A stretch of DNA of 64,000 nucleotides, from positions 39,986-103,985 of the forward strand of contig MCFE01000279.1 in the NCBI GenBank assembly GCA_002104905.1, read 5' to 3'. Positions 1 to 64,000 of this stretch are shown one piece after another. The stretch comes from Basidiobolus meristosporus CBS 931.73 (Eukaryota > Fungi > Basidiobolomycota). A model generated the notes under the pieces. That model saw only the letters and a program-made list of their open reading frames with translations, had not been told where the DNA came from and searched no databases. Both the position numbers and the translations under genes were made by a program. Every line of letters begins with the position of its first letter. Position 1 is the first letter of the stretch.

Positions 1-1130
1 ACACAGGTAAAAGATCAAGAATTTACAACTTTGAAGGACAAATACTCCAGACCCTAACAAGCAATCCACCCAAGAATATTATGTCAAGCAGAGCACGCAG
101 TACTCAGCACATGTTGCAAATTACAGCTCACTTGATGAAGTACCTAAGGAGTTACAACCAAAAGAGTCCAATTATTATATATACTTGGTCTCTATTGCTA
201 AAATTACTATGGTGACTTTGATTGTGTATAATTTCTGAGCCAGCCAATCAAATCACATGATATCTTTACAGGCACTGCGCCTAAGTTCAATCTGCACTGC
301 TGCAAAATTTTAGCTTCATATCACCTGCATTGCTTGCGCAATTGCCCAAAAACTTTGATTCTTCAGAAATTTCTTATATATGACTTCCCCAGCTGAAAGT
401 TAAAGGGGAGCCTCTCTTTCCAGAATCTCCACACTACGATTACAAGTTTAAAGGTTATAAGACCTCCCCTGCATCACTTGCACTGTTGAGTATTCTGACT
501 TTGATTGGTACTACATCAGTAAAGAGAATGCAAAGCTCACAAGAATCCAATCTAAGTTCTACAATAAACTACCACTTTTCTGTTGGAAAAGTCCCCTCTA
601 AGAAGCCCCTTTACTCTAAAGACACCCCTTTAGAGACCCCTTTAAGAATCCCCTTTACTCTAAAGAAGCCCCTTTAGGCACCCCTTTGGTGTAAAGTCCA
701 CTTCAGAGACCACTACAAGAAGCCCCTATAGTCTAAAGACACCCCTTTGGACACCCCTTTAGGTCTAAAGACCCCTTTAGAGACTTCTACAACACACCCC
801 TCTAGGTTAAAGGGGAGTTCAGAATTTCCATATTAGGAAATATTTTCTCACAAAGGAAAGTGACTTCCAAATATGGAAAAGTTACTATAAAAGTAAATAA
901 GCTCATTAGTTGACAGAAGGTCAGAACATTGCTGTAAAAGTGACAAACACTGCCTATAGTATATTTTGAGCCCAAAATTGAAGATGTTAGTGAAAGTTAT
1001 ATCTTCTATTGGCATATCAAACTCCCAATAAACTATTTCAGTATTAGCATTTTGAAAGTTGTTGTATATTGTTGATTAGCCTCTACATTGTAGAACAGGC
1101 CCCAAACTAATCTTAATACAACACAACACA
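1..1130 (+). repeat. Left arm of a long inverted repeat (runs off the window start)
   Basis: Reverse complement of ~1323-2390, e.g. 1 ACACAGGTAAAAGATCAAGAATTT vs 2366-2389, and 1078-1130 vs 1323-1378. Contains internal ACCCCTTT-type subrepeats. Confidence 0.9.
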
Positions 1131-1140
1131 TCTACAGCTG

Positions 1141-1322
1141 TTGTACAAGGAGTTTGTGGCAGGATTTGAGCAGCTATACTACAAACATAGAGCTGAGAAC
1201 ATAGATCTCTGCTGCTACCGCATCCATTCTCTACTCTGTCATGCACAGCATATGGAGAATATTGGGTCTTGCTTCACCTTTTGGATGTTTCCTATGGAGC
1301 AGATGTGTGGGGAGATAGGAAT
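1141..1322 (+). pseudogene. CACTA/EnSpm-type transposase fragment between the inverted arms
   Basis: IHSLLCHAQHMENIGSCFTFWMFPMEQMCGEI resembles the HxLxH...GP...WMFPxERxxG motif of CACTA/Tnp2-family transposases (recognised from memory). Confidence 0.65.
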
Positions 1323-2600
1323 TGTTGTGTTGTGTAATGATTAGTTTGGGGCTTGTTGTACAATGTAGAGGCTAATCAACAATATACAACAACTTTCAAA
1401 ATGCTAATACTGAAATAGTTTATTGGGAGTTTGATATACCAATAGAAGATATAACTTTCACTAATTTCCTCAATCTGAGGCTCAAAATATACTGTAGGCA
1501 GTGTTTATCACTTCTACAGCAGTGTTCTGACCTTCTGTCAACTAATGGGCTCATTTACTTTTATAGTAACTTTTCCTTACTTGGAAGTCACTTTCCTTTC
1601 TGAGAAAACATTTCCTAATATGGAGATTCTGAACCCCCTTTGACCTAAAAGGGTGTGTTGTAGAAGTATCTAAAGGGGTGTCTAAAGGGGTGTCCTTAGA
1701 GTAAAGGGGCTTCTTGTAATGGTCTCTAAAGTGGACTTTACACTAAAGGGGTGCCTAAAGGGGCTTCTTTAGAGTAAAGGGGTTTCTTAGAGGGGACTTT
1801 TCCAACAGAAAAGTTGTAGTTTCTTGTAGAACTTAGATCAGATTCTTGTGAGCTTTGCAGTCTCTTTACTGATGTAGTACCAATCAAAGTCAGAATACTC
1901 AAAAGTGCAAGTGATGCAGGGGAAGTCTTATAGCCTTGGAACTTGTAATTGTAGTGTGGAGAATCTGGAAAGAGAGGCTCTCTCTTTATTTTTCAGCTGG
2001 GGAAGTCATATATATGAAAACTCTGAAGGATCAAAGTTTTTGGGCAATTGCGCAAGCAGTACACGTGATAAAAAGCTAAAACCTTGCAGTGGTGCAGATT
2101 GGACATAGGCGCAGCACCTGTGAAAATAGCACGTGATATGATTGGCTGGTTCAAAAGTTACATGTGATCAAAGTCACCATAGTAATCCTAGCAATAAGGC
2201 ATAGTAAAGATAATAATTGGACTCTTTTGGTCATAACTCCTTAAGTACTGCTTCAAATGAGCTGTAACCCAAAACATGTGTTGGCTACTACGTGTTCTGT
2301 AAGACATAATATACCTGGGTGGATTGCTTGTCAGGGTTTGGAGCATTTGTCCTTGAAAGTTGGAAATTCTTGATCTTTCACTTGTGTGTTACAATAGCAA
2401 AAAGCAAAATAAAGAAATCAGTGCAATATTGGTTTAGAGATATTGCAGTAATGGAATACTTTCCATTACCACAGAAGACAAGTCAAGTTGCAGGTATTAC
2501 CACGTCCCAATCTCATCGTGAATATTACCGGCAAGTCCATCACAGATGTGATGAGTTGGTGCATGGAGGACAGCCAGGAAGAGTTAGAAGTTACTGGGGA
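1323..2600 (-). repeat. Right arm of the long inverted repeat
   Basis: Reverse-complement match to 1-1130 and to 6070-7288. Outer boundary approximate. Confidence 0.88.
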
Positions 2601-3049
2601 CAAATGTGAACACGGAGACACCTATGCCTATGGCATTAAGAAGCTAAGCAGCCCCAATGTGTGAGTAATCAGTTAAGTAATGCAAAGTTAGGTTGGGTGC
2701 AACAAGCAACTAATATCTATTATGAAAACTCTACCAAGGTATGCCAGATTTCTCATGGTCACAAGCCAACTTCTACACCATTCAATATGGAATTCACACA
2801 AACAAGAGCCAGAGCACACCTATATGGGGGACTAGAATCCAGCAGGGAGAAGGAATATATTGGCTAAATAACAAGAAGTTCTTTGCAGATATTCAGGAGG
2901 TATTCATGGCAGAAGTGGCAACAACCAAGCATATATTTGCAAGATGTATATGATACCAGCAGTATAAGGTATATGACAGCTCTGCAAGTATCACACTAAA
3001 AAGCCATAAAGTTGAGGTGATAGAAGTATGTCAATTGCAGCAGGTATGC

Positions 3050-3600
3050 ACATTTGTAGAGGTTAGTAAGCACAAGGCCATATTTGTTTTTGATTCAAGC
3101 TATGTGCGGAGTAACCAGAGTAGTAGTGTATAAACAAATAAAGAGGGTGGTTCTACAGTGAAATATATGAATTGCACCAGGGGAGGTAGAAAAAGGAAAT
3201 ACCGTTTGGTAAATTGTTACAGTAGCATTATACAGTACCAGCTGTAGGCTGCCATGCTGCCAATATAATGCCATCAGAGTCTTGTTGTGGGGCTGTTAAA
3301 ATACTGTCAAGTTTCTTGCCATATAAAGCAATTAGATGTCCTGGCTGGCTGGGTCCATTTAAAATAGTTACAGAGCACAATAAGACCACAACAATAACAT
3401 GTAATTAATGTCACAGCACTAATCAAGTCTTAACAAGTTTTATCACTTTATTTGGTAGTAAAATTAGCAAAACACCATTGTGATACTGTCATAAGATTGT
3501 CAAGAGGGTCACTAATTCCAAGCTGCTGGTATCATGATGGTCTCTTAATGGGATCTTAACAGCTGATCTGGATTGAATCCACCTGCAGGACCAAATTATT
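3050..3600 (+). repeat. Unclassified ~550-bp interspersed repeat, copy 1
   Basis: Diverged direct repeat of ~8560-9110; shared blocks include AAATAAAGAGGG, GTAGAAAAAGGAAATACC and GCAGGACCAAATTA. Confidence 0.75.
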
Positions 3601-3619
3601 TTTTATCAGGAATACAGTT

Positions 3620-4196
3620 GTGGCATCACATACATATGTATATGTAACACTATATCCCCTTTGGCTTGACTCACTTCCATGTATATGCTGCCAAAAAATA
3701 AAGCTAAGCTTTCTGGTTCCCAACCAAACCCCACTGCTGACAGCAGCAGAAGAACAATTGGACAACAGCTTGCTTTGGTACTCAGTGCAACAACCGGGGC
3801 CACAACCAAAAAAGGCCCTATCAACAGAGCACCTACTGAAGGAGATAATGCAGACACCTCAGGCTCTCAGTCAAGTAGGCAATTTGGAATCTCTGCATAG
3901 CCACTAGCTGACCATAATGCTAAGGCAGATGAGAGAGTAGCAACAGCAGCACCTTCAGTTAAAGACCTACAAGTGGCCATTATAACATCACCACAACCTG
4001 TATTAGCAAGTATGTTGTCAGCTCATACAAAAGCATTAATGAGGCAATTAGGTGCAGTTGCTGATAGGATAGATTCAATGGCCCAAAGAAATCAGGAAAT
4101 AGCCAAGAAACAGGATGAGCAGATAAAAGGTGTAGAGCAATCAATATCCCAGGTAGAGAAAGCAGTATCATTGCTGCAAAGAAGGAACTCAAGCGG
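3620..4196 (+). mobile_element. Degenerate gag-like/coiled-coil remnant
   Basis: Broken ORFs with low-complexity and coiled-coil character (LGAVADRIDSMAQRNQEIAKKQDEQIKGVEQSISQVEKAV) next to LTR-like DNA; CpG-poor. Confidence 0.3.
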
Positions 4197-4721
4197 TGTG
4201 GTAGGGTAAACATACCTCCCACAGACAAGTTTATTCATATAGTCATTATGATATACTTATCCATATTTTATCTTATCAGTATTATCCCATTCTTCTTTTG
4301 CGCATATTATCAGTATTATCCCCATATGATGTTTACCCTGATTAGTTATTAGCATTAGTTATCCCAGATGTTATTCAGCTTTGTGATCAGTAGATGTATC
4401 TATATAAGGCAAGTACCCGCGTCAGCACCTGTGACACATGACCTAAGTCTGTGTTACCATCCCTACCATTTCAATACCATATATGGTATTTCTATGTTGC
4501 ACAGGTTTCAGACTACTGATTCCTGATTGGTTGGATGTGCTGTGCCCTTTAGAACCTTCCAGGACATTCTTGGCATATTTTAGGTCATTGTGATGTCATC
4601 AAGAATTCCACTGATACCTAGAATCTTCTAGAACCTTGTCATTAGTAATCACTTGGCAATCAGGAAAAGTATTTAAGGGAAAGCAATCCCTCATCAATAA
4701 ATCATCCCTTCTATCAGTAAC
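4197..4721. mobile_element. Two abutting LTR-like segments
   Basis: TGTGGTAGGG at 4197 has the inverted partner CCCTACCA near 4461, with AATAAA near the minus-strand end. The second segment has TATTTAA and AATAAA and ends TCAGTAACA at 4721. No TSD found. Confidence 0.4.
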
Positions 4722-5990
4722 ACTTCTACCTAATTGATTAGCAGTTGATCACTGCACCTGCCTTCAGCAGTACATCTCAGACCTGCCATCAAGGAGCTTT
4801 TCAGGGTAGTGCACAAGACACACAGAGGCCTTTGGAGACACTTGGAGCACCTAGGAAGCTAGAGAAGCAGGAGCTTTTACCATAGTGACATATTGACAAA
4901 GACACCAGCAGTTTAGACACAGAGGTTATTGCACCCATCAGACACCTCACACACCTTGAGTTGTGTAGCTTCTCCCAGGAGTACCTCTACACCACCATAG
5001 CGGTTCAATGTTACAGCCAAGAATTGAGCCATTTTCCAATGCAACAGCAGAGGAACACCATACAGTCTTTGAAGCACAATAACAGTGCCCAAAGATAAAG
5101 CCCACAAAAAAATCTATCACAGCATGGGAGGGAAAAGATGTAGTGTTTATAACAAAGCCTAAAAATCAAAAGATATTGAAGATCCATGAAGCTGTGCAGT
5201 GCAATGATGAAGAGTGGGCTAATATTCAAGAGGCCGTCACAAGTCAGGTACACCAATGCCTTAAGGCCTGCATACCATGTGACCAACAGGAACTCAAGGC
5301 AAAGCAGAATAAACTGACTTGCTCCATGAGCATTATCCTGGATTTGAACAAGCAAACAGATTTTGGGCCAGCATTAGTAAACTAAGAACATATCTCAAAA
5401 ATAGCAGAAACAATGGCAGAAGAACAAGGGAGCAAAGGCTAAAAACTAGTGGCATCCTTGCAAGTCCATGACAAGCAGGGCTGAAAGCTCCAAATAAGCA
5501 ACAAAGAGGCATCAGGTAGCTGAAAGAGTGCCAATAAGGGAAAAACAGGCAGGCACAGATGCACTAGAACCACATTTACCAAGGAAAAAGCATAGTTCTA
5601 CTCAAGTAGGACTCAGTCAAAGTAACAGTGAAGGACCTGGCAGTGATATAAACTTGCAGCTACCTCAGGAGACTTTCACAGCATAGGCTGAGAACTTGAA
5701 GCAAGCAGGAAAGAAGTGTCAGGTTGCCTGCAGAGTGCCAGCAAGGGACAAGCAGGCCAAGACAGATGCATCAGAGCAGCATTTATCAAGGAGAAAACAT
5801 AGTTCTATACAAGAAGCATGCAGACAAAGTTGCAGTGAAAGACCTGGCAGTGATAAAGAAAAAGGTAAAGGGGAAAAAGTGTACCCAAGCCAGAGACAGG
5901 AATGCATGTGAAAAAGCAGCAGTTCTTGCCAATTAACGCCGTAAGCCTGGAATAGACTGAATCCTATCATAGCCAAGATGAATTACCAAC
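4722..5990 (+). mobile_element. Degenerate retroelement leader/gag-like region with internal duplication
   Basis: Purine-rich broken ORFs after the LTR-like segment; ~5525-5650 is duplicated at ~5730-5855 (AAGCATAGTTCTA/AAACATAGTTCTA, GACCTGGCAGTGATA). Confidence 0.35.
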
Positions 5991-6069
5991 AAGAATACAG
6001 CTATTTTCACAAGAGTTGAAAGCACCGCCAGTTGAGCTACACTCCAGTGAGGTAGATGAGTTTGCAGAA

Positions 6070-7288
6070 AAATGCAATTTGTCTACCACAGCCTCCATGT
6101 CCTCCATTATTAACAGAGTGGTGATCTGTGGTAATGGAAGGTACTCCATTGCTACATATCTCAAAACCAATATTTCTCTCATTTCTTTATTTTGCTTTTT
6201 GCTATTGTAACACACAAGTAAAAGATCAAGAATTTCCAACTTTGTAGGACAAATGCTCCAGAACCTGACAGGAAATCCACCCAAGAATATTATGTCATGC
6301 AGAATACTCAGAAGTTAACACATGTTTCAAATTACAGCTCATCTGAAGCTGTACTTAAGCAGTTATGATCAAAAGAGTGCAATTATCATATATACCAGGC
6401 CTCTATTGCTAGAATTACTATGGTGACTTCAATCACATGTGACTTTTGAGCCAGCCAATCATGTCATGTGATATTTATGCAGGTCCTTTGCCCATGTCTG
6501 ATCAGTGCCACTGCAAAATCTTAGCTTTGTATCACAAGTATTGCGTGTGCAATTGACCAAAAACCTTGATCCTTCAGAAATTTCATATATGTGACTTCCC
6601 CAGCTGAACAATAAAGGAGAGCCTCTCTTTCCAGAATCTTCACCCTAAAATTACAAGCTTAAAGGTTATAAGACCTCCCCTGCATCACTTGCACTGTTGA
6701 GTATTCTGACTTTGATTGGCACTACATCAGTAAAGTGACTGCAAAGCTCACAAGAACTCCAATCTAAATTCTACAAGAAAACTACCACTTTTTTGATGGA
6801 AAAGTACCCTCTAAGAAGCCCCCTTACTCTAAAGACACCCCTTTAGACACCCCTTTAGTCTAACAACCCCTTTAAGAAACCCCTTTACTCTAAAGAAGCC
6901 CCTGTAGGCACCCCTTTTGTGTAGAGTCCACATTAGAAACCACTACACCACACCCTTTTGTGTTAAAGGGGAGATCAAAATTTCTATATTAGGAGATATT
7001 TTCTCAGATAGAAAAGGGATTCCCAAATTAGGAAAAGTCACTATAAAAGTAAATAAGCCCAATAGTCATCAGAAGGTCAGAACACTGCTGTAGAAGTGAG
7101 AAGCACTGCCTATTGTATATTTTGAGCCCAAGATTGAGGATATTAGTGAAAGTTATATCTTCTAGTGGTATATCAAGCTCCCAATGACTATTTCAGTATT
7201 AGCATACTAGAAGTTGTTGTATATTGTTGATTAGCCCCTATATTACAGAACAAGCCCTGAACTAATCATGATACAACACAACAGATTT
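6070..7288 (+). repeat. Third copy of the ~1.2-kb inverted-repeat arm
   Basis: Direct match to 1-1130 (6212 ACACAAGTAAAAGATCAAGAATTT; ends ACAACACAACA) and inverted match to 1323-2600. Confidence 0.88.
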
Positions 7289-7721
7289 CACTGACAGGCA
7301 AAGTAACAATGTCAAGAACTCATAAGGTTATTACAATGCATTTGGTGAAATTTTGGAACATTAATAGGCACACCAAGAGGTTGCAGCATTTCTTCAAAAG
7401 CAGTGCTCAAGAAAAAACATTTGAATATTGCAAGGACTTATTGCAAAGACTGGCAGATGAGAAGCTAGACCTTGCAGTGCCAGCTGAAGACCAGGACATA
7501 TGGGAACCAGTGAATCAACAATGACATAAATCCATAGGGTTCCTGCCAAAGTTGTGGAAACAGAGCATTGCAGCAGAAATACTTGTTAAGTAGTGGATTT
7601 TAATGTAGTTACTTGTTGGATGTGGGGTTGAGCTTAATGTTAGTGTAGGGAATAGGGACTTTTATAGGTCTATACAGTTGGCAATTGAGGTACAACTGAA
7701 GTATCCATGGAAGTAATTCAA

Positions 7722-8180
7722 TAGACTTGTTCTGTTTATAGTTCCACATTGAGCCATGAGTGCCAAATGATGCCATGGTGTGCCAGGAAGGCCAAGTGAG
7801 CCTATACTTGGCCACAGTGTGTGAAACATAGCTCTGCATCTTCATGCAAAGCAGCCCCTGTGTTTCACTCATTATGCTGGAGAAAATTCATTACTAGACC
7901 TTTTTTTGGGACCAAGATAGTGCCATTCATTTTTGTGACATGATACAAGCAACAGGAGCTAGATTCAGAGTGCCATGGGCATTGAGCACCAGATTCATGT
8001 CTTCAGTCCTTCTGTGCTCCAACACAATGGGTGAAACACAGGGCTGCTTTGTATGAAGATGCAGAGCTATGTTTCACACACTATGGCCAAGTATAGGCTC
8101 ACTTGGCCTCCCTGGCACACTAGGGCATCATTTGGTACTCTTGGCTCATTGTGGCACCATCCAACAGAACAAGTCTAATT
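7722..8180. mobile_element. MITE-like non-coding foldback (~150-bp arms)
   Basis: GAGCCTATACTTGGCCACAGTGTGTGAAACATAGCTCTGCATCTTCATGCAAAGCAGCCC (~7797-7857) is nearly perfectly inverted at ~8040-8100; the arms extend to the AGACTTGTTCTGTT/AACAGAACAAGTCT pair. Confidence 0.7.
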
Positions 8181-8559
8181 AGTATGCAAATAAAAATAAG
8201 AGCAACAGTTGAATCAGGGAGTGAAAAGTGTGAAAAAGAGGCAATAGCCAACCAATGTACACAAACGTAGGAGGTGATAGAATGTCCAGGATCAGAAAGT
8301 GAGAAAATTGGGAGAGAACCAATCAAAAGACACTTTTGCATTGTTGTGATGAAAAATTTCGATTAAGTTTTTTGACATCTGGGGTGCAATTATTTTTTTG
8401 GCAGTCTTTGCACAGTGTCCTGATGGAATCAATACCTCTTAGTCACAGGACTTAAGTTTTTGATGACCTTTTGATGGGATCATCACAATAATAATTTGTA
8501 GAGACTATAAAGCTCTAAAGTTGTGTAACAGAGGTATGTTTATTGTAGTGTGTGTATGT

Positions 8560-9110
8560 ATGCAGAGGTTGGTAAGCAGGAGGCCATAGTTTGTTTTTGG
8601 TTCAAACTATATGCGGAATACCCAAGGTAGTAGTGGGTCAATAAATAAAGAGGGGTAATTCTACAGTGCAATATATGAACTGTGCAATGTGAAGTAGAAA
8701 AAGGAAATACCATTTTGTAAATTGGTATGGTAGCATCAAACAGAATTAGCTGTAGGCCCCCATACTGCCTTAATGATGCCATCAGAGGCTTACAATGAGG
8801 CAGTCAAAATGCCATCAAATTTTTTGCTATAAAAGGCAATTGGAAGTACTGGCTGTTTTGAATTCACTCAAATAGCTGTAGAGTGCACTTAGACTGCAAC
8901 AATGACATGCCACCCTTGGCAAAACACCGGTTAAGCACTGCTATGTTTTTTAACTTTATTTAGCAGTGAAATTAGCCAAAGGCCATTGTGATCCCAATGT
9001 AAGATTGTGTTGAGGGTCATTAATTCAAAGTTGCTTGTATTGTAATGGTCTCCTGACAGAATTTTGACAGCTGATCCACATCTGATCCACTTGCAGGACC
9101 AAATTACTTC
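8560..9110 (+). repeat. Unclassified ~550-bp interspersed repeat, copy 2
   Basis: Diverged direct repeat of 3050-3600. Confidence 0.75.
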
Positions 9111-9552
9111 TCATAGGGAAGATGGAGCCTGTCTGGTGTGATACCTCTCTTATTTAAGTACCAGACAAGTGGAAAAACATTGGATTTATTTGTTATGCAT
9201 GTATCAGTCTAAAGAGCAAGCAACAGCCAATAAGGGGAGGTTCCTACTGCTCTTGCTTGGGATATGCTCAAGTTCAGTAGCTACTATACAACTACTCAAG
9301 ATCCATATGATAATAACTACTTCAATCAATATGCTTAGAGAAGTCCAGTAAAATACCAGCATTATGCTAGTCAAGTTTAAATTTCCCAAGCTGACAGATC
9401 TTAACAACTCAGGCACTAGGTGATTGGCAGGCAAGCAGACAAGATATCCATGAGGAGATTAGGTCTGCTGGCATTCATAAAGATTAGGAAACTAGTGGCT
9501 CACTACTTCCACCTAAAATAGCAACAAGAAATTTGAAGGCAATATAAAGGTT

Positions 9553-9875
9553 TGTATTGAACCTAAATATTCACTGGTCAATAAGATCATTGCCTACTAA
9601 TCTCAGAGAGCTCAAATTACCTTTTTTTTGGGACATACTTGGAACATTCTCACCAAGTCAGGTACCAAGAACATGAAATTTCTTGGAGTTGTCCAAACAG
9701 CCACAAGCTTCACATGTGTGATCCTTGTACATCACTGAATGTATTCTACAGTTTTATTTTGGTAAAGACCATGGCAATGTATAAGTACCACTTTTGCATT
9801 CAATGAGCTGCTTAGTAAAACCACATAGTCTACTGTTCTCACAATCACTTTGGATATCTGCAAAGCTAAGGAAAA
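9553..9875 (+). mobile_element. Diverged solo LTR of the copia family at 15720-20325
   Basis: Shares ACCTAAATATTCAC, AGAACATGAAATTTCTT, GTCCAAACAGCC and AAAACCACATA blocks with the copia LTRs. Confidence 0.7.
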
Positions 9876-10199
9876 GCTTTAGTGGAATGCAAATATTATA
9901 CAATTAAAACAATAGCTGAACTAACTTGTGTTGCATTGTGCCATATCAGGCCATGAGTACCAGTGAAATGTAGCCAACCTATACTTAGGCACAGATAGTG
10001 AAATACCAAGGCTACTTTGCATGCATTACATTGCTGAATATCAAGCTGTCTGCCCCATGAGTAAGCTAACCATAATAAAGCACCAGAAGAAAAAAGAAAA
10101 AAGGCTATGTGGTTATTGTATAAGATAGTACTCCTCAGAGTATTGCAACAGGTTATGACACCCAAGCTTGCTGTCCTCTTGGTGTCTACTTTGCCTTGG

Positions 10200-12740
10200 A
10201 TCTTCTTCTACCAGGCTAGAGAAAGACCTTCTGCACTATTGCTCTGCTAAAGTTAAAGATTATTACCTCAGCTAAAAGTACAATGCTCATGAGAATATTG
10301 CTGTGAAGAAGAAAGCCTTGGCTTCAATAGACTCATTCAGTAACTACTCAAGCTAATTATGAAGGAGAGTCTATCATGCTGACATGTAAATATGCCACAA
10401 AATATAGTATGTTGGTGCTATACCACTTTGAAGACAATTGCATAATTTCAGAAATTAGGAGTCCAGATCTGCAGTGAATATTTTGCTATATGTATTCTTA
10501 TGAGCTCAATTGGCTTTTAGGCAAGCTTTTAGATAGGATATTATCCTGAATTGCCAAAAGAAATGGATTATAATGGAATGATTGCTGGAGGAAGATTTTA
10601 CCAAATATGTTCTGCTCAAAATAAGGCTGAGAATTCAAATACTGGAGCTATCAGCCTCCATTTTGAGCTACCTATTAGTGGTAGAAGATCTCAGAAACAA
10701 GCTCCCTGAATTGTAAGAATCCTAGTGAAGTATAATACATATATATCCACCCAGAGTACAGATATGTGCTACACAATCCAATGGAAGAAAGCTATATTTG
10801 TATCAAGTGTTTTAATACTGAAAGCAGTGTACCAGGACCCAAATATAGAGCTTTTAGATGTGCTGGCACTCTGCTTAAGTCTCACAACAGTGGGAGAAAG
10901 TATTGTACAAATTTACCAAAATCAACTCATGAATGTTCTACCACCAGCCAGAGAGAGTGAAGCAAATGATTGCAAGCCTGATTGGAGTATACAATCAAGC
11001 CACAGATGGCCAGTATACAACTACAACCCATTCAGAAGATAACATAGTACTTTATACTTGCTATACATATATTGCTCATTACCAGGGGAGAAATTACTTG
11101 GTGATGTTTGATTCTCTGGATCAGATCAGAAGAGTTGTGATTGATCAAGTCTCTGCCAAGCTTTGCAACTCAAGAAACCAATTTATTGGGGATTTATACC
11201 AAAGTACTGATGAAACTAGCTTTCAAATGTTGTCTATTTGATTGAATTTGGTCAACTCTGTCAAAAGTTAAGATTGAACCAAGTGGATGATGATTTTGAT
11301 TATATGACTCTCAAATAGTCATATATTCTGGACCAGTGATATCACAAGGACCTTTATGCTAGAACACACCATGGTACTGCCTGTAAGGAAGTCCAGACCC
11401 ATCCCACATGAGAAATTTCCCTTGGATCATCAGCAGAAAAAGAAGAAAAATGGGAAAGTACTACTACTTCAAGTTAGGGTACTTCCTAAATGGAGCTAAT
11501 ACCTATGTAGGCTATATTTGGACTATCTAGCAATGCATATATGCTCCATGGAGCCCCTTGTACAACGTTCTTATGGCAGAAACCCCACAAGAGCCTTGAA
11601 ATCTGATCAGAATCTATGAGATATTGTGGTATATATTGGAGCAGATTATTTAAAGCAGCAGTTTGATGTCTGCTGTCTATGGAGCTGAAATAAAACTGTG
11701 TAAGTATCAGCTAAATGGCTTTTATGAACTCTAAAGATACTGAGAAGCTTGGTTGGCCTTGCAAACCAAGCTCAAAGATGGAAATAACCATCAGGAGAAT
11801 AAGGATAATCAAAGCCCTTGTCAAGGAGAATCTTGCTTCTAGAAAAGCACCAATATCTACTCTATTTGTGTATTCTGATAAGACAAAAGCAGCTGTATCA
11901 GTCCAAGTCAGTAGAAGAGCTTTAAAAGTAGCTACCAAAACAACCTATGGTACATTCTGATACCAATCTAGGTAAAACAAGAAGCAGATGGACCTTGAAT
12001 CTGCTATAAATGAAGTAATCAGTCCAAAGAAAGTTACTGCTACCTAAGGAAGTCATAGATGACCACTTTATATGATTTTTTGTGGAACTGAATCACTAAA
12101 CACACGTGGTTCAAGTGGGAGTAGGCCATCACAGCGCAGAGTAGAGCAAAAACCTTTTTTTGGCCATGTGGTATGTCCCACAGTGCCAGGGAATGATGAT
12201 AATACAGATCTGGCGTAAATGACAAAACCTCAACTTGGCCCAGTATAGGTCATTTATTTTACTTCATATAGAGTCTATATGATGGAAGTAACTGTCCCTG
12301 AGCCTAATATGAGCATACAGTGGAGTTATCTAAATGAATTAGACTTTTGCCTGGAAATAGGGAAACTCCAGATCTGCAGTAAATGATAAATCCTTAACTT
12401 GAACAAAAGTGGATCAATTTTGCTGAAATAAGAAGCATTGAATAGCCCAGCAACTATTCATCATTATCACAATCTGACAATTAGACCTAGCTCATCACTG
12501 AAGCCCTTTCAACTGATCAAAGATGATGATTAGTATTTTGATCAGATCATTTTGATTGTTAGCCCAAATTGAGTAGAAGTGCTTGTTAAGTTGCAAGTTA
12601 CTTGTTCAATTAAGTTGAACACAAATGCATATACTGTTGGATATTATATTAGTCAAGTATGCATCACATTTAATTTCTTGTATGCTTATTACTGATTGCA
12701 CACTCTCAATAGGTATTTATTACTTATGGATATTATGTTG
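10200..12740 (+). mobile_element. Highly degenerate LTR-retrotransposon-like remnant
   Basis: CpG-poor, with fragments weakly recalling an integrase (YLVMFDS; YGRNP at ~11570); precedes an LTR with a purine-rich upstream tract. Family not determined. Confidence 0.3.
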
Positions 12741-12748
12741 GTTAGGAG

Positions 12749-13096
12749 TGTGATGATTATTAAGTTGTCACCTAAATATTCATGCTAACTTAGTCATATG
12801 GATCTTATTTTTTGATTAGCATTCTGTCCAGACCAATTTTGTATTGGGATTTACTTGGAATATTTTCACCAAATTATCAGGTATCCATATTATGATCTTT
12901 CTCAAAGTTGCACAAAAGCCCCCAAACTTTGTACACATATTCTTGGAACCTTCCTTAATAGACTCTACATGTTTTTTTGCTCTACTGCATCAAAAGTATA
13001 AATACCATACTTTTGATCAATAAATCTACAAGTGAGTAACATGTAAATCCTCTAGTTCTCAACATCACTTCTAATACTCCACAGAATATTCTAACA
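12749..13096 (+). mobile_element. Diverged copia-family LTR
   Basis: TG...TAACA termini; shares CACCTAAATATT, TTGGGATTTACTT, CCCCAAACTTTG and AAAAGTATAAATAC with the 15720 LTR; preceded by GGTTAGGAG. Confidence 0.7.
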
Positions 13097-13479
13097 GTAT
13101 ATAGCTGGGTTTGGCTATAAAGGCAACCAAGTTAGTTTGCTATGCAGGCTAGGCTTGGTGTTCTTGGGAGTGCTAGATATACTAGGCTTGGGTAGAAACT
13201 AGAACATAATTGTTGAATACTTGATTTTGCTGAGGCACAATCTTAATTTTGTTGAGACACACACTAAATCAAAAGGTTCAGTAAGCTTTATTTATACTTT
13301 TCTGATCAAGTTAGACTAGTGAGATTCAAGAGATTGGTTTAATTGAAATCAGTTTGAGTGTTCAAAGGTGCATAAGATATATGAGAAATGCATCATAAAT
13401 CATCTTATGTCTTAGCAACTGCTTAGTGGTTGGGTAGATCCCAGATGACTAATCACTTGGATAGGCTTAACAGATCAAT

Positions 13480-15719
13480 TGAGGACATAATGGCCACATC
13501 AAGATTGACCATGGGTACCAGTCAAAGTAGATTCTGAGAAGTGATTGAATAAACTAAAACTGGCATTAGGTATGTTTGGGTCAGGGGAAATCAGTTAGGG
13601 TACTAGATTCTCTGACAGAGTAGAGTTACCTAAGTTTGAAATGTTGGTACACAACACTACTCCTAGATTGGACAACTTGAACTTCTTAGAAGGGCTGAAT
13701 TTGATCCCTTCTAAGGTTTCTTGGTTTTTGGTAACTATAATAAGATCCTCTGCATACAGAGCTAATAGAGTTGGACATGCTCAATCTGGCTTAAAGTAGA
13801 TACTATAGTCAGCAGAACCCCTGTGAATACTGAAAGATTCCAAATACAAATCTATTTACAATTTCAGGCTCTTAGTGATTGATGGAAACCACATGCAGAT
13901 TTTTTAAGCCTTCATACTTTTTAAGCTTGCAGACCAAATGGGGGTTATCTTGGGCAATAGGCCCATCAGGCTTGCTCATGTACATCTCCTCATCTAGTTC
14001 CCCATTCAAGAATACACCTATACATCCATTTGATTTACAACAAGCTTAGCAATAGCCAATATTAATCTGGTGGAGTTAAACTTGGCTACTAGTGCAAAGG
14101 TCTCATTGTTATCAAGTCCTTTTTTTTTGAGAGTATTGTTGGGCCACAAGACTTGCTTAGCATTTCTCAGCTGTACCCTCTGCCTTGTATTTGACTTAAA
14201 GTCCAATCTGCACCCAATCAATTTCTTGGTTGATTGGTAATTTGACTATGTCCCAAGTTTGATTTTCCATCAAGGCATGCTTCTCCTCAATCATTGCAGA
14301 TCTCCAATACTTTATCTGAGAGCTATTTTGGGCCTCTTTGACAGTCTGGGGCTTGTCAGTATGGACCAAATGGGCAAATGCTAGGTTTGAACCCTCATTG
14401 ATATTGTAATCTGTGCCATTCTGGTCTGGTTGGATCTCCTGGTTAGTGATACTAGAGTGATCACTTTTGGGTTATTCCTGGGCACTGATTCAGGCAGAAT
14501 TACAGTTGAAGAGTTCTCTGGAGGGAAAAAACTACAGTGTTCTGCTCTTATTCAATTTTGACCATTGGTGGACTTGAGATCACATTTTCATCATCAACCC
14601 ATGTCAGTTTTTTTTGCAAAGCTTGAACTGTCATCAAACAGCACATTCTTGACCTTGATCAGCTGCTTTGCTCTGGTATTGCAGAATTTGTGTGCCTTAC
14701 TCACATTATAGTAGCCAAAAATATGCATTTTACACATTTTGGCTCAAATTTTGACTACATTCTGGGCAGTTCTGGCCATGTGCAGTGCACCTAGATACCC
14801 TTAGATGTTCTACACTTTGTTCATCCATACCATGCCTTAAATGGAATAGAATCATGAAGAGTTCTGCTATTACTCCTATTCTTAAGGAATACAGCTGTGG
14901 CAACTGATTTTGCCTAAAATTTGTAGAATATCTTTTGATCATGGATCATAGATCTTGCCATATCAATTATTAATCCATCTGCATGATCTGCCATTGCATT
15001 TTGCTGTGGGGACTATGTCACAGTAGTCTCTTACTTTATCCCACAAATCTTGCAGAAGCAGATGAAGAGTTTTGAGGTATATCCTTCTCCATTGCCAGAG
15101 TTTATTTTCTTAATTTTTTCACTAGTTTCTCTCTCCAACATGGCCTCAAGCTCCCTGAGCTTAGACAGAGCTTCTTCAGTTCTTTCCTTGAAGTAAACCA
15201 ATGTGTATCTTGTATAGTCATTAATAAAAGTGATCAATTTCTTCATCCCGCCAAATGATAAATTTTGCACATGTCCACACAGATCTGAGCTCACTAGATC
15301 TAAATTTGTCTTTGTTTGATTAACCAAGAGCTCTCAAATGATTTTATGGCTTTTTTCCATATATACAGGCTTCACAGTGCTCCAAATTAGCTGGGAGACC
15401 AGCTTTACTCCGGAAATTAGCTGATCTTTCATTATTTTGCACCAATAATCAAAATTGGTGCGTCAAAATACCTGTGCCAAAGCACTTGTGTTTTTTTGTG
15501 TAAGTTACTTTCATTAGCTTCTAAATATGATGGAATTTAAGTCAGCTTATATAGATTTTGATCTCTGATACCTGAAGCAATATGAGCACTATTTAGATCA
15601 GTGACCCTGTACCCAGAATTGACCAAGTGGGCACAGAGTCCTTCTGCTATGGCTTTACTTATAGACAGTAGGTTTGTGGCTATATCTGGTACTTAGAGTA
15701 CTTCTTTGAAGGTAAGTAT
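13480..15719 (-). mobile_element. Outer Ty1/copia element, degenerate pol (GAG-pre-integrase, integrase, RT)
   Basis: Minus-strand ORFs LDLVSSDLCGHVQNLS (integrase) and ETFALVAKFNSTRLILAIA...QMDV (RT); nucleotide reverse-complement match to ~17093-19200. Confidence 0.85.
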
Positions 15720-16069
15720 TGTTGTAAAAATTTGTAATTCCACCTGAATACTTGCCAAACTTAGTCACTTAGATCATTACCTTCAAATCATAGGGAATAC
15801 TGACCAAATCACTTGTTGGGATTTACTTAGAATAGTCTCACCAAGATATCAGATACCCAGAACATGAAAATTCTCAAAGCTGTCCAAACAGCCCCAAACT
15901 TTGCACACATGTTCTTGGGACCTTCCTTAACCTATTCTACATGTTTGTAATGCTAAGACCAGGTAAAAGTATAAATACTACTTTTACATTCAATAAATCA
16001 TTAAGTGAAAACCACATAATCTACTTGTTCTCCCAATTCACTTCCAATATCTCCAATACTCTTACAACA
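15720..16069 (+). repeat. 5' LTR of the inner copia
   Basis: TGTTGTAAAAATT...CTTACAACA followed by a PBS-like motif. Confidence 0.92.
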
Positions 16070-19000
16070 GGCTATGAGCCTCAAGCTGTCACTCTCTGCA
16101 ATGTCTACTACTGTTATTACTGGAATTTTTCCCACTGCTGAAAAGTTGGACAGATCTAACTACCAAGTGTGAAAGGTGAAGATGAAGATGCCACTGCAAG
16201 AAAGAGGCCTTTGCAATATTGTCATGGGAGTAGAATGTCCTCCTCAAAATGTGGGAGAGTAAGCCATAAAGTACCAGAAGAAAGAACAAAGTGCCTTCAT
16301 CTGCATTTGCCTTAATGTTGAAGATAAATTGCTAACTCAATGCGCAAGAGAATAAATTGCAAAGAGTCCCAGGAAGGCATTAGAAGACACCCACCAGTCA
16401 TGTTCAGCTGCTAAGAGAATGCATCCTAGACAAAAAATCTTCACTACAAAGATGCTGCCAGGAGAAGAAATGAAAAATCTAATTCCAGAATTACCCTGCT
16501 GGTGGATGAGATGGAGTCTGTGAGCATACCAACTACTGAAGGGGATGTAATAGTAACCATCCTGAATAGCCTGACAGACAGGTTTCAGGGCCTTGTATCA
16601 GCCCTAGAGTCCAGAGCTGAAGATTAGACCTTAAATAATATATATGGAAGGCTCCTGGGTGAAGAATCAAGAAAATCAAGCACCAATCAGAACAAAGAGA
16701 AAATGCTTTAATAAGCAACAATAATTAATAAAGGAGGTACCCAAGACCTTACAAATCAACAGCAATCCACTTTGCAACTACTTTAAAAGGAAAGGGCACA
16801 CATCAGACCAGTGTTTCAAAAAGAGAGATAATCAGCAAAAAAGCCTGAGTATGGAAATGCTGCAACAACTGAAGATAGACTATTTATATCTGCACTAAAT
16901 ATGACCACAAACTAGGATTCTCAGATGTGGTACATTGACTCAGGAGCATCTCAACACTTTACACACCAAAAAGTACTTTTTACCCAATACCAAGAAATAC
17001 TATTAAGAAGGTTTCATGGGTGATGATAGAACACTTTGATACAGTGGGAGAAGGAACTATCCAAGTAAGCCTTAGAAGCAGTGAAGGAAGCCATACACTG
17101 ACCTTTAAAGTAGTACTCTATATACCAGAGATAGCCAAGAACCTACTATCTATAAGTAAGGACACAGCAGAAGGACTCAGTCTCAGCTTTAACAAATCTG
17201 GATGCAGGATCACTGATCAAAATGGTGCCCATATTGCTTCAGGTATCAGAGATCAGAATCTTTACAAGTAGACTTATATCACATCATATCTGGAAGCCAA
17301 TATAAGAAATTGAATGAAGAAACACCAATGCTTTGGCACAGGAGATTTGGGCACATCAATTTTGATTATTTGTGCAAAATGATCAAAGATCAGCTAATTT
17401 CTGGAGTAAAAATTGCTCCCCCAGCTTATTTGGAGCACTGTAAAGCCTACATATATGGGAAACAGACCATACCACCACTCAAGAGCTCTGGGTTAATCAA
17501 TACTAAGAAAAAATTAGATCTAATTCACTCAGATCTGTGTGGACCTATGCAAAGTTTATCCTTAGCCAAGATGAAGTACTTAATCACTTTTATTGATGAT
17601 TATACAAGATACATGTGGATCTACTTCATGGAGAGAAAGGAAGAAGCTCTGTATAAGCTCAGGGAGCTGAAAGCCATGGTGGATAGAGAAACTGGTGAAA
17701 AAATCAAGAAAATATGCTCTAAAAATGGTGGAGAGTATACCTCAAAACTCTTCATCCACTTCTGCATATTCATAAGATAAAGCAAGAGACTGCTGTACCA
17801 TACTCCCCACAGCAAAATGGAGTAGCAGAATGTGAAACAGATCAATAATTGATACGGCCTGATCTGTGATCCTTGATCAAGAATTATCCTATGATTTTTG
17901 GGTGAAATCAGTTGCAACAGCTGTACACCTTAAAAATAGGAGTTATAACAGATTACTTGTGTATACAGCATATGCCAAGAAACTGCCTGGAAATCAGTTA
18001 AATTTTGAACCTATAAGCGTAAATTCCATATATTTGGGCTATTGCAGTGAGAGTAAAGCATACAGACTCTACAATACCAAAGCAAAGAAGCTAATTAAGT
18101 CCTATGATGTGCTGTTTGATGAAAACTCAAAATTCTTACAAAAAACAACATCAGATGATGATGAAAATCTGATATCAAGTCCACCAGTTGTCAGAATTGA
18201 ATTAGAGCAAAACAATGAAAGTTTTTTCACTCCAGAGGACTCTACAACCATGGTTCAGCCTGAATCAGTGCCTAGGAGTATCCTAGAAGTGAATATTCCA
18301 GTATCAGATTCCTGGAGAACCAACTGGACAAGAAATAGCCCAAATTACTATATCAATGAAGGTACAAGCTTAGCCTATGCCTATTCAGTCCATATTGATG
18401 AGCCCCAGACTGTAAAAGAGGCCCTAAATAGCCCTCAGACAAAGTTTTGGAGATCTGAAATGACTGAGGAATATCAGGCCCTGATGGAAAATCAAACTTG
18501 GGACTTGATCAAATTACCAATCAGCCAGAAGTCAATTGGATGCTGATGGTTCTTCAAAACAAAATATAAGGCTGATGATACAATTGAAAGATAAAAGGTA
18601 ACTCTTGTGGCCAAAGAGTACTCTTGAACAAAAGGACTTGACTATACTGAGACCTTTGCACTGGTAGCCAAGTTTGATTACATCAGATTGATATTGGCTA
18701 TTGCAGCCAAATACAAGCTTTTTATACATCAAATGGATGTAGAAACTGCTTTTTTGAATGGAGAACTGGATGAGGATGTGTATGGACCAACCTGATGGGT
18801 TTGGTGACCAAGATAACCCTGATTTGGTCTGCAAGCTTAAAAAATATATACATGGTCTTAAACAATCACCAAGAGCCTGGAATTACACAATGGATTCATA
18901 CTTGGATTTTTTAAGTTTCAAAAGGAGTAATGCTGACTATGATATATACAATAAGCCAGGTAGAGCAAATCCAGCTCTCTTAGCTCTATATGTGGATGAC

Positions 19001-19976
19001 CCTATTATGGCCACCAATAATCTAGCAACATTGGAAGATACTAAATCCAGCCTATCCAACAAGTTCAAGATGTCCAATCTAGGAGAACTCAGTTACTACT
19101 TAGGAATAAAGCTCTCCATAGACAGAAGTACCCAGACTATTACCCTAAGCCAATCCAAGTATATTCCAGATATACTAAAGAAGTACCAAATGGAAGACTG
19201 TAAACCAGCAGCTACCCCAGTGGTGACAAACCTTAACTTGGTCAAAACTCAACCAAATCAAGAGAGCTTAGTGCCATCTGAAAGCCCTGCCATTCCTTAT
19301 CAATCTATGGTTGGTAGTCTAATGTATATCATGCTTGGAACATGTCCAGATATCTCATATTTGGTGGGAGTTGTCAGCCAACATAATCAGAACTATGGAT
19401 CTGATCATATTGCAGCAGTTGAGCAAATTTTTAGATAGATAAGGAACTGCTGATATCTGCTTAAGATACATTTATAAGGATTCAGAACAGGATCTTTTGG
19501 GATACTCTGATGCTAATTGGGGACAAAGTTTGGAAGACAGATGATCCACCACAGGATACACCTTTCTTTACTGTAAAGGAGCAATATAATGGAATTCAAG
19601 AAAGCAACCAACCGTAGCACTTTCCACCATGGAGGCAGAGTATATGGCAGCCTGTGAAGCTAGAAAAGAAGCAATATGCTTAAGAGAGCTTTTTACAGAT
19701 TTAGGCCTATGTCAAAAAACACCTATTAATTTATTTCAAGATAATCAAGGATGTATATGATTAGGTAGAAATCCAACTTTTAATACTAGAACTAAGCACA
19801 AAAGTATTAGACATCATTTCATACGTGAAGCTATGAAGAATAAATAGGTAGCTTAGTTTACTGCCCTTCAGATGAAACAATTGCCGACATATTTATCAAA
19901 TCATTGGCTAGAGACTAGCTTGAGTATCTTAAGTCAAAATTAGGACTGTAAGTATGAGCATTTAGCTGAGTGGGAG

Positions 19977-20325
19977 TGTTGTAAAAATTAGTAATTCCAC
20001 CTAAATATTCACCTAACTTAGTCAATTATATCATTACCCTCAAATCCTAGAGAATACTGACCAAATTCCTTGTTGGGATTTACTTAGAATTTTTTCACCA
20101 AAATACCAGGTACCCAGAACATGAAATTTCTTAAAGTTATCCAAACAGTCCTAAACTTTGCACACATGTTCTTGGGACCTTCTTTAGCCTATTATATGTG
20201 CTTGTAATGGCAAGACCAGGTAAAAGTTTAAATACTACTTTTACATTCAATTAATCATTAAGTGAAAACCACATAATCTACTTGTTCTCCCAATCACTTC
20301 CAATATCTCCAAGACTCTTAAAAAA
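19977..20325 (+). repeat. 3' LTR of the inner copia
   Basis: TGTTGTAAAAATT start after the PPT; direct repeat of 15720-16069 with many substitutions. Confidence 0.92.
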
Positions 20326-20762
20326 GTTAGATCCATCCAACTTTTCAGCAGAGGAAAAGATACTAGTAACAGCACTAGTAGGCATAGCAGAGAGTGACAG
20401 CTTGGGGCTTATAACCTCTTGTGAGAGTCTTGGATATTTGAAAGTGATTGGGAGAACAAGTAGATTATGTGGTTTTCACTTAATGATTAATTGAATGTAA
20501 AAGTAGTATTTATACTTTTACGTGATCTTGGCACTGCAAGCTCATAGAATATGACTAGAGGAGCCCCTAGAACCTCTGTGCAAAAGCTAGGGCTGTTTGG
20601 ACAGCTTCATGATATTTTATGCCCTGGGTACCTGGTATTTTGGTGAAAAAATTCTAAGTAAATCCCAACAAGGAATTTGGTCAGTATTCTCTCAGATTGT
20701 GGATAATCATCCAAGGAACTAAGTTAAATGAATGTTTGGATGTAATTACAAAATTTACAACA
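20326..20762 (-). mobile_element. 5' end of the outer copia: LTR (20417-20762), PBS and gag start
   Basis: The minus strand reads TGTTGTAAATTTTGTAATT...CTCACAAGA, GGTTATAAGCCCC, then a leader and EKLDGSN matching 16081-16160. Confidence 0.88.
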
Positions 20763-21599
20763 AAGAGAAGGTAGTCTATTTACAGACCAGAGGCAGCTTT
20801 GAAAAAGGTAAGGTAGACAACTAGGGATGGCAATCTCAGGATTTTAAGGAGTACTGGAGGTGACTTGGAGAACTTACATGATATCAATATAGCATAGTGA
20901 GTTCACAAAGGGTATGCACAGTGATATTAGTTTTATATAGCTTCCCTTGGATAGATGTTCCAAATGTCAACAAAAAATTTGGGCAGGAAATGAAAAAGTC
21001 CATATACTATGCTATAATTGGCTAATTTAATGTGAATACCCTGGTGTAAATACAAATTTTACAGCACAAATAACATGAAGAAAATTTCTATTGAGACTTT
21101 TGATGAGGGAAATATCCTAGAAAGCAACGTACAAGATTGAAGGGCATCCAAGAGCTTTATGGTCCCAAATAATGCTCATTTGTAAGGCGATGCTCCAGAC
21201 AGGGCTGACTACACTGCCGCATGAGATATGTAGATATATATGTTATACTTTTTGCTTATCAGAATGGATTCAGCTGCCATGCCGACAGCCTTGGAGCAGT
21301 ACGAAAACCTCCACGCCCCCCCGCACACATTTTGAAATGGTGGACCTGGCTCACGTGTATATGCAGCCAGCATCTTGAGTTTCTAGTCGAGTATATGCGT
21401 AGTGTAAAGCAAGTATTATGCTCATCGCTCGTGGTACATATCGACCGCACGGCACATGAATCAAGGCGAAGCTAACACTTCTGACACCCTACTGTGCGTA
21501 ATTCCACCACCTGTGATCCAGATCTTGACGGTATAAAATTCGCGAGTGTATATGTGTCGTTGTTCACAAGTGGTAATTCTGGGACTGGTACTATTGTCC

Positions 21600-24131
21600 A
21601 TGTGGTCGTCACCTAATAAACTCTACTCTCTCATTTTGATTTTCGGCCTTGGTGAGTGCACCTTGCCTATCTGGTATTCGGCCCGCAATCACTTCACACA
21701 TCAACACTATGCCATTCGTATCAACAATGCTATCAGCCCACCAGAAGTGTCTGCGTTGTTAGGGTTACGGCACGTAGGCGTGATCAATGGTCTTCCCGAC
21801 TACCACCTGTTTGCCGCGGCCAAAGAAGATTTCATGGTACACGATCGGATCGAAGGATTTCTCGACAGCCCGACCCCATTCTCTTCATTGCACAAGCGAG
21901 GAATACCTTCATTGGAGCACATAGACCATATTCATAAGGAGGAATTGCGCCAGAGAGTTAAGCGAGAGCCTACACCATCTCACCAGATGCGGCCCAACAT
22001 CTCCACCCGTCAAGCCAGCATCCTCAATTTGGTGGACCCCGGATTTCGTAGACAGTGGCATCTGGTAGGCTATACGCATCCATTCGAGGAGGAACCTATT
22101 GTCGCTAACTATTCAACCATCGAACTTCTTCCAGAATAATCAAGAAGACGTAGGCAACGACCTGAATGTGCTGAAGGTATGGGAAAGCGGTAAGTTGGAA
22201 ACCACGTGGTTTGCCTGGAGAATTGTTCCTGACGGGGTCTTAGGAATTGTCGGTAAGGATGTGGTTGTGGCCCTGTTGGATGATGGACTGGACATGGACA
22301 GCGAGGATTTGACGCATAACTATGTATGTAACTTTGAGCAGTGTTTGATAGAGCCTCATTATTGACTTTCGCGGGAAGTTTTCCGAGGGATCGTATGATT
22401 TTAATGACCATAGTTTAGTGCCGAATCCAAAGCAGCCTGATGACTACCACGGAACCAGATGTGCAGGGGAGATTGCTGCGGCAAACAATAGTGTTTGTGG
22501 GGTGGGAGTAGCATTTGGGTCCAAAGTATCTGGTAACAAGCTTCGATGCACTCATGCTTGACATCCCCTTGCGCTAAACTCATTCTACCGCTTACAGGGA
22601 TACGGATACTTTCCGGGGCCATTAGCGATGTGGATGAGGCACTAGCCTTGGTTCATGAAAATCAAAAGAACCACATCTATTCATGTAGCTGGGGGCCACC
22701 GGACGACGGCAGATCCATGGAAGGCCCAAGTCAGGTTATTCTGGATGCTATGATATCTGGGATTACCAAGGGAAGAGGCGGGAAAGGTAGCATCTTTGTG
22801 TTCGCTACCGGTAACGGCGGAGAGTTCGAGGACAATTGCAACTTCGATGGGTACGCCAACAGCATCTACACAATATCTATCGGAGCAATTGACCGGTTCG
22901 ACCAACGACCCGCCTATTCAGAGAAATGCTCTGCACAATTAGCAGTCACCTACAGCAGCAATACCAACGGCGATGGAATTGTAATCTTTCCCTTGAGCAA
23001 TCTTGCAGACAAACGCTAACCATCTCTCCAACTAGTATACCACGGATGTGGGCAAGGATGCGTGTACCAATGCTCACGGTGGAACTTCTGCCGCCGCACC
23101 TTTGGCTGCGGGGGTGTTTGCACTGGTACTATCTATCCGGCCAGACCTTCACTGGAGAGACATTCAGCATCTAGCCGTGCGTACCGCACAGCCTTTCGCC
23201 CTAGATGATCCAGATTGGCAGCCAACCACAGCGGGACACCAGTTCAATCATAAATTTGGCTATGGCAAACTGGATGCTTTTCGAATGGTAGAAGCAGCAA
23301 AGGAATACCACTCAGTTGGTCCTCAGGTGCAATACAACTCTGGCGTGATGGAGGTTAACCAACAGATACCCTCCTCCAGTGCCGGGTTAAAGCATGCATT
23401 CATTGTATCTCCCAAGATAGCACAAACCCATTTCCTGAATCTCCTGGAGCATGTGACCGTTACGATCAATATGGTGCATCAACGGCGCGGCGATGTTGAA
23501 GTTTATCTAATCTCCCCAAACAACGTGACGTCCGTGTTGTCCCCAGGCCGAGAATATGACGACAGCGAAGAAGGATTTAGAGGCTGGACATTCATGACTG
23601 TAAAGCACTGGTAAGTGTGCAAAGAGAGTAACCACATTACCGACACTAACCGGTATCAGGGATGAGCCAGTTGTAGGGGAGTGGTCGCTGCTGGTCATGG
23701 ATCAAAAGAATCCTGAGAAGGTCGGAACACTGCAGTCCTGGAGTTTGACATTTTTCGGGGCAAAATCTGAGCCAGTAACGCCTAGCCCCGGAGAGAAACC
23801 CACGAATAATGCATCAAGCACAATCTCTAGCACCATAACCTCCCCTACAAGCCTTAGGTATCCACTAATTGCAATATTTGGGCTTGTAGTGCTTGTCGTA
23901 GCTACAACTTGTCGACTGAACAGAGCTAATCCTGAATCTGCGAAAGCATATCTAAAATTACAGGACAATGATCGAGGAACAGAGACTGGCCCTGCCGCGG
24001 ACCAACTTTTAGACGCGTTGGAAGCAGAGTCGTATCATGCCGACTCCGATGAATCCGAGATTACTGAAATCACCGACATGCCCAATATATCGGCATGGCT
24101 GCCTAAAAACATGCCATTTTCAAGACAATAG
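21600..24131 (+). CDS. KEX2: Kexin (Kex2-like subtilisin proprotein convertase), multi-exon
   Basis: Signal peptide; pro-domain ending RQRVKR; [10 protein letters not shown]; catalytic D (LDDG), H ([11 protein letters not shown]), oxyanion N (ATGNGG) and S (HGGTSAAAP); P domain (LEHVTV, RRGDV, MTVKHW); C-terminal TM. GT-AG introns, first at 22065. Confidence 0.96.
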
Positions 24132-24417
24132 AGCCATTCGCCTATCTAGCAGTGGTCTTGTTGTTAGTCTTATACCCACCAATACTGCTAGATATTTCGA
24201 TTTCAATAAAAATGTAGAAAGCTAACGTGTTTGACCAATGCAAGTTCCAGGATAGACTTGGGAATTACAGCGGAGAAGCACCATGCAATCCGAAAGAAAG
24301 ATGGATCCATCCATCGATGGCGGCAAGAATAGAAACGCGGTGTTTCATTCGAGGGCGAAATGATCCTTTATTTCATAAAGATTCAATACAGTTAACAAAA
24401 AGGCTGAGCGGGGTAGC

Positions 24418-24795
24418 TTATTCCTCATCGGATTCCTCCTCCTCTTCCTCTTGGTTAGCAATGTTGAAGTATCTGAGTTCGTAAGTGGTTTTGTTGGTGG
24501 CAATAACACGAAGCCAGTCACGGAGGTTGTGCTTCTTCAAGAACTTCTTGGTAAGGTACTTGAGGTAACGCTTGGAGAAAGCTTGGGTGGAGACAACGGT
24601 GATCTTGGCATCATCACCACGCTTGATGGAAACGATATCTCCGAGGTTGTTGGTGCGACCTTGGACCTTGATGCGATCGTGAAGGAACTTCTCGAAGGCA
24701 GCAGCATCGAAAATCTTATCGTTAGCGGGACCGCTGCAGTCCAAGGTGAACTTGTAAGTGACCTTCTTGGCTTTGGTTTGTCTGGCGGCAGGCAT
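24418..24795 (-). CDS. RPL22: 60S ribosomal protein eL22
   Basis: [30 protein letters not shown]...[27 protein letters not shown]...YELRYFNI with acidic tail. A possible upstream intron acceptor lies just before the ATG. Confidence 0.96.
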
Positions 24796-25214
24796 AGCTA
24801 ACTTTAGTCAATCACCAACGGGTTAAAAGAGAGGGAATAAACAAGCCGCTGATCATTACAATTTATTCACTTCAGAATGGTTCCTATCGTCTCATTGGCC
24901 ACTCACATTCTGATCGTTTTTCGCCATCATAATCACGTGGATTATTTCTCATCTCATTTGATTGTCGATATTATTAACCTCATTCAGATATTTTTGATTT
25001 ACAACACTTGGATTAAATATAGATTACTTCTTTAGTACGTCCTTACATATACGTATATACGTCTTCGACAGGTAGATTCTTGGAAAACCTCATGTGGTTG
25101 TTAGGTATTCGAAGGGAATATATCTCACGAATATAGTGATGTTGGCGATACTTCGGCATACTTTCTGATTTGGTACCCACTAGAAGCATGGCTGTAGCGC
25201 AGATATATTGAAGT

Positions 25215-25724
25215 TTAGTTCACTGAGCATTGAAGCTCCTGCTCTAAACTGATAAGCGGACAAAGGTCTCGTTTATGAAATTTGGGGGTCAGATTCTTCA
25301 AAAGGTCACCCTGGACAGCCATGGTGTCCTGAAGGGTGGGAGGAGAGAAAGCTGGTAAGACCCGCTTGGTGCGCTTCTTCAGTACCTGTTTCTCAGGCTG
25401 GCCTTGAATCTGGCTGAATATCTCCAGTTCACGCTTTCTCAAATTTCCAATACTATGATCCACCACCAACTGGGCAAAGCGTTGCTCGACTGAACCTTGA
25501 GAATGCTCGTATTCCTTTGGTGTGGAGAAAAGATGATAGCCCTCTATATCCCCCACAGTCCCCACATAATCTATCTTCAACAAAGATGCTATGTCGTTGG
25601 GTGAAGCAGAATGCGGCTTTAACTTCAGAGTATAATAATTGTGTGTCTCATATCGCTCTAATAAACAAGCATATGAAGAGATGAGAAGAACAAGCACCAG
25701 ATACAATTGACCGGCAAAATACAT
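25215..25724 (-). CDS. Secreted stand-alone kexin-type pro-domain protein (169 aa from MYFAG), no catalytic domain
   Basis: Hydrophobic signal (LYLVLVLLISSYAC), then THNYYTLKL..SPNDIASLL..YVG..GYHLF..LRKR..KQVLKKRTKR, which aligns motif by motif with the pro-domain of the neighbouring KEX2. Stop at 25215. Confidence 0.75.
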   Translation of the reverse strand: MYFAGQLYLVLVLLISSYACLLERYETHNYYTLKLKPHSASPNDIASLLKIDYVGTVGDIEGYHLFSTPKEYEHSQGSVEQRFAQLVVDHSIGNLRKRELEIFSQIQGQPEKQVLKKRTKRVLPAFSPPTLQDTMAVQGDLLKNLTPKFHKRDLCPLISLEQELQCSVN

Positions 25725-26879
25725 GTCAGTGACGTTTACCTGCTGGAGAAGGCAGTAAAAGTGGAAGCCACATTCAGACCAAGCCCCTTTATTGCTTGGA
25801 TTTTGATTGCGGCTTAAATCTGAATACACCCAGACTAGTTGATGTATTTGAGCCTGATTTTCGAAATGGTAGATTCCAACTGAATGAAAGATCTCCATGC
25901 AATCGGAATCCACCCCATCGTTCATCACGAACAGTACCATCGTATCAACGATGAAAGACACATGTTTTATAAAGATGGGGTGCAGCCAAAGGGCTATCCA
26001 TAAAGCATCAATGACTCTATGAAGCGACGCTGACTAGTTTTAGTCCGAAATCATCGCCTGGAGCATCCGGAATACTCAACCACAAACGATGAAAAATTAT
26101 CTGCAAAGGTATGGTGGAGAAGCTGCTGTATTGGCGAGGAAGAGATGGGGCTGGGATAGCATCAACTGCACGCATATTCAGGAGCCTTGATGGCAACAGA
26201 AATTACTGAGCCCATTGAGCAAAAAGCATCTACAGCAAAAGTACTGAAGATGACGCACCGAGCATTCGATCAATATCAAGTTAGTGCAGCATATTCTGCA
26301 CATCAATGCAGCGATATGGTCGTAGAAAACAACAGCAAGCCATGGACTGGAAGATCATGTGCGTCTTGCTCTCGAAGGATTCTTTCCTCGGGGTTGGCTG
26401 TTTCAAAGTTTGGGCTCTGAGCAACCAAGGACGAAACATATTCTCCCGATGACCAAGCGTGAACGAAGCATATGATCTCGAGTCAGGCAGGCAGCAGCTT
26501 GAGTTTGGAGAGCTGTACTATTCCTGCTCATCGAAGCTGGCCGGCGCTTTCTTCGAATTTCATTGGAAAGTGGGATTGTGTTCTATTTTAGTTTGATATA
26601 CAGTATATGACAGCGCGCTCTTTGGCGGTGGACTAATGGTATGTTTCATTTTAGGATTATAGTTGCAAAATCTGTGCCCCGCACAGCGTGGGTATGGTTT
26701 CTCTCGCTTTTCCAACTCGTAAATATAAATAAAAGGATCAACAGGAGTCATGTAGTGCCCTTACTTTTCGTCATTCTATTCTCAAGAACGGGCTCTCTTG
26801 CTAAAGATACCATTTTGTGACTTGATATAATACTATCTGCTATCCGTCTAGAGTCCCCATTTGAAAAACATTAAGTAGG

Positions 26880-28260
<1,381 letters not shown>

Positions 28261-31016
28261 ATTTGGAGCAGGCGCATGAAGATTGAATATATTATTGCAA
28301 GCTGGTGCTAAGGACTGCTGAGTTCACAACCTCATTTCTCAGTTTCTTTCAAATATATGTAGAACAAATCGATATTGTATATGTAGATAATGAGCAAATT
28401 AGATCATTTCTATTCTTCGTTTATAAATACTGATTTCCTGTGTAATGACTTCGACCACACTTTGAATCAATATTGGATTCTTCGGATTAATTCATGAAGC
28501 CATTGCCATTCTCCCTCTTATTTTCTATTCATTTCTTACATCATGTTTTTTACTTTTTTACCGGAATAGTAAATTCGAAAGAACACTTCTTCAACGTTTT
28601 TCTGAGTCCACAAATTCCCCCAGTATAGCAATTAATAGCACCTTCATCGTTGAGATAAACAAGCATTTACAGTTGCGAGGATTGGTCCCTTACATACTCA
28701 GTGGTGAAAGAAACTTAATGGTTTCTAAGGGGCTAGTTCAGAATAAGCCATAACAGCAGTCTGTGAGATAGCATAGTCTTCTCATAACCTCAAGTGGGCC
28801 GATAATTTTGCTCTGCGAGCTGGTAAGCACGAGCTGTGATTATACTGTAGAAAGGTGTATATTTCACAACGCAACAAGTGACTATGCTTCAAGGACTCTA
28901 TTCTTCTTTTGCTAATGGCGTTGGAAGTATAGATTTCTAAACGCTATGGAATGTAACAATGTATCGGACCCACAAATTCCGAGTGTTCATAAGTAGTCTG
29001 CCTGAGGTCAAATTCGCGATAAACGTATATTTGATGAAAACCGGTTGCGACTCGATCAACGTGCGTTTACTAACCTTGGTCTCCTTCGATCCCCTAATAA
29101 TATCTCCAATGGCTATGATTGGCGGAATCAAAAAACACCAGTGCTACAACTAAGACATAACTCGATGAAAACATGGTGGATATTATCGTGGAGTTGCCCA
29201 TTTGCAGCTCTTTGCCCCATTTCGATAAAATATTCTCTTTGATTTTATGCTCGTTTTCTCACTAACCCCAGAAATGGGCTGAGGAGAGCAAGCCGACATT
29301 TAATTCACAGCTGAGGGCTTTGTATATACGTATTCCGAATTGCAATTCCGAAGCGTTGTCCAAAAGGCCAGAGGGCCGTATGGTATTTTTTACTATAGTA
29401 CCAGGGTATGTCTCAAGAGCTCAGCGCAAATATACAACGTGTAAGAAATACAACAGCAGAATATGGTATCTCCACCACAATCCCAAGCATGTTGAGAACG
29501 TACACGCTATAGTGAAGTTTGATCGTCCTCTGCATATTTCCTGGGCCCAATGAGCCACATTCTAAATCCCCCAAAGGAAGTAGAATATGGGGTATTGGGC
29601 AATACAACCTAATCTTCTGTAATCTATCTCGAACCCTAATTCAACGCACTTACAAGTGATAAGTTTAACCGAAGAGAAACCTCTACACTGGCAACAGCAA
29701 TACCAATGTATATATCCAGTAGCAACAATCATGTGACGCCCTTCTGAGCAGAAAGGAGCAAGCCGTAGCCAGTTTAACTCTATGAAGTGCTAAGCCACAT
29801 GAATCAAGACTATCAGCTATTGACTAGTATGTAATTGGAAAATAAAGGGCCAACAACCCCAAACTTTCAATATCTAAGCCTGCTCTGCAACTTCATTCCG
29901 GTGCCAGTTCTGAATACATGCATTCCAATGAGTGAAGGAGCTTAAGGAGGGTCGGTTACACCGTCATGTTGAGCAAGAATTATATTAACGCTGGATCCTT
30001 GTATAACACTGGTTATACCTCCGAGATGAACGCTAATTGGGTTTAAATAGCTGACTCATCCATCGTGTGAAATCTTTTGACATTCCTCCTGCTGCGTTTG
30101 AGCAGCATTCAAGTGTCGTGTGGATATAGGCAACCGCCACTTTTAATGACAGGAGGGCGAACTCTATGGTCGTATGAAGTCAGACAGGCACAAACATCAA
30201 GCCGGAAAAAATGCACATGAAATGACATGAGTGCTGCCTATTACTGATGGATGCTGGTCAAGGTGGAAGATGAAGATCCATAGCATTTCGTGCAGTTGCT
30301 GATAAGCTCAGCAGTGATATCATACAGGAGGGATCCGCCTTATATCTATGCCTTTTTGGTTCAAACGGGGTGATTTTACGGTGGCTATAACCCAAACACC
30401 TCTTGTTGATCTGGGAACCATGATGATCCCCATCATTTCAACGATGAATGATCCAAAACCGGCACCACAGTTTGTGCTCCTCACATCCCTTCCTACCGAA
30501 GAAATAGGCGGATCTTAGATTCGTTCCGATAGGCAAACGCATGTGTGGTCCGACGCTCCAATTCACAAGTCGAGTCGCTAACCAGATTGTATCCGCTGAT
30601 AAGATGTAAATCATTGTATAAATGCGTACTCCGATGGTTGCATCGAATTAATATTGGCCCGCAGAATTCATTAAGTGTCATATGTCCATACCTGTGACAA
30701 TCTCGTAGATGCAGAAGTATTTTACTTGATTCAATCGAACTCGTATTGCAAAATGCTCTGATCTGGATTCTACGGGAGCACATTTCCCTTTAAGCCAAGA
30801 ATGCAGGTTCGGGGGATCCTATCTTTGTGGGGGCATTGTGACGTGAGACTCAGGAACCCATTTTCCTTTTCAATTGCCCCAACTGTAGGGAAAAAATCTC
30901 AAATTCATTCACAGCACTCATGATATATGACAGGGAGAACGTATATTTTAAAGAGTTTCTAGGTCGCTTGGTGAGAGTGACACTGTTCCTTGACTTAGTC
31001 AAATACATCAAGCACT

Positions 31017-31817
<801 letters not shown>

Positions 31818-33321
31818 GCATACCCATATCTATTTTTGATTTCGACGATTTGTTTCTGTTCTGTAAATCTAAATTCCTTCATTCTGAATTCACTCATGCT
31901 GCATCCTTGTGAATGAACATTCTACCCGAGTTGGTCTGTAAATTCACCAAGTAATAAATGGAATCACCATATACCTTTACTCTCTTCTAGACAACTTCCA
32001 ATCGCATACACCATCCATCCGAGCTTGTTCCGGGATTTGAACTGGAGCAAAGGTGGGCCCGCAGAGCCAAACCCTTCCTCATTCAAACCCTACAAAGGCA
32101 ACCATGTCCTATGAAGGGTATGGAATGAGTCAACATCCTTTGAGCAGCATACTACATACACATATTCACATATTGGCAACTGGAGGGGAATTCTACAGCA
32201 TCATCTGATTGCTAAAACTGTGCTAGCTCTCTGCCATGAAAGCCTGAGCAAGCTTTTGGTGTCTTCCTTCCAAAAGCCTGGACATCTGGATGATAATCCT
32301 ATTAGTTCTCTCAACTTCATAGAAACAAACAGCAGAATTTAGGCTTTGTTGTCAGGAAAGTTCAGCGTACTTCCTTGAGTGTATTTGGTACTTGGTATCT
32401 TCCTGGCTGTGTGCACCCGTGAGAGAATAGCAACAAAAAGATGGTACATGATTGTTCCTAGGCCTATCTAGCAATCATCAGGAATTGGGTCTATTCTCTT
32501 TGTTTCGTTGAACAATTCTATGCTGTGGTCAGTTTGAGCCCTGTCTTAGTCCATCCGGTACATGTGCTACGTCAAGGGATACCAGGCTGATTTGAATCTG
32601 TAGGTGGTAAGAGCATGGAAGCAAAATCGTATCGAATCTCACCTTCAGGCGACATGAATCTCACTCATCTGCAGGAATCAGACATTTACGAATATTCCCA
32701 GATTATCAAAAATGCTGATTGTTTGTAAACCGATGAATCAACCTTGAGTTTTCAGTGCTTCCATTCGGAGATATAACTCATGAGGGAATGCCTACTGAAT
32801 GCCATACAAGTAGAGAAACATACGTGATGCGACCATCTCAGCATAAAGCCAATCATGGCCCCAAGCTCTCCAGACAGCTTTTAAGGGCGCATTATTAGAT
32901 TCTTAGTCAACTCAACTAGCAAAGGAGCGAATAGAACTTGACTAGTGACTGATGGCCATCCTCTGGGACCAATGATGAATTTTCACTTGGCACACCAACA
33001 TCTTCAGGTTTAAGATTCTCGCACTCCCGCAGATAGGAGATCATTTGCTAGGCGGTGCTTGATTGCTGAATCTAAGCAGTATAGTCACATAATCTCCATC
33101 CAGGACAAATCCCAGCACACCAACGGGGGCGATTGAAAACCACATTTAAGGAACCAATTCTAACGAACTTGAAATTGGTTTCCAACACTTTCCCTTCCCC
33201 CTACCTACTTGTGCGGCCTCCTATCCAACATCACTTTGCACCGGGCTACAAATCTAGCGCCTACGTATCCGGCATCCAAGTAACATCCAGCGCCAATCCT
33301 CTCAATCTTTTGCCACCGAAT

Positions 33322-34066
33322 ATGACAAGGCCTAAAAAAGTCTACGAGTGGAGTTCCGTTCCATTAAATCTGTCCCAAGAAGATGCCCAAACTGTAAGCT
33401 ATCTACGACTCCAAAATCCATGCACATCTAACCAGTTCATCCCGAAATATGTCGCCAATTCATGCTGCACATCAGTCTACAATATGAGATATCAATCATT
33501 AACATGTGAATACTTTAGCTGTTCGAATATCATATGGAGCTATCGCGCTGCCTCAATCGTATTTCGGAATTCTACAAGAGTGTATCCGAGAAACAAATGG
33601 CTGCAGTCGTAGACGCCCACAAACGCCCAAGAGATCCAGATGCCCCCAGAATGCCATTCCCAGCGTATATTATGTTTTGTAACGACGAACGACCGAAATT
33701 GCTTGAAAAATGCAGTAATACGACGTCACAAGAAATCACCAAAAAGCTGGGTGAGCTGTGGAAACACCTTCCTGAGGAAACGCGCAAGGTACTCGAACTG
33801 CATATCCCAAATTGGTTTGGCCTAACCAATAGATCCAGAAATATGATGATAGATATCAATTGGAGCGACAACGCTACGAACAAGAGCTGACCAAATACAA
33901 AAGAATCAAAGAGGTAAATGATAGAGGGATGACTCAACGTTAAGCCAACTAACGGCCAAAGCAGAGTGTGGACGACCCCGCTACCGAAAAAGAACAAAGT
34001 CCGCGAGCTTCCACTAGTAAGCTGCAGGAGGACCCCTCAAAGACTTATCAGGATAAAGAGAAATAG
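33322..34066 (+). CDS. HMG-box protein, HMGB/Hmo1-like, multi-exon
   Basis: RDPDAPRMPFPAYIMFCNDERPKL...EITKKLGELWKHL spliced to KYDDRYQLERQRYEQELTKY. The 5' exons and the C-terminus are tentative. Confidence 0.8.
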
Positions 34067-37000
34067 CTTGGGTATACTAACCCGCACCCTCCCTTCTTTC
34101 GATAGCTGTCACACGCAAATGACTCCAGGGTCATTGAGAAATCTTCAGTATCAAGCATGGTTTGCGAACTTATATTCATCAGGATATAAGGAGTTAATTC
34201 ATTCGATAGGGTTTTGCTTCTATTAGAGTTTTGTAGTTTCGCTCTTTGTTACTGCGGGAATAAATCAACATGTAAGCTAATTTTGTGGCATGTTTGAACG
34301 AATGCTTACTAACTTGACTGAACATGTAGGAAGCAGGCTTCCTGTCTCTCTCTTCCTCCCTGCCCACAACGAACTACTGTTGATTTGCGCTACTCATGCG
34401 AAGTCAAACACGTTCATGGGAAACGGATGGACTTTACAAAGGATAATTTGAAAGTTGGGAACCCTCTCAAACCCTACAACTACAGCGCAACACAACTTTA
34501 AAAGAGTATAACTCTGTCGTTTTCTGGAAAACAATCTCGTACCAAAAGCTACTGTTGAGTTACCCACCAGAGGTCAACCTTGACCACCGTGTCCATGCGC
34601 AGAATCCTCCAAATAAAGAAACCCTTATTGTAATGGAGATTCCCATTGACTCGATCATCATATAGAACAAAATAGATTTATCGAGTATTGTCTGGAGATG
34701 AGATGAGACATCGCTCCAAAAATATTATCAGTTTTAGGATTGGAAATCTTCATATTGGCTCAAGCTTCATCAAATTCCACATGACAATTGGTTGATTCAG
34801 CACCATAAAAAGGGCGGATTGTCTGAGCATTTTTTATACAACAGTACTATTACTAAGCTAAACAAGTAGTAATGTTGTACACTTTTAATTGAGCAGTCTA
34901 TATATCGCTTCATAACCGAAGAAAATTCCATATATGACTAAGCAGGCTGCTTACCCATTCTATATCGAAATTAGTGGTCATGTTAATGAATGGTGAACAG
35001 CTCACAAAGTCATGATTTACATATTCATACCTGATGTAATCTGTTGCTGTTTATGGGTGATACTCACCATGGCTGTTGGTCCGTTTCTTTAGTAGAATCA
35101 AGTGACTACAATACCTGTATTATTATCCAAGTCTCAATACACCTCTGATTCGTCACTCACATTAGGTTGCTGGTCAGGATATAGAACAGGTGTTTCGGAT
35201 CAGTGAGTGGTGGGTCAAATAAAGCCTTCAGTAATGTTACAAAAATGCAATACACAACGGACGGCCACAAAACAAGCAAGTGCATGTTGTATGACATGCG
35301 CAGAAATACGTCAATGGTGGCACTAAGCTCCTCATGTTTGTGTGAATCGATGGCTGCGATGAGCTATCCCTGAACTGAAGGAGACCTCGGGCACTTGTGA
35401 CGCTGTCAGCATATTTTCCTCCAGTCACCCATGAACATGATCCAATAGACGGTCATGCATCCGTCCCGTAGCATCCTCAGATTTAACATGGAGTTGACTA
35501 TTGGGAATCTTGTGATGAATAAGCTTGTTTTGCAATATCACATTTCTTCATAAATTATTGGTACTCAACCTACTTGATCTAGTTTCCCTCATCATCTGGT
35601 CAACTTAATCAAGATCACAATCTGTACTCAAAACCTGTTTCTTACTTAACCGGCGACAGAGATAGGTGCCACGAAATCATATCATTCCTTTATTTTCTAT
35701 AGATGGAGTGACAGTGGATAATTCGGTATTGGTCGATTTGGGTTATTGGATTTTCTGTCAAATAGGAATAACTGTGGTTCGTTGGGAATTCGGTAATTTT
35801 TCGGTAAGGGACGCCCATTTGATGTTGGCCTTTTAGAAGCTCAGATTTCATGGATACACACATGTATCATCATGCGTACTTATCTTTTCGATGGTGCATG
35901 AGCAACAGAAGTCATTTTAGAATGTAACCATCGCCCCTATTTGGAGATTCAGCGCTGATGTACAAGGCAGCGCTGTATCAGCTAAGATCTTTGCCAAGGG
36001 ATTACTAAATATTACATGCCTACAAAAACTGGCTTTGTTGTTGCTATGCGATAATGCCACCAATGTTTTAGAAGTGCTAATAGAAATCGTTCGTCACTTC
36101 CGCCGCACTGCTGCTCCGCTCACCAATTAGCCAAGCATTGCACAACGACTGCTGTGACCTGCAACAACGTTGGCGCTTTGGAAAGTGTGTGTCTGTGGCT
36201 ACCTGGACACATATGATTAATGAGGACATGTGTGACCGGAAAGAACCGTTCTAGATTTTTTCGCGTCCACGTTGGATTGCTACGTCAACTTCGGGCACGT
36301 CACCCCAATTGGTATTTTTTTGAATCGAGTCGTAAGGTACCTCGTCTGGTCATACCCACTTTAGGGATAGCGTAAATCTATGTTACTTCGCTCTGGATCA
36401 ATATGCCACTTTAATTTCTTGAATTCGATGGTTGACATTTGGTTGAGATTTATTATAAGCCATTTGTGCGACTTGAAATTTGATTTCTTGGTCACAGTAG
36501 GGAATACTCACCCTATCCAGGGGAATGAAGGTTCTAGGCATTTTGAGGCTATGCGGGCTTAGCGTCAGAGGAGTTCTCAAGTTGGGATAATTATCGAATA
36601 TGCGAGCAAAGTCTGATTAGGTTATTTAACGGGTACCCTACTAATCTGCTCACAATACCTGCTTATTAATGCGCAGCAAAAATCAATTCAACCGTAGATT
36701 GCGTTTCAGATTCATTTCAGGCAATGAAAATGCGTCCTTGAGTTATGTAATAGGCCATTCGCCGAAGATCGAGCTCCGCTGGCCAGCTAGCTGCTCTGAA
36801 TAGACCCATGATTCCTAGGTGTCAGCCTGGGAAGTGGCCAATGGTGCGTTCGGAAGCTTGAGATTTCAGGAATCACTTGTGTCTCAATAGGCTGAACAGG
36901 CACGGCTATACGAATCATGTATGCGCTATTGTGGACAGCGACAGGTATCCTCACCAATTAAGTGCTACCCGATAAATCGTGTCGGAAGCACAAGATAGTG

Positions 37001-39353
37001 TAGCAATCAAATCTATCTTCTATCTGGTTTTCCAATATCAGCTTGAGGTAACTAAACACACTGGTCCAAGATCCTATTATAAATACAAATCAGCATTCTT
37101 AGCAGCGTCACTCCAGCCATTTTTCAGAGGATCGCAGGCCAGAGAATACACACATTCATATACGTGCATATACCAATTAGTACTCAGCATGGGCTACCTC
37201 ATTCTACTCAGTATCAAATTGGTATTTTTACGCTCACGCTATATTAAGTTGAGGCGAGGAATCGCTCTTTATTGGGATAATCCGGCTTGATGAGTTCGAG
37301 TCATATTCTTGTCATGTGTAAGCACGGTGTGCTAGTGTCCAACCATTGATTTTGGGCCAATTTCACTTTGGGTAGAAAAATACGGTTGAAAAAAACAATC
37401 TCCAATCATCTTGACTATCGGTAAAATCATGGACTGTGTGACCAAACGCCCGTTCTTGTTTGATTATATCTCAATTGTCTTGGCAATCATTCCAAGACGA
37501 TATCGCAGCAAACAAGTGATGAGGTCTGATCTGCTGGCGGGTGCCGTCCAACAATGATCTCGTTGCTAGATGATTTTTCTTTGAGCATCAGATGATTGCA
37601 TTATCCGATGATCACTATTCGTCGCCGGCGCCGTTTGACCCTTTCCATCCTCTAAGAGCGCTGCGTCGAAACCCCCTAGATATGAATCGCATACTCATGA
37701 CCATTCTCTATGGCAATCCAATGGTCATGGGTTAAAAAGTCATTTATCCATGTCTGAGTCAACACCCATTTGATATGATGACCTTCAATGCTGGTTTCTA
37801 AGCGAAACCCATGCTGCTGGTTGCATATTCATGTGGTTTGCATGATCCAGCGTTGACGGCTCTAGCCTCCCTGGAGCATCCCGTTCTTCCATGCTGGCCG
37901 GTGTACATAGCTGTAGGCGCCATGCCAATGCAGGGGCTTCTTTGCCAAAGCTTCAGAAAATCGAGGACGACGGTGCGTCGCAATTCCGGATATCGATATG
38001 CTTCAGCAACACCCTGAACCAGCACACAGCCCCAACCTTCTCCATGACAGGTGCGTCTGAAGCAGACATCATATCTCTCTTACCGCACTGGTACATCGAT
38101 TCGGAGGGTTGACGTGATCATTTAATAACTGTTTGCATAAAAACAGTGGCCTAACAAAACCTGAGAAATATGTATTAACCTGCTAGTCAAATGAGCTTCT
38201 GCCTAATGGGAGAAATTTGAAACCATACATCCACAATCAGCCTAACATGACAGCACATACCTGGCTTCTGCTCATGTCGCTATTAGGTAAGCAGTGCCTC
38301 GGTGGCCAAAGGGTTGGAGCAGGGCGTTCATTTGGTATCCGGAGACGCTGGATCTACTGCGTAGCTTCTGATGGAAGAAATGCCGCTCGACTTCCCGTAG
38401 TGTGATTGCTTGCACAATGGTGAATTATGTGCTACGATTTGGGCAACACAAAATACTGGAATCAATAATGCCATATAGACAACTGTCAGCCACAACAGGA
38501 TATGATGCCTATTCTCTAAATTGAGGGTGATTTTAGTTTTGGTTAGGTTTGAAATGAGCTGGATCCCTAGTGTTCTTGGTGATTTCTTATGAAACAATGA
38601 AATCTGTGCATGCCATAGTTTTTTAATGGAATACTAGTTAATACTTAATAATACGGGGATCAACGATGTCTGGGATTCTCTTCTATCCCATTCATGAGGT
38701 TTTGGAGGATTTCAGGCACCGCGCTAGCAACAGTATTGGGCTGGAAATGGCGGGGGTCTCATGTCGGTGTTCATATCACAGACATCCCGCGGAAGCCTCG
38801 TAGCGAGCGGTTTGTTTGTTCAAAGAGCAAGAGTCATTTCAATCAGTAACGGGATCCATCCACGGTGACCCAATAGAATAGGGTCGAGTATTCTGATTCC
38901 AAATTCAGTCAAGGGGATACCAATCGTACATGATGAAAAAGCGAAGAAAAAAGAAGTCACCCAATAAATGATTTGAGCGCATTAGGGCTATGAATTGAAA
39001 TATTATTATATATTCCACGGTACCCAATCGGCAGCCAAACTGGCCACTGTGATAACATATAAATGGGTCGGAGAGGGAGCGCGATCTCTATTTCATCCAA
39101 TTGCCCCTTCTCTTGCTATTCTAATCCTAGTGCCTTGAATTCTTCCACCACGAAGCTCTCTAAGCGTCCACCCCACCCTTACACTTCTACATCGGCTGGC
39201 CTAGCATAATATCAGAATCTCACCTCGACTGTGTGGAGATTATAAGATCTTGATCATACTATCATAGAGTAGGAATCACTCAATTGCTTCTTGACTTTGG
39301 GTCTGGATAAATTGGCCGAGAAATATTGATGCTAATATTTTGAAAGATATCCG

Positions 39354-40544
39354 ATGTCTTCATCTTCATCCATGATCGGACGCCCCCGAAAGCCAATATG
39401 GGATCATTTTTGGCGAGGAGAAAGGTGCAATAAAAGCCACTATCATGCTCACTGCAATTATTGTATCAAGGCTTTGGGAATAGGTCGAGTACCTGGTATC
39501 CTTGGCATCCCTCGGACAATGGCGGCACATTTGCGTACATGCCAATATACCCATGCCGATGTAAAGAGAGCATTCCCAAACGAGGTATGTCTTTGTCCAC
39601 CGAGCCCTGTCTTCGTTTCCTCGCATCACTAAAGGCCGTTCATCGTTGGGAATCCTAACCGAAGCAGCAAGGTTAGTTTTTGAGGCGATTTCCAGGAATA
39701 CTTGGGAAGATTTTCCGTTTTACTCCATCAATTTTCTTAGCCGACGACAGGCCTTCCGAGCACAAGCAGCGTAGAATATCAGGGCCACAACTCACATCGA
39801 TATCGGGACTCACTTCGCCCACGTCCAGTCTTGACATTAGCGCTGAGCAGATCAAAAAACTGATAGATATGGCCATAGAGGGTAAGTTGCTTCCTTTTCC
39901 ACCTGGGTCAGGCAATAGTATTCATCCCCACGTTCCTCAAAGCCCTGGATAATTCTTACGCACCCTACACAAACTTCAAAGTCGGCGCCGCATTGCTGAC
40001 CGGCGGGAACCATTTCTATAAAGGTAGCCTAAGCAACAGAACGTCGTTGAAGCAATCGCACCTTGCTTATAAATTATTCTAAGGTTGTAATATTGAGAAT
40101 GCATCTTTAGGAGCTGGGATATGTGCAGAGAGGGCAGCATTCGCTAGAGCATGGGTAATATGCTGAACTAAACCACGTCGTTACCATTGGACTTCGCTAA
40201 CACAACTGCTATGGATTACAGACCGATGGGGAGAAAAAGTTCCTCGCTGTTGCTATAGCCACGTAAGATGTAAAGAAAAATATACGATTGCTATTGGTTT
40301 GGAGACTAACTAGCCCTTAACAGCGATCCCCCAAGCTTTACATTCCCATGCGGCACCTGCAGGTAAGACGAGTGCGGCCGACCTAACCTGTGTTTCGGTT
40401 TAACCAATACAGCCATATCTTTGTAGACAGTTCATGGCGGAATGGGGGACTGATCTCAACGTGTATGCCGTCAAGTCCCACAAATCCACTCAGGTGCTCT
40501 CTCTTGAGGAGCTTCTACCTCATCGTTTTACGCATCATCCATGA
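39354..40544 (+). CDS. CDD1: BED-type zinc finger fused to a CDD1/CDA-family cytidine deaminase (8 exons including a 4- or 7-nt microexon)
   Basis: Exon 1 (39354-39584): IWDHF..CNYC..HLRTC. Microexon ending 39671. Exons 39741-39881, 39943-40023, 40084-40154, 40222-40262, 40324-40362 and 40427-40544 give SYAPYTNFKVGAALL, GCNIENAS, ICAER, PCGTCRQ and LEELLP. The deaminase call is near-certain; the fusion depends on the microexon. Confidence 0.85.
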
Positions 40545-42534
40545 CAAGCTCTCGACTATAGAAGCCATCCTTTTATCGATCGTTTTTCAGCCTCATTGCA
40601 AGAAAATAGAATAGTGAATACTTTGGTAGAGCAGATGTTTATTAGCTTAGAATTGTTGATAAGAACTTAATCTTTATATAATTTTTACATTGTAACAAAA
40701 TATTCATTTCCAACGATGATATTTTGATGTAATCATTTTGTCATCTTCTTACTCCTTCCTGTTCGAATAAATTAGAAAGTGAAGTTAAAAATATAGATAT
40801 CAGCTGCAAAACAACTGAGCAATGGGATCTACATGGCGCTCACTGATCAGCTAGGGCTGTACATGTATGGAGGTTGGCTGTTCAGACTGGTAAATTCTGT
40901 CCCAAACCAAGGGCAATATATTGAATTTTCCGATGTCAACCCCTATGTATGTAATAGCTCAGTCGTTGGCTGTCTAAGCGTTCTTCAGGGATATCTTAGA
41001 CTCAGATGAATTGGCCACTGCATATGTAAAGCTAACAGCTCAGTAACTGTGGAATCCAATTTAGAATCCCTGCAACCATGGACCTCAGTCATGTAGTTTT
41101 TAGATTCAGCAAAAGAAAAGTATCACATTCCCCAAGTTCCCAATATACTATGCAAAGTCAAGTAAGAAGAAGGAAGAGTCATCACTCTGGCAAGGTGTGC
41201 CCCGCACTTTGGTCACCTGCAGGTAAGCATTCCCCCCTTTCATGACTGCAGAAACTAGCTGGCAGCGTTCATCCATTTCCCCACGCATCCTCAGTATTCT
41301 ACATGGTGGTACTGTTGAGGGAACTTACCAAGATAATATATTCGTAGCTGTCTAGTTGATAGATTTCCCAGGAGTATTTAGCTCCTGCTTGCCTCCGATC
41401 AGCTTTTCGTAGCAAGTACAATAAGTGAACTATATTTCATCAGAGGACATCATCATTGTGAATTTCTGCAGGCATCGTTAGAAAATACAAGACTGCCAAT
41501 ATTCAGCATACGGGTGACTTTGTTCTCTGATATTTTGGAGTTTACGGTACGGCGAAACATGAATGATCTTGGAATTTAGTGTATCCTTCGAATATGATCA
41601 ATTTCAATACTAAGCTACTCTACTGATCTCCAATCCATATATACATGTATATACATATATATATTGGCCATAATTGTCTTCACACTAGTGGGCTCATCTG
41701 CTGGCTCTATTGCATGGCGAGTTCCCATCAGATGGGTAAAGTGCTTCCGGAAATGCTTCAGGGCAGTTGTTTTTAGGAATGGTTTCCAGAATCCATCAAA
41801 GGGTCCCCAAACGTTTTGTGCGTGCTTTGGAAGACTTCCGAAACACAACCCCAACCTATTTTCCTCTTACATTGTCCAGGTAATCAGTCAAGTTGGGAAC
41901 GTATCTCGTATGTTCACCCGAATTCCAAAACATGACAAATACCCACAATTTTCTCGCAATGGGCACGAGATCCAAGGGCTTCAGCATGAAGTTGACTTCT
42001 GATGCTCAGCTTAACCAGCAGACTCTGATGGTCCACTATTGTAGAGCCAAGGCCTAGGAGGATTTGTTCCTTGGGAAGCATACCACTACATATTCCGTTT
42101 ACATGCAGTTGATTACGATAACCGGTAGTAATGGCCATGATCCAGAAGATTATTGGTAGCGGCATGAACTTCGTTGTCACAACCAAGGGGCGAATGAAAT
42201 CCTACGGTTGTGTGGATTAGATTACACCAAGACAGGTTTCTAGCTAGTCCTGTACATAAGCGGGATTTTCTTGGATACTGGAGCACCTCATTCGCTGCTG
42301 ATTGGATATCCTGGCGGCAGATATTCCTGTAGGTTTTTTGTACAATTGTCTAAATATTCCCGTGTTTTTATTGAAACAAGGTAACCTTGGAAGGCTTCTA
42401 GAATAATGGTCGAGTTGAAGAATCTAGACTGTAAGATGCTTGTGAACATGTAGCCGCAATGAAGGTGACATATTCTCATTAGTGAAGTATGAATGCTCAT
42501 GAGGGTTCAGGTTAACGACAGCTGTGCGGGTATT

Positions 42535-43468
42535 TTAAGTGATGATTGGTCGCTCAGAGTCAACCTTGCGTATATTTAGGTGCACATCCCAGGGATCCGA
42601 GCCAAGGACCTGATGGTCTTTCAAAAAGTTCGCTGGGTGTGCATTGGTTTCAGCCTGGATTTGTTGTTGATGGAGTTTGTGAGAGTGCTCCGTTTGCTTC
42701 ATGACAAGCCAGGAGTTCAGTATCCCTATCAGTAAGGAAGGTGTTAGTAATTGGGGAAAAGGTCTGGAGCCGAATATATATCCTACATCCGATGCGAAGC
42801 AAGTGGCTCATAGAAGCCCCAGTCACTGTGAACATAAGAATGGCAAACGTGAAGTTAAACGCCAAAATGAGAATCGGAAAGATATAGCCATGCTTCACGA
42901 GCATGCTAAATATCTTGGGAGAAAGTGTTCGTGATTGTTGGTATATCCGCTGCACAAACATCCAGCTCAAAAACAACACAACTCCAGTTTCTGTAGCAAG
43001 TAGCACCACAGGCCAAGTCTTTTCCGGTCTCCCAATGCAATAACCATATCCATAGTGAACGAAGGATGTGGAGATCATAATCATGACCAGACATCCCGCA
43101 CGAGCAACCTGAACAATTGAGCACACAGCGGCAATCCATTTGAAGGATTTGTTGGTGTAGTAAGCCTTTAAAAACAATATGATATCGATGACCAAGAAAG
43201 ATGTGAACGATAGGAATTGATACAAGTAGAACTGGAATGTGCAGTCAGCGAGAGTACTAAAGACTGATATCAAGTCGACAATGGTGCTGATAAGTAGCAG
43301 GCTGCATTGGATAAAGTTCAATTTGTATATCCACAAAATCTCACGCAGAGCGATTTTTACCGACTGGTATGTCCCGGCAAGTGCAATAGGAAATGCGAAC
43401 GCAGTAATGATTGTGCCAAGGTTATAGAGAAATATATGCTGCGAATCCCAGACAAGTTGCTGCTCCAT
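42535..43468 (-). CDS. Orphan polytopic (7TM/GPCR-like) membrane protein
   Basis: Six hydrophobic segments in the ORF. A predicted intron (GTAGGA..CTAAC..TAG, ~42785-42725) adds WILNSWLVMKQ as a seventh helix plus a short tail. Confidence 0.65.
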
Positions 43469-44778
43469 GTCTTTGGTCTATAATCCGCTCGGCTCTATTT
43501 CCAAACTAAAGGCTACGAATGTACGATCCGACGCGACTTCTGTTTTATGGATTGGAAGAGTTCGTACAGGAATTCAGGTAGAAAGCCTTTCCGGGGGCGA
43601 CCCTTCCCTTCATTTTATAGTTGCTAGATTCCCGTTCTGGTTTCTGTTGAACGAGGATTACCTTGATGTAACCTTTCCGGATTCATCAACCATGGATAAC
43701 TGGTTGGTGATATCTATTTGCCAGTTATTAATAACCTAATTTTGGTCCAACCATACTTATTGGCAACTGGATTTTATACGGTGACGTTCCTATATTAGTG
43801 TTTATGTCGGTTTGCAGGTTGGTGAGCACGGGAGTCGCCTGGTGTCGTTGGTTGACTCACATCTCACATCATGCAATCTAAGAGGTACTCTAGGAAACAA
43901 CGAAGTGCGGCTCTGTTGTGTATGGGCACAAGCCGTCCCACCGTCCACCATCTCTCCAAACTTAATTAAATCCCATATTCTATAGTCGTATATTGAACAT
44001 TCAAGTATTAGTGTTAACCCATGAGGAGGTAATACAAACGCCACCCCCTCCAGCAGGTTAGTCAGAGGCCAACATTTTAATACGGTAATACTAATCATAC
44101 CTTGGTCTCCAAACTGTGTAAGTGAAGTAAATTGGTTGTAGCAGCTGGAGAGGGGAGAAGGGCCACAGCACCATGACGAAGATACTAAACATGAATTGTG
44201 ATCTTCTGGCCCGAATCTGCACCGGGTGGAGATTGATGATCGTGGTCAACCAACGGAAAGCATCTGTATCCGGAGCCGATGGGCCGCGGGCTCGAATACC
44301 TTCCAACTTTTGCCTGTTTCATAGAGGTCTCATCACTTATTCTGTCTGATTTGTCGAGCAAATTTTGATATTCATTTATGATGTTGATTGGCTTCCCTTC
44401 GTTGATTATTTGGCAGCACTAGGTTTAACCACATATCGGCACCGTGAGAATCCCATGGACGCTGTCTGAAAGATCATTGAGAATTAGTCTCTGAAAGACA
44501 CCGTTGTAGATGTTCGCTCGTGGGATCAGATTATTACGGTGGTGTGACCAGTAAATTAAAAGGTAGAAACAAAAAGCCGATAGAGCTGGGAATTTGTATG
44601 CAACTTTAAATTCTGAGTTCAACAAATACCGAGGCCCACTCTGGGAAACGATCTGATGGGTGCTGGAGGAATATCAATTTGGTATTGTATTATGATGTTT
44701 TGGAGCCACTGATATATCAATAACAATGTGTCGATTTAGGATTTGGGTCGATTGTAACCCGTTATCGGTGGGTCCACT

Positions 44779-45922
44779 ATGAATGAAGCTCAGCTAACCT
44801 CTAAAGAAAAAAAGAAATTGTACAAAAAGGAATTGCGCAAGCGGAAGCGCTTGCTTTCACTAGAACAGGAAAATTCTACTGATAAGTTCATCGTAAACAG
44901 CATTGTTTGAACTCTTGCCACAACCCAAACCACTAAATCCTTCGGTAAAGGGTGCATACACCTTTAACTCCGATGTAGATATATCAGATGTAGTCATTCC
45001 TGAAAGCAAGGGGAAAAGTGAGGTATATGGCTCTGCCCAGCTTTATGATCCGCAGTCGTTTTCTAAATAACGAGACCTATCCATACTTCTAACAAATCAA
45101 CAAAGGAATCCTCAAATGTTTCCGCTCCCGAAAGCAGGCCTGCTTTGGAAGGGTGTGCAGAGGTAAAAGAGGTTACTTTCCCGACTGCCCGATTTACTCA
45201 TGATTATCTGCATCCAGAAATCCAAGAGAACTATAGGTTGTGCACTGCCACCAGATATACTTGCAAAGCGAGTCTTAGACGATAATTGTACAGAATCCGA
45301 AATCTCAAAGAAACATAGAAGCTGTCTAGAGTTTGTTGATGCAGTGAGTGGCTATCATTTTAAATTCGCTATGAAATATGCCATAACCTCAGAAAATCAG
45401 CCTCTTGCAGATCCAAAGGTGAAAAGCCCGTCCAAAGAATCTCCTATTAGCGTTGTGAGCCAGGTTTTACATCTGATAGTGGTCTTCCCTTCGATAAACG
45501 GCATATATTAATTTCGCGTTAGCCCGATTCAACGAAGCGTATTCATAGTGGTTTGCGGTGTTGCCGGTGCTTCGAACTACTAGTCAGAGATCAAGACTTT
45601 GAACATCACAATAACACGCTTCTTGTCCGACCTAACAAACTACCAGACAATTGGAAAGGACTTCAAAGGCGTGGAGATAGAGTAAACCCACTATGACATA
45701 ATCCTCGGGGCATTTTTATTGATTTTTATAATTGTAGATATTTTGCCAGAACATGCACAACATTGGAACCATCCAGCGCACTACCTGGGCGAATCTAAGC
45801 GTTGCCATTTACCACCTGAAGATCGACAAAACCACTTTTCGAGAAAACTTTCCTCGTTAATTAGGAAGCCAACACATCATCTGCCGCCCGATCATCTTTC
45901 GAACCAGACACCATCTTGCTGA
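44779..45922 (+). CDS. Possible multi-exon hypothetical protein with a basic N-terminus
   Basis: MNEAQLTSKEKKKLYKKELRKRKRLL start, followed by short ORF segments with splice-like boundaries. No recognisable domain; exon chain not resolved. Confidence 0.28.
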
Positions 45923-47712
45923 TTTCTATATCGACCAGCTGAACCAGACGAAGTGCCTTGAATAAACCAGTTTAATATTTTCTGAAGATTAGATTATCAA
46001 GTTGTGGCAGTTCTCTGTTCGGTCGCCGTTAAACTAGGTTACACAGTCGTGCCAAAAGCCCTTTTTGCTTAGGAAAAATCTGGAGTTTGGCAAGTATGCA
46101 ATATATATAACCGGTCGCCAGGAAGGCCACTCTATCCTCACGACAATAGAACAATCAACCCATTCAACTCGAAATAGGACACCTAATTACTTCGGTGCAT
46201 GCCCTTCGTGCTATCTATCCACGCACAACTAAAAACGCTTTCCCGACTTGTGTAATCAGAGAGCAAGCACATCGGAGAATCCCAACACATGGCAACACTG
46301 ATCACATCAGAATGAGTCGCATAACCGTACCAGCCAAGGGCATCTTGGTGCTCATCAAAACCATAGCCGCAAATCAAGATCAGCGCATACAACTTCGAGG
46401 AAAAGTTTTTCTACAATAACCGGTTTCGATGATCTGGTACATGTTTTCAGCGTCAGAATCCCAACTGGCACAAAATAGAAATGGTGGAGATAGAGGAACA
46501 CTATAACCTTGTATTCGATTTGGGAAATATGTGACATCGGAGAATATGCATGGCATACTTGACTGCAATCTCCATCAAAAACGTAGATGCCAAAGTGGGT
46601 TGCGCAAGATATAATTCATAGCATAATAATGCAGCCTATTGCAGTGCCAAGGTGTCATATCCCAATAAACGATACCTAGTGAGGATGCCCACTTACATGG
46701 TTAGCAACCAGAGCAGTATCAAGCGAATCTGGTACCTTGGAAAGTTGGTCCCGAAAACACATATTGGAACCATAACCCTAGGGTTGCATGATGATCACGG
46801 GTCCAAAACCCGACCGAAAGAATAATTGGTGTCAGGCACAATGTTGACTACATTCCTGTCAAACAGACGGGAAAGAAAACGCTTCACAGCATGATTCACT
46901 CATACTAATAAGTGATCGTTGAATGTTGCATAGAATAAGAACCCTGAAATGTCACATATTGGACTCCGTCAAGTGGCAAGTCACGGCTTTATTTGTCTGT
47001 GAAGACCTAGGAAGGGGAACGCTGAGTGTTTCTCGCTGCGACAGAGGACGTTGAAGTCAGAGGTGTGAGCTTCATTGATCATGAATCCCATTCGGGGAAC
47101 TCGGATTCAGGGCCAACACGAATCGAATCACCGAAGTAATTGAAGTTGGCTATGGAAAACCCCGCAAGTTGCAGTCCCATCCTACATAGTACCACCACAC
47201 CGCCCCATCACTACGTATTATTGGAAGGCATGTGTGCCAAAAGAACATTCTAACCAACACTCCAGCTAACCCTAGCCTGCAGAGGCATACCCCACACTGT
47301 GATAGACAACCGTATCTTATCTAATCAAACTGATCTTCACAGTAACCATTTGGCCGTATCTGGAGATCGCCTATTCCAATTGCTGCCCAACACTCCCCAC
47401 CATAGCCCCGTCAATGCTATTCAACAGTCATCGCTTGCTTTTTTAAATGTTTAATCATGTTCTTCAAAAATGGGTAAATTCAATTCTATTACGTTAGAAA
47501 TTTAAATGAACGCAGCCATGTAGTAATGAATATGGTGGTACTTAAGTGCGATAAAAGAGTATGACGGAGTTCGATTTGGTGCCCGTACTAGAGAAGAGAC
47601 AAGATCGGAGGAAGCGAAAATGAAATAATACAAAATGAAGATGTTTGTCCGATGATATCATCATCCGTGCACACCAACATTGAACTGTTGGATACCGAAT
47701 TCAAAGCAAGGT

Positions 47713-49000
47713 TTAGGCAAGGTTCTTGATGACCTCAGCGGTGAATTGGCTGTTGGTAGATTTGCCACCCAAATCACCAGTGAGAGCCTTGCCCTCGGCG
47801 ATGGTTTTGAGAACAGCGGATTCGATGGAGTCAGCGAAGGGCTCGAGCTTCATATGGCGAAGCATCATCACGGAGCTGAGAAGAAGGGCGGTGGGGTTGG
47901 CCTTGTCCTGTCCAGCGATATCAGGGGCGGTACCGTGAACAGACTCGAAGATGGAGGCAGTCTTGCCAATGTTACCAGAAGGAGTGAGGCCAAGACCACC
48001 GATCAAACCGGCGCACATATCGGAGATGATATCACCATACAAGTTGGGCATGACCATGACGGCATCGGCGTAGGTGTTGGGGTCTTGAACAACGTGAAGG
48101 CAGGCACGATCAAGCAAGACATCATCAAACTTAATTTGAGGGAACTCCTGAGCAACATCACGGCAAGCACTCAAGAAGAGACCATCGGACATCTTCATGA
48201 TGTTGGCCTTGTGAACAGCAGTGACACGCTCACGTCCGTTGGCAACGGCGTATTCGAAGGCGTATCTAGCACAACGCTCGGAAGCCTCTCTGGTGATCAA
48301 CTTGATGGATTGAACAACACCATCAACAACCTCGTGCTCAATACCAGAGTACTCTCCTTCAGTGTTCTCTCTGATCAAAACAGTGTTGACGTTGTCATAA
48401 AGGGTCTTGTAGCCGACAATGCTCTTGCAGGGACGAACATTGGCGTAAAGGTCGAAGGTTCTTCTCAAGGTCAAGTTGAGAGAAACGTGACCCTTACCAA
48501 TGGGAGTAGCCAAAGGACCCTTCAAAGCAATCTTGTTCTTGGTGACAGAGTGAAGAGCTTCATCGGGAATAACAGTCTTTCCCTCTCTGATAACGGGAGT
48601 AACGTCAACCTCCTCCCATTCGATTGGGACATTGGCAGCAGAGTAGATTTCCTTGACCGATTTGGAGATCTCCGGGCCAATACCGTCACCAGGAATTAAA
48701 GTTACAACATAGTTACCCTTGAAAGAGGAAAATGAGTGCGTTTCCAACAGCCATGGGAAATAGGTGGCGGACTTACAGTGGCGGGGTTCTTGTTCAAAGC
48801 AGGGGCGGAAGTGGCGGTGGCCAAGGCTCTGACAGCTGAGAACTAGAGTTTCAACAGAGTATTAGCTTGATATTCCAAACGCCACGACACAGATTCTGGG
48901 TGCGGGAATCGAGGCAAACGAAGAATTCAGGAGCGCATCGTACCTGAGCAGTGTTACGTAGCACTCTAAGAGCGGAGGGGGCAGACTTGGACAAGAACAT
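47713..49000 (-). CDS. IDH2: Mitochondrial NAD-dependent isocitrate dehydrogenase, catalytic subunit
   Basis: Presequence [19 protein letters not shown] on two short 5' exons; [44 protein letters not shown] and [13 protein letters not shown]. Confidence 0.96.
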
Positions 49001-50770
49001 TGTTATCTGGAGAGGTTTGGTTAAGTGGATTTAGGTAGAGTTGAGAAGGCAACCAGCACCAGAAATTGTTTCGTGGGAGGTCAACATTTATGTGGTTTTA
49101 AGGGTGGTTCCCCCAAAACGTCAGAAAGGGAAAAAATTTTTAGACACTCCTGATGCCTATCGATTTTGGGTAATTACGAAGTTTTGTAAGACAGGCAATC
49201 TATTTGGGTCACTCAATCCCAAGTATTGAGATCTCACCCAACAGTCATCGGGGATCCCCGAAGTCCAAGGCAATTGATTAAGCGTCATACGATAATAAAA
49301 GAAACACACTACAAACCCACCAGTGCATATAAGGGAAACATCGGTAGATTTACCGTGAGGGAAATCACAGAATGCGGTTGCTCCAAGGTAATTGGTTGAA
49401 TTACCCGAAACGGGTATGGGTTGACAGTGGTGAGGCAGTGGGGAAGGGGACGGGGTTGCGAAGTAAGGGTTTATTTGATAGGAAACGCGAATGATACTGC
49501 TTTACCGTTGATGCTGGTTACACGTTGTGCTCATTTCGAGCCGAAACGGTAGCCGTCATGATGGCTCGAGGCAGCTAACTCCGAGAAGCCACACCTTTTG
49601 GGAATATGTCCTACTTCCCCACTACCGTGGGCTAATTGGCTGTATCCATTCTGAATGGCTTAATTGACAAGCTCAGATAGGGAAGCCGAAAAATGGGGCA
49701 TTTTTTTTTCGCTTATTCCGTCGCTGAGTGACGGCTATTCGTCCATAATCCACAATTCGCGGGCGCAATGTGGGGAAATCATTTGACGCAGTCAGGTGAT
49801 TGGCTAGCAGCCCTCCGTTTGAAAACAACTCGGCCACCTCCATGTCTGCTGTTGAGGCTTCTCACTGAATCCAACGCATGTAGTGGCAACAAATTCCATT
49901 GCCATCCAAGGTTAGCTGAGCTTGCGATAAAACTGGTACTATTAGCCGAGTGGTACCAATATGACACCCAAGCCCACCTCTCTTTGCACAAGGTTGCCGT
50001 TCGAACGTGGTACCGATGACGTAAGGTAATAATACCGCCTTTAGCTCAAGAAATACCCATAGGCTCAGGAAATCGGTGGTTTGAAATGGACGGAGATTGC
50101 TGGTGTCAATCAACATCACCTGGTTGTGCAGCTGCCGCCTCCAATCATGTGTGATTTCCAGTTACAATCTACTATCAATTCTAGCTTGACATTCTTGGAT
50201 ATCTATTTTGGATGAAGCCACTGTTCTCTATGGAAAAATTCTCCTCTGATCTTCCACTACGGCACAATCCGCACAACCCTGCTGCGATTGCTTCAGTCTC
50301 ACCATATACAGGGTGAACTATGTTCCGTATTCGGAACTCAAGTGGAGATTCGGTCCACCAAATGGGGCATTTTCATTAGATGCTTGGTATTGGATATTAT
50401 CCTCTATGCGGACAGAGGAAGCATGGACGTTGGGGCTTAACTCCTACCGATGGTTTAAATACACAAGTGTAAGTACATAGTGGAGAAAAGAAAGTGACCA
50501 CTTTTGTGGGCCGCAGAAGGGCTATGAGGTGTATCGTTGTTCGGGAGATTGCCATTTTTATTGGACATTTATTCGTTTGTCAAGAGCCACCTCGGATAGG
50601 AAAGATGTGCACGGCAATGAGTTTGGCCGTTGTTCTCAGTCCAATGTCAAGTCAGCATCTTTCTTCCAAATGCTAGTCGACGCTTTTTGTTTGAAAAGTG
50701 TCGAGCACAGCAGCAAGCATGTTGAGAAATACGGGTTAATAGTTCCGCGAGGTTGGATGCGAGTCTGTGG

Positions 50771-53079
50771 TTATTTGAAGAATTTCGCGATTCCAGTCTT
50801 GGTACTCTTCTTTTTACTCGAGGCGGTTTCTTCCTTGGGTGGGTGAGTTTCCGAAGGACGCTTTTGTCCTTTGGAAAGGGCTAAAGCAAAGTGGTAATCC
50901 GAATGCTCATCCCACTCGTTGTAAGGAATGGACTTTCCGCACTTTTCGCAGTCAATTGTGGGCAAGTTTGCTTCACAGTCTATGTCAGCCTCGTGGTGGA
51001 TAGCTACCTCGGGAAGTACGGCGATTGGCTCCCTCTTTTCTGACTCGACAACCGCCGATAAGGAATTGGAAGAGTTCGAGGTGTGCTTCGAGTGAGCAGA
51101 GATTCCATTGGATACTGGCTTTGGGGAATCGTCTAGTGGCAGGATGTTCGTAGCAGCCTTCGGGCTTGGCGTAAAGAAGCTAGTAATTGCTTTAGAGCTT
51201 CTCCCCTCATCTTTGACGAAAGCTGTGGCTGTAATCGAGAGTCCTACACAGGGGAACACCTGTTCTGCACTCCGAAAATACTCCAACGCCTTTTGTCCTA
51301 GAACTTCTGGAGAGGTTAGTTTTCCTCTTACGATCATGGGACCTGACTTTGAACGGCCGGAAGGAGAGTTGGCAGATCGATAATGAATCTGACCATCAAA
51401 GGGCGGTTAGCAGTCGTTTCTCACAAAGTGTAAGAGAAGAGAGTTGCCATACGACGTACCGAGAGTGTTTTCGGCCATCGACCATTCAGCTCGAAATCAT
51501 CCTGTAAGCGTGTATACAGCTCTATACTTAATATATTGATCCAGGATTCTGCTTCGGTCAGGGCATTTATGGCTGGATAAAACGACTTGGCAGCCATCAT
51601 TGATTTGGAAATATTGCGAGGGACAACTACAAATAAACGCTTAATGACCGTGAGATGTCAATAGCAGCTCGCTTAGGATCCAACCTTCCTCGTCGTCTAT
51701 CCCTCTGACAATGTTGTACAAAAAGAGGCCAGTGCCTTGCCCAAATCGCCTAGTCAACTCATCTACGGTGTATTCCCTAGGTGGTTGCTGGTCAGTTGTC
51801 GAAAAGTTTCCGAATATAAACAAATGCGAACCATATGTCGCTGGCAGTTTCTGCTTTTAATTGCGATTCTAAGAGGTCTCCTAGCTTTCCTCCTAGAGAA
51901 CGAATCTTGCGAAACGGCATATCCCGGAGAAATTCTAGCACTGCTGACTGTCTGATGACTGTCTATAGCACAAGTGTCAGTGGTTCAGTGGCAAAAGCCC
52001 CGGAAGAGTATGAATCACCTGTTGGTTTGGCTTGTTGAGTGCAGAGCAGAGTTTTGCCAATGTTTTGTTGTGGGCAATGCCTAGATTGGAAACGCTTAGT
52101 ATGCTTCAGCTTGATTTGGGTGGTCAGTCATAAAGAACCTGTGGAGCATGTATAGCCAAGTTCTTCGAACACCCGCGCGCGGATGGTTTTTGAAATCTCT
52201 GCACCAATAGCAAGCTGCATATCGTTCCATTCCACCTCCTCGTCCAATTCACCAAGAACCACCCCAAGGCTTTCCCAGTCTATTTTAGGTGGATATACAT
52301 CATTCAGATAGCCAGAATACCTTTCTATTAGGAGCTTGTTTACTTCCTCCGTCACGTCAATGTAGGCTTCATCTGCCCATGGTAATCGTTGAAGTGGTAT
52401 CGTGAGAAGTCCATATTACGGGAAAAACTCTAGAGGGTTAAGAATTACCTACACTGGCCTTTTGAACAGTCTTACTATAACGCCGAAATATTTCAAAAAT
52501 TTGGGAACTAGCTCTTCGATAAGGCTCCAGTGAGACCTTGTGAGTATCACGTTCTGGATTGACATGGTAGTCAAAGGAAGATTTCTCAGTATATGTTGCC
52601 ACATGGACTAGCTGGAGCTCTAGGTTGGAGGGTTCATTAGTGCATTGTTGTGGTAAAGGATGGTAATGATATCCTAGCCACCTGGGCATAGCTTCAGCGC
52701 ATCTGTGACAGAAGAGTGTCTTTTAAAGAAAGATTAATATCAACCGTTGGATCTTGAAAAATTGAACTAATAGAAAACCGTTTCACGCCTAATCTGCGAG
52801 CAGGGTAATTAACTGCAATCAATCCTTGCCACTGTTGAACCGCAACAGGGGTTTCTGGGGGTATATTCAGCCTGACTTGTTCTAGTCGAAAGCCGTTAGT
52901 TTCTAGAACAACCAATATCCATGTATTGAGTACTAGTACATACCGACTTGGCAGTAGAAACAATCTATGCAAATGAAGGTTAGTTGCTGTCATTCCATTG
53001 TAGACTGGGAAAACAAATCACCTAGATCGATATGAAGAATGCACCTGCTGTGGCGTAGTCCAACGGGTAGAGTGCTCAT
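50771..53079 (-). CDS. RAD30: Y-family translesion DNA polymerase eta, multi-exon
   Basis: RCILHIDL, AVQQWQGLIAVNYPAR, ASIDEAYIDVT, GIDDEE; C-terminal UBZ finger (CEKC..EHSDYH) and PIP-like GIAKFFK. Confidence 0.93.
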
Positions 53080-55046
53080 GGTTGATACGCGGATATCTAC
53101 TGCGAGAGTCAACACGCTAATGGATATTTACTGGTAATTCAATAAGCTGTTATAAAAACAGTGACTGTTTTTTGCTTACCATTTTTGAGTATTATTATGA
53201 TTAAAAGAAGCAACAATAAACATATTTTGCATTAAATTACAAGGTCGTCGTTTTATTCAACAAGTTAGGATTATGATAATTCAAGAACATGTCATATCAT
53301 CTAGACAATAATACTTGAAACTATGTGCTAGTGTACTAAAACTGGGGACTATTACAAATGCTGAAATAAAATAGTTCAAGCTTCTATCGGTTGTGTAGGC
53401 TGGTGTTTTCGGAGGTAAAGATTCGCATTGGACGGTGGAAAGGTGCGCTGTGCTATTAGGAGTTTGAAGATTAACGTGCAGGAGCAAACTACGGATAAAT
53501 GGTAAAGAAGCACTGCGGTGCTTAGTGTGCGATCCAGCGACGTATTGTTTCCAAAGAAAATATGGGCAGTCTCAAAGTCTCTAGTGACAAGGAATTTGCA
53601 GGCTGCTGTTTTAGTGTGATGCTAGTGTTGGTCCCCTTCTTTAGGTGCTGGCGCTCCTGATGACGGCGGGCGGTTATGATACGAACGGAGTCCATTGTTA
53701 TATGGAAATAAGCTTGGAGGTAGTGCAATAATGTAACGAATAAGTGGTCTTTGAAGTTGATAAGTGCTACCCGGAGAAAAGAAGACCTTTATATTCAAAT
53801 AATTAACGGATAGTGAACTATAATTATCAGATGGTGGATGTTCGACGCAAATTGGAAAAGCTTTGGAAAAAATCTTTCGAAACAACCATTTATGGACCGA
53901 TCCAGATAATGTAATAAGGGCAAAAAATGGATTGGGCTAGATGTTAGGCGGTAACATGTCCAGACGAGGTAAGTGCCAGTCTAAATCATCAGATCAATTA
54001 ACGTAGACTATTTAAATGACAATTAAGTTGGTTTGAAGTTCACTTGAAACCAAATGGCCACTTCACTACGATGTTGCTGATGAGCCATGTGCTCGGTGCC
54101 ATAGTAGAATCCCATTGATGCAATGTAACAAGTCCTCGATCGACCATATGCTTGATGAATCATCCACTTATTCGTCAACTGAAGCACATGGATTAGCTTG
54201 GCGCTCAGAAAGGAGAAATCGCAACATGCATTCGTGCCTAGCACTCAGCACTTCAATTTCCCTGGGCGGATTATCCTCGTGCCTCAAATCGGTGGGCATA
54301 TCGAAACTCTTTGTAGCAATGGACAGAGCTCTGGAATTTCTTTCAATGTACGAAACTAGGGTGCACAATAATATACCTTAAATTCTATTTATGGTTGTTT
54401 TGGCTTAGAAGAGCCCATTTGCAAGCATCCATACATGACAAAAGCGTATAGACTCACAACTTACAGAAAGTATCCCTTAGTAACTAGTGTTCAGCTCCTA
54501 GAGTCGATGCGTGCACGGTTCTAACTATCGAGATACTTGGCCAACTATCCCGTCTTGCAGCGGTTCTTGGTTCTAGTGTAAATAGTGAAAGGTGTCCTAT
54601 AACCTTATTTCAGCCTGAATAAGGCAAAGATTTGGAATAATAAATACTATGAAGTATCAAGTACTAATGCAACCGTGGCCATGGCCCACTATGCTACTTC
54701 AGCTTCTCTAGAGGTCACTGTTAGTTGGGATTATTATTGGCGAGTTGGCACACAGAACAATTCATAGGTATGAATGACATTTGTTATTAATCTTGGCGCC
54801 CGGACAGCATACAACGGGCTGAAAGCATTTATTAAAATTTACAAAAGAAACCACCAGGCACCTGTGTACGTGTGAGAATAAAAAGGAGACTGTGCCACAG
54901 CCAACGCTTAAATTTCAGTTATAACTGAGCACCTCTTCGGAATAGTGACCTCAATACTAGCAATAATTTAAGGTAAATTACGGGCTAAACATGAGGTTAT
55001 TTTGGGAAGTAGCTTCAAGCTGTGAAGACATCTACGTGTCGTCGGC

Positions 55047-57246
55047 TTAAATTCGCTCGCATTTGTCACACATACACAGCGGGTAAAATGGCCTATTGTT
55101 ATCGTTGACTGTATCTTGAGTTCTGCTCCAAGACAGGCCTACAGCCATGTGTTGTGAGTATGCTATGTCCAACTCTGGAGATTCAGCAATTGTGTCACAC
55201 TTGGACTTCGACAAGGGCAAAAATGAGTTGTGTGGTAATTCTATTAGCGACCTTTGACGAATCAAGTTATTCTGATTATTCTTCCGACTTGATGTCCAGC
55301 CGGGTAATTGAAAAGTTTCAATTGCCAGTGTTGGCATCGAGAGACGTCGTGGTCCCCTGCTAGAGTTGGGTTGCTGTCCCCTTTTAGCGGATAGCTTCCT
55401 TGACAAGGACAAACTCGGGTTTGTCGATTTGTAATGTGAAGGTGGTACGGGTTTGTATAGTGTTTTTTCGGTTTTTGTTCGGAGTGCTTCGGTCATGGTA
55501 GAGTTTGGATCTCTTAAAAAGTCGTATATGCTCTCTTTTTGCTTCGAGATGTAACCACGTTGGTGTTCCAGTTGGGAGTTCGGGCTGGATTTGCGGTCGT
55601 ACAATATACTACGCCTCATTACTACTGGGGGTCGAGGGATATATTTCTTTGAAACCTTCAGTGGGGAGTTGAAGTTAAACAAGATTTCTTCATTGAAGCA
55701 GTTATGATTATGAATACTTTGGGAGGTGTAATCGGTGCGCTCTTCAAACATTCGTAAACAGTCTCTGCTTTCTTCATAGGTAAAGAGGTTTTCCTATATT
55801 CTTGGGGGAGGCTGGACATTGCCTCAGCTCTCACATGTTTGCAACCAGGCTTGGTTGGTGTACTTGTCTGGATGCTTTCGTTGGTTTTATGAAGCTGAGC
55901 ATATGTAGAGAATTTCCTTAGGTCAGTACATTGGTAACAAAGTGAATATTATTCCCATCAGTATATCATTTCGTTACCTCAGTACTGCATAGTCTGTTTG
56001 GTGCAAGTGGCGTCTTCTTGGTTTTGTTTGCACAGAGAGCCTCCTCGGACGACTCATCCTTGTTGACAAGATGTCAATGAATCCACCTTGAATAAGCTGC
56101 TATCTGCTTACTAGCTAACACAATAGTATAGGTGACACTTACAGTAGATTCCGCACCGGTTGTAGGCATGCAGGATTCGGTATTTATGGGATTTTCTTGG
56201 CTGGGACTTTGACTATCTAAATCAGGTGGCATGTAGCGGAAAAACCCCGTTTTTTGTGAGGTTGGGATTTCAGAGAGGGTGTTGTTTCCTGACGGCCTCG
56301 ATTTCCCTCGAAAGAGGAAGAAGGCGAGGGACTTTCCTTTCTTCGGTGATGCCTCATACAATGGGGACTCAAAATATTCCTGCCTTCCTGTTTCGATAAG
56401 GAGTTGAGTTTTCTCGCGACTCTGATGGGTGTACTTGGTATTGAACGATGCTTGAAAACCTTCTGAAGGGATTCTTGAGATTGACTTTTTCTTGCTTAGA
56501 TTCGCCGCATTCTTTGATTCTCTCGCGATTGCCTCCGCGATCACACGTGTCTACAAACAGCGATGTAAGTATCTTCGAAATTTCGCAGGGGGTTTGATAG
56601 GTCGAACCTGGATTTTTGTGTAGATTATCATTGTACGGAATAATTCGTTGATGTTGCTATCGACGTCCAATCCATTAAACACCTCCTCCAACCCAATGTA
56701 GGTTTTTAACTGTTGCTTAGCCATCACTGCCACGCTGTTGATTAAAAATCTAGCAACGTATTCAAGCAAGGCGGTGATGAAGATTACGGTGATGCTGGTA
56801 AAATCTTCTCCAGCCTGTTGCGGCCCAAGCAGTAACCGCAACGGGTTCGCATGTTCGGTTCCTAGTGCGCTATATCTCAGGCATTTTGCTCGTAGCTGCT
56901 CATACCGAACCGTCTCATTGGCGTCTGGCAAAGCCATGATTTCTGGCTCAACACGGTTGTGATTTGCGGTGCAGATGCTGGGCTGAGTGGCTAAGCTCGG
57001 CAGAGTTTTCTTGGAAAAACTATGAGCGCTACAGATAGCCTCTTTTGCAAACTGCTTATTGGGAACAAGTTTTAGTAGCGATGTTTCTACCCCCGAGATG
57101 TCCATCTTATCGGTAGGGAGATGCACAATCAAAAGATACAGGATCTCGTCTAGAAACCCATTGATGGCAAACACAGCATCATTTGTCAAAGAGAAGGAGC
57201 CGATCTGGGACATGATGGATTTGGTCGCCCTTGAAGTCACGTACAT
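55047..57246 (-). CDS. Uncharacterised protein with an N-terminal histone-fold-like region and a long low-complexity S/R/K-rich tail
   Basis: Three long in-line ORFs joined by introns. ITALLEYVARFLINSVAVMAK...IGLEEVF resembles H2A/SOS-type histone-fold helices. Confidence 0.7.
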
Positions 57247-59906
57247 TGCATCTAACGGGTAGAGGTCAACTAAATGAAGCCAGGTATCAAGTCACTGTTG
57301 CCAACAATGGTACCTTTGGGCGAGAGTAGACGCATTCTCAACGGTGCAGACGTACTAAAAACGATGTATGAAGGCGCTAGAGCCACAATGGAAGGGTGAA
57401 TTCGGCTTACAAGACAAAATGGTCAGTGGCAGATCAGAAACGAGGCGTGGACCAAGTAAAAAATTGGGAGAACGAGCGTGATGGTCCGGTATTTAATATG
57501 CCAACAGGAGTGCGTTATTAACATTTCTGTGGATATACGCGGGGCCATTTTCAAATGAAGAATGCATTCCGAATGAAGGCATATCGGTGGACGGCCCACA
57601 AATTCAAGGAAGGTTACCTGTAAAATAGGCCAATGGATCCAATGTAAAGGATCTTTAATCGATCTGTAATGTAATGTGACCTTTGTTTTCAGGTGAGTGA
57701 ATATTATATCCTACTACGCTATTGCATAGGCCAAATAAATAGTAGACCAATCTCTTGCTCCAGAGACTCTAGAGGCTGTATACAGATCAATTTAATACGG
57801 TTGATTGTTAATTCATTCAAATCGGAGCATAACAGGGTCAATAGCAGTTAGATTAAGGGAATTAAGTGCAGTAGAGGTGGTGGTGTGTAGAGGATGCAAA
57901 AACACTGCCATGTACGAGTGCTGTACTTTGGAAACTTGGTGAATGAGCTGATCCTGCCTTCGCTTGCTTCCGTGCTATCTGCGTTGATTGTGTACTGCTA
58001 ACTCGGAATCATTCTCTTGACCTCTGGTATTATATATGGCACAATGGAGTACAGGTAATTCAGCCCAGCCTCACAATCAGAATTAACCAGAAAAGGCACC
58101 GATCTGGATTTTGTATAGATTCCCCTGAATGCAGGAAGTTTAGAGTTTGTTATGTTATACGCTATATACTCCATAGTGCAGTATGGATTCTTCGTGTTCT
58201 GGTTTGCTGGATATTGCTGGTGATGGTCTGGTTTAGAGCGATTTCAGTCACTAATTAAACCGCTGTTCTCTACGAAAAAGGAAAGTCCTGCTGAATAAAA
58301 ATGTGACATGGAGTGGCTTGAAGGATGTGCCTCTTCTGCATTGGCCACATAGCACAAATGTTTTGACCACTATTGATGACTGTGCCTACAGATGTATGCT
58401 TAACGGTGTGGCCAGAAATACATTACAAATAGGGATGCTGTGTTGAACAACCATAGGGTTGATAGCTTCCAGTGATGCCTATTTTGGTAAGCCAACTGCA
58501 GATTTGCACGAAATATATTACCTTTCCACTTGAGCATTTCGTCTTTTGGTCTTATGAAAGTGAAGCTATGCACTCCATTCAAATGATTCGCTCTATGGCT
58601 CGGAATATGCTAGATCCTTCTATCACTTGAATACAGTATAGCAATCAGCGCTTCTCGATGTACATATTACCAGCTAATATAGGCTCTGTTCGAGAGTGTT
58701 GATATTTACCGCCCAAAATAAAGTTCTAATCTGCTACTGGGTATATCACACTTGTTATACCGATATTTTGAGAGGATGTATTTTATAAGTGGGTCAATTA
58801 TCCCTAATAATCTTGAGTTTAGCTTAGATATCAGATGGCTTTCGGTTTATTCTGGCAGCCCAAGGGCTTTTTTGAAGTCCCAAAAAATATTCTAGAATAG
58901 GCCATACGGGGAAGAGTGAATTGACCATCAACCATGCATGTGCAAGTAGTATGGAAGCGAGCTCAAAATTTGAACACAAGCGCCTTTTTTGCATGTTGCC
59001 TAAATTAAAACTTCAGCCTTAAGCTTTTGCTGGTATTCCTACCTTCTTACTACAGGCTCGTGGTACTCCATGTCGTTTATATCCAACAACTTTATAACTT
59101 GTATACTTTTCTCAAATGCCACCCGCAAATTCTCATATTCTGTATGTGTAAAGGGTTTAAAAGGTTTGACATCTTAATTCTAACTCAAAATATAGCCTCT
59201 AACCCTGGCTTTTTGAGCTTGAAGGCTCAGTTCTAAAAGGTTAGTACCGGTTTTCAATATATTTGCCATCTTTGCATCCATACAGTTATGGCTGTACTCT
59301 ACAAACCATTTATTGGTGTGTATGATTCTAAATAATTTTCAACATGCAGCACTTCACACATGTAGCTACTGGTGTGTGTCTGGATGACTATGGATATAAC
59401 TCAAAGTGCTTCTTACCTATTGATAGCTCAGCTTAATCTTACTTGTAGGACATTTTCAAATGTTAAGTCAAAAGCACTTTCATGAAATTGATGATGATGA
59501 TCCCATCAAAAGGCCATTGCAAAACTGGTATTCTATGACTGAGAGGGAATAGTGCCACCAGGATACCTCACATCAGAATAGTACAGTACCCTCATTATCT
59601 ACAAAAACCAATCAAAATTATTTGTTCAAATGGCCATTAGGTTGCTTTCATGGGGGCCATGAAAGCCACTGCATGGTGAATTCTATGTTTACTCAGTACA
59701 AGTATCTCAGGAAGCCAATGTTTTCTGAAAATTTTCTTAGAAAGTTAGGTTAGGGGGCTATTTTCCTGGAGAGATAGGGCTGAGAGTTGAGAAGCAAAGT
59801 ACTTTAAATTTTCAAGTTTCCTAAGTCTAAGTTGCAATTTCTGGAAAGTCAAGTTTGCAATGTGAGAACCTAAGTGTAGCTCAGGCTGTTGTAATAGCTC
59901 TGAAGA

Positions 59907-59930
59907 TAGGGTTAGGGTTTAGGGTTAGGG
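59907..59930 (+). repeat. Interstitial telomeric tract starting the retroelement array
   Basis: TAGGGTTAGGGTTTAGGGTTAGGG. Confidence 0.9.
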
Positions 59931-60374
59931 GGAGGAAAGTCACCAAGTAGTGAAATCTTTATTTACTTATGACAAGTATCTAAAGAAGCCAAGTTAATCT
60001 GAAGTTATTCCTAGTTAGCTAGGTCTGAGAGAGGTTTCCTGGAAAGCCAGGCCTGAGAAGTGAGAATCTGAATATATCTGAGCTAAGTTATACTGGTTTG
60101 CGGTAGGTGGATTGTGGCCGGAAAGGCCAGTGGACTGGGGGAACTGAGATGAATTTCTGGGCGATCACTGGCCATATTTACTAGGCAAATCTGGCCATTA
60201 GCATTTCAAGGATTTCAGCCAATCAGAGCCTTTACTTTGCCCAATAGTTGATCAAGCCATCTCCCAATGAGCACACATCAATTTATTAATCAAATTTTTG
60301 CTGGATCCAGGATTTGAACCCACAACCATGGGTATGGAAGGGTTAGGGATAACCACAAGGCTAAGTGTTCTTGG
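59931..60374 (-). mobile_element. Telomere-associated tRNA-derived SINE, copy 1 (444 bp, lacks the 78-bp duplication)
   Basis: Minus-strand A box TAGCCTTGTGG (60363-60353) and B box GGTTCAAATCC (60320-60310), 32 nt apart; 3' tail shared with the LINE; TTAGGG at both ends. Confidence 0.8.
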
Positions 60375-60395
60375 TTAGGGGGGGGGAGGGGGGGG

Positions 60396-61458
60396 GAGAC
60401 AGTCACCAACAGGTGAAATCTTTATTTCAGTTGAAACAAAGAAGCCAGCGCTACTGTTGTAGCTTTGATACAAGAGTGTGTAGCTGAGGGGAATTTGTAG
60501 GTAAGTTAATAAGAAGTGATGATAGTTCTTCAGTGCTCAAGACACTGTTCAGTGGGAAGGGGGGTAGCAAGAGAGGTAAGAATGACTTGTGAACAACATT
60601 AATGAGGGGAATGTGATAAGGATTGATATTCATCATAAAGGGAGTGTGCTGCTGCAGATATTGCTGCCAAAGGTCTGTCAAGTACTTCAGGTAGGCCAGC
60701 TTGGGTTTTTCTGACTGCAGAATATAGTGAGCAAACTTCTTGACTTCAGGATCTCCAAGTATAGTTCTCCAGCAGGAGCCAGGTGTTGCGTGGTGTGTTC
60801 TCTTCCAGGCCTTAATCAGTGGGTTGTTGCAGTTGTGAAGTCTGAGGTATAATCTGGTTCTAAGGTAGAGAAGTCTGATCTTATAGGGCATAAACCCAAA
60901 AGCACCAAGAATAGCATGTCTGTAGGGGCATTCAGGCAAATGAGGCACCAAGGAGGTAATGCACCATACTGCAAACTTGTCAAGCTTAGTGCAGTCTCTA
61001 GAAGTAAGAGAGAGAAGTGGTAAGCCAAATTCCAGGACAGGGAAGACAAACTGCTTGAGTAGAAGGAGGCAGCTGGGAGCTGAAGTTGTAGGAGGAGTAA
61101 CAGCCAGTAGCTTGTGGAGTGCCTGTCTTGCTAGGATAATTCTCTTCTTCAGGTGTGCTCCAGAGTCTAGTCCAGTAGGAAGGAAAGGAAAGCCAAGATA
61201 TGTAGCAGAAACCTGAGCAGGTAGAGTGGAGTTCTCCAAGTTGATGGGAGAGCCCAAAGGTACTGTCTTTGCAATGGAAAGCTGGAGATTATTCTTCTGC
61301 AGATACTGGTGGATGGTCTGGGAGTCTTGTTGCACATTGGAGGAGGATATTCTGATGTCATCAGCAAAGAGAGTAACCAGGCAGTCAGCTGAGAGTCTTG
61401 GGAAATCATTCAGGAAGATGGCAAACAGTATAGGACCAAGCACAGAGCCTTGAACCAC
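60396..61458 (-). mobile_element. 5'-truncated non-LTR (LINE) retrotransposon, family A
   Basis: RT ORF plus short 3' UTR ending in a C-run. The truncation point abuts TTAGGG at 61459. Confidence 0.9.
60451..61458 (-). CDS. C-terminal half of a non-LTR reverse transcriptase (uninterrupted 335 codons, 5'-truncated)
   Basis: QGSVLGPILFAIFLND (domain 4), LFADD (catalytic), LQLSIAKT, ATYLGF and KQFVFPVLEFG. Confidence 0.92.
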   Translation of the reverse strand: MVQGSVLGPILFAIFLNDFPRLSADCLVTLFADDIRISSSNVQQDSQTIHQYLQKNNLQLSIAKTVPLGSPINLENSTLPAQVSATYLGFPFLPTGLDSGAHLKKRIILARQALHKLLAVTPPTTSAPSCLLLLKQFVFPVLEFGLPLLSLTSRDCTKLDKFAVWCITSLVPHLPECPYRHAILGAFGFMPYKIRLLYLRTRLYLRLHNCNNPLIKAWKRTHHATPGSCWRTILGDPEVKKFAHYILQSEKPKLAYLKYLTDLWQQYLQQHTPFMMNINPYHIPLINVVHKSFLPLLLPPFPLNSVLSTEELSSLLINLPTNSPQLHTLVSKLQQ

Positions 61459-61464
61459 TTAGGG

Positions 61465-61986
61465 GGGAGGAAAGTCACCAAGTGGTGAAATCTTTATTTA
61501 CTTATGACAAGTATCTAAAGAAGCCAAGTTAATCTGAAGTAATTCCTAGAAAGCTAGGTCTGAGAGATATCTTCCTGGTAAGCCAGGTCTGAGAGTTGAG
61601 AAGCTGAGTGGTACTATATTTCCTAGTTAGCTAGGTCTGAGAGAGGTTTCCTGGAAAGCCAGGCCTGAGAAGTGAGAATCTGAATATATCTGAGCTAAGT
61701 TATACTGGTTTGCGGTAGCTGAATTGTGGCCGGAATGGCCAGTAGACTGGGGGAACTGAGATGAATTTCTGGGCGATCACTGGCCAAATTTACTAGGCAA
61801 ATCTGGCCAATTAGCATTTCAAGGATTTCAGCCAATCAGAACCTTTACTTTGCCCGATGGTTGATCAAGCCATCTCCCAATGAGCACACATCAATTTATT
61901 AATCAAATTTTGCTGGATCCAGGATTTGAACCCACAACCATGGGTATGGAAGGGTTAGGGATAACCACAAGGCTAAGTGTTCTTGG
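61465..61986 (-). mobile_element. Telomere-associated SINE, copy 2 (522 bp)
   Basis: Near-identical to copies 3 and 4; same head and tail as copy 1; distal end capped by TTAGGG. Confidence 0.85.
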
Positions 61987-62029
61987 TTAGGGTGTAGGTG
62001 TTATAGTAAGGGCTAGGAAAAGGTTAGGG

Positions 62030-62465
62030 GGGATGATCATCACCAAAGGGTGAAATCTTTATTTAAATAATCAATAAAGAAGCCAAGTTTGAATATGAAT
62101 ATCTGAGATGCAGGAAGCCTACAAGATAAACTTGGACTTTGCTGTATCCCAAATATCCTCAGTATCAAAGTCTAGAGGAGAGTGCAGCAAGACTGCTTGT
62201 TCACTGTAGTATTTCTTGAGGAAGTTTGTGACTTGAAGGGAAGGAGAGTTTTTCAACAAGCTGGTAAATCTTTTGAGAAGTTCTTTTTCCAGAGAGAATG
62301 GCACAAAGAGTGGAATGTCCAAGTGATGTCTGAATATATGCTCTGAGAGCTCCCAATCCAGCATATTTTTGACTTCTTCTGTAAAATCTTCAACAATATC
62401 TTTGTCAAGAATAACTTCCAAGAGATCCCTGGCAATGTACTGAATGTTAATAATCTTAGGCATAC
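62030..62465 (-). mobile_element. 5'-truncated retroelement fragment, family B (unrecognised ORF C-terminus)
   Basis: Open frame 62119-62463 ending WDTAKSKFIL*; 3' end carries the shared TCACC/GGTGA hairpin; distal end capped by (TTAGGG)3. Confidence 0.7.
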
Positions 62466-62489
62466 TTAGGGTTAGGGTTAGGGTAGGGG

Positions 62490-62752
62490 AGGGAAAGTCA
62501 CCAAGGTAGGTGAAATCTTTATTTGATTTCAGACAAGTCTAACTACTAATAAAGAAGCCAGCTGGGAATAAAAGATTCCCAAAGTAAACACTAAGTTGAA
62601 TATGAATAAATCTAAGCTAAAGTTAAGGCAGTATCCCAGAGTACACTGGAGTTCAGGTTCATGGGGGAGTGAAGTAGATAAGCTTGAGAGATATAATAAT
62701 CTTTAAGGAAGTGGGTAACAGCAGGTGAAGGGGAGTTTTTGATAAGTGAGGG
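62490..62752 (-). mobile_element. Shorter 5'-truncated fragment, family B' (paralog of B)
   Basis: Minus strand translates SLIKNSPSPAVTHFLKDYYISQAYLLHSPMNLNSSVLWDTA, homologous to B's SLLKNSPSLQVTNFLKKYYSEQAVLLHSPLDFDTEDIWDTA; shared 3' hairpins. Confidence 0.7.
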
Positions 62753-62759
62753 GTTAGGG

Positions 62760-63280
62760 GGAGGAAAGTCACCAAGTGGTGAAATCTTTATTTACTTATG
62801 ACGAGTATCTAAAGAAGCCAAGTTAATCTGAAGTTATTCCTAGAAAGCTAGGTCTGAGAGATATCTTCCTGGTAAGCCAGGTCTGAGAGTTGAGAAGCTG
62901 AGTGGTACTATATTTCCTAGTTAGCTAGGTCTGAGAGAGGTTTCCTGGAAAGCCAGGCCTGAGAAGTGAGAATCTGAATATATCTGAGCTAAGTTATACT
63001 GGTTTGCGGTAGCTGAATTGTGGCCGGAATGGCCAGTAGACTGGGGGAACTGAGATGAATTTCTGGGCGATCACTGGCCAAATTTACTAGGCAAATCTGG
63101 CCAATTAGCATTTCAAGGATTTCAGCCAATCAGAGCCTTTACTTTGCCCAATGGTTGATCAAGCCATCTCCCAATGAGCACACATCAATTTATTAATCAA
63201 ATTTTGTTGGATCCAGGATTTGAACCCACAACCATGGGTATGGAAGGGTTAGGGATAACCACAAGGCTAGGTGTTCTTGG
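62760..63280 (-). mobile_element. Telomere-associated SINE, copy 3
   Basis: Near-identical to 61465-61986. Confidence 0.85.
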
Positions 63281-63307
63281 TTAGGGGGGGGAGGGGGTTA
63301 GGGTAGG

Positions 63308-63770
63308 GGAGGAAAGTCACCAAGTGGTGAAATCTTTATTTACTTATGACAAGTATCTAAAGAAGCCAAGTTAATCTGAAGTTATTCCTAGAAAGCTAGG
63401 TCTGAGAGATATCTTCCTGGTAAGCCAGGTCTGAGAGTTGAGAAGCTGAGTGGTACTATATTTCCTAGTTAGCTAGGTCTGAGAGAGGTTTCCTGGAAAG
63501 CCAGGCCTGAGAAGTGAGAATCTAAATATATCTGAGCTAAGTTATACTGGTTTGCGGTAGCTGAATTGTGGCCGGAATGGCCAGTAGACTGGGGGAACTG
63601 AGATGAATATCTGGGCAATCACTGGCCAAATTTACTAGGCAAATCTGGCCAATTAGCATTTCAAGGATTTCAGCCAATCAGAGCCTTTACTTTGCCCGAT
63701 GGATGATCAAGCCATCTCCCAATGAGCACACATCAATTTATTAATCAAATTTTAGTTGGATCCAGGATTT
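63308..63770 (-). mobile_element. Telomere-associated SINE, copy 4, 5'-truncated inside the B box
   Basis: Matches copies 2 and 3 until GGATCCAGGATTT, then switches to GGGTTAGGG. Confidence 0.85.
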
Positions 63771-63851
63771 GGGTTAGGGTTAGGGTTAGGGTTAGGGTTA
63801 GGGTTAGGGTTAGGGTTAGGGTTAGGGTTAGGGTTAGGGTTAGGGTTAGGG

Positions 63852-63892
<41 letters not shown>

Positions 63893-64000
63893 GGTTAGGG
63901 TTAGGGTTAGGGTTAGGGTTAGGGTTAGGGTTAGGGTTAGGGTTAGGGTTAGGGTTAGGGTTAGGGTTAGGGTTAGGGTTAGGGTTAGGGTTAGGGTTAG
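63771..64000 (+). repeat. Telomere (TTAGGG)n
   Basis: Tandem TTAGGG to the window end, with one TTTAGGG variant near 63870. Confidence 0.99.

Follow-up and report, generated by a model that had tools for sequence, protein, structure and literature searches.

Why should a fungus encode a kexin-type pro-domain as a protein of its own, close to a KEX2 gene that still carries one? This question is raised by a locus of Basidiobolus meristosporus CBS 931.73, for which we analyzed one stretch of 64,000 nucleotides (hereafter the window). A first-pass annotation, made from the DNA letters and their reading frames, had noticed an intact ORF with a signal peptide and a kexin-type pro-domain about 1 kb from KEX2, and had proposed either a dedicated regulator of the convertase or a Kex2 substrate that releases small peptides.

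A single-exon gene close to KEX2

The 169-aa frame of the minus strand was indeed found open from its ATG at 25724 (Table 1), and the annotation of the record (GCA_002104905.1, contig MCFE01000279.1) gives the same single-exon product. The spacing first described also holds: 420 bp separate the gene from the start of RPL22 (24795) and about 1.08 kb separate it from the stop of KEX2 (24131). RPL22, which is encoded on the same strand as the pro-domain gene, and KEX2 are convergent, and the ORF pieces of KEX2 show the GTSAAAP motif and a P-domain. The pro-domain reading frame stays open upstream to 25961, that is, for 79 codons (25725-25961, minus) and contains three further ATGs in frame. B. 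ranarum does not share this extension; there, a stop lies five codons before the ATG of the orthologue.

That orthologue (P0002; contig JASJQH010007333) is annotated as a single-exon gene of 179 aa and is 52% identical to the window protein (E 1.7e-42). The hydrophobic N-terminus of the window protein, a probable signal peptide judged from its sequence, is aligned in register with those of 36 kexin first exons and forms a helix in the predicted model. The internal dibasic site LRKR is invariant in both species, lies opposite the LHKR, LQKR, LSKR or LEKR of real kexins and falls in the model within the loop after helix 79-92. The primary cleavage-site motif KKRTKR is also invariant between the two species, and its K120 and R121 are nearly invariant over 38 aligned sequences.

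Table 1. Coordinates in the window of the pro-domain gene, its parts and its neighbors.
Feature	Position	Strand	Remarks
Pro-domain gene CDS	25215..25724	minus	Single exon, 169 aa + stop; ATG 25724, stop 25215-25217
N-terminal hydrophobic segment, ~residues 1-20	25665..25724	minus	Putative signal peptide, from sequence
Pro-domain part	25362..25649	minus	AF2 pLDDT >90 over most; 73% identity to orthologue
Internal dibasic site LRKR, residues 95-98	25431..25442	minus	Coincides with the secondary cleavage site of kexins
Primary cleavage-site motif KKRTKR, residues 116-121	25362..25379	minus	Followed by VLP, like kexin autoprocessing sites
48-aa tail	25215..25361	minus	Former linker, degraded DPxF..QWHL remnant (~25254-25280), 12 extra codons, stop
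Tail Cys pair	25260-25262, 25227-25229	minus	Conserved
KEX2	21552..24131	plus	Intact, annotated 721 aa, several introns, Peptidase_S8 + P_proprotein domains
KEX2 exon 1	21552-22064	plus	Ends right after QWHL; GT donor at 22065
RPL22e	24418..24795	minus	PF01776, 125 aa; directly downstream of the pro-domain gene, same strand

The first-pass annotation had argued that no room is left for a catalytic domain and had named splicing to a downstream catalytic exon as the finding that would overturn its reading. Using full-length kexins as tblastn queries, we found no second S8 or P-domain coding sequence in the 64-kb window outside KEX2, and none at the B. ranarum orthologous locus including 5 kb downstream. 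RPL22 lies 420 bp downstream in the window, and in B. ranarum an MCM gene begins 566 bp past the stop. In both species, an in-frame stop follows 12-15 codons beyond the position where exon 1 of kexin genes ends, and the site of the splice donor has decayed (GTC/ATC). Since an intron interrupts the kexin genes here exactly behind QWHL, the frame might be taken for the first exon of a longer gene with a distant catalytic exon, or for a mis-annotation. However, the lack of any such exon in the window or in the 5 kb examined in B. ranarum, the neighboring genes within 420-570 bp downstream, and the degraded donor followed by a stop in both species make this reading hardly credible.

Homology to the first exon of kexin genes

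The six motif pairs that had been drawn between the predicted protein and KEX2 are all present, in register with KEX2 exon 1; KEX2 was treated exon by exon throughout. By BLASTP, the pro-domain protein is 25% identical to the neighboring KEX2 exon 1 over 126 aa (E 5e-9), and by tblastn the B. ranarum orthologue is 34% identical to the same exon over 130 aa (E 1e-18). In the alignment of 38 sequences, the protein follows kexin exon 1 collinearly, beginning at the signal peptide and continuing through the pro-domain core, LRKR, KKRTKR and the linker to a remnant of the DPxF..QWHL motif. Identity of the free copy to canonical pro-domains from the kexins of other fungi reaches 33%, compared with 22-25% to the neighboring KEX2.

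A profile built from both stand-alone proteins was searched against 1.84 billion representative proteins (E <= 1e-3). The search yielded 46 proteins, 44 of them besides the two queries (E 2e-11 to 1e-3), and those among the 44 that permitted a judgment are either kexins of full length or first exons of kexin genes. Short matches were read as first exons because they end in DPxFxxQWHL followed by V, a residue that arises when the GT at the start of intron 1 is translated. Most of the first-exon entries that reach the motif end in QWHLV and junk, while others are cut shorter and were read as such exons or as truncated calls; two of the matches, P0044 and P0011, are without the QWHL motif. Many of the database proteins (P0003-P0046), 100-300 aa in length, are kexin first exons run through the intron-1 donor and could be mistaken for stand-alone pro-domains. 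Neither this profile search nor a word-index search found further stand-alone copies beyond both Basidiobolus genomes.

The Pfam family of these pro-domains, PF16470, scores 11.7 bits on the pro-domain protein (E 0.42), which is under the gathering cut-off of 25.5 bits. In the Pfam search PF16470 also gave no match on the authentic KEX2 exon 1 next door, and it matches 23 of the 38 aligned relatives at E <= 0.01. Since an authentic KEX2 exon 1 is missed while 23 relatives match, we consider the model insensitive in the Basidiobolus lineage; the link of the free protein to the PF16470 family is transitive, because its own score is sub-threshold while the sequences aligned with it match. PF05922 (Inhibitor_I9) gave no match on the pro-domain protein at E <= 1, and the I9 cluster surfaced only as an Atlas feature lead (0.88). 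The two-sequence profile alone retrieved no pro-domain from the solved structures, the best match being NusA (E 1.7). The protein thus shares with PF16470 pro-domains their homology, multibasic primary site, internal secondary site and fold, but neither reaches the gathering cut-off nor continues into S8 and P domains. The description of the protein as a complete kexin-type pro-domain is borne out by the alignment to real kexins and by the predicted fold, but not by the Pfam model.

Predicted structure of the free pro-domain

The AF2 model of the protein has a mean pLDDT of 83, with values >90 across most of residues 30-115, while the tail is modeled at pLDDT ~52. The model consists of a strand (28-35), a helix (42-49), two strands (52-56 and 63-69), a helix (79-92), a short helix (97-103) and a strand (106-113). 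Foldseek ranks chains of the PC1/3 pro-domain crystallized with furin first to third (probability 1.0, TM(target) 0.66-0.67, E 8e-3 to 2e-2), and the same PC1/3 pro-domain takes the top three places in VIA-align (Z 5.7, rmsd 2.7-3.0 A, 66-72 residues aligned); the best chains are 9fie_B, 9fid and 9fic. VIA-align places residues 26..121 of the model on residues 30..110 of the PC1/3 chain, with residue 121 opposite the last chain residue 110. In addition, the A2 profile matches 1KN6 (E 8.8e-7), and the Atlas single-sequence model is also nearest to kexin and PCSK5 precursors. Because the ferredoxin-like fold is small and common, the Z values are modest, and for this reason the fold call was weighted on the rank order and on the match of the A2 profile to 1KN6. 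The sequence and the model together support the conclusion that the free protein keeps every element that a kexin pro-domain needs for docking into the kexin active site.

Conservation in B. ranarum and purifying selection

The B. ranarum genome was used to examine synteny, comparing window 24131-31650 with L001:1-11439. Synteny is kept on the upstream side, with 71-79% identity for the divergently oriented Forkhead gene and 93% for ADK. The downstream order differs, with MCM in B. ranarum versus RPL22 and KEX2 in the window. The B. ranarum KEX2 exon 1 lies on another short contig and is not beside the pro-domain gene within 5 kb in this fragmented assembly. Between ADK and Forkhead, B. ranarum L001 carries Ubiq_cyt_C_chap and NADH-oxidoreductase genes without a match in the window. 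The Forkhead gene of the window (26871-28257, plus) is annotated as 108 aa and matches the 433-aa B. ranarum Forkhead over ~1.4 kb, a match that includes a 359-aa ORF at 26880-27959, and the 108-aa annotation is probably truncated. Elsewhere in the window, three segments (~12890-12996, 15795-16006 and 20052-20251) resemble L001:12188-13663 in translation (38-64% over 25-56 aa); these short similarities look like a dispersed repeat or mobile element common to both genomes.

Over the 96 codons of the pro-domain part, the two species share 73% amino acid identity, with dN of 0.18-0.19 and dS >1. The dN/dS ratio is 0.10 (NG86) to 0.14 (ML), for one species pair with saturated dS; only two genomes carry the gene, and the ratio therefore rests on a single pair. 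Identity by codon position is 0.81/0.84/0.50. The tail is 33% identical to that of the orthologue. As a yardstick, KEX2's own pro-domain was compared between the window and B. ranarum (P0008, L002:2995-3465), giving 54% identity and dN/dS ~0.34; the orthology of this pair is assumed, and synteny is uninformative on it, since nothing in the L002 flank resembles the window. Over the 87 columns common to the four sequences, 62 are identical between species in the free copy versus 47 in the cis copy (Fisher p 0.028). Both cleavage sites, together with the strand that would insert into the active site, fall within the most conserved block of the free copy, GNLRKRELEIFSQIQG..EKQVLKKRTKR. A His (H90) located eight residues ahead of the internal site is shared by both species, and any role for it is speculative.

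These comparisons indicate purifying selection on the free copy, with a constraint no weaker than that on the pro-domain of KEX2 itself. They agree with the earlier suggestion that the gene is not a fresh dead fragment, since the frame is open in both species although dS is saturated and dN/dS is 0.10-0.14. The checks by dN/dS and synteny proposed at that time thus gave a low ratio and a conserved flank on the Forkhead/ADK side in B. ranarum.

Origin of the gene and of its tail

In an ML tree of 38 exon-1 sequences, one clade (89/82) unites the pair of free copies (100/95) with the pair of Basidiobolus KEX2 exon 1 sequences (100/100). The stem branch of KEX2 is long (1.22) and that of the free copy shorter (0.59). 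This pattern in the sequences fits a duplication of the KEX2 5' end that would have occurred in the Basidiobolus lineage before both species split. With its long branch, 54% identity, dN/dS ~0.34 and no Pfam match, KEX2's own pro-domain diverges faster than the free copy.

The tail contains what appears to be left of the start of a catalytic domain. The DPxF..QWHL motif is degraded to TPKF..DLCPL in the window and to NQCELV in B. ranarum, where CAA TGT GAA CTA GTC lies opposite CAG TGG CAT CTG GTA. The register of this remnant differs between two alignments, and a correspondence of the W to the C is therefore only a possibility. From their position, the 12-15 codons past the motif may be former intron; at the DNA level, the tail shows no convincing similarity to KEX2 intron 1, so that position is the basis of this assignment. 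We infer from the sequence that the gene was born by duplication of a first exon, with read-through past a dead splice donor.

The tail site FHKR, which had been noticed together with the 48-aa tail and the stop, is present in the window but absent from B. ranarum, and it lies opposite FRRQ/FRKQ of the ancestral DPGF..QWHL motif. Given this absence and this alignment, FHKR is probably a relic, and we rejected it as a third conserved processing site. The earlier idea that an extra KR site releases small peptides is accordingly weakened. In contrast to the rest of the diverged tail, C-x10-C-S-V near the stop is kept in both species (window 25227-25262, minus; L001:8795-8836), and the mature protein has no cysteine besides this pair. 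The C-S-V-N end of the B. meristosporus protein resembles a CaaX box; prenylation was rejected because the orthologue ends in CSVEGLF and the protein is probably luminal.

A possible cleavable brake on Kex2

Isolated convertase pro-domains are competitive inhibitors with Ki down to the sub-nanomolar range, and the last four residues of a pro-domain fill the P1-P4 pockets of the protease (PMC12405487). Their secondary site makes such pro-domains "both substrates and inhibitors", with an inactivation that depends on pH (PMC12405487). We favor a role of the free protein as a brake in trans because it keeps all such inhibitor and substrate elements under strong constraint. Our leading interpretation, which we hold tentatively and at somewhat less than an even chance, is that the gene is a genus-restricted duplicate of KEX2 exon 1 that selection has kept as a free, cleavable brake on Kex2 in the secretory pathway; it draws on the sequence, on the model and on analogy with known pro-domains.

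In such a scheme, the protein, built of a signal peptide, a full kexin-type pro-domain that retains its two processing sites, and a new short tail, would enter the ER and then meet Kex2 in the late Golgi. There its basic C-terminal residues would occupy the S1-S4 pockets, in the docking mode of a pro-domain. Kex2 would cut after KR121, and the freed pro-domain would stay bound as a tight competitive inhibitor of the product type. A cut at the internal LRKR98 would end the inhibition, resulting in a self-limiting brake or buffer on Kex2 that is supplied in trans. Because the internal cleavage site is retained, the protein would at best be a transient inhibitor. Points against the brake are also that KEX2 keeps its own pro-domain, so that a second copy is not obviously needed; that an inhibitor role leaves the conserved Cys pair of the tail unexplained; and that in B. 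ranarum the gene is not found beside KEX2.

Alternatively, the protein may be a Kex2 substrate in which the pro-domain serves only as carrier and docking module, and the product would be all or some of the 48-aa tail, perhaps with a disulfide linking the two conserved cysteines. A canonical KR|VLP site precedes the tail, C-x10-C-S-V and the approximate end of the ORF are conserved within an otherwise diverged sequence, and the protein is probably secreted, as judged from its sequence. However, the tail is the least conserved part of the protein (33%) and the pro-domain the most (73%), B. ranarum lacks the FHKR site whose cleavage would release a Cys peptide of 17 aa, inspection of the 169 aa by eye revealed no internal repeats such as known Kex2-processed repeat precursors have, and the tail is modeled with low confidence, so that we give the peptide precursor a minor share of probability. 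Quite unlikely, in our opinion, is a folding chaperone for Kex2 acting in trans, of the type of Aeromonas ORF2, that would partly replace a drifted cis pro-domain. The cis pro-domain of KEX2 does evolve faster (stem 1.22 versus 0.59; identity 54% versus 73%; dN/dS ~0.34 versus ~0.12; no PF16470 match), external chaperones for kexin-family proteases exist (PMC5638518), and 3wqb_B is among the structural matches; but KEX2 retains a complete pro-domain with both cleavage sites, cis pro-domains normally suffice, and partners of the ORF2 type serve propeptide-less proteases.

Whether the gene has any role at all may also be questioned, since it began as a truncated copy of exon 1, is found in two genomes only and carries a decayed catalytic-domain start in its tail. 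A non-functional relic of a partial duplication, unexpressed or without a role, would nevertheless hardly have kept its ORF open in both species while synonymous sites became saturated, nor its start and end positions; the codon-position pattern and dN/dS of 0.10-0.14 indicate a constraint at least equal to that on the working KEX2 pro-domain, and we regard the relic as improbable. We give similarly little credence, and slightly less, to a secreted inhibitor directed not at the fungus's own Kex2 but at foreign kexin/furin-type proteases, such as those produced by fungal competitors or encountered in the animal gut that Basidiobolus inhabits. The putative signal peptide without a membrane anchor or ER-retention signal would permit export, the free copy is nearer to the kexin pro-domains of other fungi (up to 33%) than to the neighboring KEX2 (22-25%), and pro-domains are known to cross-inhibit other members of the convertase family (PMC12405487). 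Nonetheless, such a protein would pass the fungus's own Kex2 carrying two good Kex2 sites and would probably be cut before export, and we found no evidence of diversifying selection.

If the brake on Kex2 is the true function, a trans version shaped by evolution would reveal which features of a pro-domain matter, among them the basic P1-P6 stretch, the retained secondary site and the added Cys-containing tail. The pair of genes also allows one to test whether the constraint on a cis chaperone is relaxed when a trans copy is present. In the farthest-reaching reading, which we consider unlikely, the intramolecular chaperone/inhibitor of a eukaryotic convertase would in part have moved into a gene of its own: after the duplication the free copy would have stayed canonical and tightly constrained, the cis copy would have been freed to drift, and the dose of a separate, self-destructing pro-domain would set the activity or maturation of Basidiobolus Kex2, as a natural and genetically separable titrator of a kexin. 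Apart from function, the locus provides a clean example of gene birth by duplication of a first exon, with a scope of one genus and two genomes.

Comparison with known pro-domains and convertase regulators

Few natural proteins are known to us that inhibit or regulate convertases of the kexin/furin class, and we know of none that is a plain free copy of a pro-domain. The literature that we searched, with incomplete coverage, contained no description of a stand-alone kexin/furin-type pro-domain gene. In the secretory pathway, 7B2 and proSAAS each control one particular convertase and themselves undergo cleavage at basic sites. Unlike the Basidiobolus protein, they are not derived from a pro-domain, and their sequences and folds are unrelated to it; 7B2 is also covered in PMC2141705.

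The closest counterparts are the cis pro-domains of kexin and furin (PF16470; 1KN6, 9FIC, 9FIE), with which the Basidiobolus protein shares homologous sequence, the predicted fold, the primary multibasic C-terminal site, an N-terminal signal peptide and, in the loop that follows helix 2, the internal secondary site. Unlike these, the free protein has its own gene without a catalytic or P domain, ends in a 48-aa tail with two conserved Cys and scores below the Pfam threshold. Free pro-domains separated by engineering are under development as furin inhibitors (PMC12405487).

Stand-alone inhibitors of subtilases that resemble propeptides include PBI2, POIA1, SPI-1, TgMIC5 and SUB1-ProM, the last of which is encoded beside subtilase genes (PMC6993865). 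The MEROPS I9 inhibitors (yeast PBI2, Pleurotus POIA1, Arabidopsis SPI-1), Toxoplasma MIC5 and Plasmodium SUB1-ProM are, like the Basidiobolus protein, small separate products with a propeptide fold, and by analogy tight binding in the protease cleft would be expected of it as well. They target S8A subtilases, mostly without clear sequence similarity to a propeptide, for which convergence has been suggested, whereas the Basidiobolus protein is of the S8B (kexin) type. It further differs from them in being a recognizable recent duplicate of exon 1 of its neighbor without a PF05922 match, and in keeping both of the cleavage sites by which it could be destroyed.

In Aeromonas sobria, a separate gene beside that of the kexin-family protease ASP encodes ORF2, an external chaperone and temporary inhibitor of this protease (PMC5638518; PDB 3WQB); in Basidiobolus the distance is ~1.08 kb in the window, and the two genes are not within 5 kb of each other in the fragmented assembly of B. 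ranarum. ORF2 places its C-terminal end in the active site, inhibits temporarily and is later degraded by the protease, and its structure is a weak match to our model (Z 4.1). However, ORF2 is bacterial and has no sequence relationship to the Basidiobolus protein, and its partner protease lacks a propeptide while Basidiobolus KEX2 keeps a full pro-domain. What sets the Basidiobolus locus apart is a stand-alone pro-domain of the S8B/kexin type, in a eukaryote, as a recognizable duplicate of exon 1 beside a protease that still bears its own.

Follow-up and report, generated by a model that had tools for sequence, protein, structure and literature searches.

A BED-type zinc finger most likely joined to a nucleoside-type cytidine deaminase through a conserved 7-nt micro-exon in Basidiobolus

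In a 64-kb stretch of genomic DNA from Basidiobolus meristosporus, referred to here as the window, we identified a gene at 39354-40544 on the plus strand that most likely joins a BED-type zinc finger to a complete cytidine deaminase (CDA) by way of a micro-exon. Eight exons form a single intact open reading frame (ORF) of 242 amino acids, and at the DNA level the gene model is strongly supported by the sequence comparisons and is held with high confidence. The original prediction had described the locus as a one-gene fusion of the two domains. Comparison of four homologous loci, and a public protein (P0047) identical to our model of one of them, support this description, while an RNA-like contig of the window copy retains the interval 39585-39740 and speaks against it. 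Our protein searches found the BED-CDA architecture in Basidiobolus only, and we found no paper linking BED fingers with cytidine deaminases or treating a Basidiobolus CDA. As read from sequence, this nucleoside-type CDA with an N-terminal BED finger is apparently a real, lineage-restricted and new domain architecture. The account that we favour, and consider reasonably probable, is that the 242-aa fusion originated by duplication of a native CDA and acts as a deaminase of free nucleosides whose role is placed by the BED finger, rather than as an editor of polynucleotides. Its structure and history are taken from sequence comparison, and we infer substrate, tetrameric state, DNA binding and localisation. 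The features of the gene are collected in Table 1.

Table 1. Features of the BED-CDA gene and its upstream region, with positions counted from the first nucleotide of the window.
Feature	Position	Strand	Description
Promoter-like upstream block	38812-39064	+	GTTTGTTTGTTC; CCAAT at 38870, 38961 and 39024; TATAAAT at 39058-39064
Exon 1	39354-39584	+	ATG start, GRP motif and BED-type zinc finger; 77 codons; ends in phase 0
Intron 1a	39585-39664	+	GTATGT (exon 1 donor, at 39585)...CTAAC...AAG, 80 nt; ends at 39667 with the CAG acceptor
Micro-exon	39665-39671	+	CAGCAAG, 7 nt, Gln-Gln plus 1 base; 4-nt alternative 39668-39671
Intron 1b	39672-39740	+	GTTAGT...TTCTTAG, 69 nt
Linker/α1 exon	39741-39881	+	Ser/Thr-rich basic linker (KQRRISGP, SISG) and CDA helix α1; internal ATG 39869-39871
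CDA exon	39943-40023	+	SYAPYTNFKVGAALL...
CDA exon	40084-40154	+	C-N-x-E-N and catalytic C-A-E-R
CDA exon	40222-40262	+	TDGEKKFLAVAIAT
Conserved intron start	40263-40281	+	GTAAGATGTAAAGAA; in-frame TAA directly after donor
CDA exon	40324-40362	+	P-C-G-T-C zinc motif
Last CDA exon	40427-40544	+	RQFMAEWG...ELLPHRF..., TGA stop

Both domains carry the residues by which they had been recognised. The BED-like finger read in exon 1 is present as W16-x2-F19, C34-x2-C37 and H59-x3-C63. Downstream, the claim of a complete deaminase is borne out by the C-A-E and P-C-G-T-C-R-Q motifs, both of which are intact in the spliced exons and give the product the zinc site C167-A-E169-R and P199-C-G-T-C203-R-Q. 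GT..AG introns of 60-67 nt lie between the six deaminase exons, and the ORF, 14 of 14 splice sites, the micro-exon, the zinc ligands and the catalytic residues are all intact in the window gene. The basic patch noted in the linker (KQRR) is there as well. It is conserved as K[QH]RRI[SN], and the fuller linker motif, K[QH]RRI[SN]xP...SISG[FL], is conserved across the loci compared below; in the AlphaFold model of the orthologous protein the linker has a pLDDT of <50. A search of Rfam returned no match across 38500-41000, and elsewhere within the 64-kb window there was no second BED or CDA copy and no transposase similarity.

The connection between finger and deaminase depends on the micro-exon. 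A direct splice from exon 1 to the exon beginning at 39741 would be out of frame, exon 1 ending in phase 0 and the exon at 39741 being short of one base. The original prediction had placed a micro-exon here to bring the two domains into frame, and the sequence aAG/CAGCAAG/GTTAGT, with its exon at 39665-39671, does exactly this; the 7-nt exon mends the frame in four of four loci, and a CTAAC branch site lies just 5' of it. Surrounding the micro-exon, at 39661-39679, the four loci have in common a 16-nt island, [A/T]AG/CA(G/A)CAAG/GTTAGT, in introns that otherwise cannot be aligned, and the sole variable position inside the micro-exon, CAG/CAA, is synonymous for Gln. The four-locus alignment holds only two conserved intronic islands, namely this one and that at 40263-40281, which is without counterpart in the unfused CDA gene. 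At an intron background identity of 0.16 an island of this kind has a chance probability of P ~3e-7, and for these reasons we regard the micro-exon as more than a chance match. As regards micro-exon, splice signals and frame, the window copy is intact and does not differ from the paralog.

Two lengths of the micro-exon have to be distinguished. The acceptor in B. meristosporus is a tandem AAG/CAG, so a 4-nt version (39668-39671) is possible in this species, equally in frame and giving 241 amino acids instead of 242. Both B. ranarum copies have CAA in place of CAG, which makes the 4-nt form impossible, and therefore the 7-nt form alone is usable there; the B. ranarum protein P0047 reads ...NE-QQ-DD... 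at this point. On the sequence comparison the 7-nt micro-exon is the conserved form, and in B. meristosporus either form could be used. Alternative in-frame joins, through a donor GTCTTT at 39589 or an acceptor gaag at 39709/39710, were considered and set aside; their signals are weak and they are absent from the other three loci. The locus illustrates well how a 7-nt micro-exon can be identified from conservation alone.

The comparison on which much of this argument is built consisted of four aligned loci, two paralogs each from B. meristosporus and B. ranarum. The paralog in the B. meristosporus genome (P0001) is 87% identical to the window gene over the finger. In B. ranarum, P0047 (239 aa) is the ortholog of the window gene, as shown by collinearity of its locus with the window from 36.9 to 40.8 kb, and the paralog has its ortholog in P0048. 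Both copies were also recovered in public contigs of the source genome and of a third, more closely related organism. All four loci have intact ORFs of 239-247 aa, with eight exons each and coinciding exon boundaries, and our model of one of them (L002) matches public P0047 letter for letter. Length differences in exon 1 and exon 2 are multiples of three only, the exon-2 acceptor lying 3 nt farther downstream in the three other loci than in the window gene, and the equivalents of the exon at 39741 measure 141, 138, 135 and 138 nt, all of them multiples of 3.

Identity across all four loci ranges from 0.54 to 0.66 in exons and from 0.11 to 0.19 in introns, and intron 1a is unalignable across the loci apart from its branch site and acceptor. 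Synonymous sites are saturated (dS of at least 0.9), and non-synonymous divergence (dN) stays low, at 0.065-0.096 in the finger exon, 0.045-0.13 in the deaminase and 0.07-0.34 in the linker; in the ortholog pair, where dS is likewise saturated, dN amounts to 0.07-0.09. The distance from the upstream AG to the ATG varies among the loci by non-multiples of 3, which argues that the ATG of exon 1 is the start. The promoter-like block upstream of exon 1 is kept in four of four BED-CDA loci despite the saturation of synonymous sites, and the four-locus alignment contains no comparable promoter-like block in the stretch separating the finger exon from those of the CDA. Judged by these alignments, the gene is a single ORF with purifying selection evidently acting across all its parts.

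In the public annotation the window gene is represented by P0107, a 120-aa 'cytidine deaminase' that carries PF00383 and PF08211 and is without the finger. Its sequence is part of the 242-aa model and begins with the internal Met encoded at 39869-39871. The corresponding codon is the sole in-frame ATG of 39741-39881 and lies inside helix α1, in agreement with the earlier statement that the deaminase frame needs an upstream exon. Starting there leaves 9 residues before the conserved Tyr, as compared with a minimum of 15 and a median of 17 among 117 canonical CDAs. In alignments, the residues 5' of the internal Met (SAEQIKKLID) fall on helix α1 of human CDA (1MQ0) and also on the N-terminal end of the unfused Basidiobolus CDA, and AlphaFold places helix α1 of the ortholog at residues 112-126, of which 9 of 15 precede the equivalent of the internal Met. 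The position of this Met is occupied by Leu in the other three loci. Neither of the two B. ranarum genes has a Met between the finger and the deaminase core, so that for their deaminase the ATG of the finger is the only possible start of translation. By these comparisons the public model of the window gene is evidently truncated, and our model corrects its entry as a 120-aa enzyme. The public entry of the paralog is a 340-aa model running through introns, and that of one B. ranarum copy starts inside the finger.

No RNA run was listed for the gene, and of six runs labelled 'DNA?' four were compared with the locus, which yielded a single RNA-like contig. The window copy is thereby also represented by a 329-nt contig from run X3, which is identical to the window, unbroken over 39577-39880 and spliced at 39882-39942 only. 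We take the run to be cDNA-derived because its contig misses exactly the 61-nt GT..AG intron 39882-39942. Both micro-exon introns (39585-39740) are retained in the contig, which does not reach into the finger exon, and BED-CDA splicing in the window copy therefore rests on the comparison with the other loci. In an mRNA retaining these introns the finger ORF would stop at 39630-39632, after 92 aa, and a 23-codon upstream ORF (39587-39658) would stand ahead of Met 39869. The contig may derive from a partly processed pre-mRNA, from a regulated retention isoform or from an internal start.

If transcripts of the window copy kept the micro-exon introns or began near 39577, the copy would yield two products, a 92-aa BED-only peptide and/or a 120-aa CDA from Met 39869, and the fusion frame would be a relic or would be used in other copies only. 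The contig, which starts at 39577 and is unspliced over 39585-39740, fits such an arrangement, as do the 120-aa public model, the occurrence of a Met at the 39869 position in the window copy alone and the long branch of this copy in the tree described below. However, the 120-aa form would be without 9 of the 15 residues of helix α1, its N-terminus would be shorter than those of all 117 canonical CDAs, and the 23-codon upstream ORF would precede its Met. Furthermore, the micro-exon, splice signals and frame are intact and as in the paralog, the changes in linker length are all in frame, and the four-locus alignment has no conserved internal promoter. One short contig from one run is insufficient to show absence of the spliced form. 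We consider it unlikely that the window copy makes two separate products, and we retain the fusion protein as the preferred reading.

The finger exon was searched against 1.84 billion representative proteins. One close cluster was found, P0001, and every other match had at most 48% identity. The nearest relatives outside Basidiobolus were N-terminal fingers of oomycete proteins of 800-1000 aa (41-47% identity), which UniProt names BED-type domain-containing proteins. In an alignment of 33 relatives W16, F19, C34, C37 and H59 are invariant and C63 is present in at least 90%. Pfam zf-BED (PF02892) was the sole family match of the window finger, which scored 15.6 bits (E=0.017) and so fell below the cut-off of 20.6. 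Twelve of the 33 relatives match zf-BED at E<=0.01 with no other family matched, and one relative, P0017, scores 35 bits, above the cut-off. Separate AlphaFold models were made of the finger and of the full-length ortholog; that of the finger has a pLDDT of 79, and its best fold matches were the BED regions of ZBED1 (2CT5), ZBED2 (2DJR), ZBED3, RICESLEEPER, DAYSLEEPER and Ac transposase, all with non-significant E of at least 0.3 and TM of 0.4-0.55. We accept the finger as probably BED-type on its signature and family context, with a Pfam score below threshold and support that is transitive.

The window finger shares the W-x2-F and C-x2-C...H-x3-C signature with hAT transposases and with the ZBED, DREF and SLEEPER proteins. 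In contrast to those proteins, it is followed by a metabolic enzyme and by no transposase, hATC or other domain. What follows the finger is the CDA alone, and this sets the gene apart from hAT transposases and domesticated hAT proteins. Two of the oomycete relatives gave weak matches to DUF659 (E = 0.018 and 0.035), a hAT-associated domain; these matches are therefore only a hint that the finger exon is of transposase origin.

For the deaminase, single window exons are too short for a Pfam CDA score, and the orthologous P0047 was used as a proxy, with a score of 61.5 bits on Pfam dCMP_cyt_deam_1 (cut-off 25). Among solved structures human CDA (1MQ0, E=6e-35) is nearest, and yeast Cdd1 (1R5T) matches at E=1e-20. 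The residue comparison took in every alignment column with at least 80% conservation among 116 canonical CDAs, P0108 being left out. In the four fused proteins every zinc ligand and every catalytic and nucleoside-contact residue is kept, including F138 (the Phe before V-G-A-A), N156/E158 (in C-N-x-E-N) and the Phe of LLPxxF at the C-terminus. The four copies share the conservative changes K175R, S178T, E179D and F210W, and the window copy alone has S136T and I202T, at positions 95-100% conserved in CDAs. The short tail (4 residues after LLPHRF) was entertained as a sign of an opened active site and rejected, since tails no longer than 4 residues occur in 19 of 117 ordinary CDAs.

When set beside the homotetrameric CDAs (PF00383/PF08211, EC 3.5.4.5; human 1MQ0, yeast 1R5T and B. 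subtilis 1JTK), the catalytic domain aligns end to end and has the same zinc site, F/N-x-E contacts and LLPxxF. The window protein differs from them in being ~110 residues longer at the N-terminus (finger and disordered linker, with an exon of its own and the micro-exon), and helix α1 is without its own start codon in three of the four Basidiobolus fused loci. Bacterial CDA fusions, with YbeY, a phosphopentomutase-type metalloenzyme, diacylglycerol kinase or HAD, came up among our protein matches and indicate that the small CDA domain tolerates partners there too, but the partner in these cases is an enzyme acting in RNA or nucleotide metabolism and never a nucleic-acid-binding zinc finger, and no such fusion is eukaryotic. 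With AID/APOBEC proteins the window protein has in common the zinc-dependent deaminase fold and the idea of a nucleic-acid-directed deaminase. The two differ in the first zinc ligand, which is Cys (C-A-E) in the window protein and His (H-x-E) in AID/APOBEC. AID/APOBEC proteins are not obligate tetramers of the CDA type. The window protein groups with the nucleoside CDAs, and the relation between them is a superfamily link only. The window protein has neither the AID/APOBEC pattern H-[AV]-E...P-C-x2-4-C nor membership of that clade.

In a maximum-likelihood tree the four fused deaminase domains form a clade (support 100/99) within the fungal CDAs, with the unfused B. ranarum CDA as its sister (99/95). 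The stem of the clade has a length of 0.59, and the tip of the window copy measures 0.25, against 0.009-0.087 in its three relatives. The check for an unfused CDD1 suggested with the original prediction gave a positive result, both Basidiobolus species having an unfused CDA of 142 aa (P0108 and P0232, the latter from B. meristosporus). The unfused gene has four intron positions in common with the fused genes, an ATG of its own and no finger nearby. Since an unfused CDA is present in both species, the fused genes are extra copies and not the salvage enzyme itself. The more conservative of the earlier readings, that of a salvage enzyme which had captured a regulatory or localisation domain, thus needs amending: the capture may stand, with the fused genes as additional copies beside the unfused CDA.

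The placement in the tree, the four common intron positions and the retention of unfused CDAs indicate a history of duplication, capture and renewed duplication. A native fungal CDA duplicated, and the duplicate lost its start codon. The start-less copy captured the finger exon together with the micro-exon, and the fused gene duplicated again before the split of B. meristosporus and B. ranarum. Because the unfused CDA was retained, a specialised role for the fused pair is likely, rather than bulk salvage.

The predicted product comprises a GRP motif and BED finger, a disordered Ser/Thr-rich basic linker of ~35 residues and a CDA of the homotetramer type. In tetrameric CDAs neighbouring subunits close the active sites. 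The CDA core of the fusion would form such a tetramer, its active sites closed in this manner, and would deaminate free (deoxy)cytidine-type nucleosides. Four flexibly linked fingers could bind DNA with avidity, and they may bring the enzyme to DNA, to chromatin or into the nucleus, or else serve to regulate it. A tethered deaminase, as the original prediction had proposed, is a reasonable reading of the architecture.

A different function would follow if the finger directed the enzyme to polynucleotides. C or 5mC would then be deaminated in the polymer, DNA or RNA, by a mutator, an editor or a repeat-inactivating enzyme that is independent of AID/APOBEC. The combination of a DNA-binding-type finger with a deaminase is compatible with this, as are the existence of the fused genes in addition to an unfused CDA and the long post-duplication stem (0.59) with its changes K175R, S178T, E179D and F210W. 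For yeast Cdd1, which is a tetrameric CDA, editing of RNA and ssDNA has been reported (PMC5699538, citing Dance 2001 and Xie 2004). The CDA fold by itself is therefore compatible with polynucleotide substrates. On the other hand, the residues for free-nucleoside binding and cross-subunit closure are kept (F138, N156/E158, C-A-E-R, P-C-G-x-C-R-Q and the LLPxxF Phe), the substitutions specific to the clade are conservative ones, Cys rather than the His of AID/APOBEC serves as first zinc ligand, and the C-terminal tail is of normal length for CDAs. As far as the sequence goes, nothing in it points to a polynucleotide substrate.

The composition of the window bears on the same question. Its repeats are extremely depleted in CpG, with observed/expected ratios of 0.06 (1-20 kb) and 0.10 (59.9-63.8 kb) against 0.73-0.85 elsewhere, which is in keeping with such an activity. 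However, CpG depletion in repeats is the usual footprint of 5mC methylation, which accounts for a loss specific to CpG, and no CpG preference is known for a CDA. The depletion in the window repeats is therefore no evidence for this enzyme. The link between the gene and CpG loss that had been raised in the form of a mutator finds no support, given that all invariant nucleoside-CDA residues are kept, that the motif is C-A-E and not H-x-E, and that the domain nests within the fungal CDAs. We judge a BED-targeted polynucleotide deaminase to be distinctly improbable. Its most specific form, in which BED fingers bring a CDA-derived tetramer to specific DNA and C or 5mC is deaminated in the polymer by an enzyme that arose apart from AID/APOBEC, we think very improbable; if true, it would represent a DNA-directed deaminase derived from a nucleoside-salvage enzyme, in an early-diverging fungus whose repeats are almost without CpG.

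Finally, decay of the window copy towards a pseudogene, under relaxed constraint after the second duplication and with the paralog carrying the function, would agree with its tip branch (0.25 versus 0.009-0.087), with its unique S136T and I202T at 95-100% conserved CDA positions and with finger-tail residues G44, H67 and P75 that differ from all three relatives, but it is hard to reconcile with the intact ORF, 14 splice sites, micro-exon, zinc ligands and catalytic residues, with the low dN of the ortholog pair, with the conserved upstream block and with at least partial transcription and splicing of the gene (X3 contig), and we hold it to be highly improbable.

If the fusion protein is made, it would be a natural case of a zinc finger of the DNA-binding type combined with a small CDA of the nucleoside type. 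Such a combination raises the question of whether a salvage-type deaminase has been recruited to chromatin to control local nucleoside pools, or has been converted to a nucleic-acid substrate.

The public gene models of the other copies of this gene, in which a BED finger is joined to a cytidine deaminase (CDA), are also faulty (L001, the B. meristosporus paralog, 4001-5198; L003, its B. ranarum ortholog, 4001-5046). The B. meristosporus model (P0001, 340 aa) continues through intron sequence and invokes a 25-nt 'intron'. The B. ranarum model (P0048, 192 aa) starts at a Met within the BED finger, although there is a complete finger exon upstream of that annotated start, and this exon has an ATG of its own.

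Sequence 5' of the finger exon is conserved among the copies, and the positions of these elements are collected in the table together with an intronic one. The motif nearest the gene ends 3-12 nt before the ATG at all four loci, and since the loci do not keep this distance at multiples of 3, the motif is non-coding. To judge from its sequence, it looks like a branch site followed by an acceptor, and such an arrangement ahead of the ATG may mark a 5'-UTR intron. Farther 5' of the gene, three short segments (window 36928-37046, 37399-37494 and 38401-38477) are 72-83% conserved with the B. ranarum ortholog locus and appear to be non-coding.

Conserved features of the BED-CDA loci (window positions).
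Feature	Position	Strand	Scope
Upstream block with GTTTGTTTGTTC	38812-39064		common to both paralogs in both species
CCAAT boxes in the upstream block	38870, 38961, 39024		
TATAAAT in the upstream block	39058-39064		
TATT(G/A)ATGCT(A/T)AT...GAAAG motif	39325-39353		conserved at four BED-CDA loci
Intron start GTAAGATGTAAAGAA	40263-40281	+	four-locus comparison

A cDNA-like contig from sequencing run X3, covering window 39577-39966, begins at 39577, is spliced at 39882-39942 and keeps 39585-39740, a retained stretch that contains a 23-codon uORF (39587-39658).

Outside Basidiobolus, the closest relatives of the finger are not fungal; they are the N-terminal fingers of long oomycete proteins (P0002-P0016, P0019 and P0023) from Phytophthora, Bremia, Pythium, Lagenidium and Aphanomyces. 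Two of these proteins gave weak DUF659 matches. The source's name for one 361-aa protein in the Phytophthora cluster, 'Endonuclease V', is unsupported by Pfam.

CpG is extremely depleted at window 1-20000 (O/E 0.06) and 59907-63770 (O/E 0.10), with an accompanying excess of TG/CA in both intervals; the O/E of the genic 20-59 kb is 0.73-0.85.

Within the gene, the intron that follows exon 40222-40262 opens with 15-19 nt that the four BED-CDA loci all share exactly, despite saturated synonymous sites. The unfused CDA gene has an intron at the same position but lacks the GTAAGATGTAAAGAA sequence. An in-frame TAA stands directly 3' of the donor, so that retention of this intron would cut the protein short ahead of its PCGxC motif. 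This conserved island may be a splicing-regulatory element of the BED-CDA genes.
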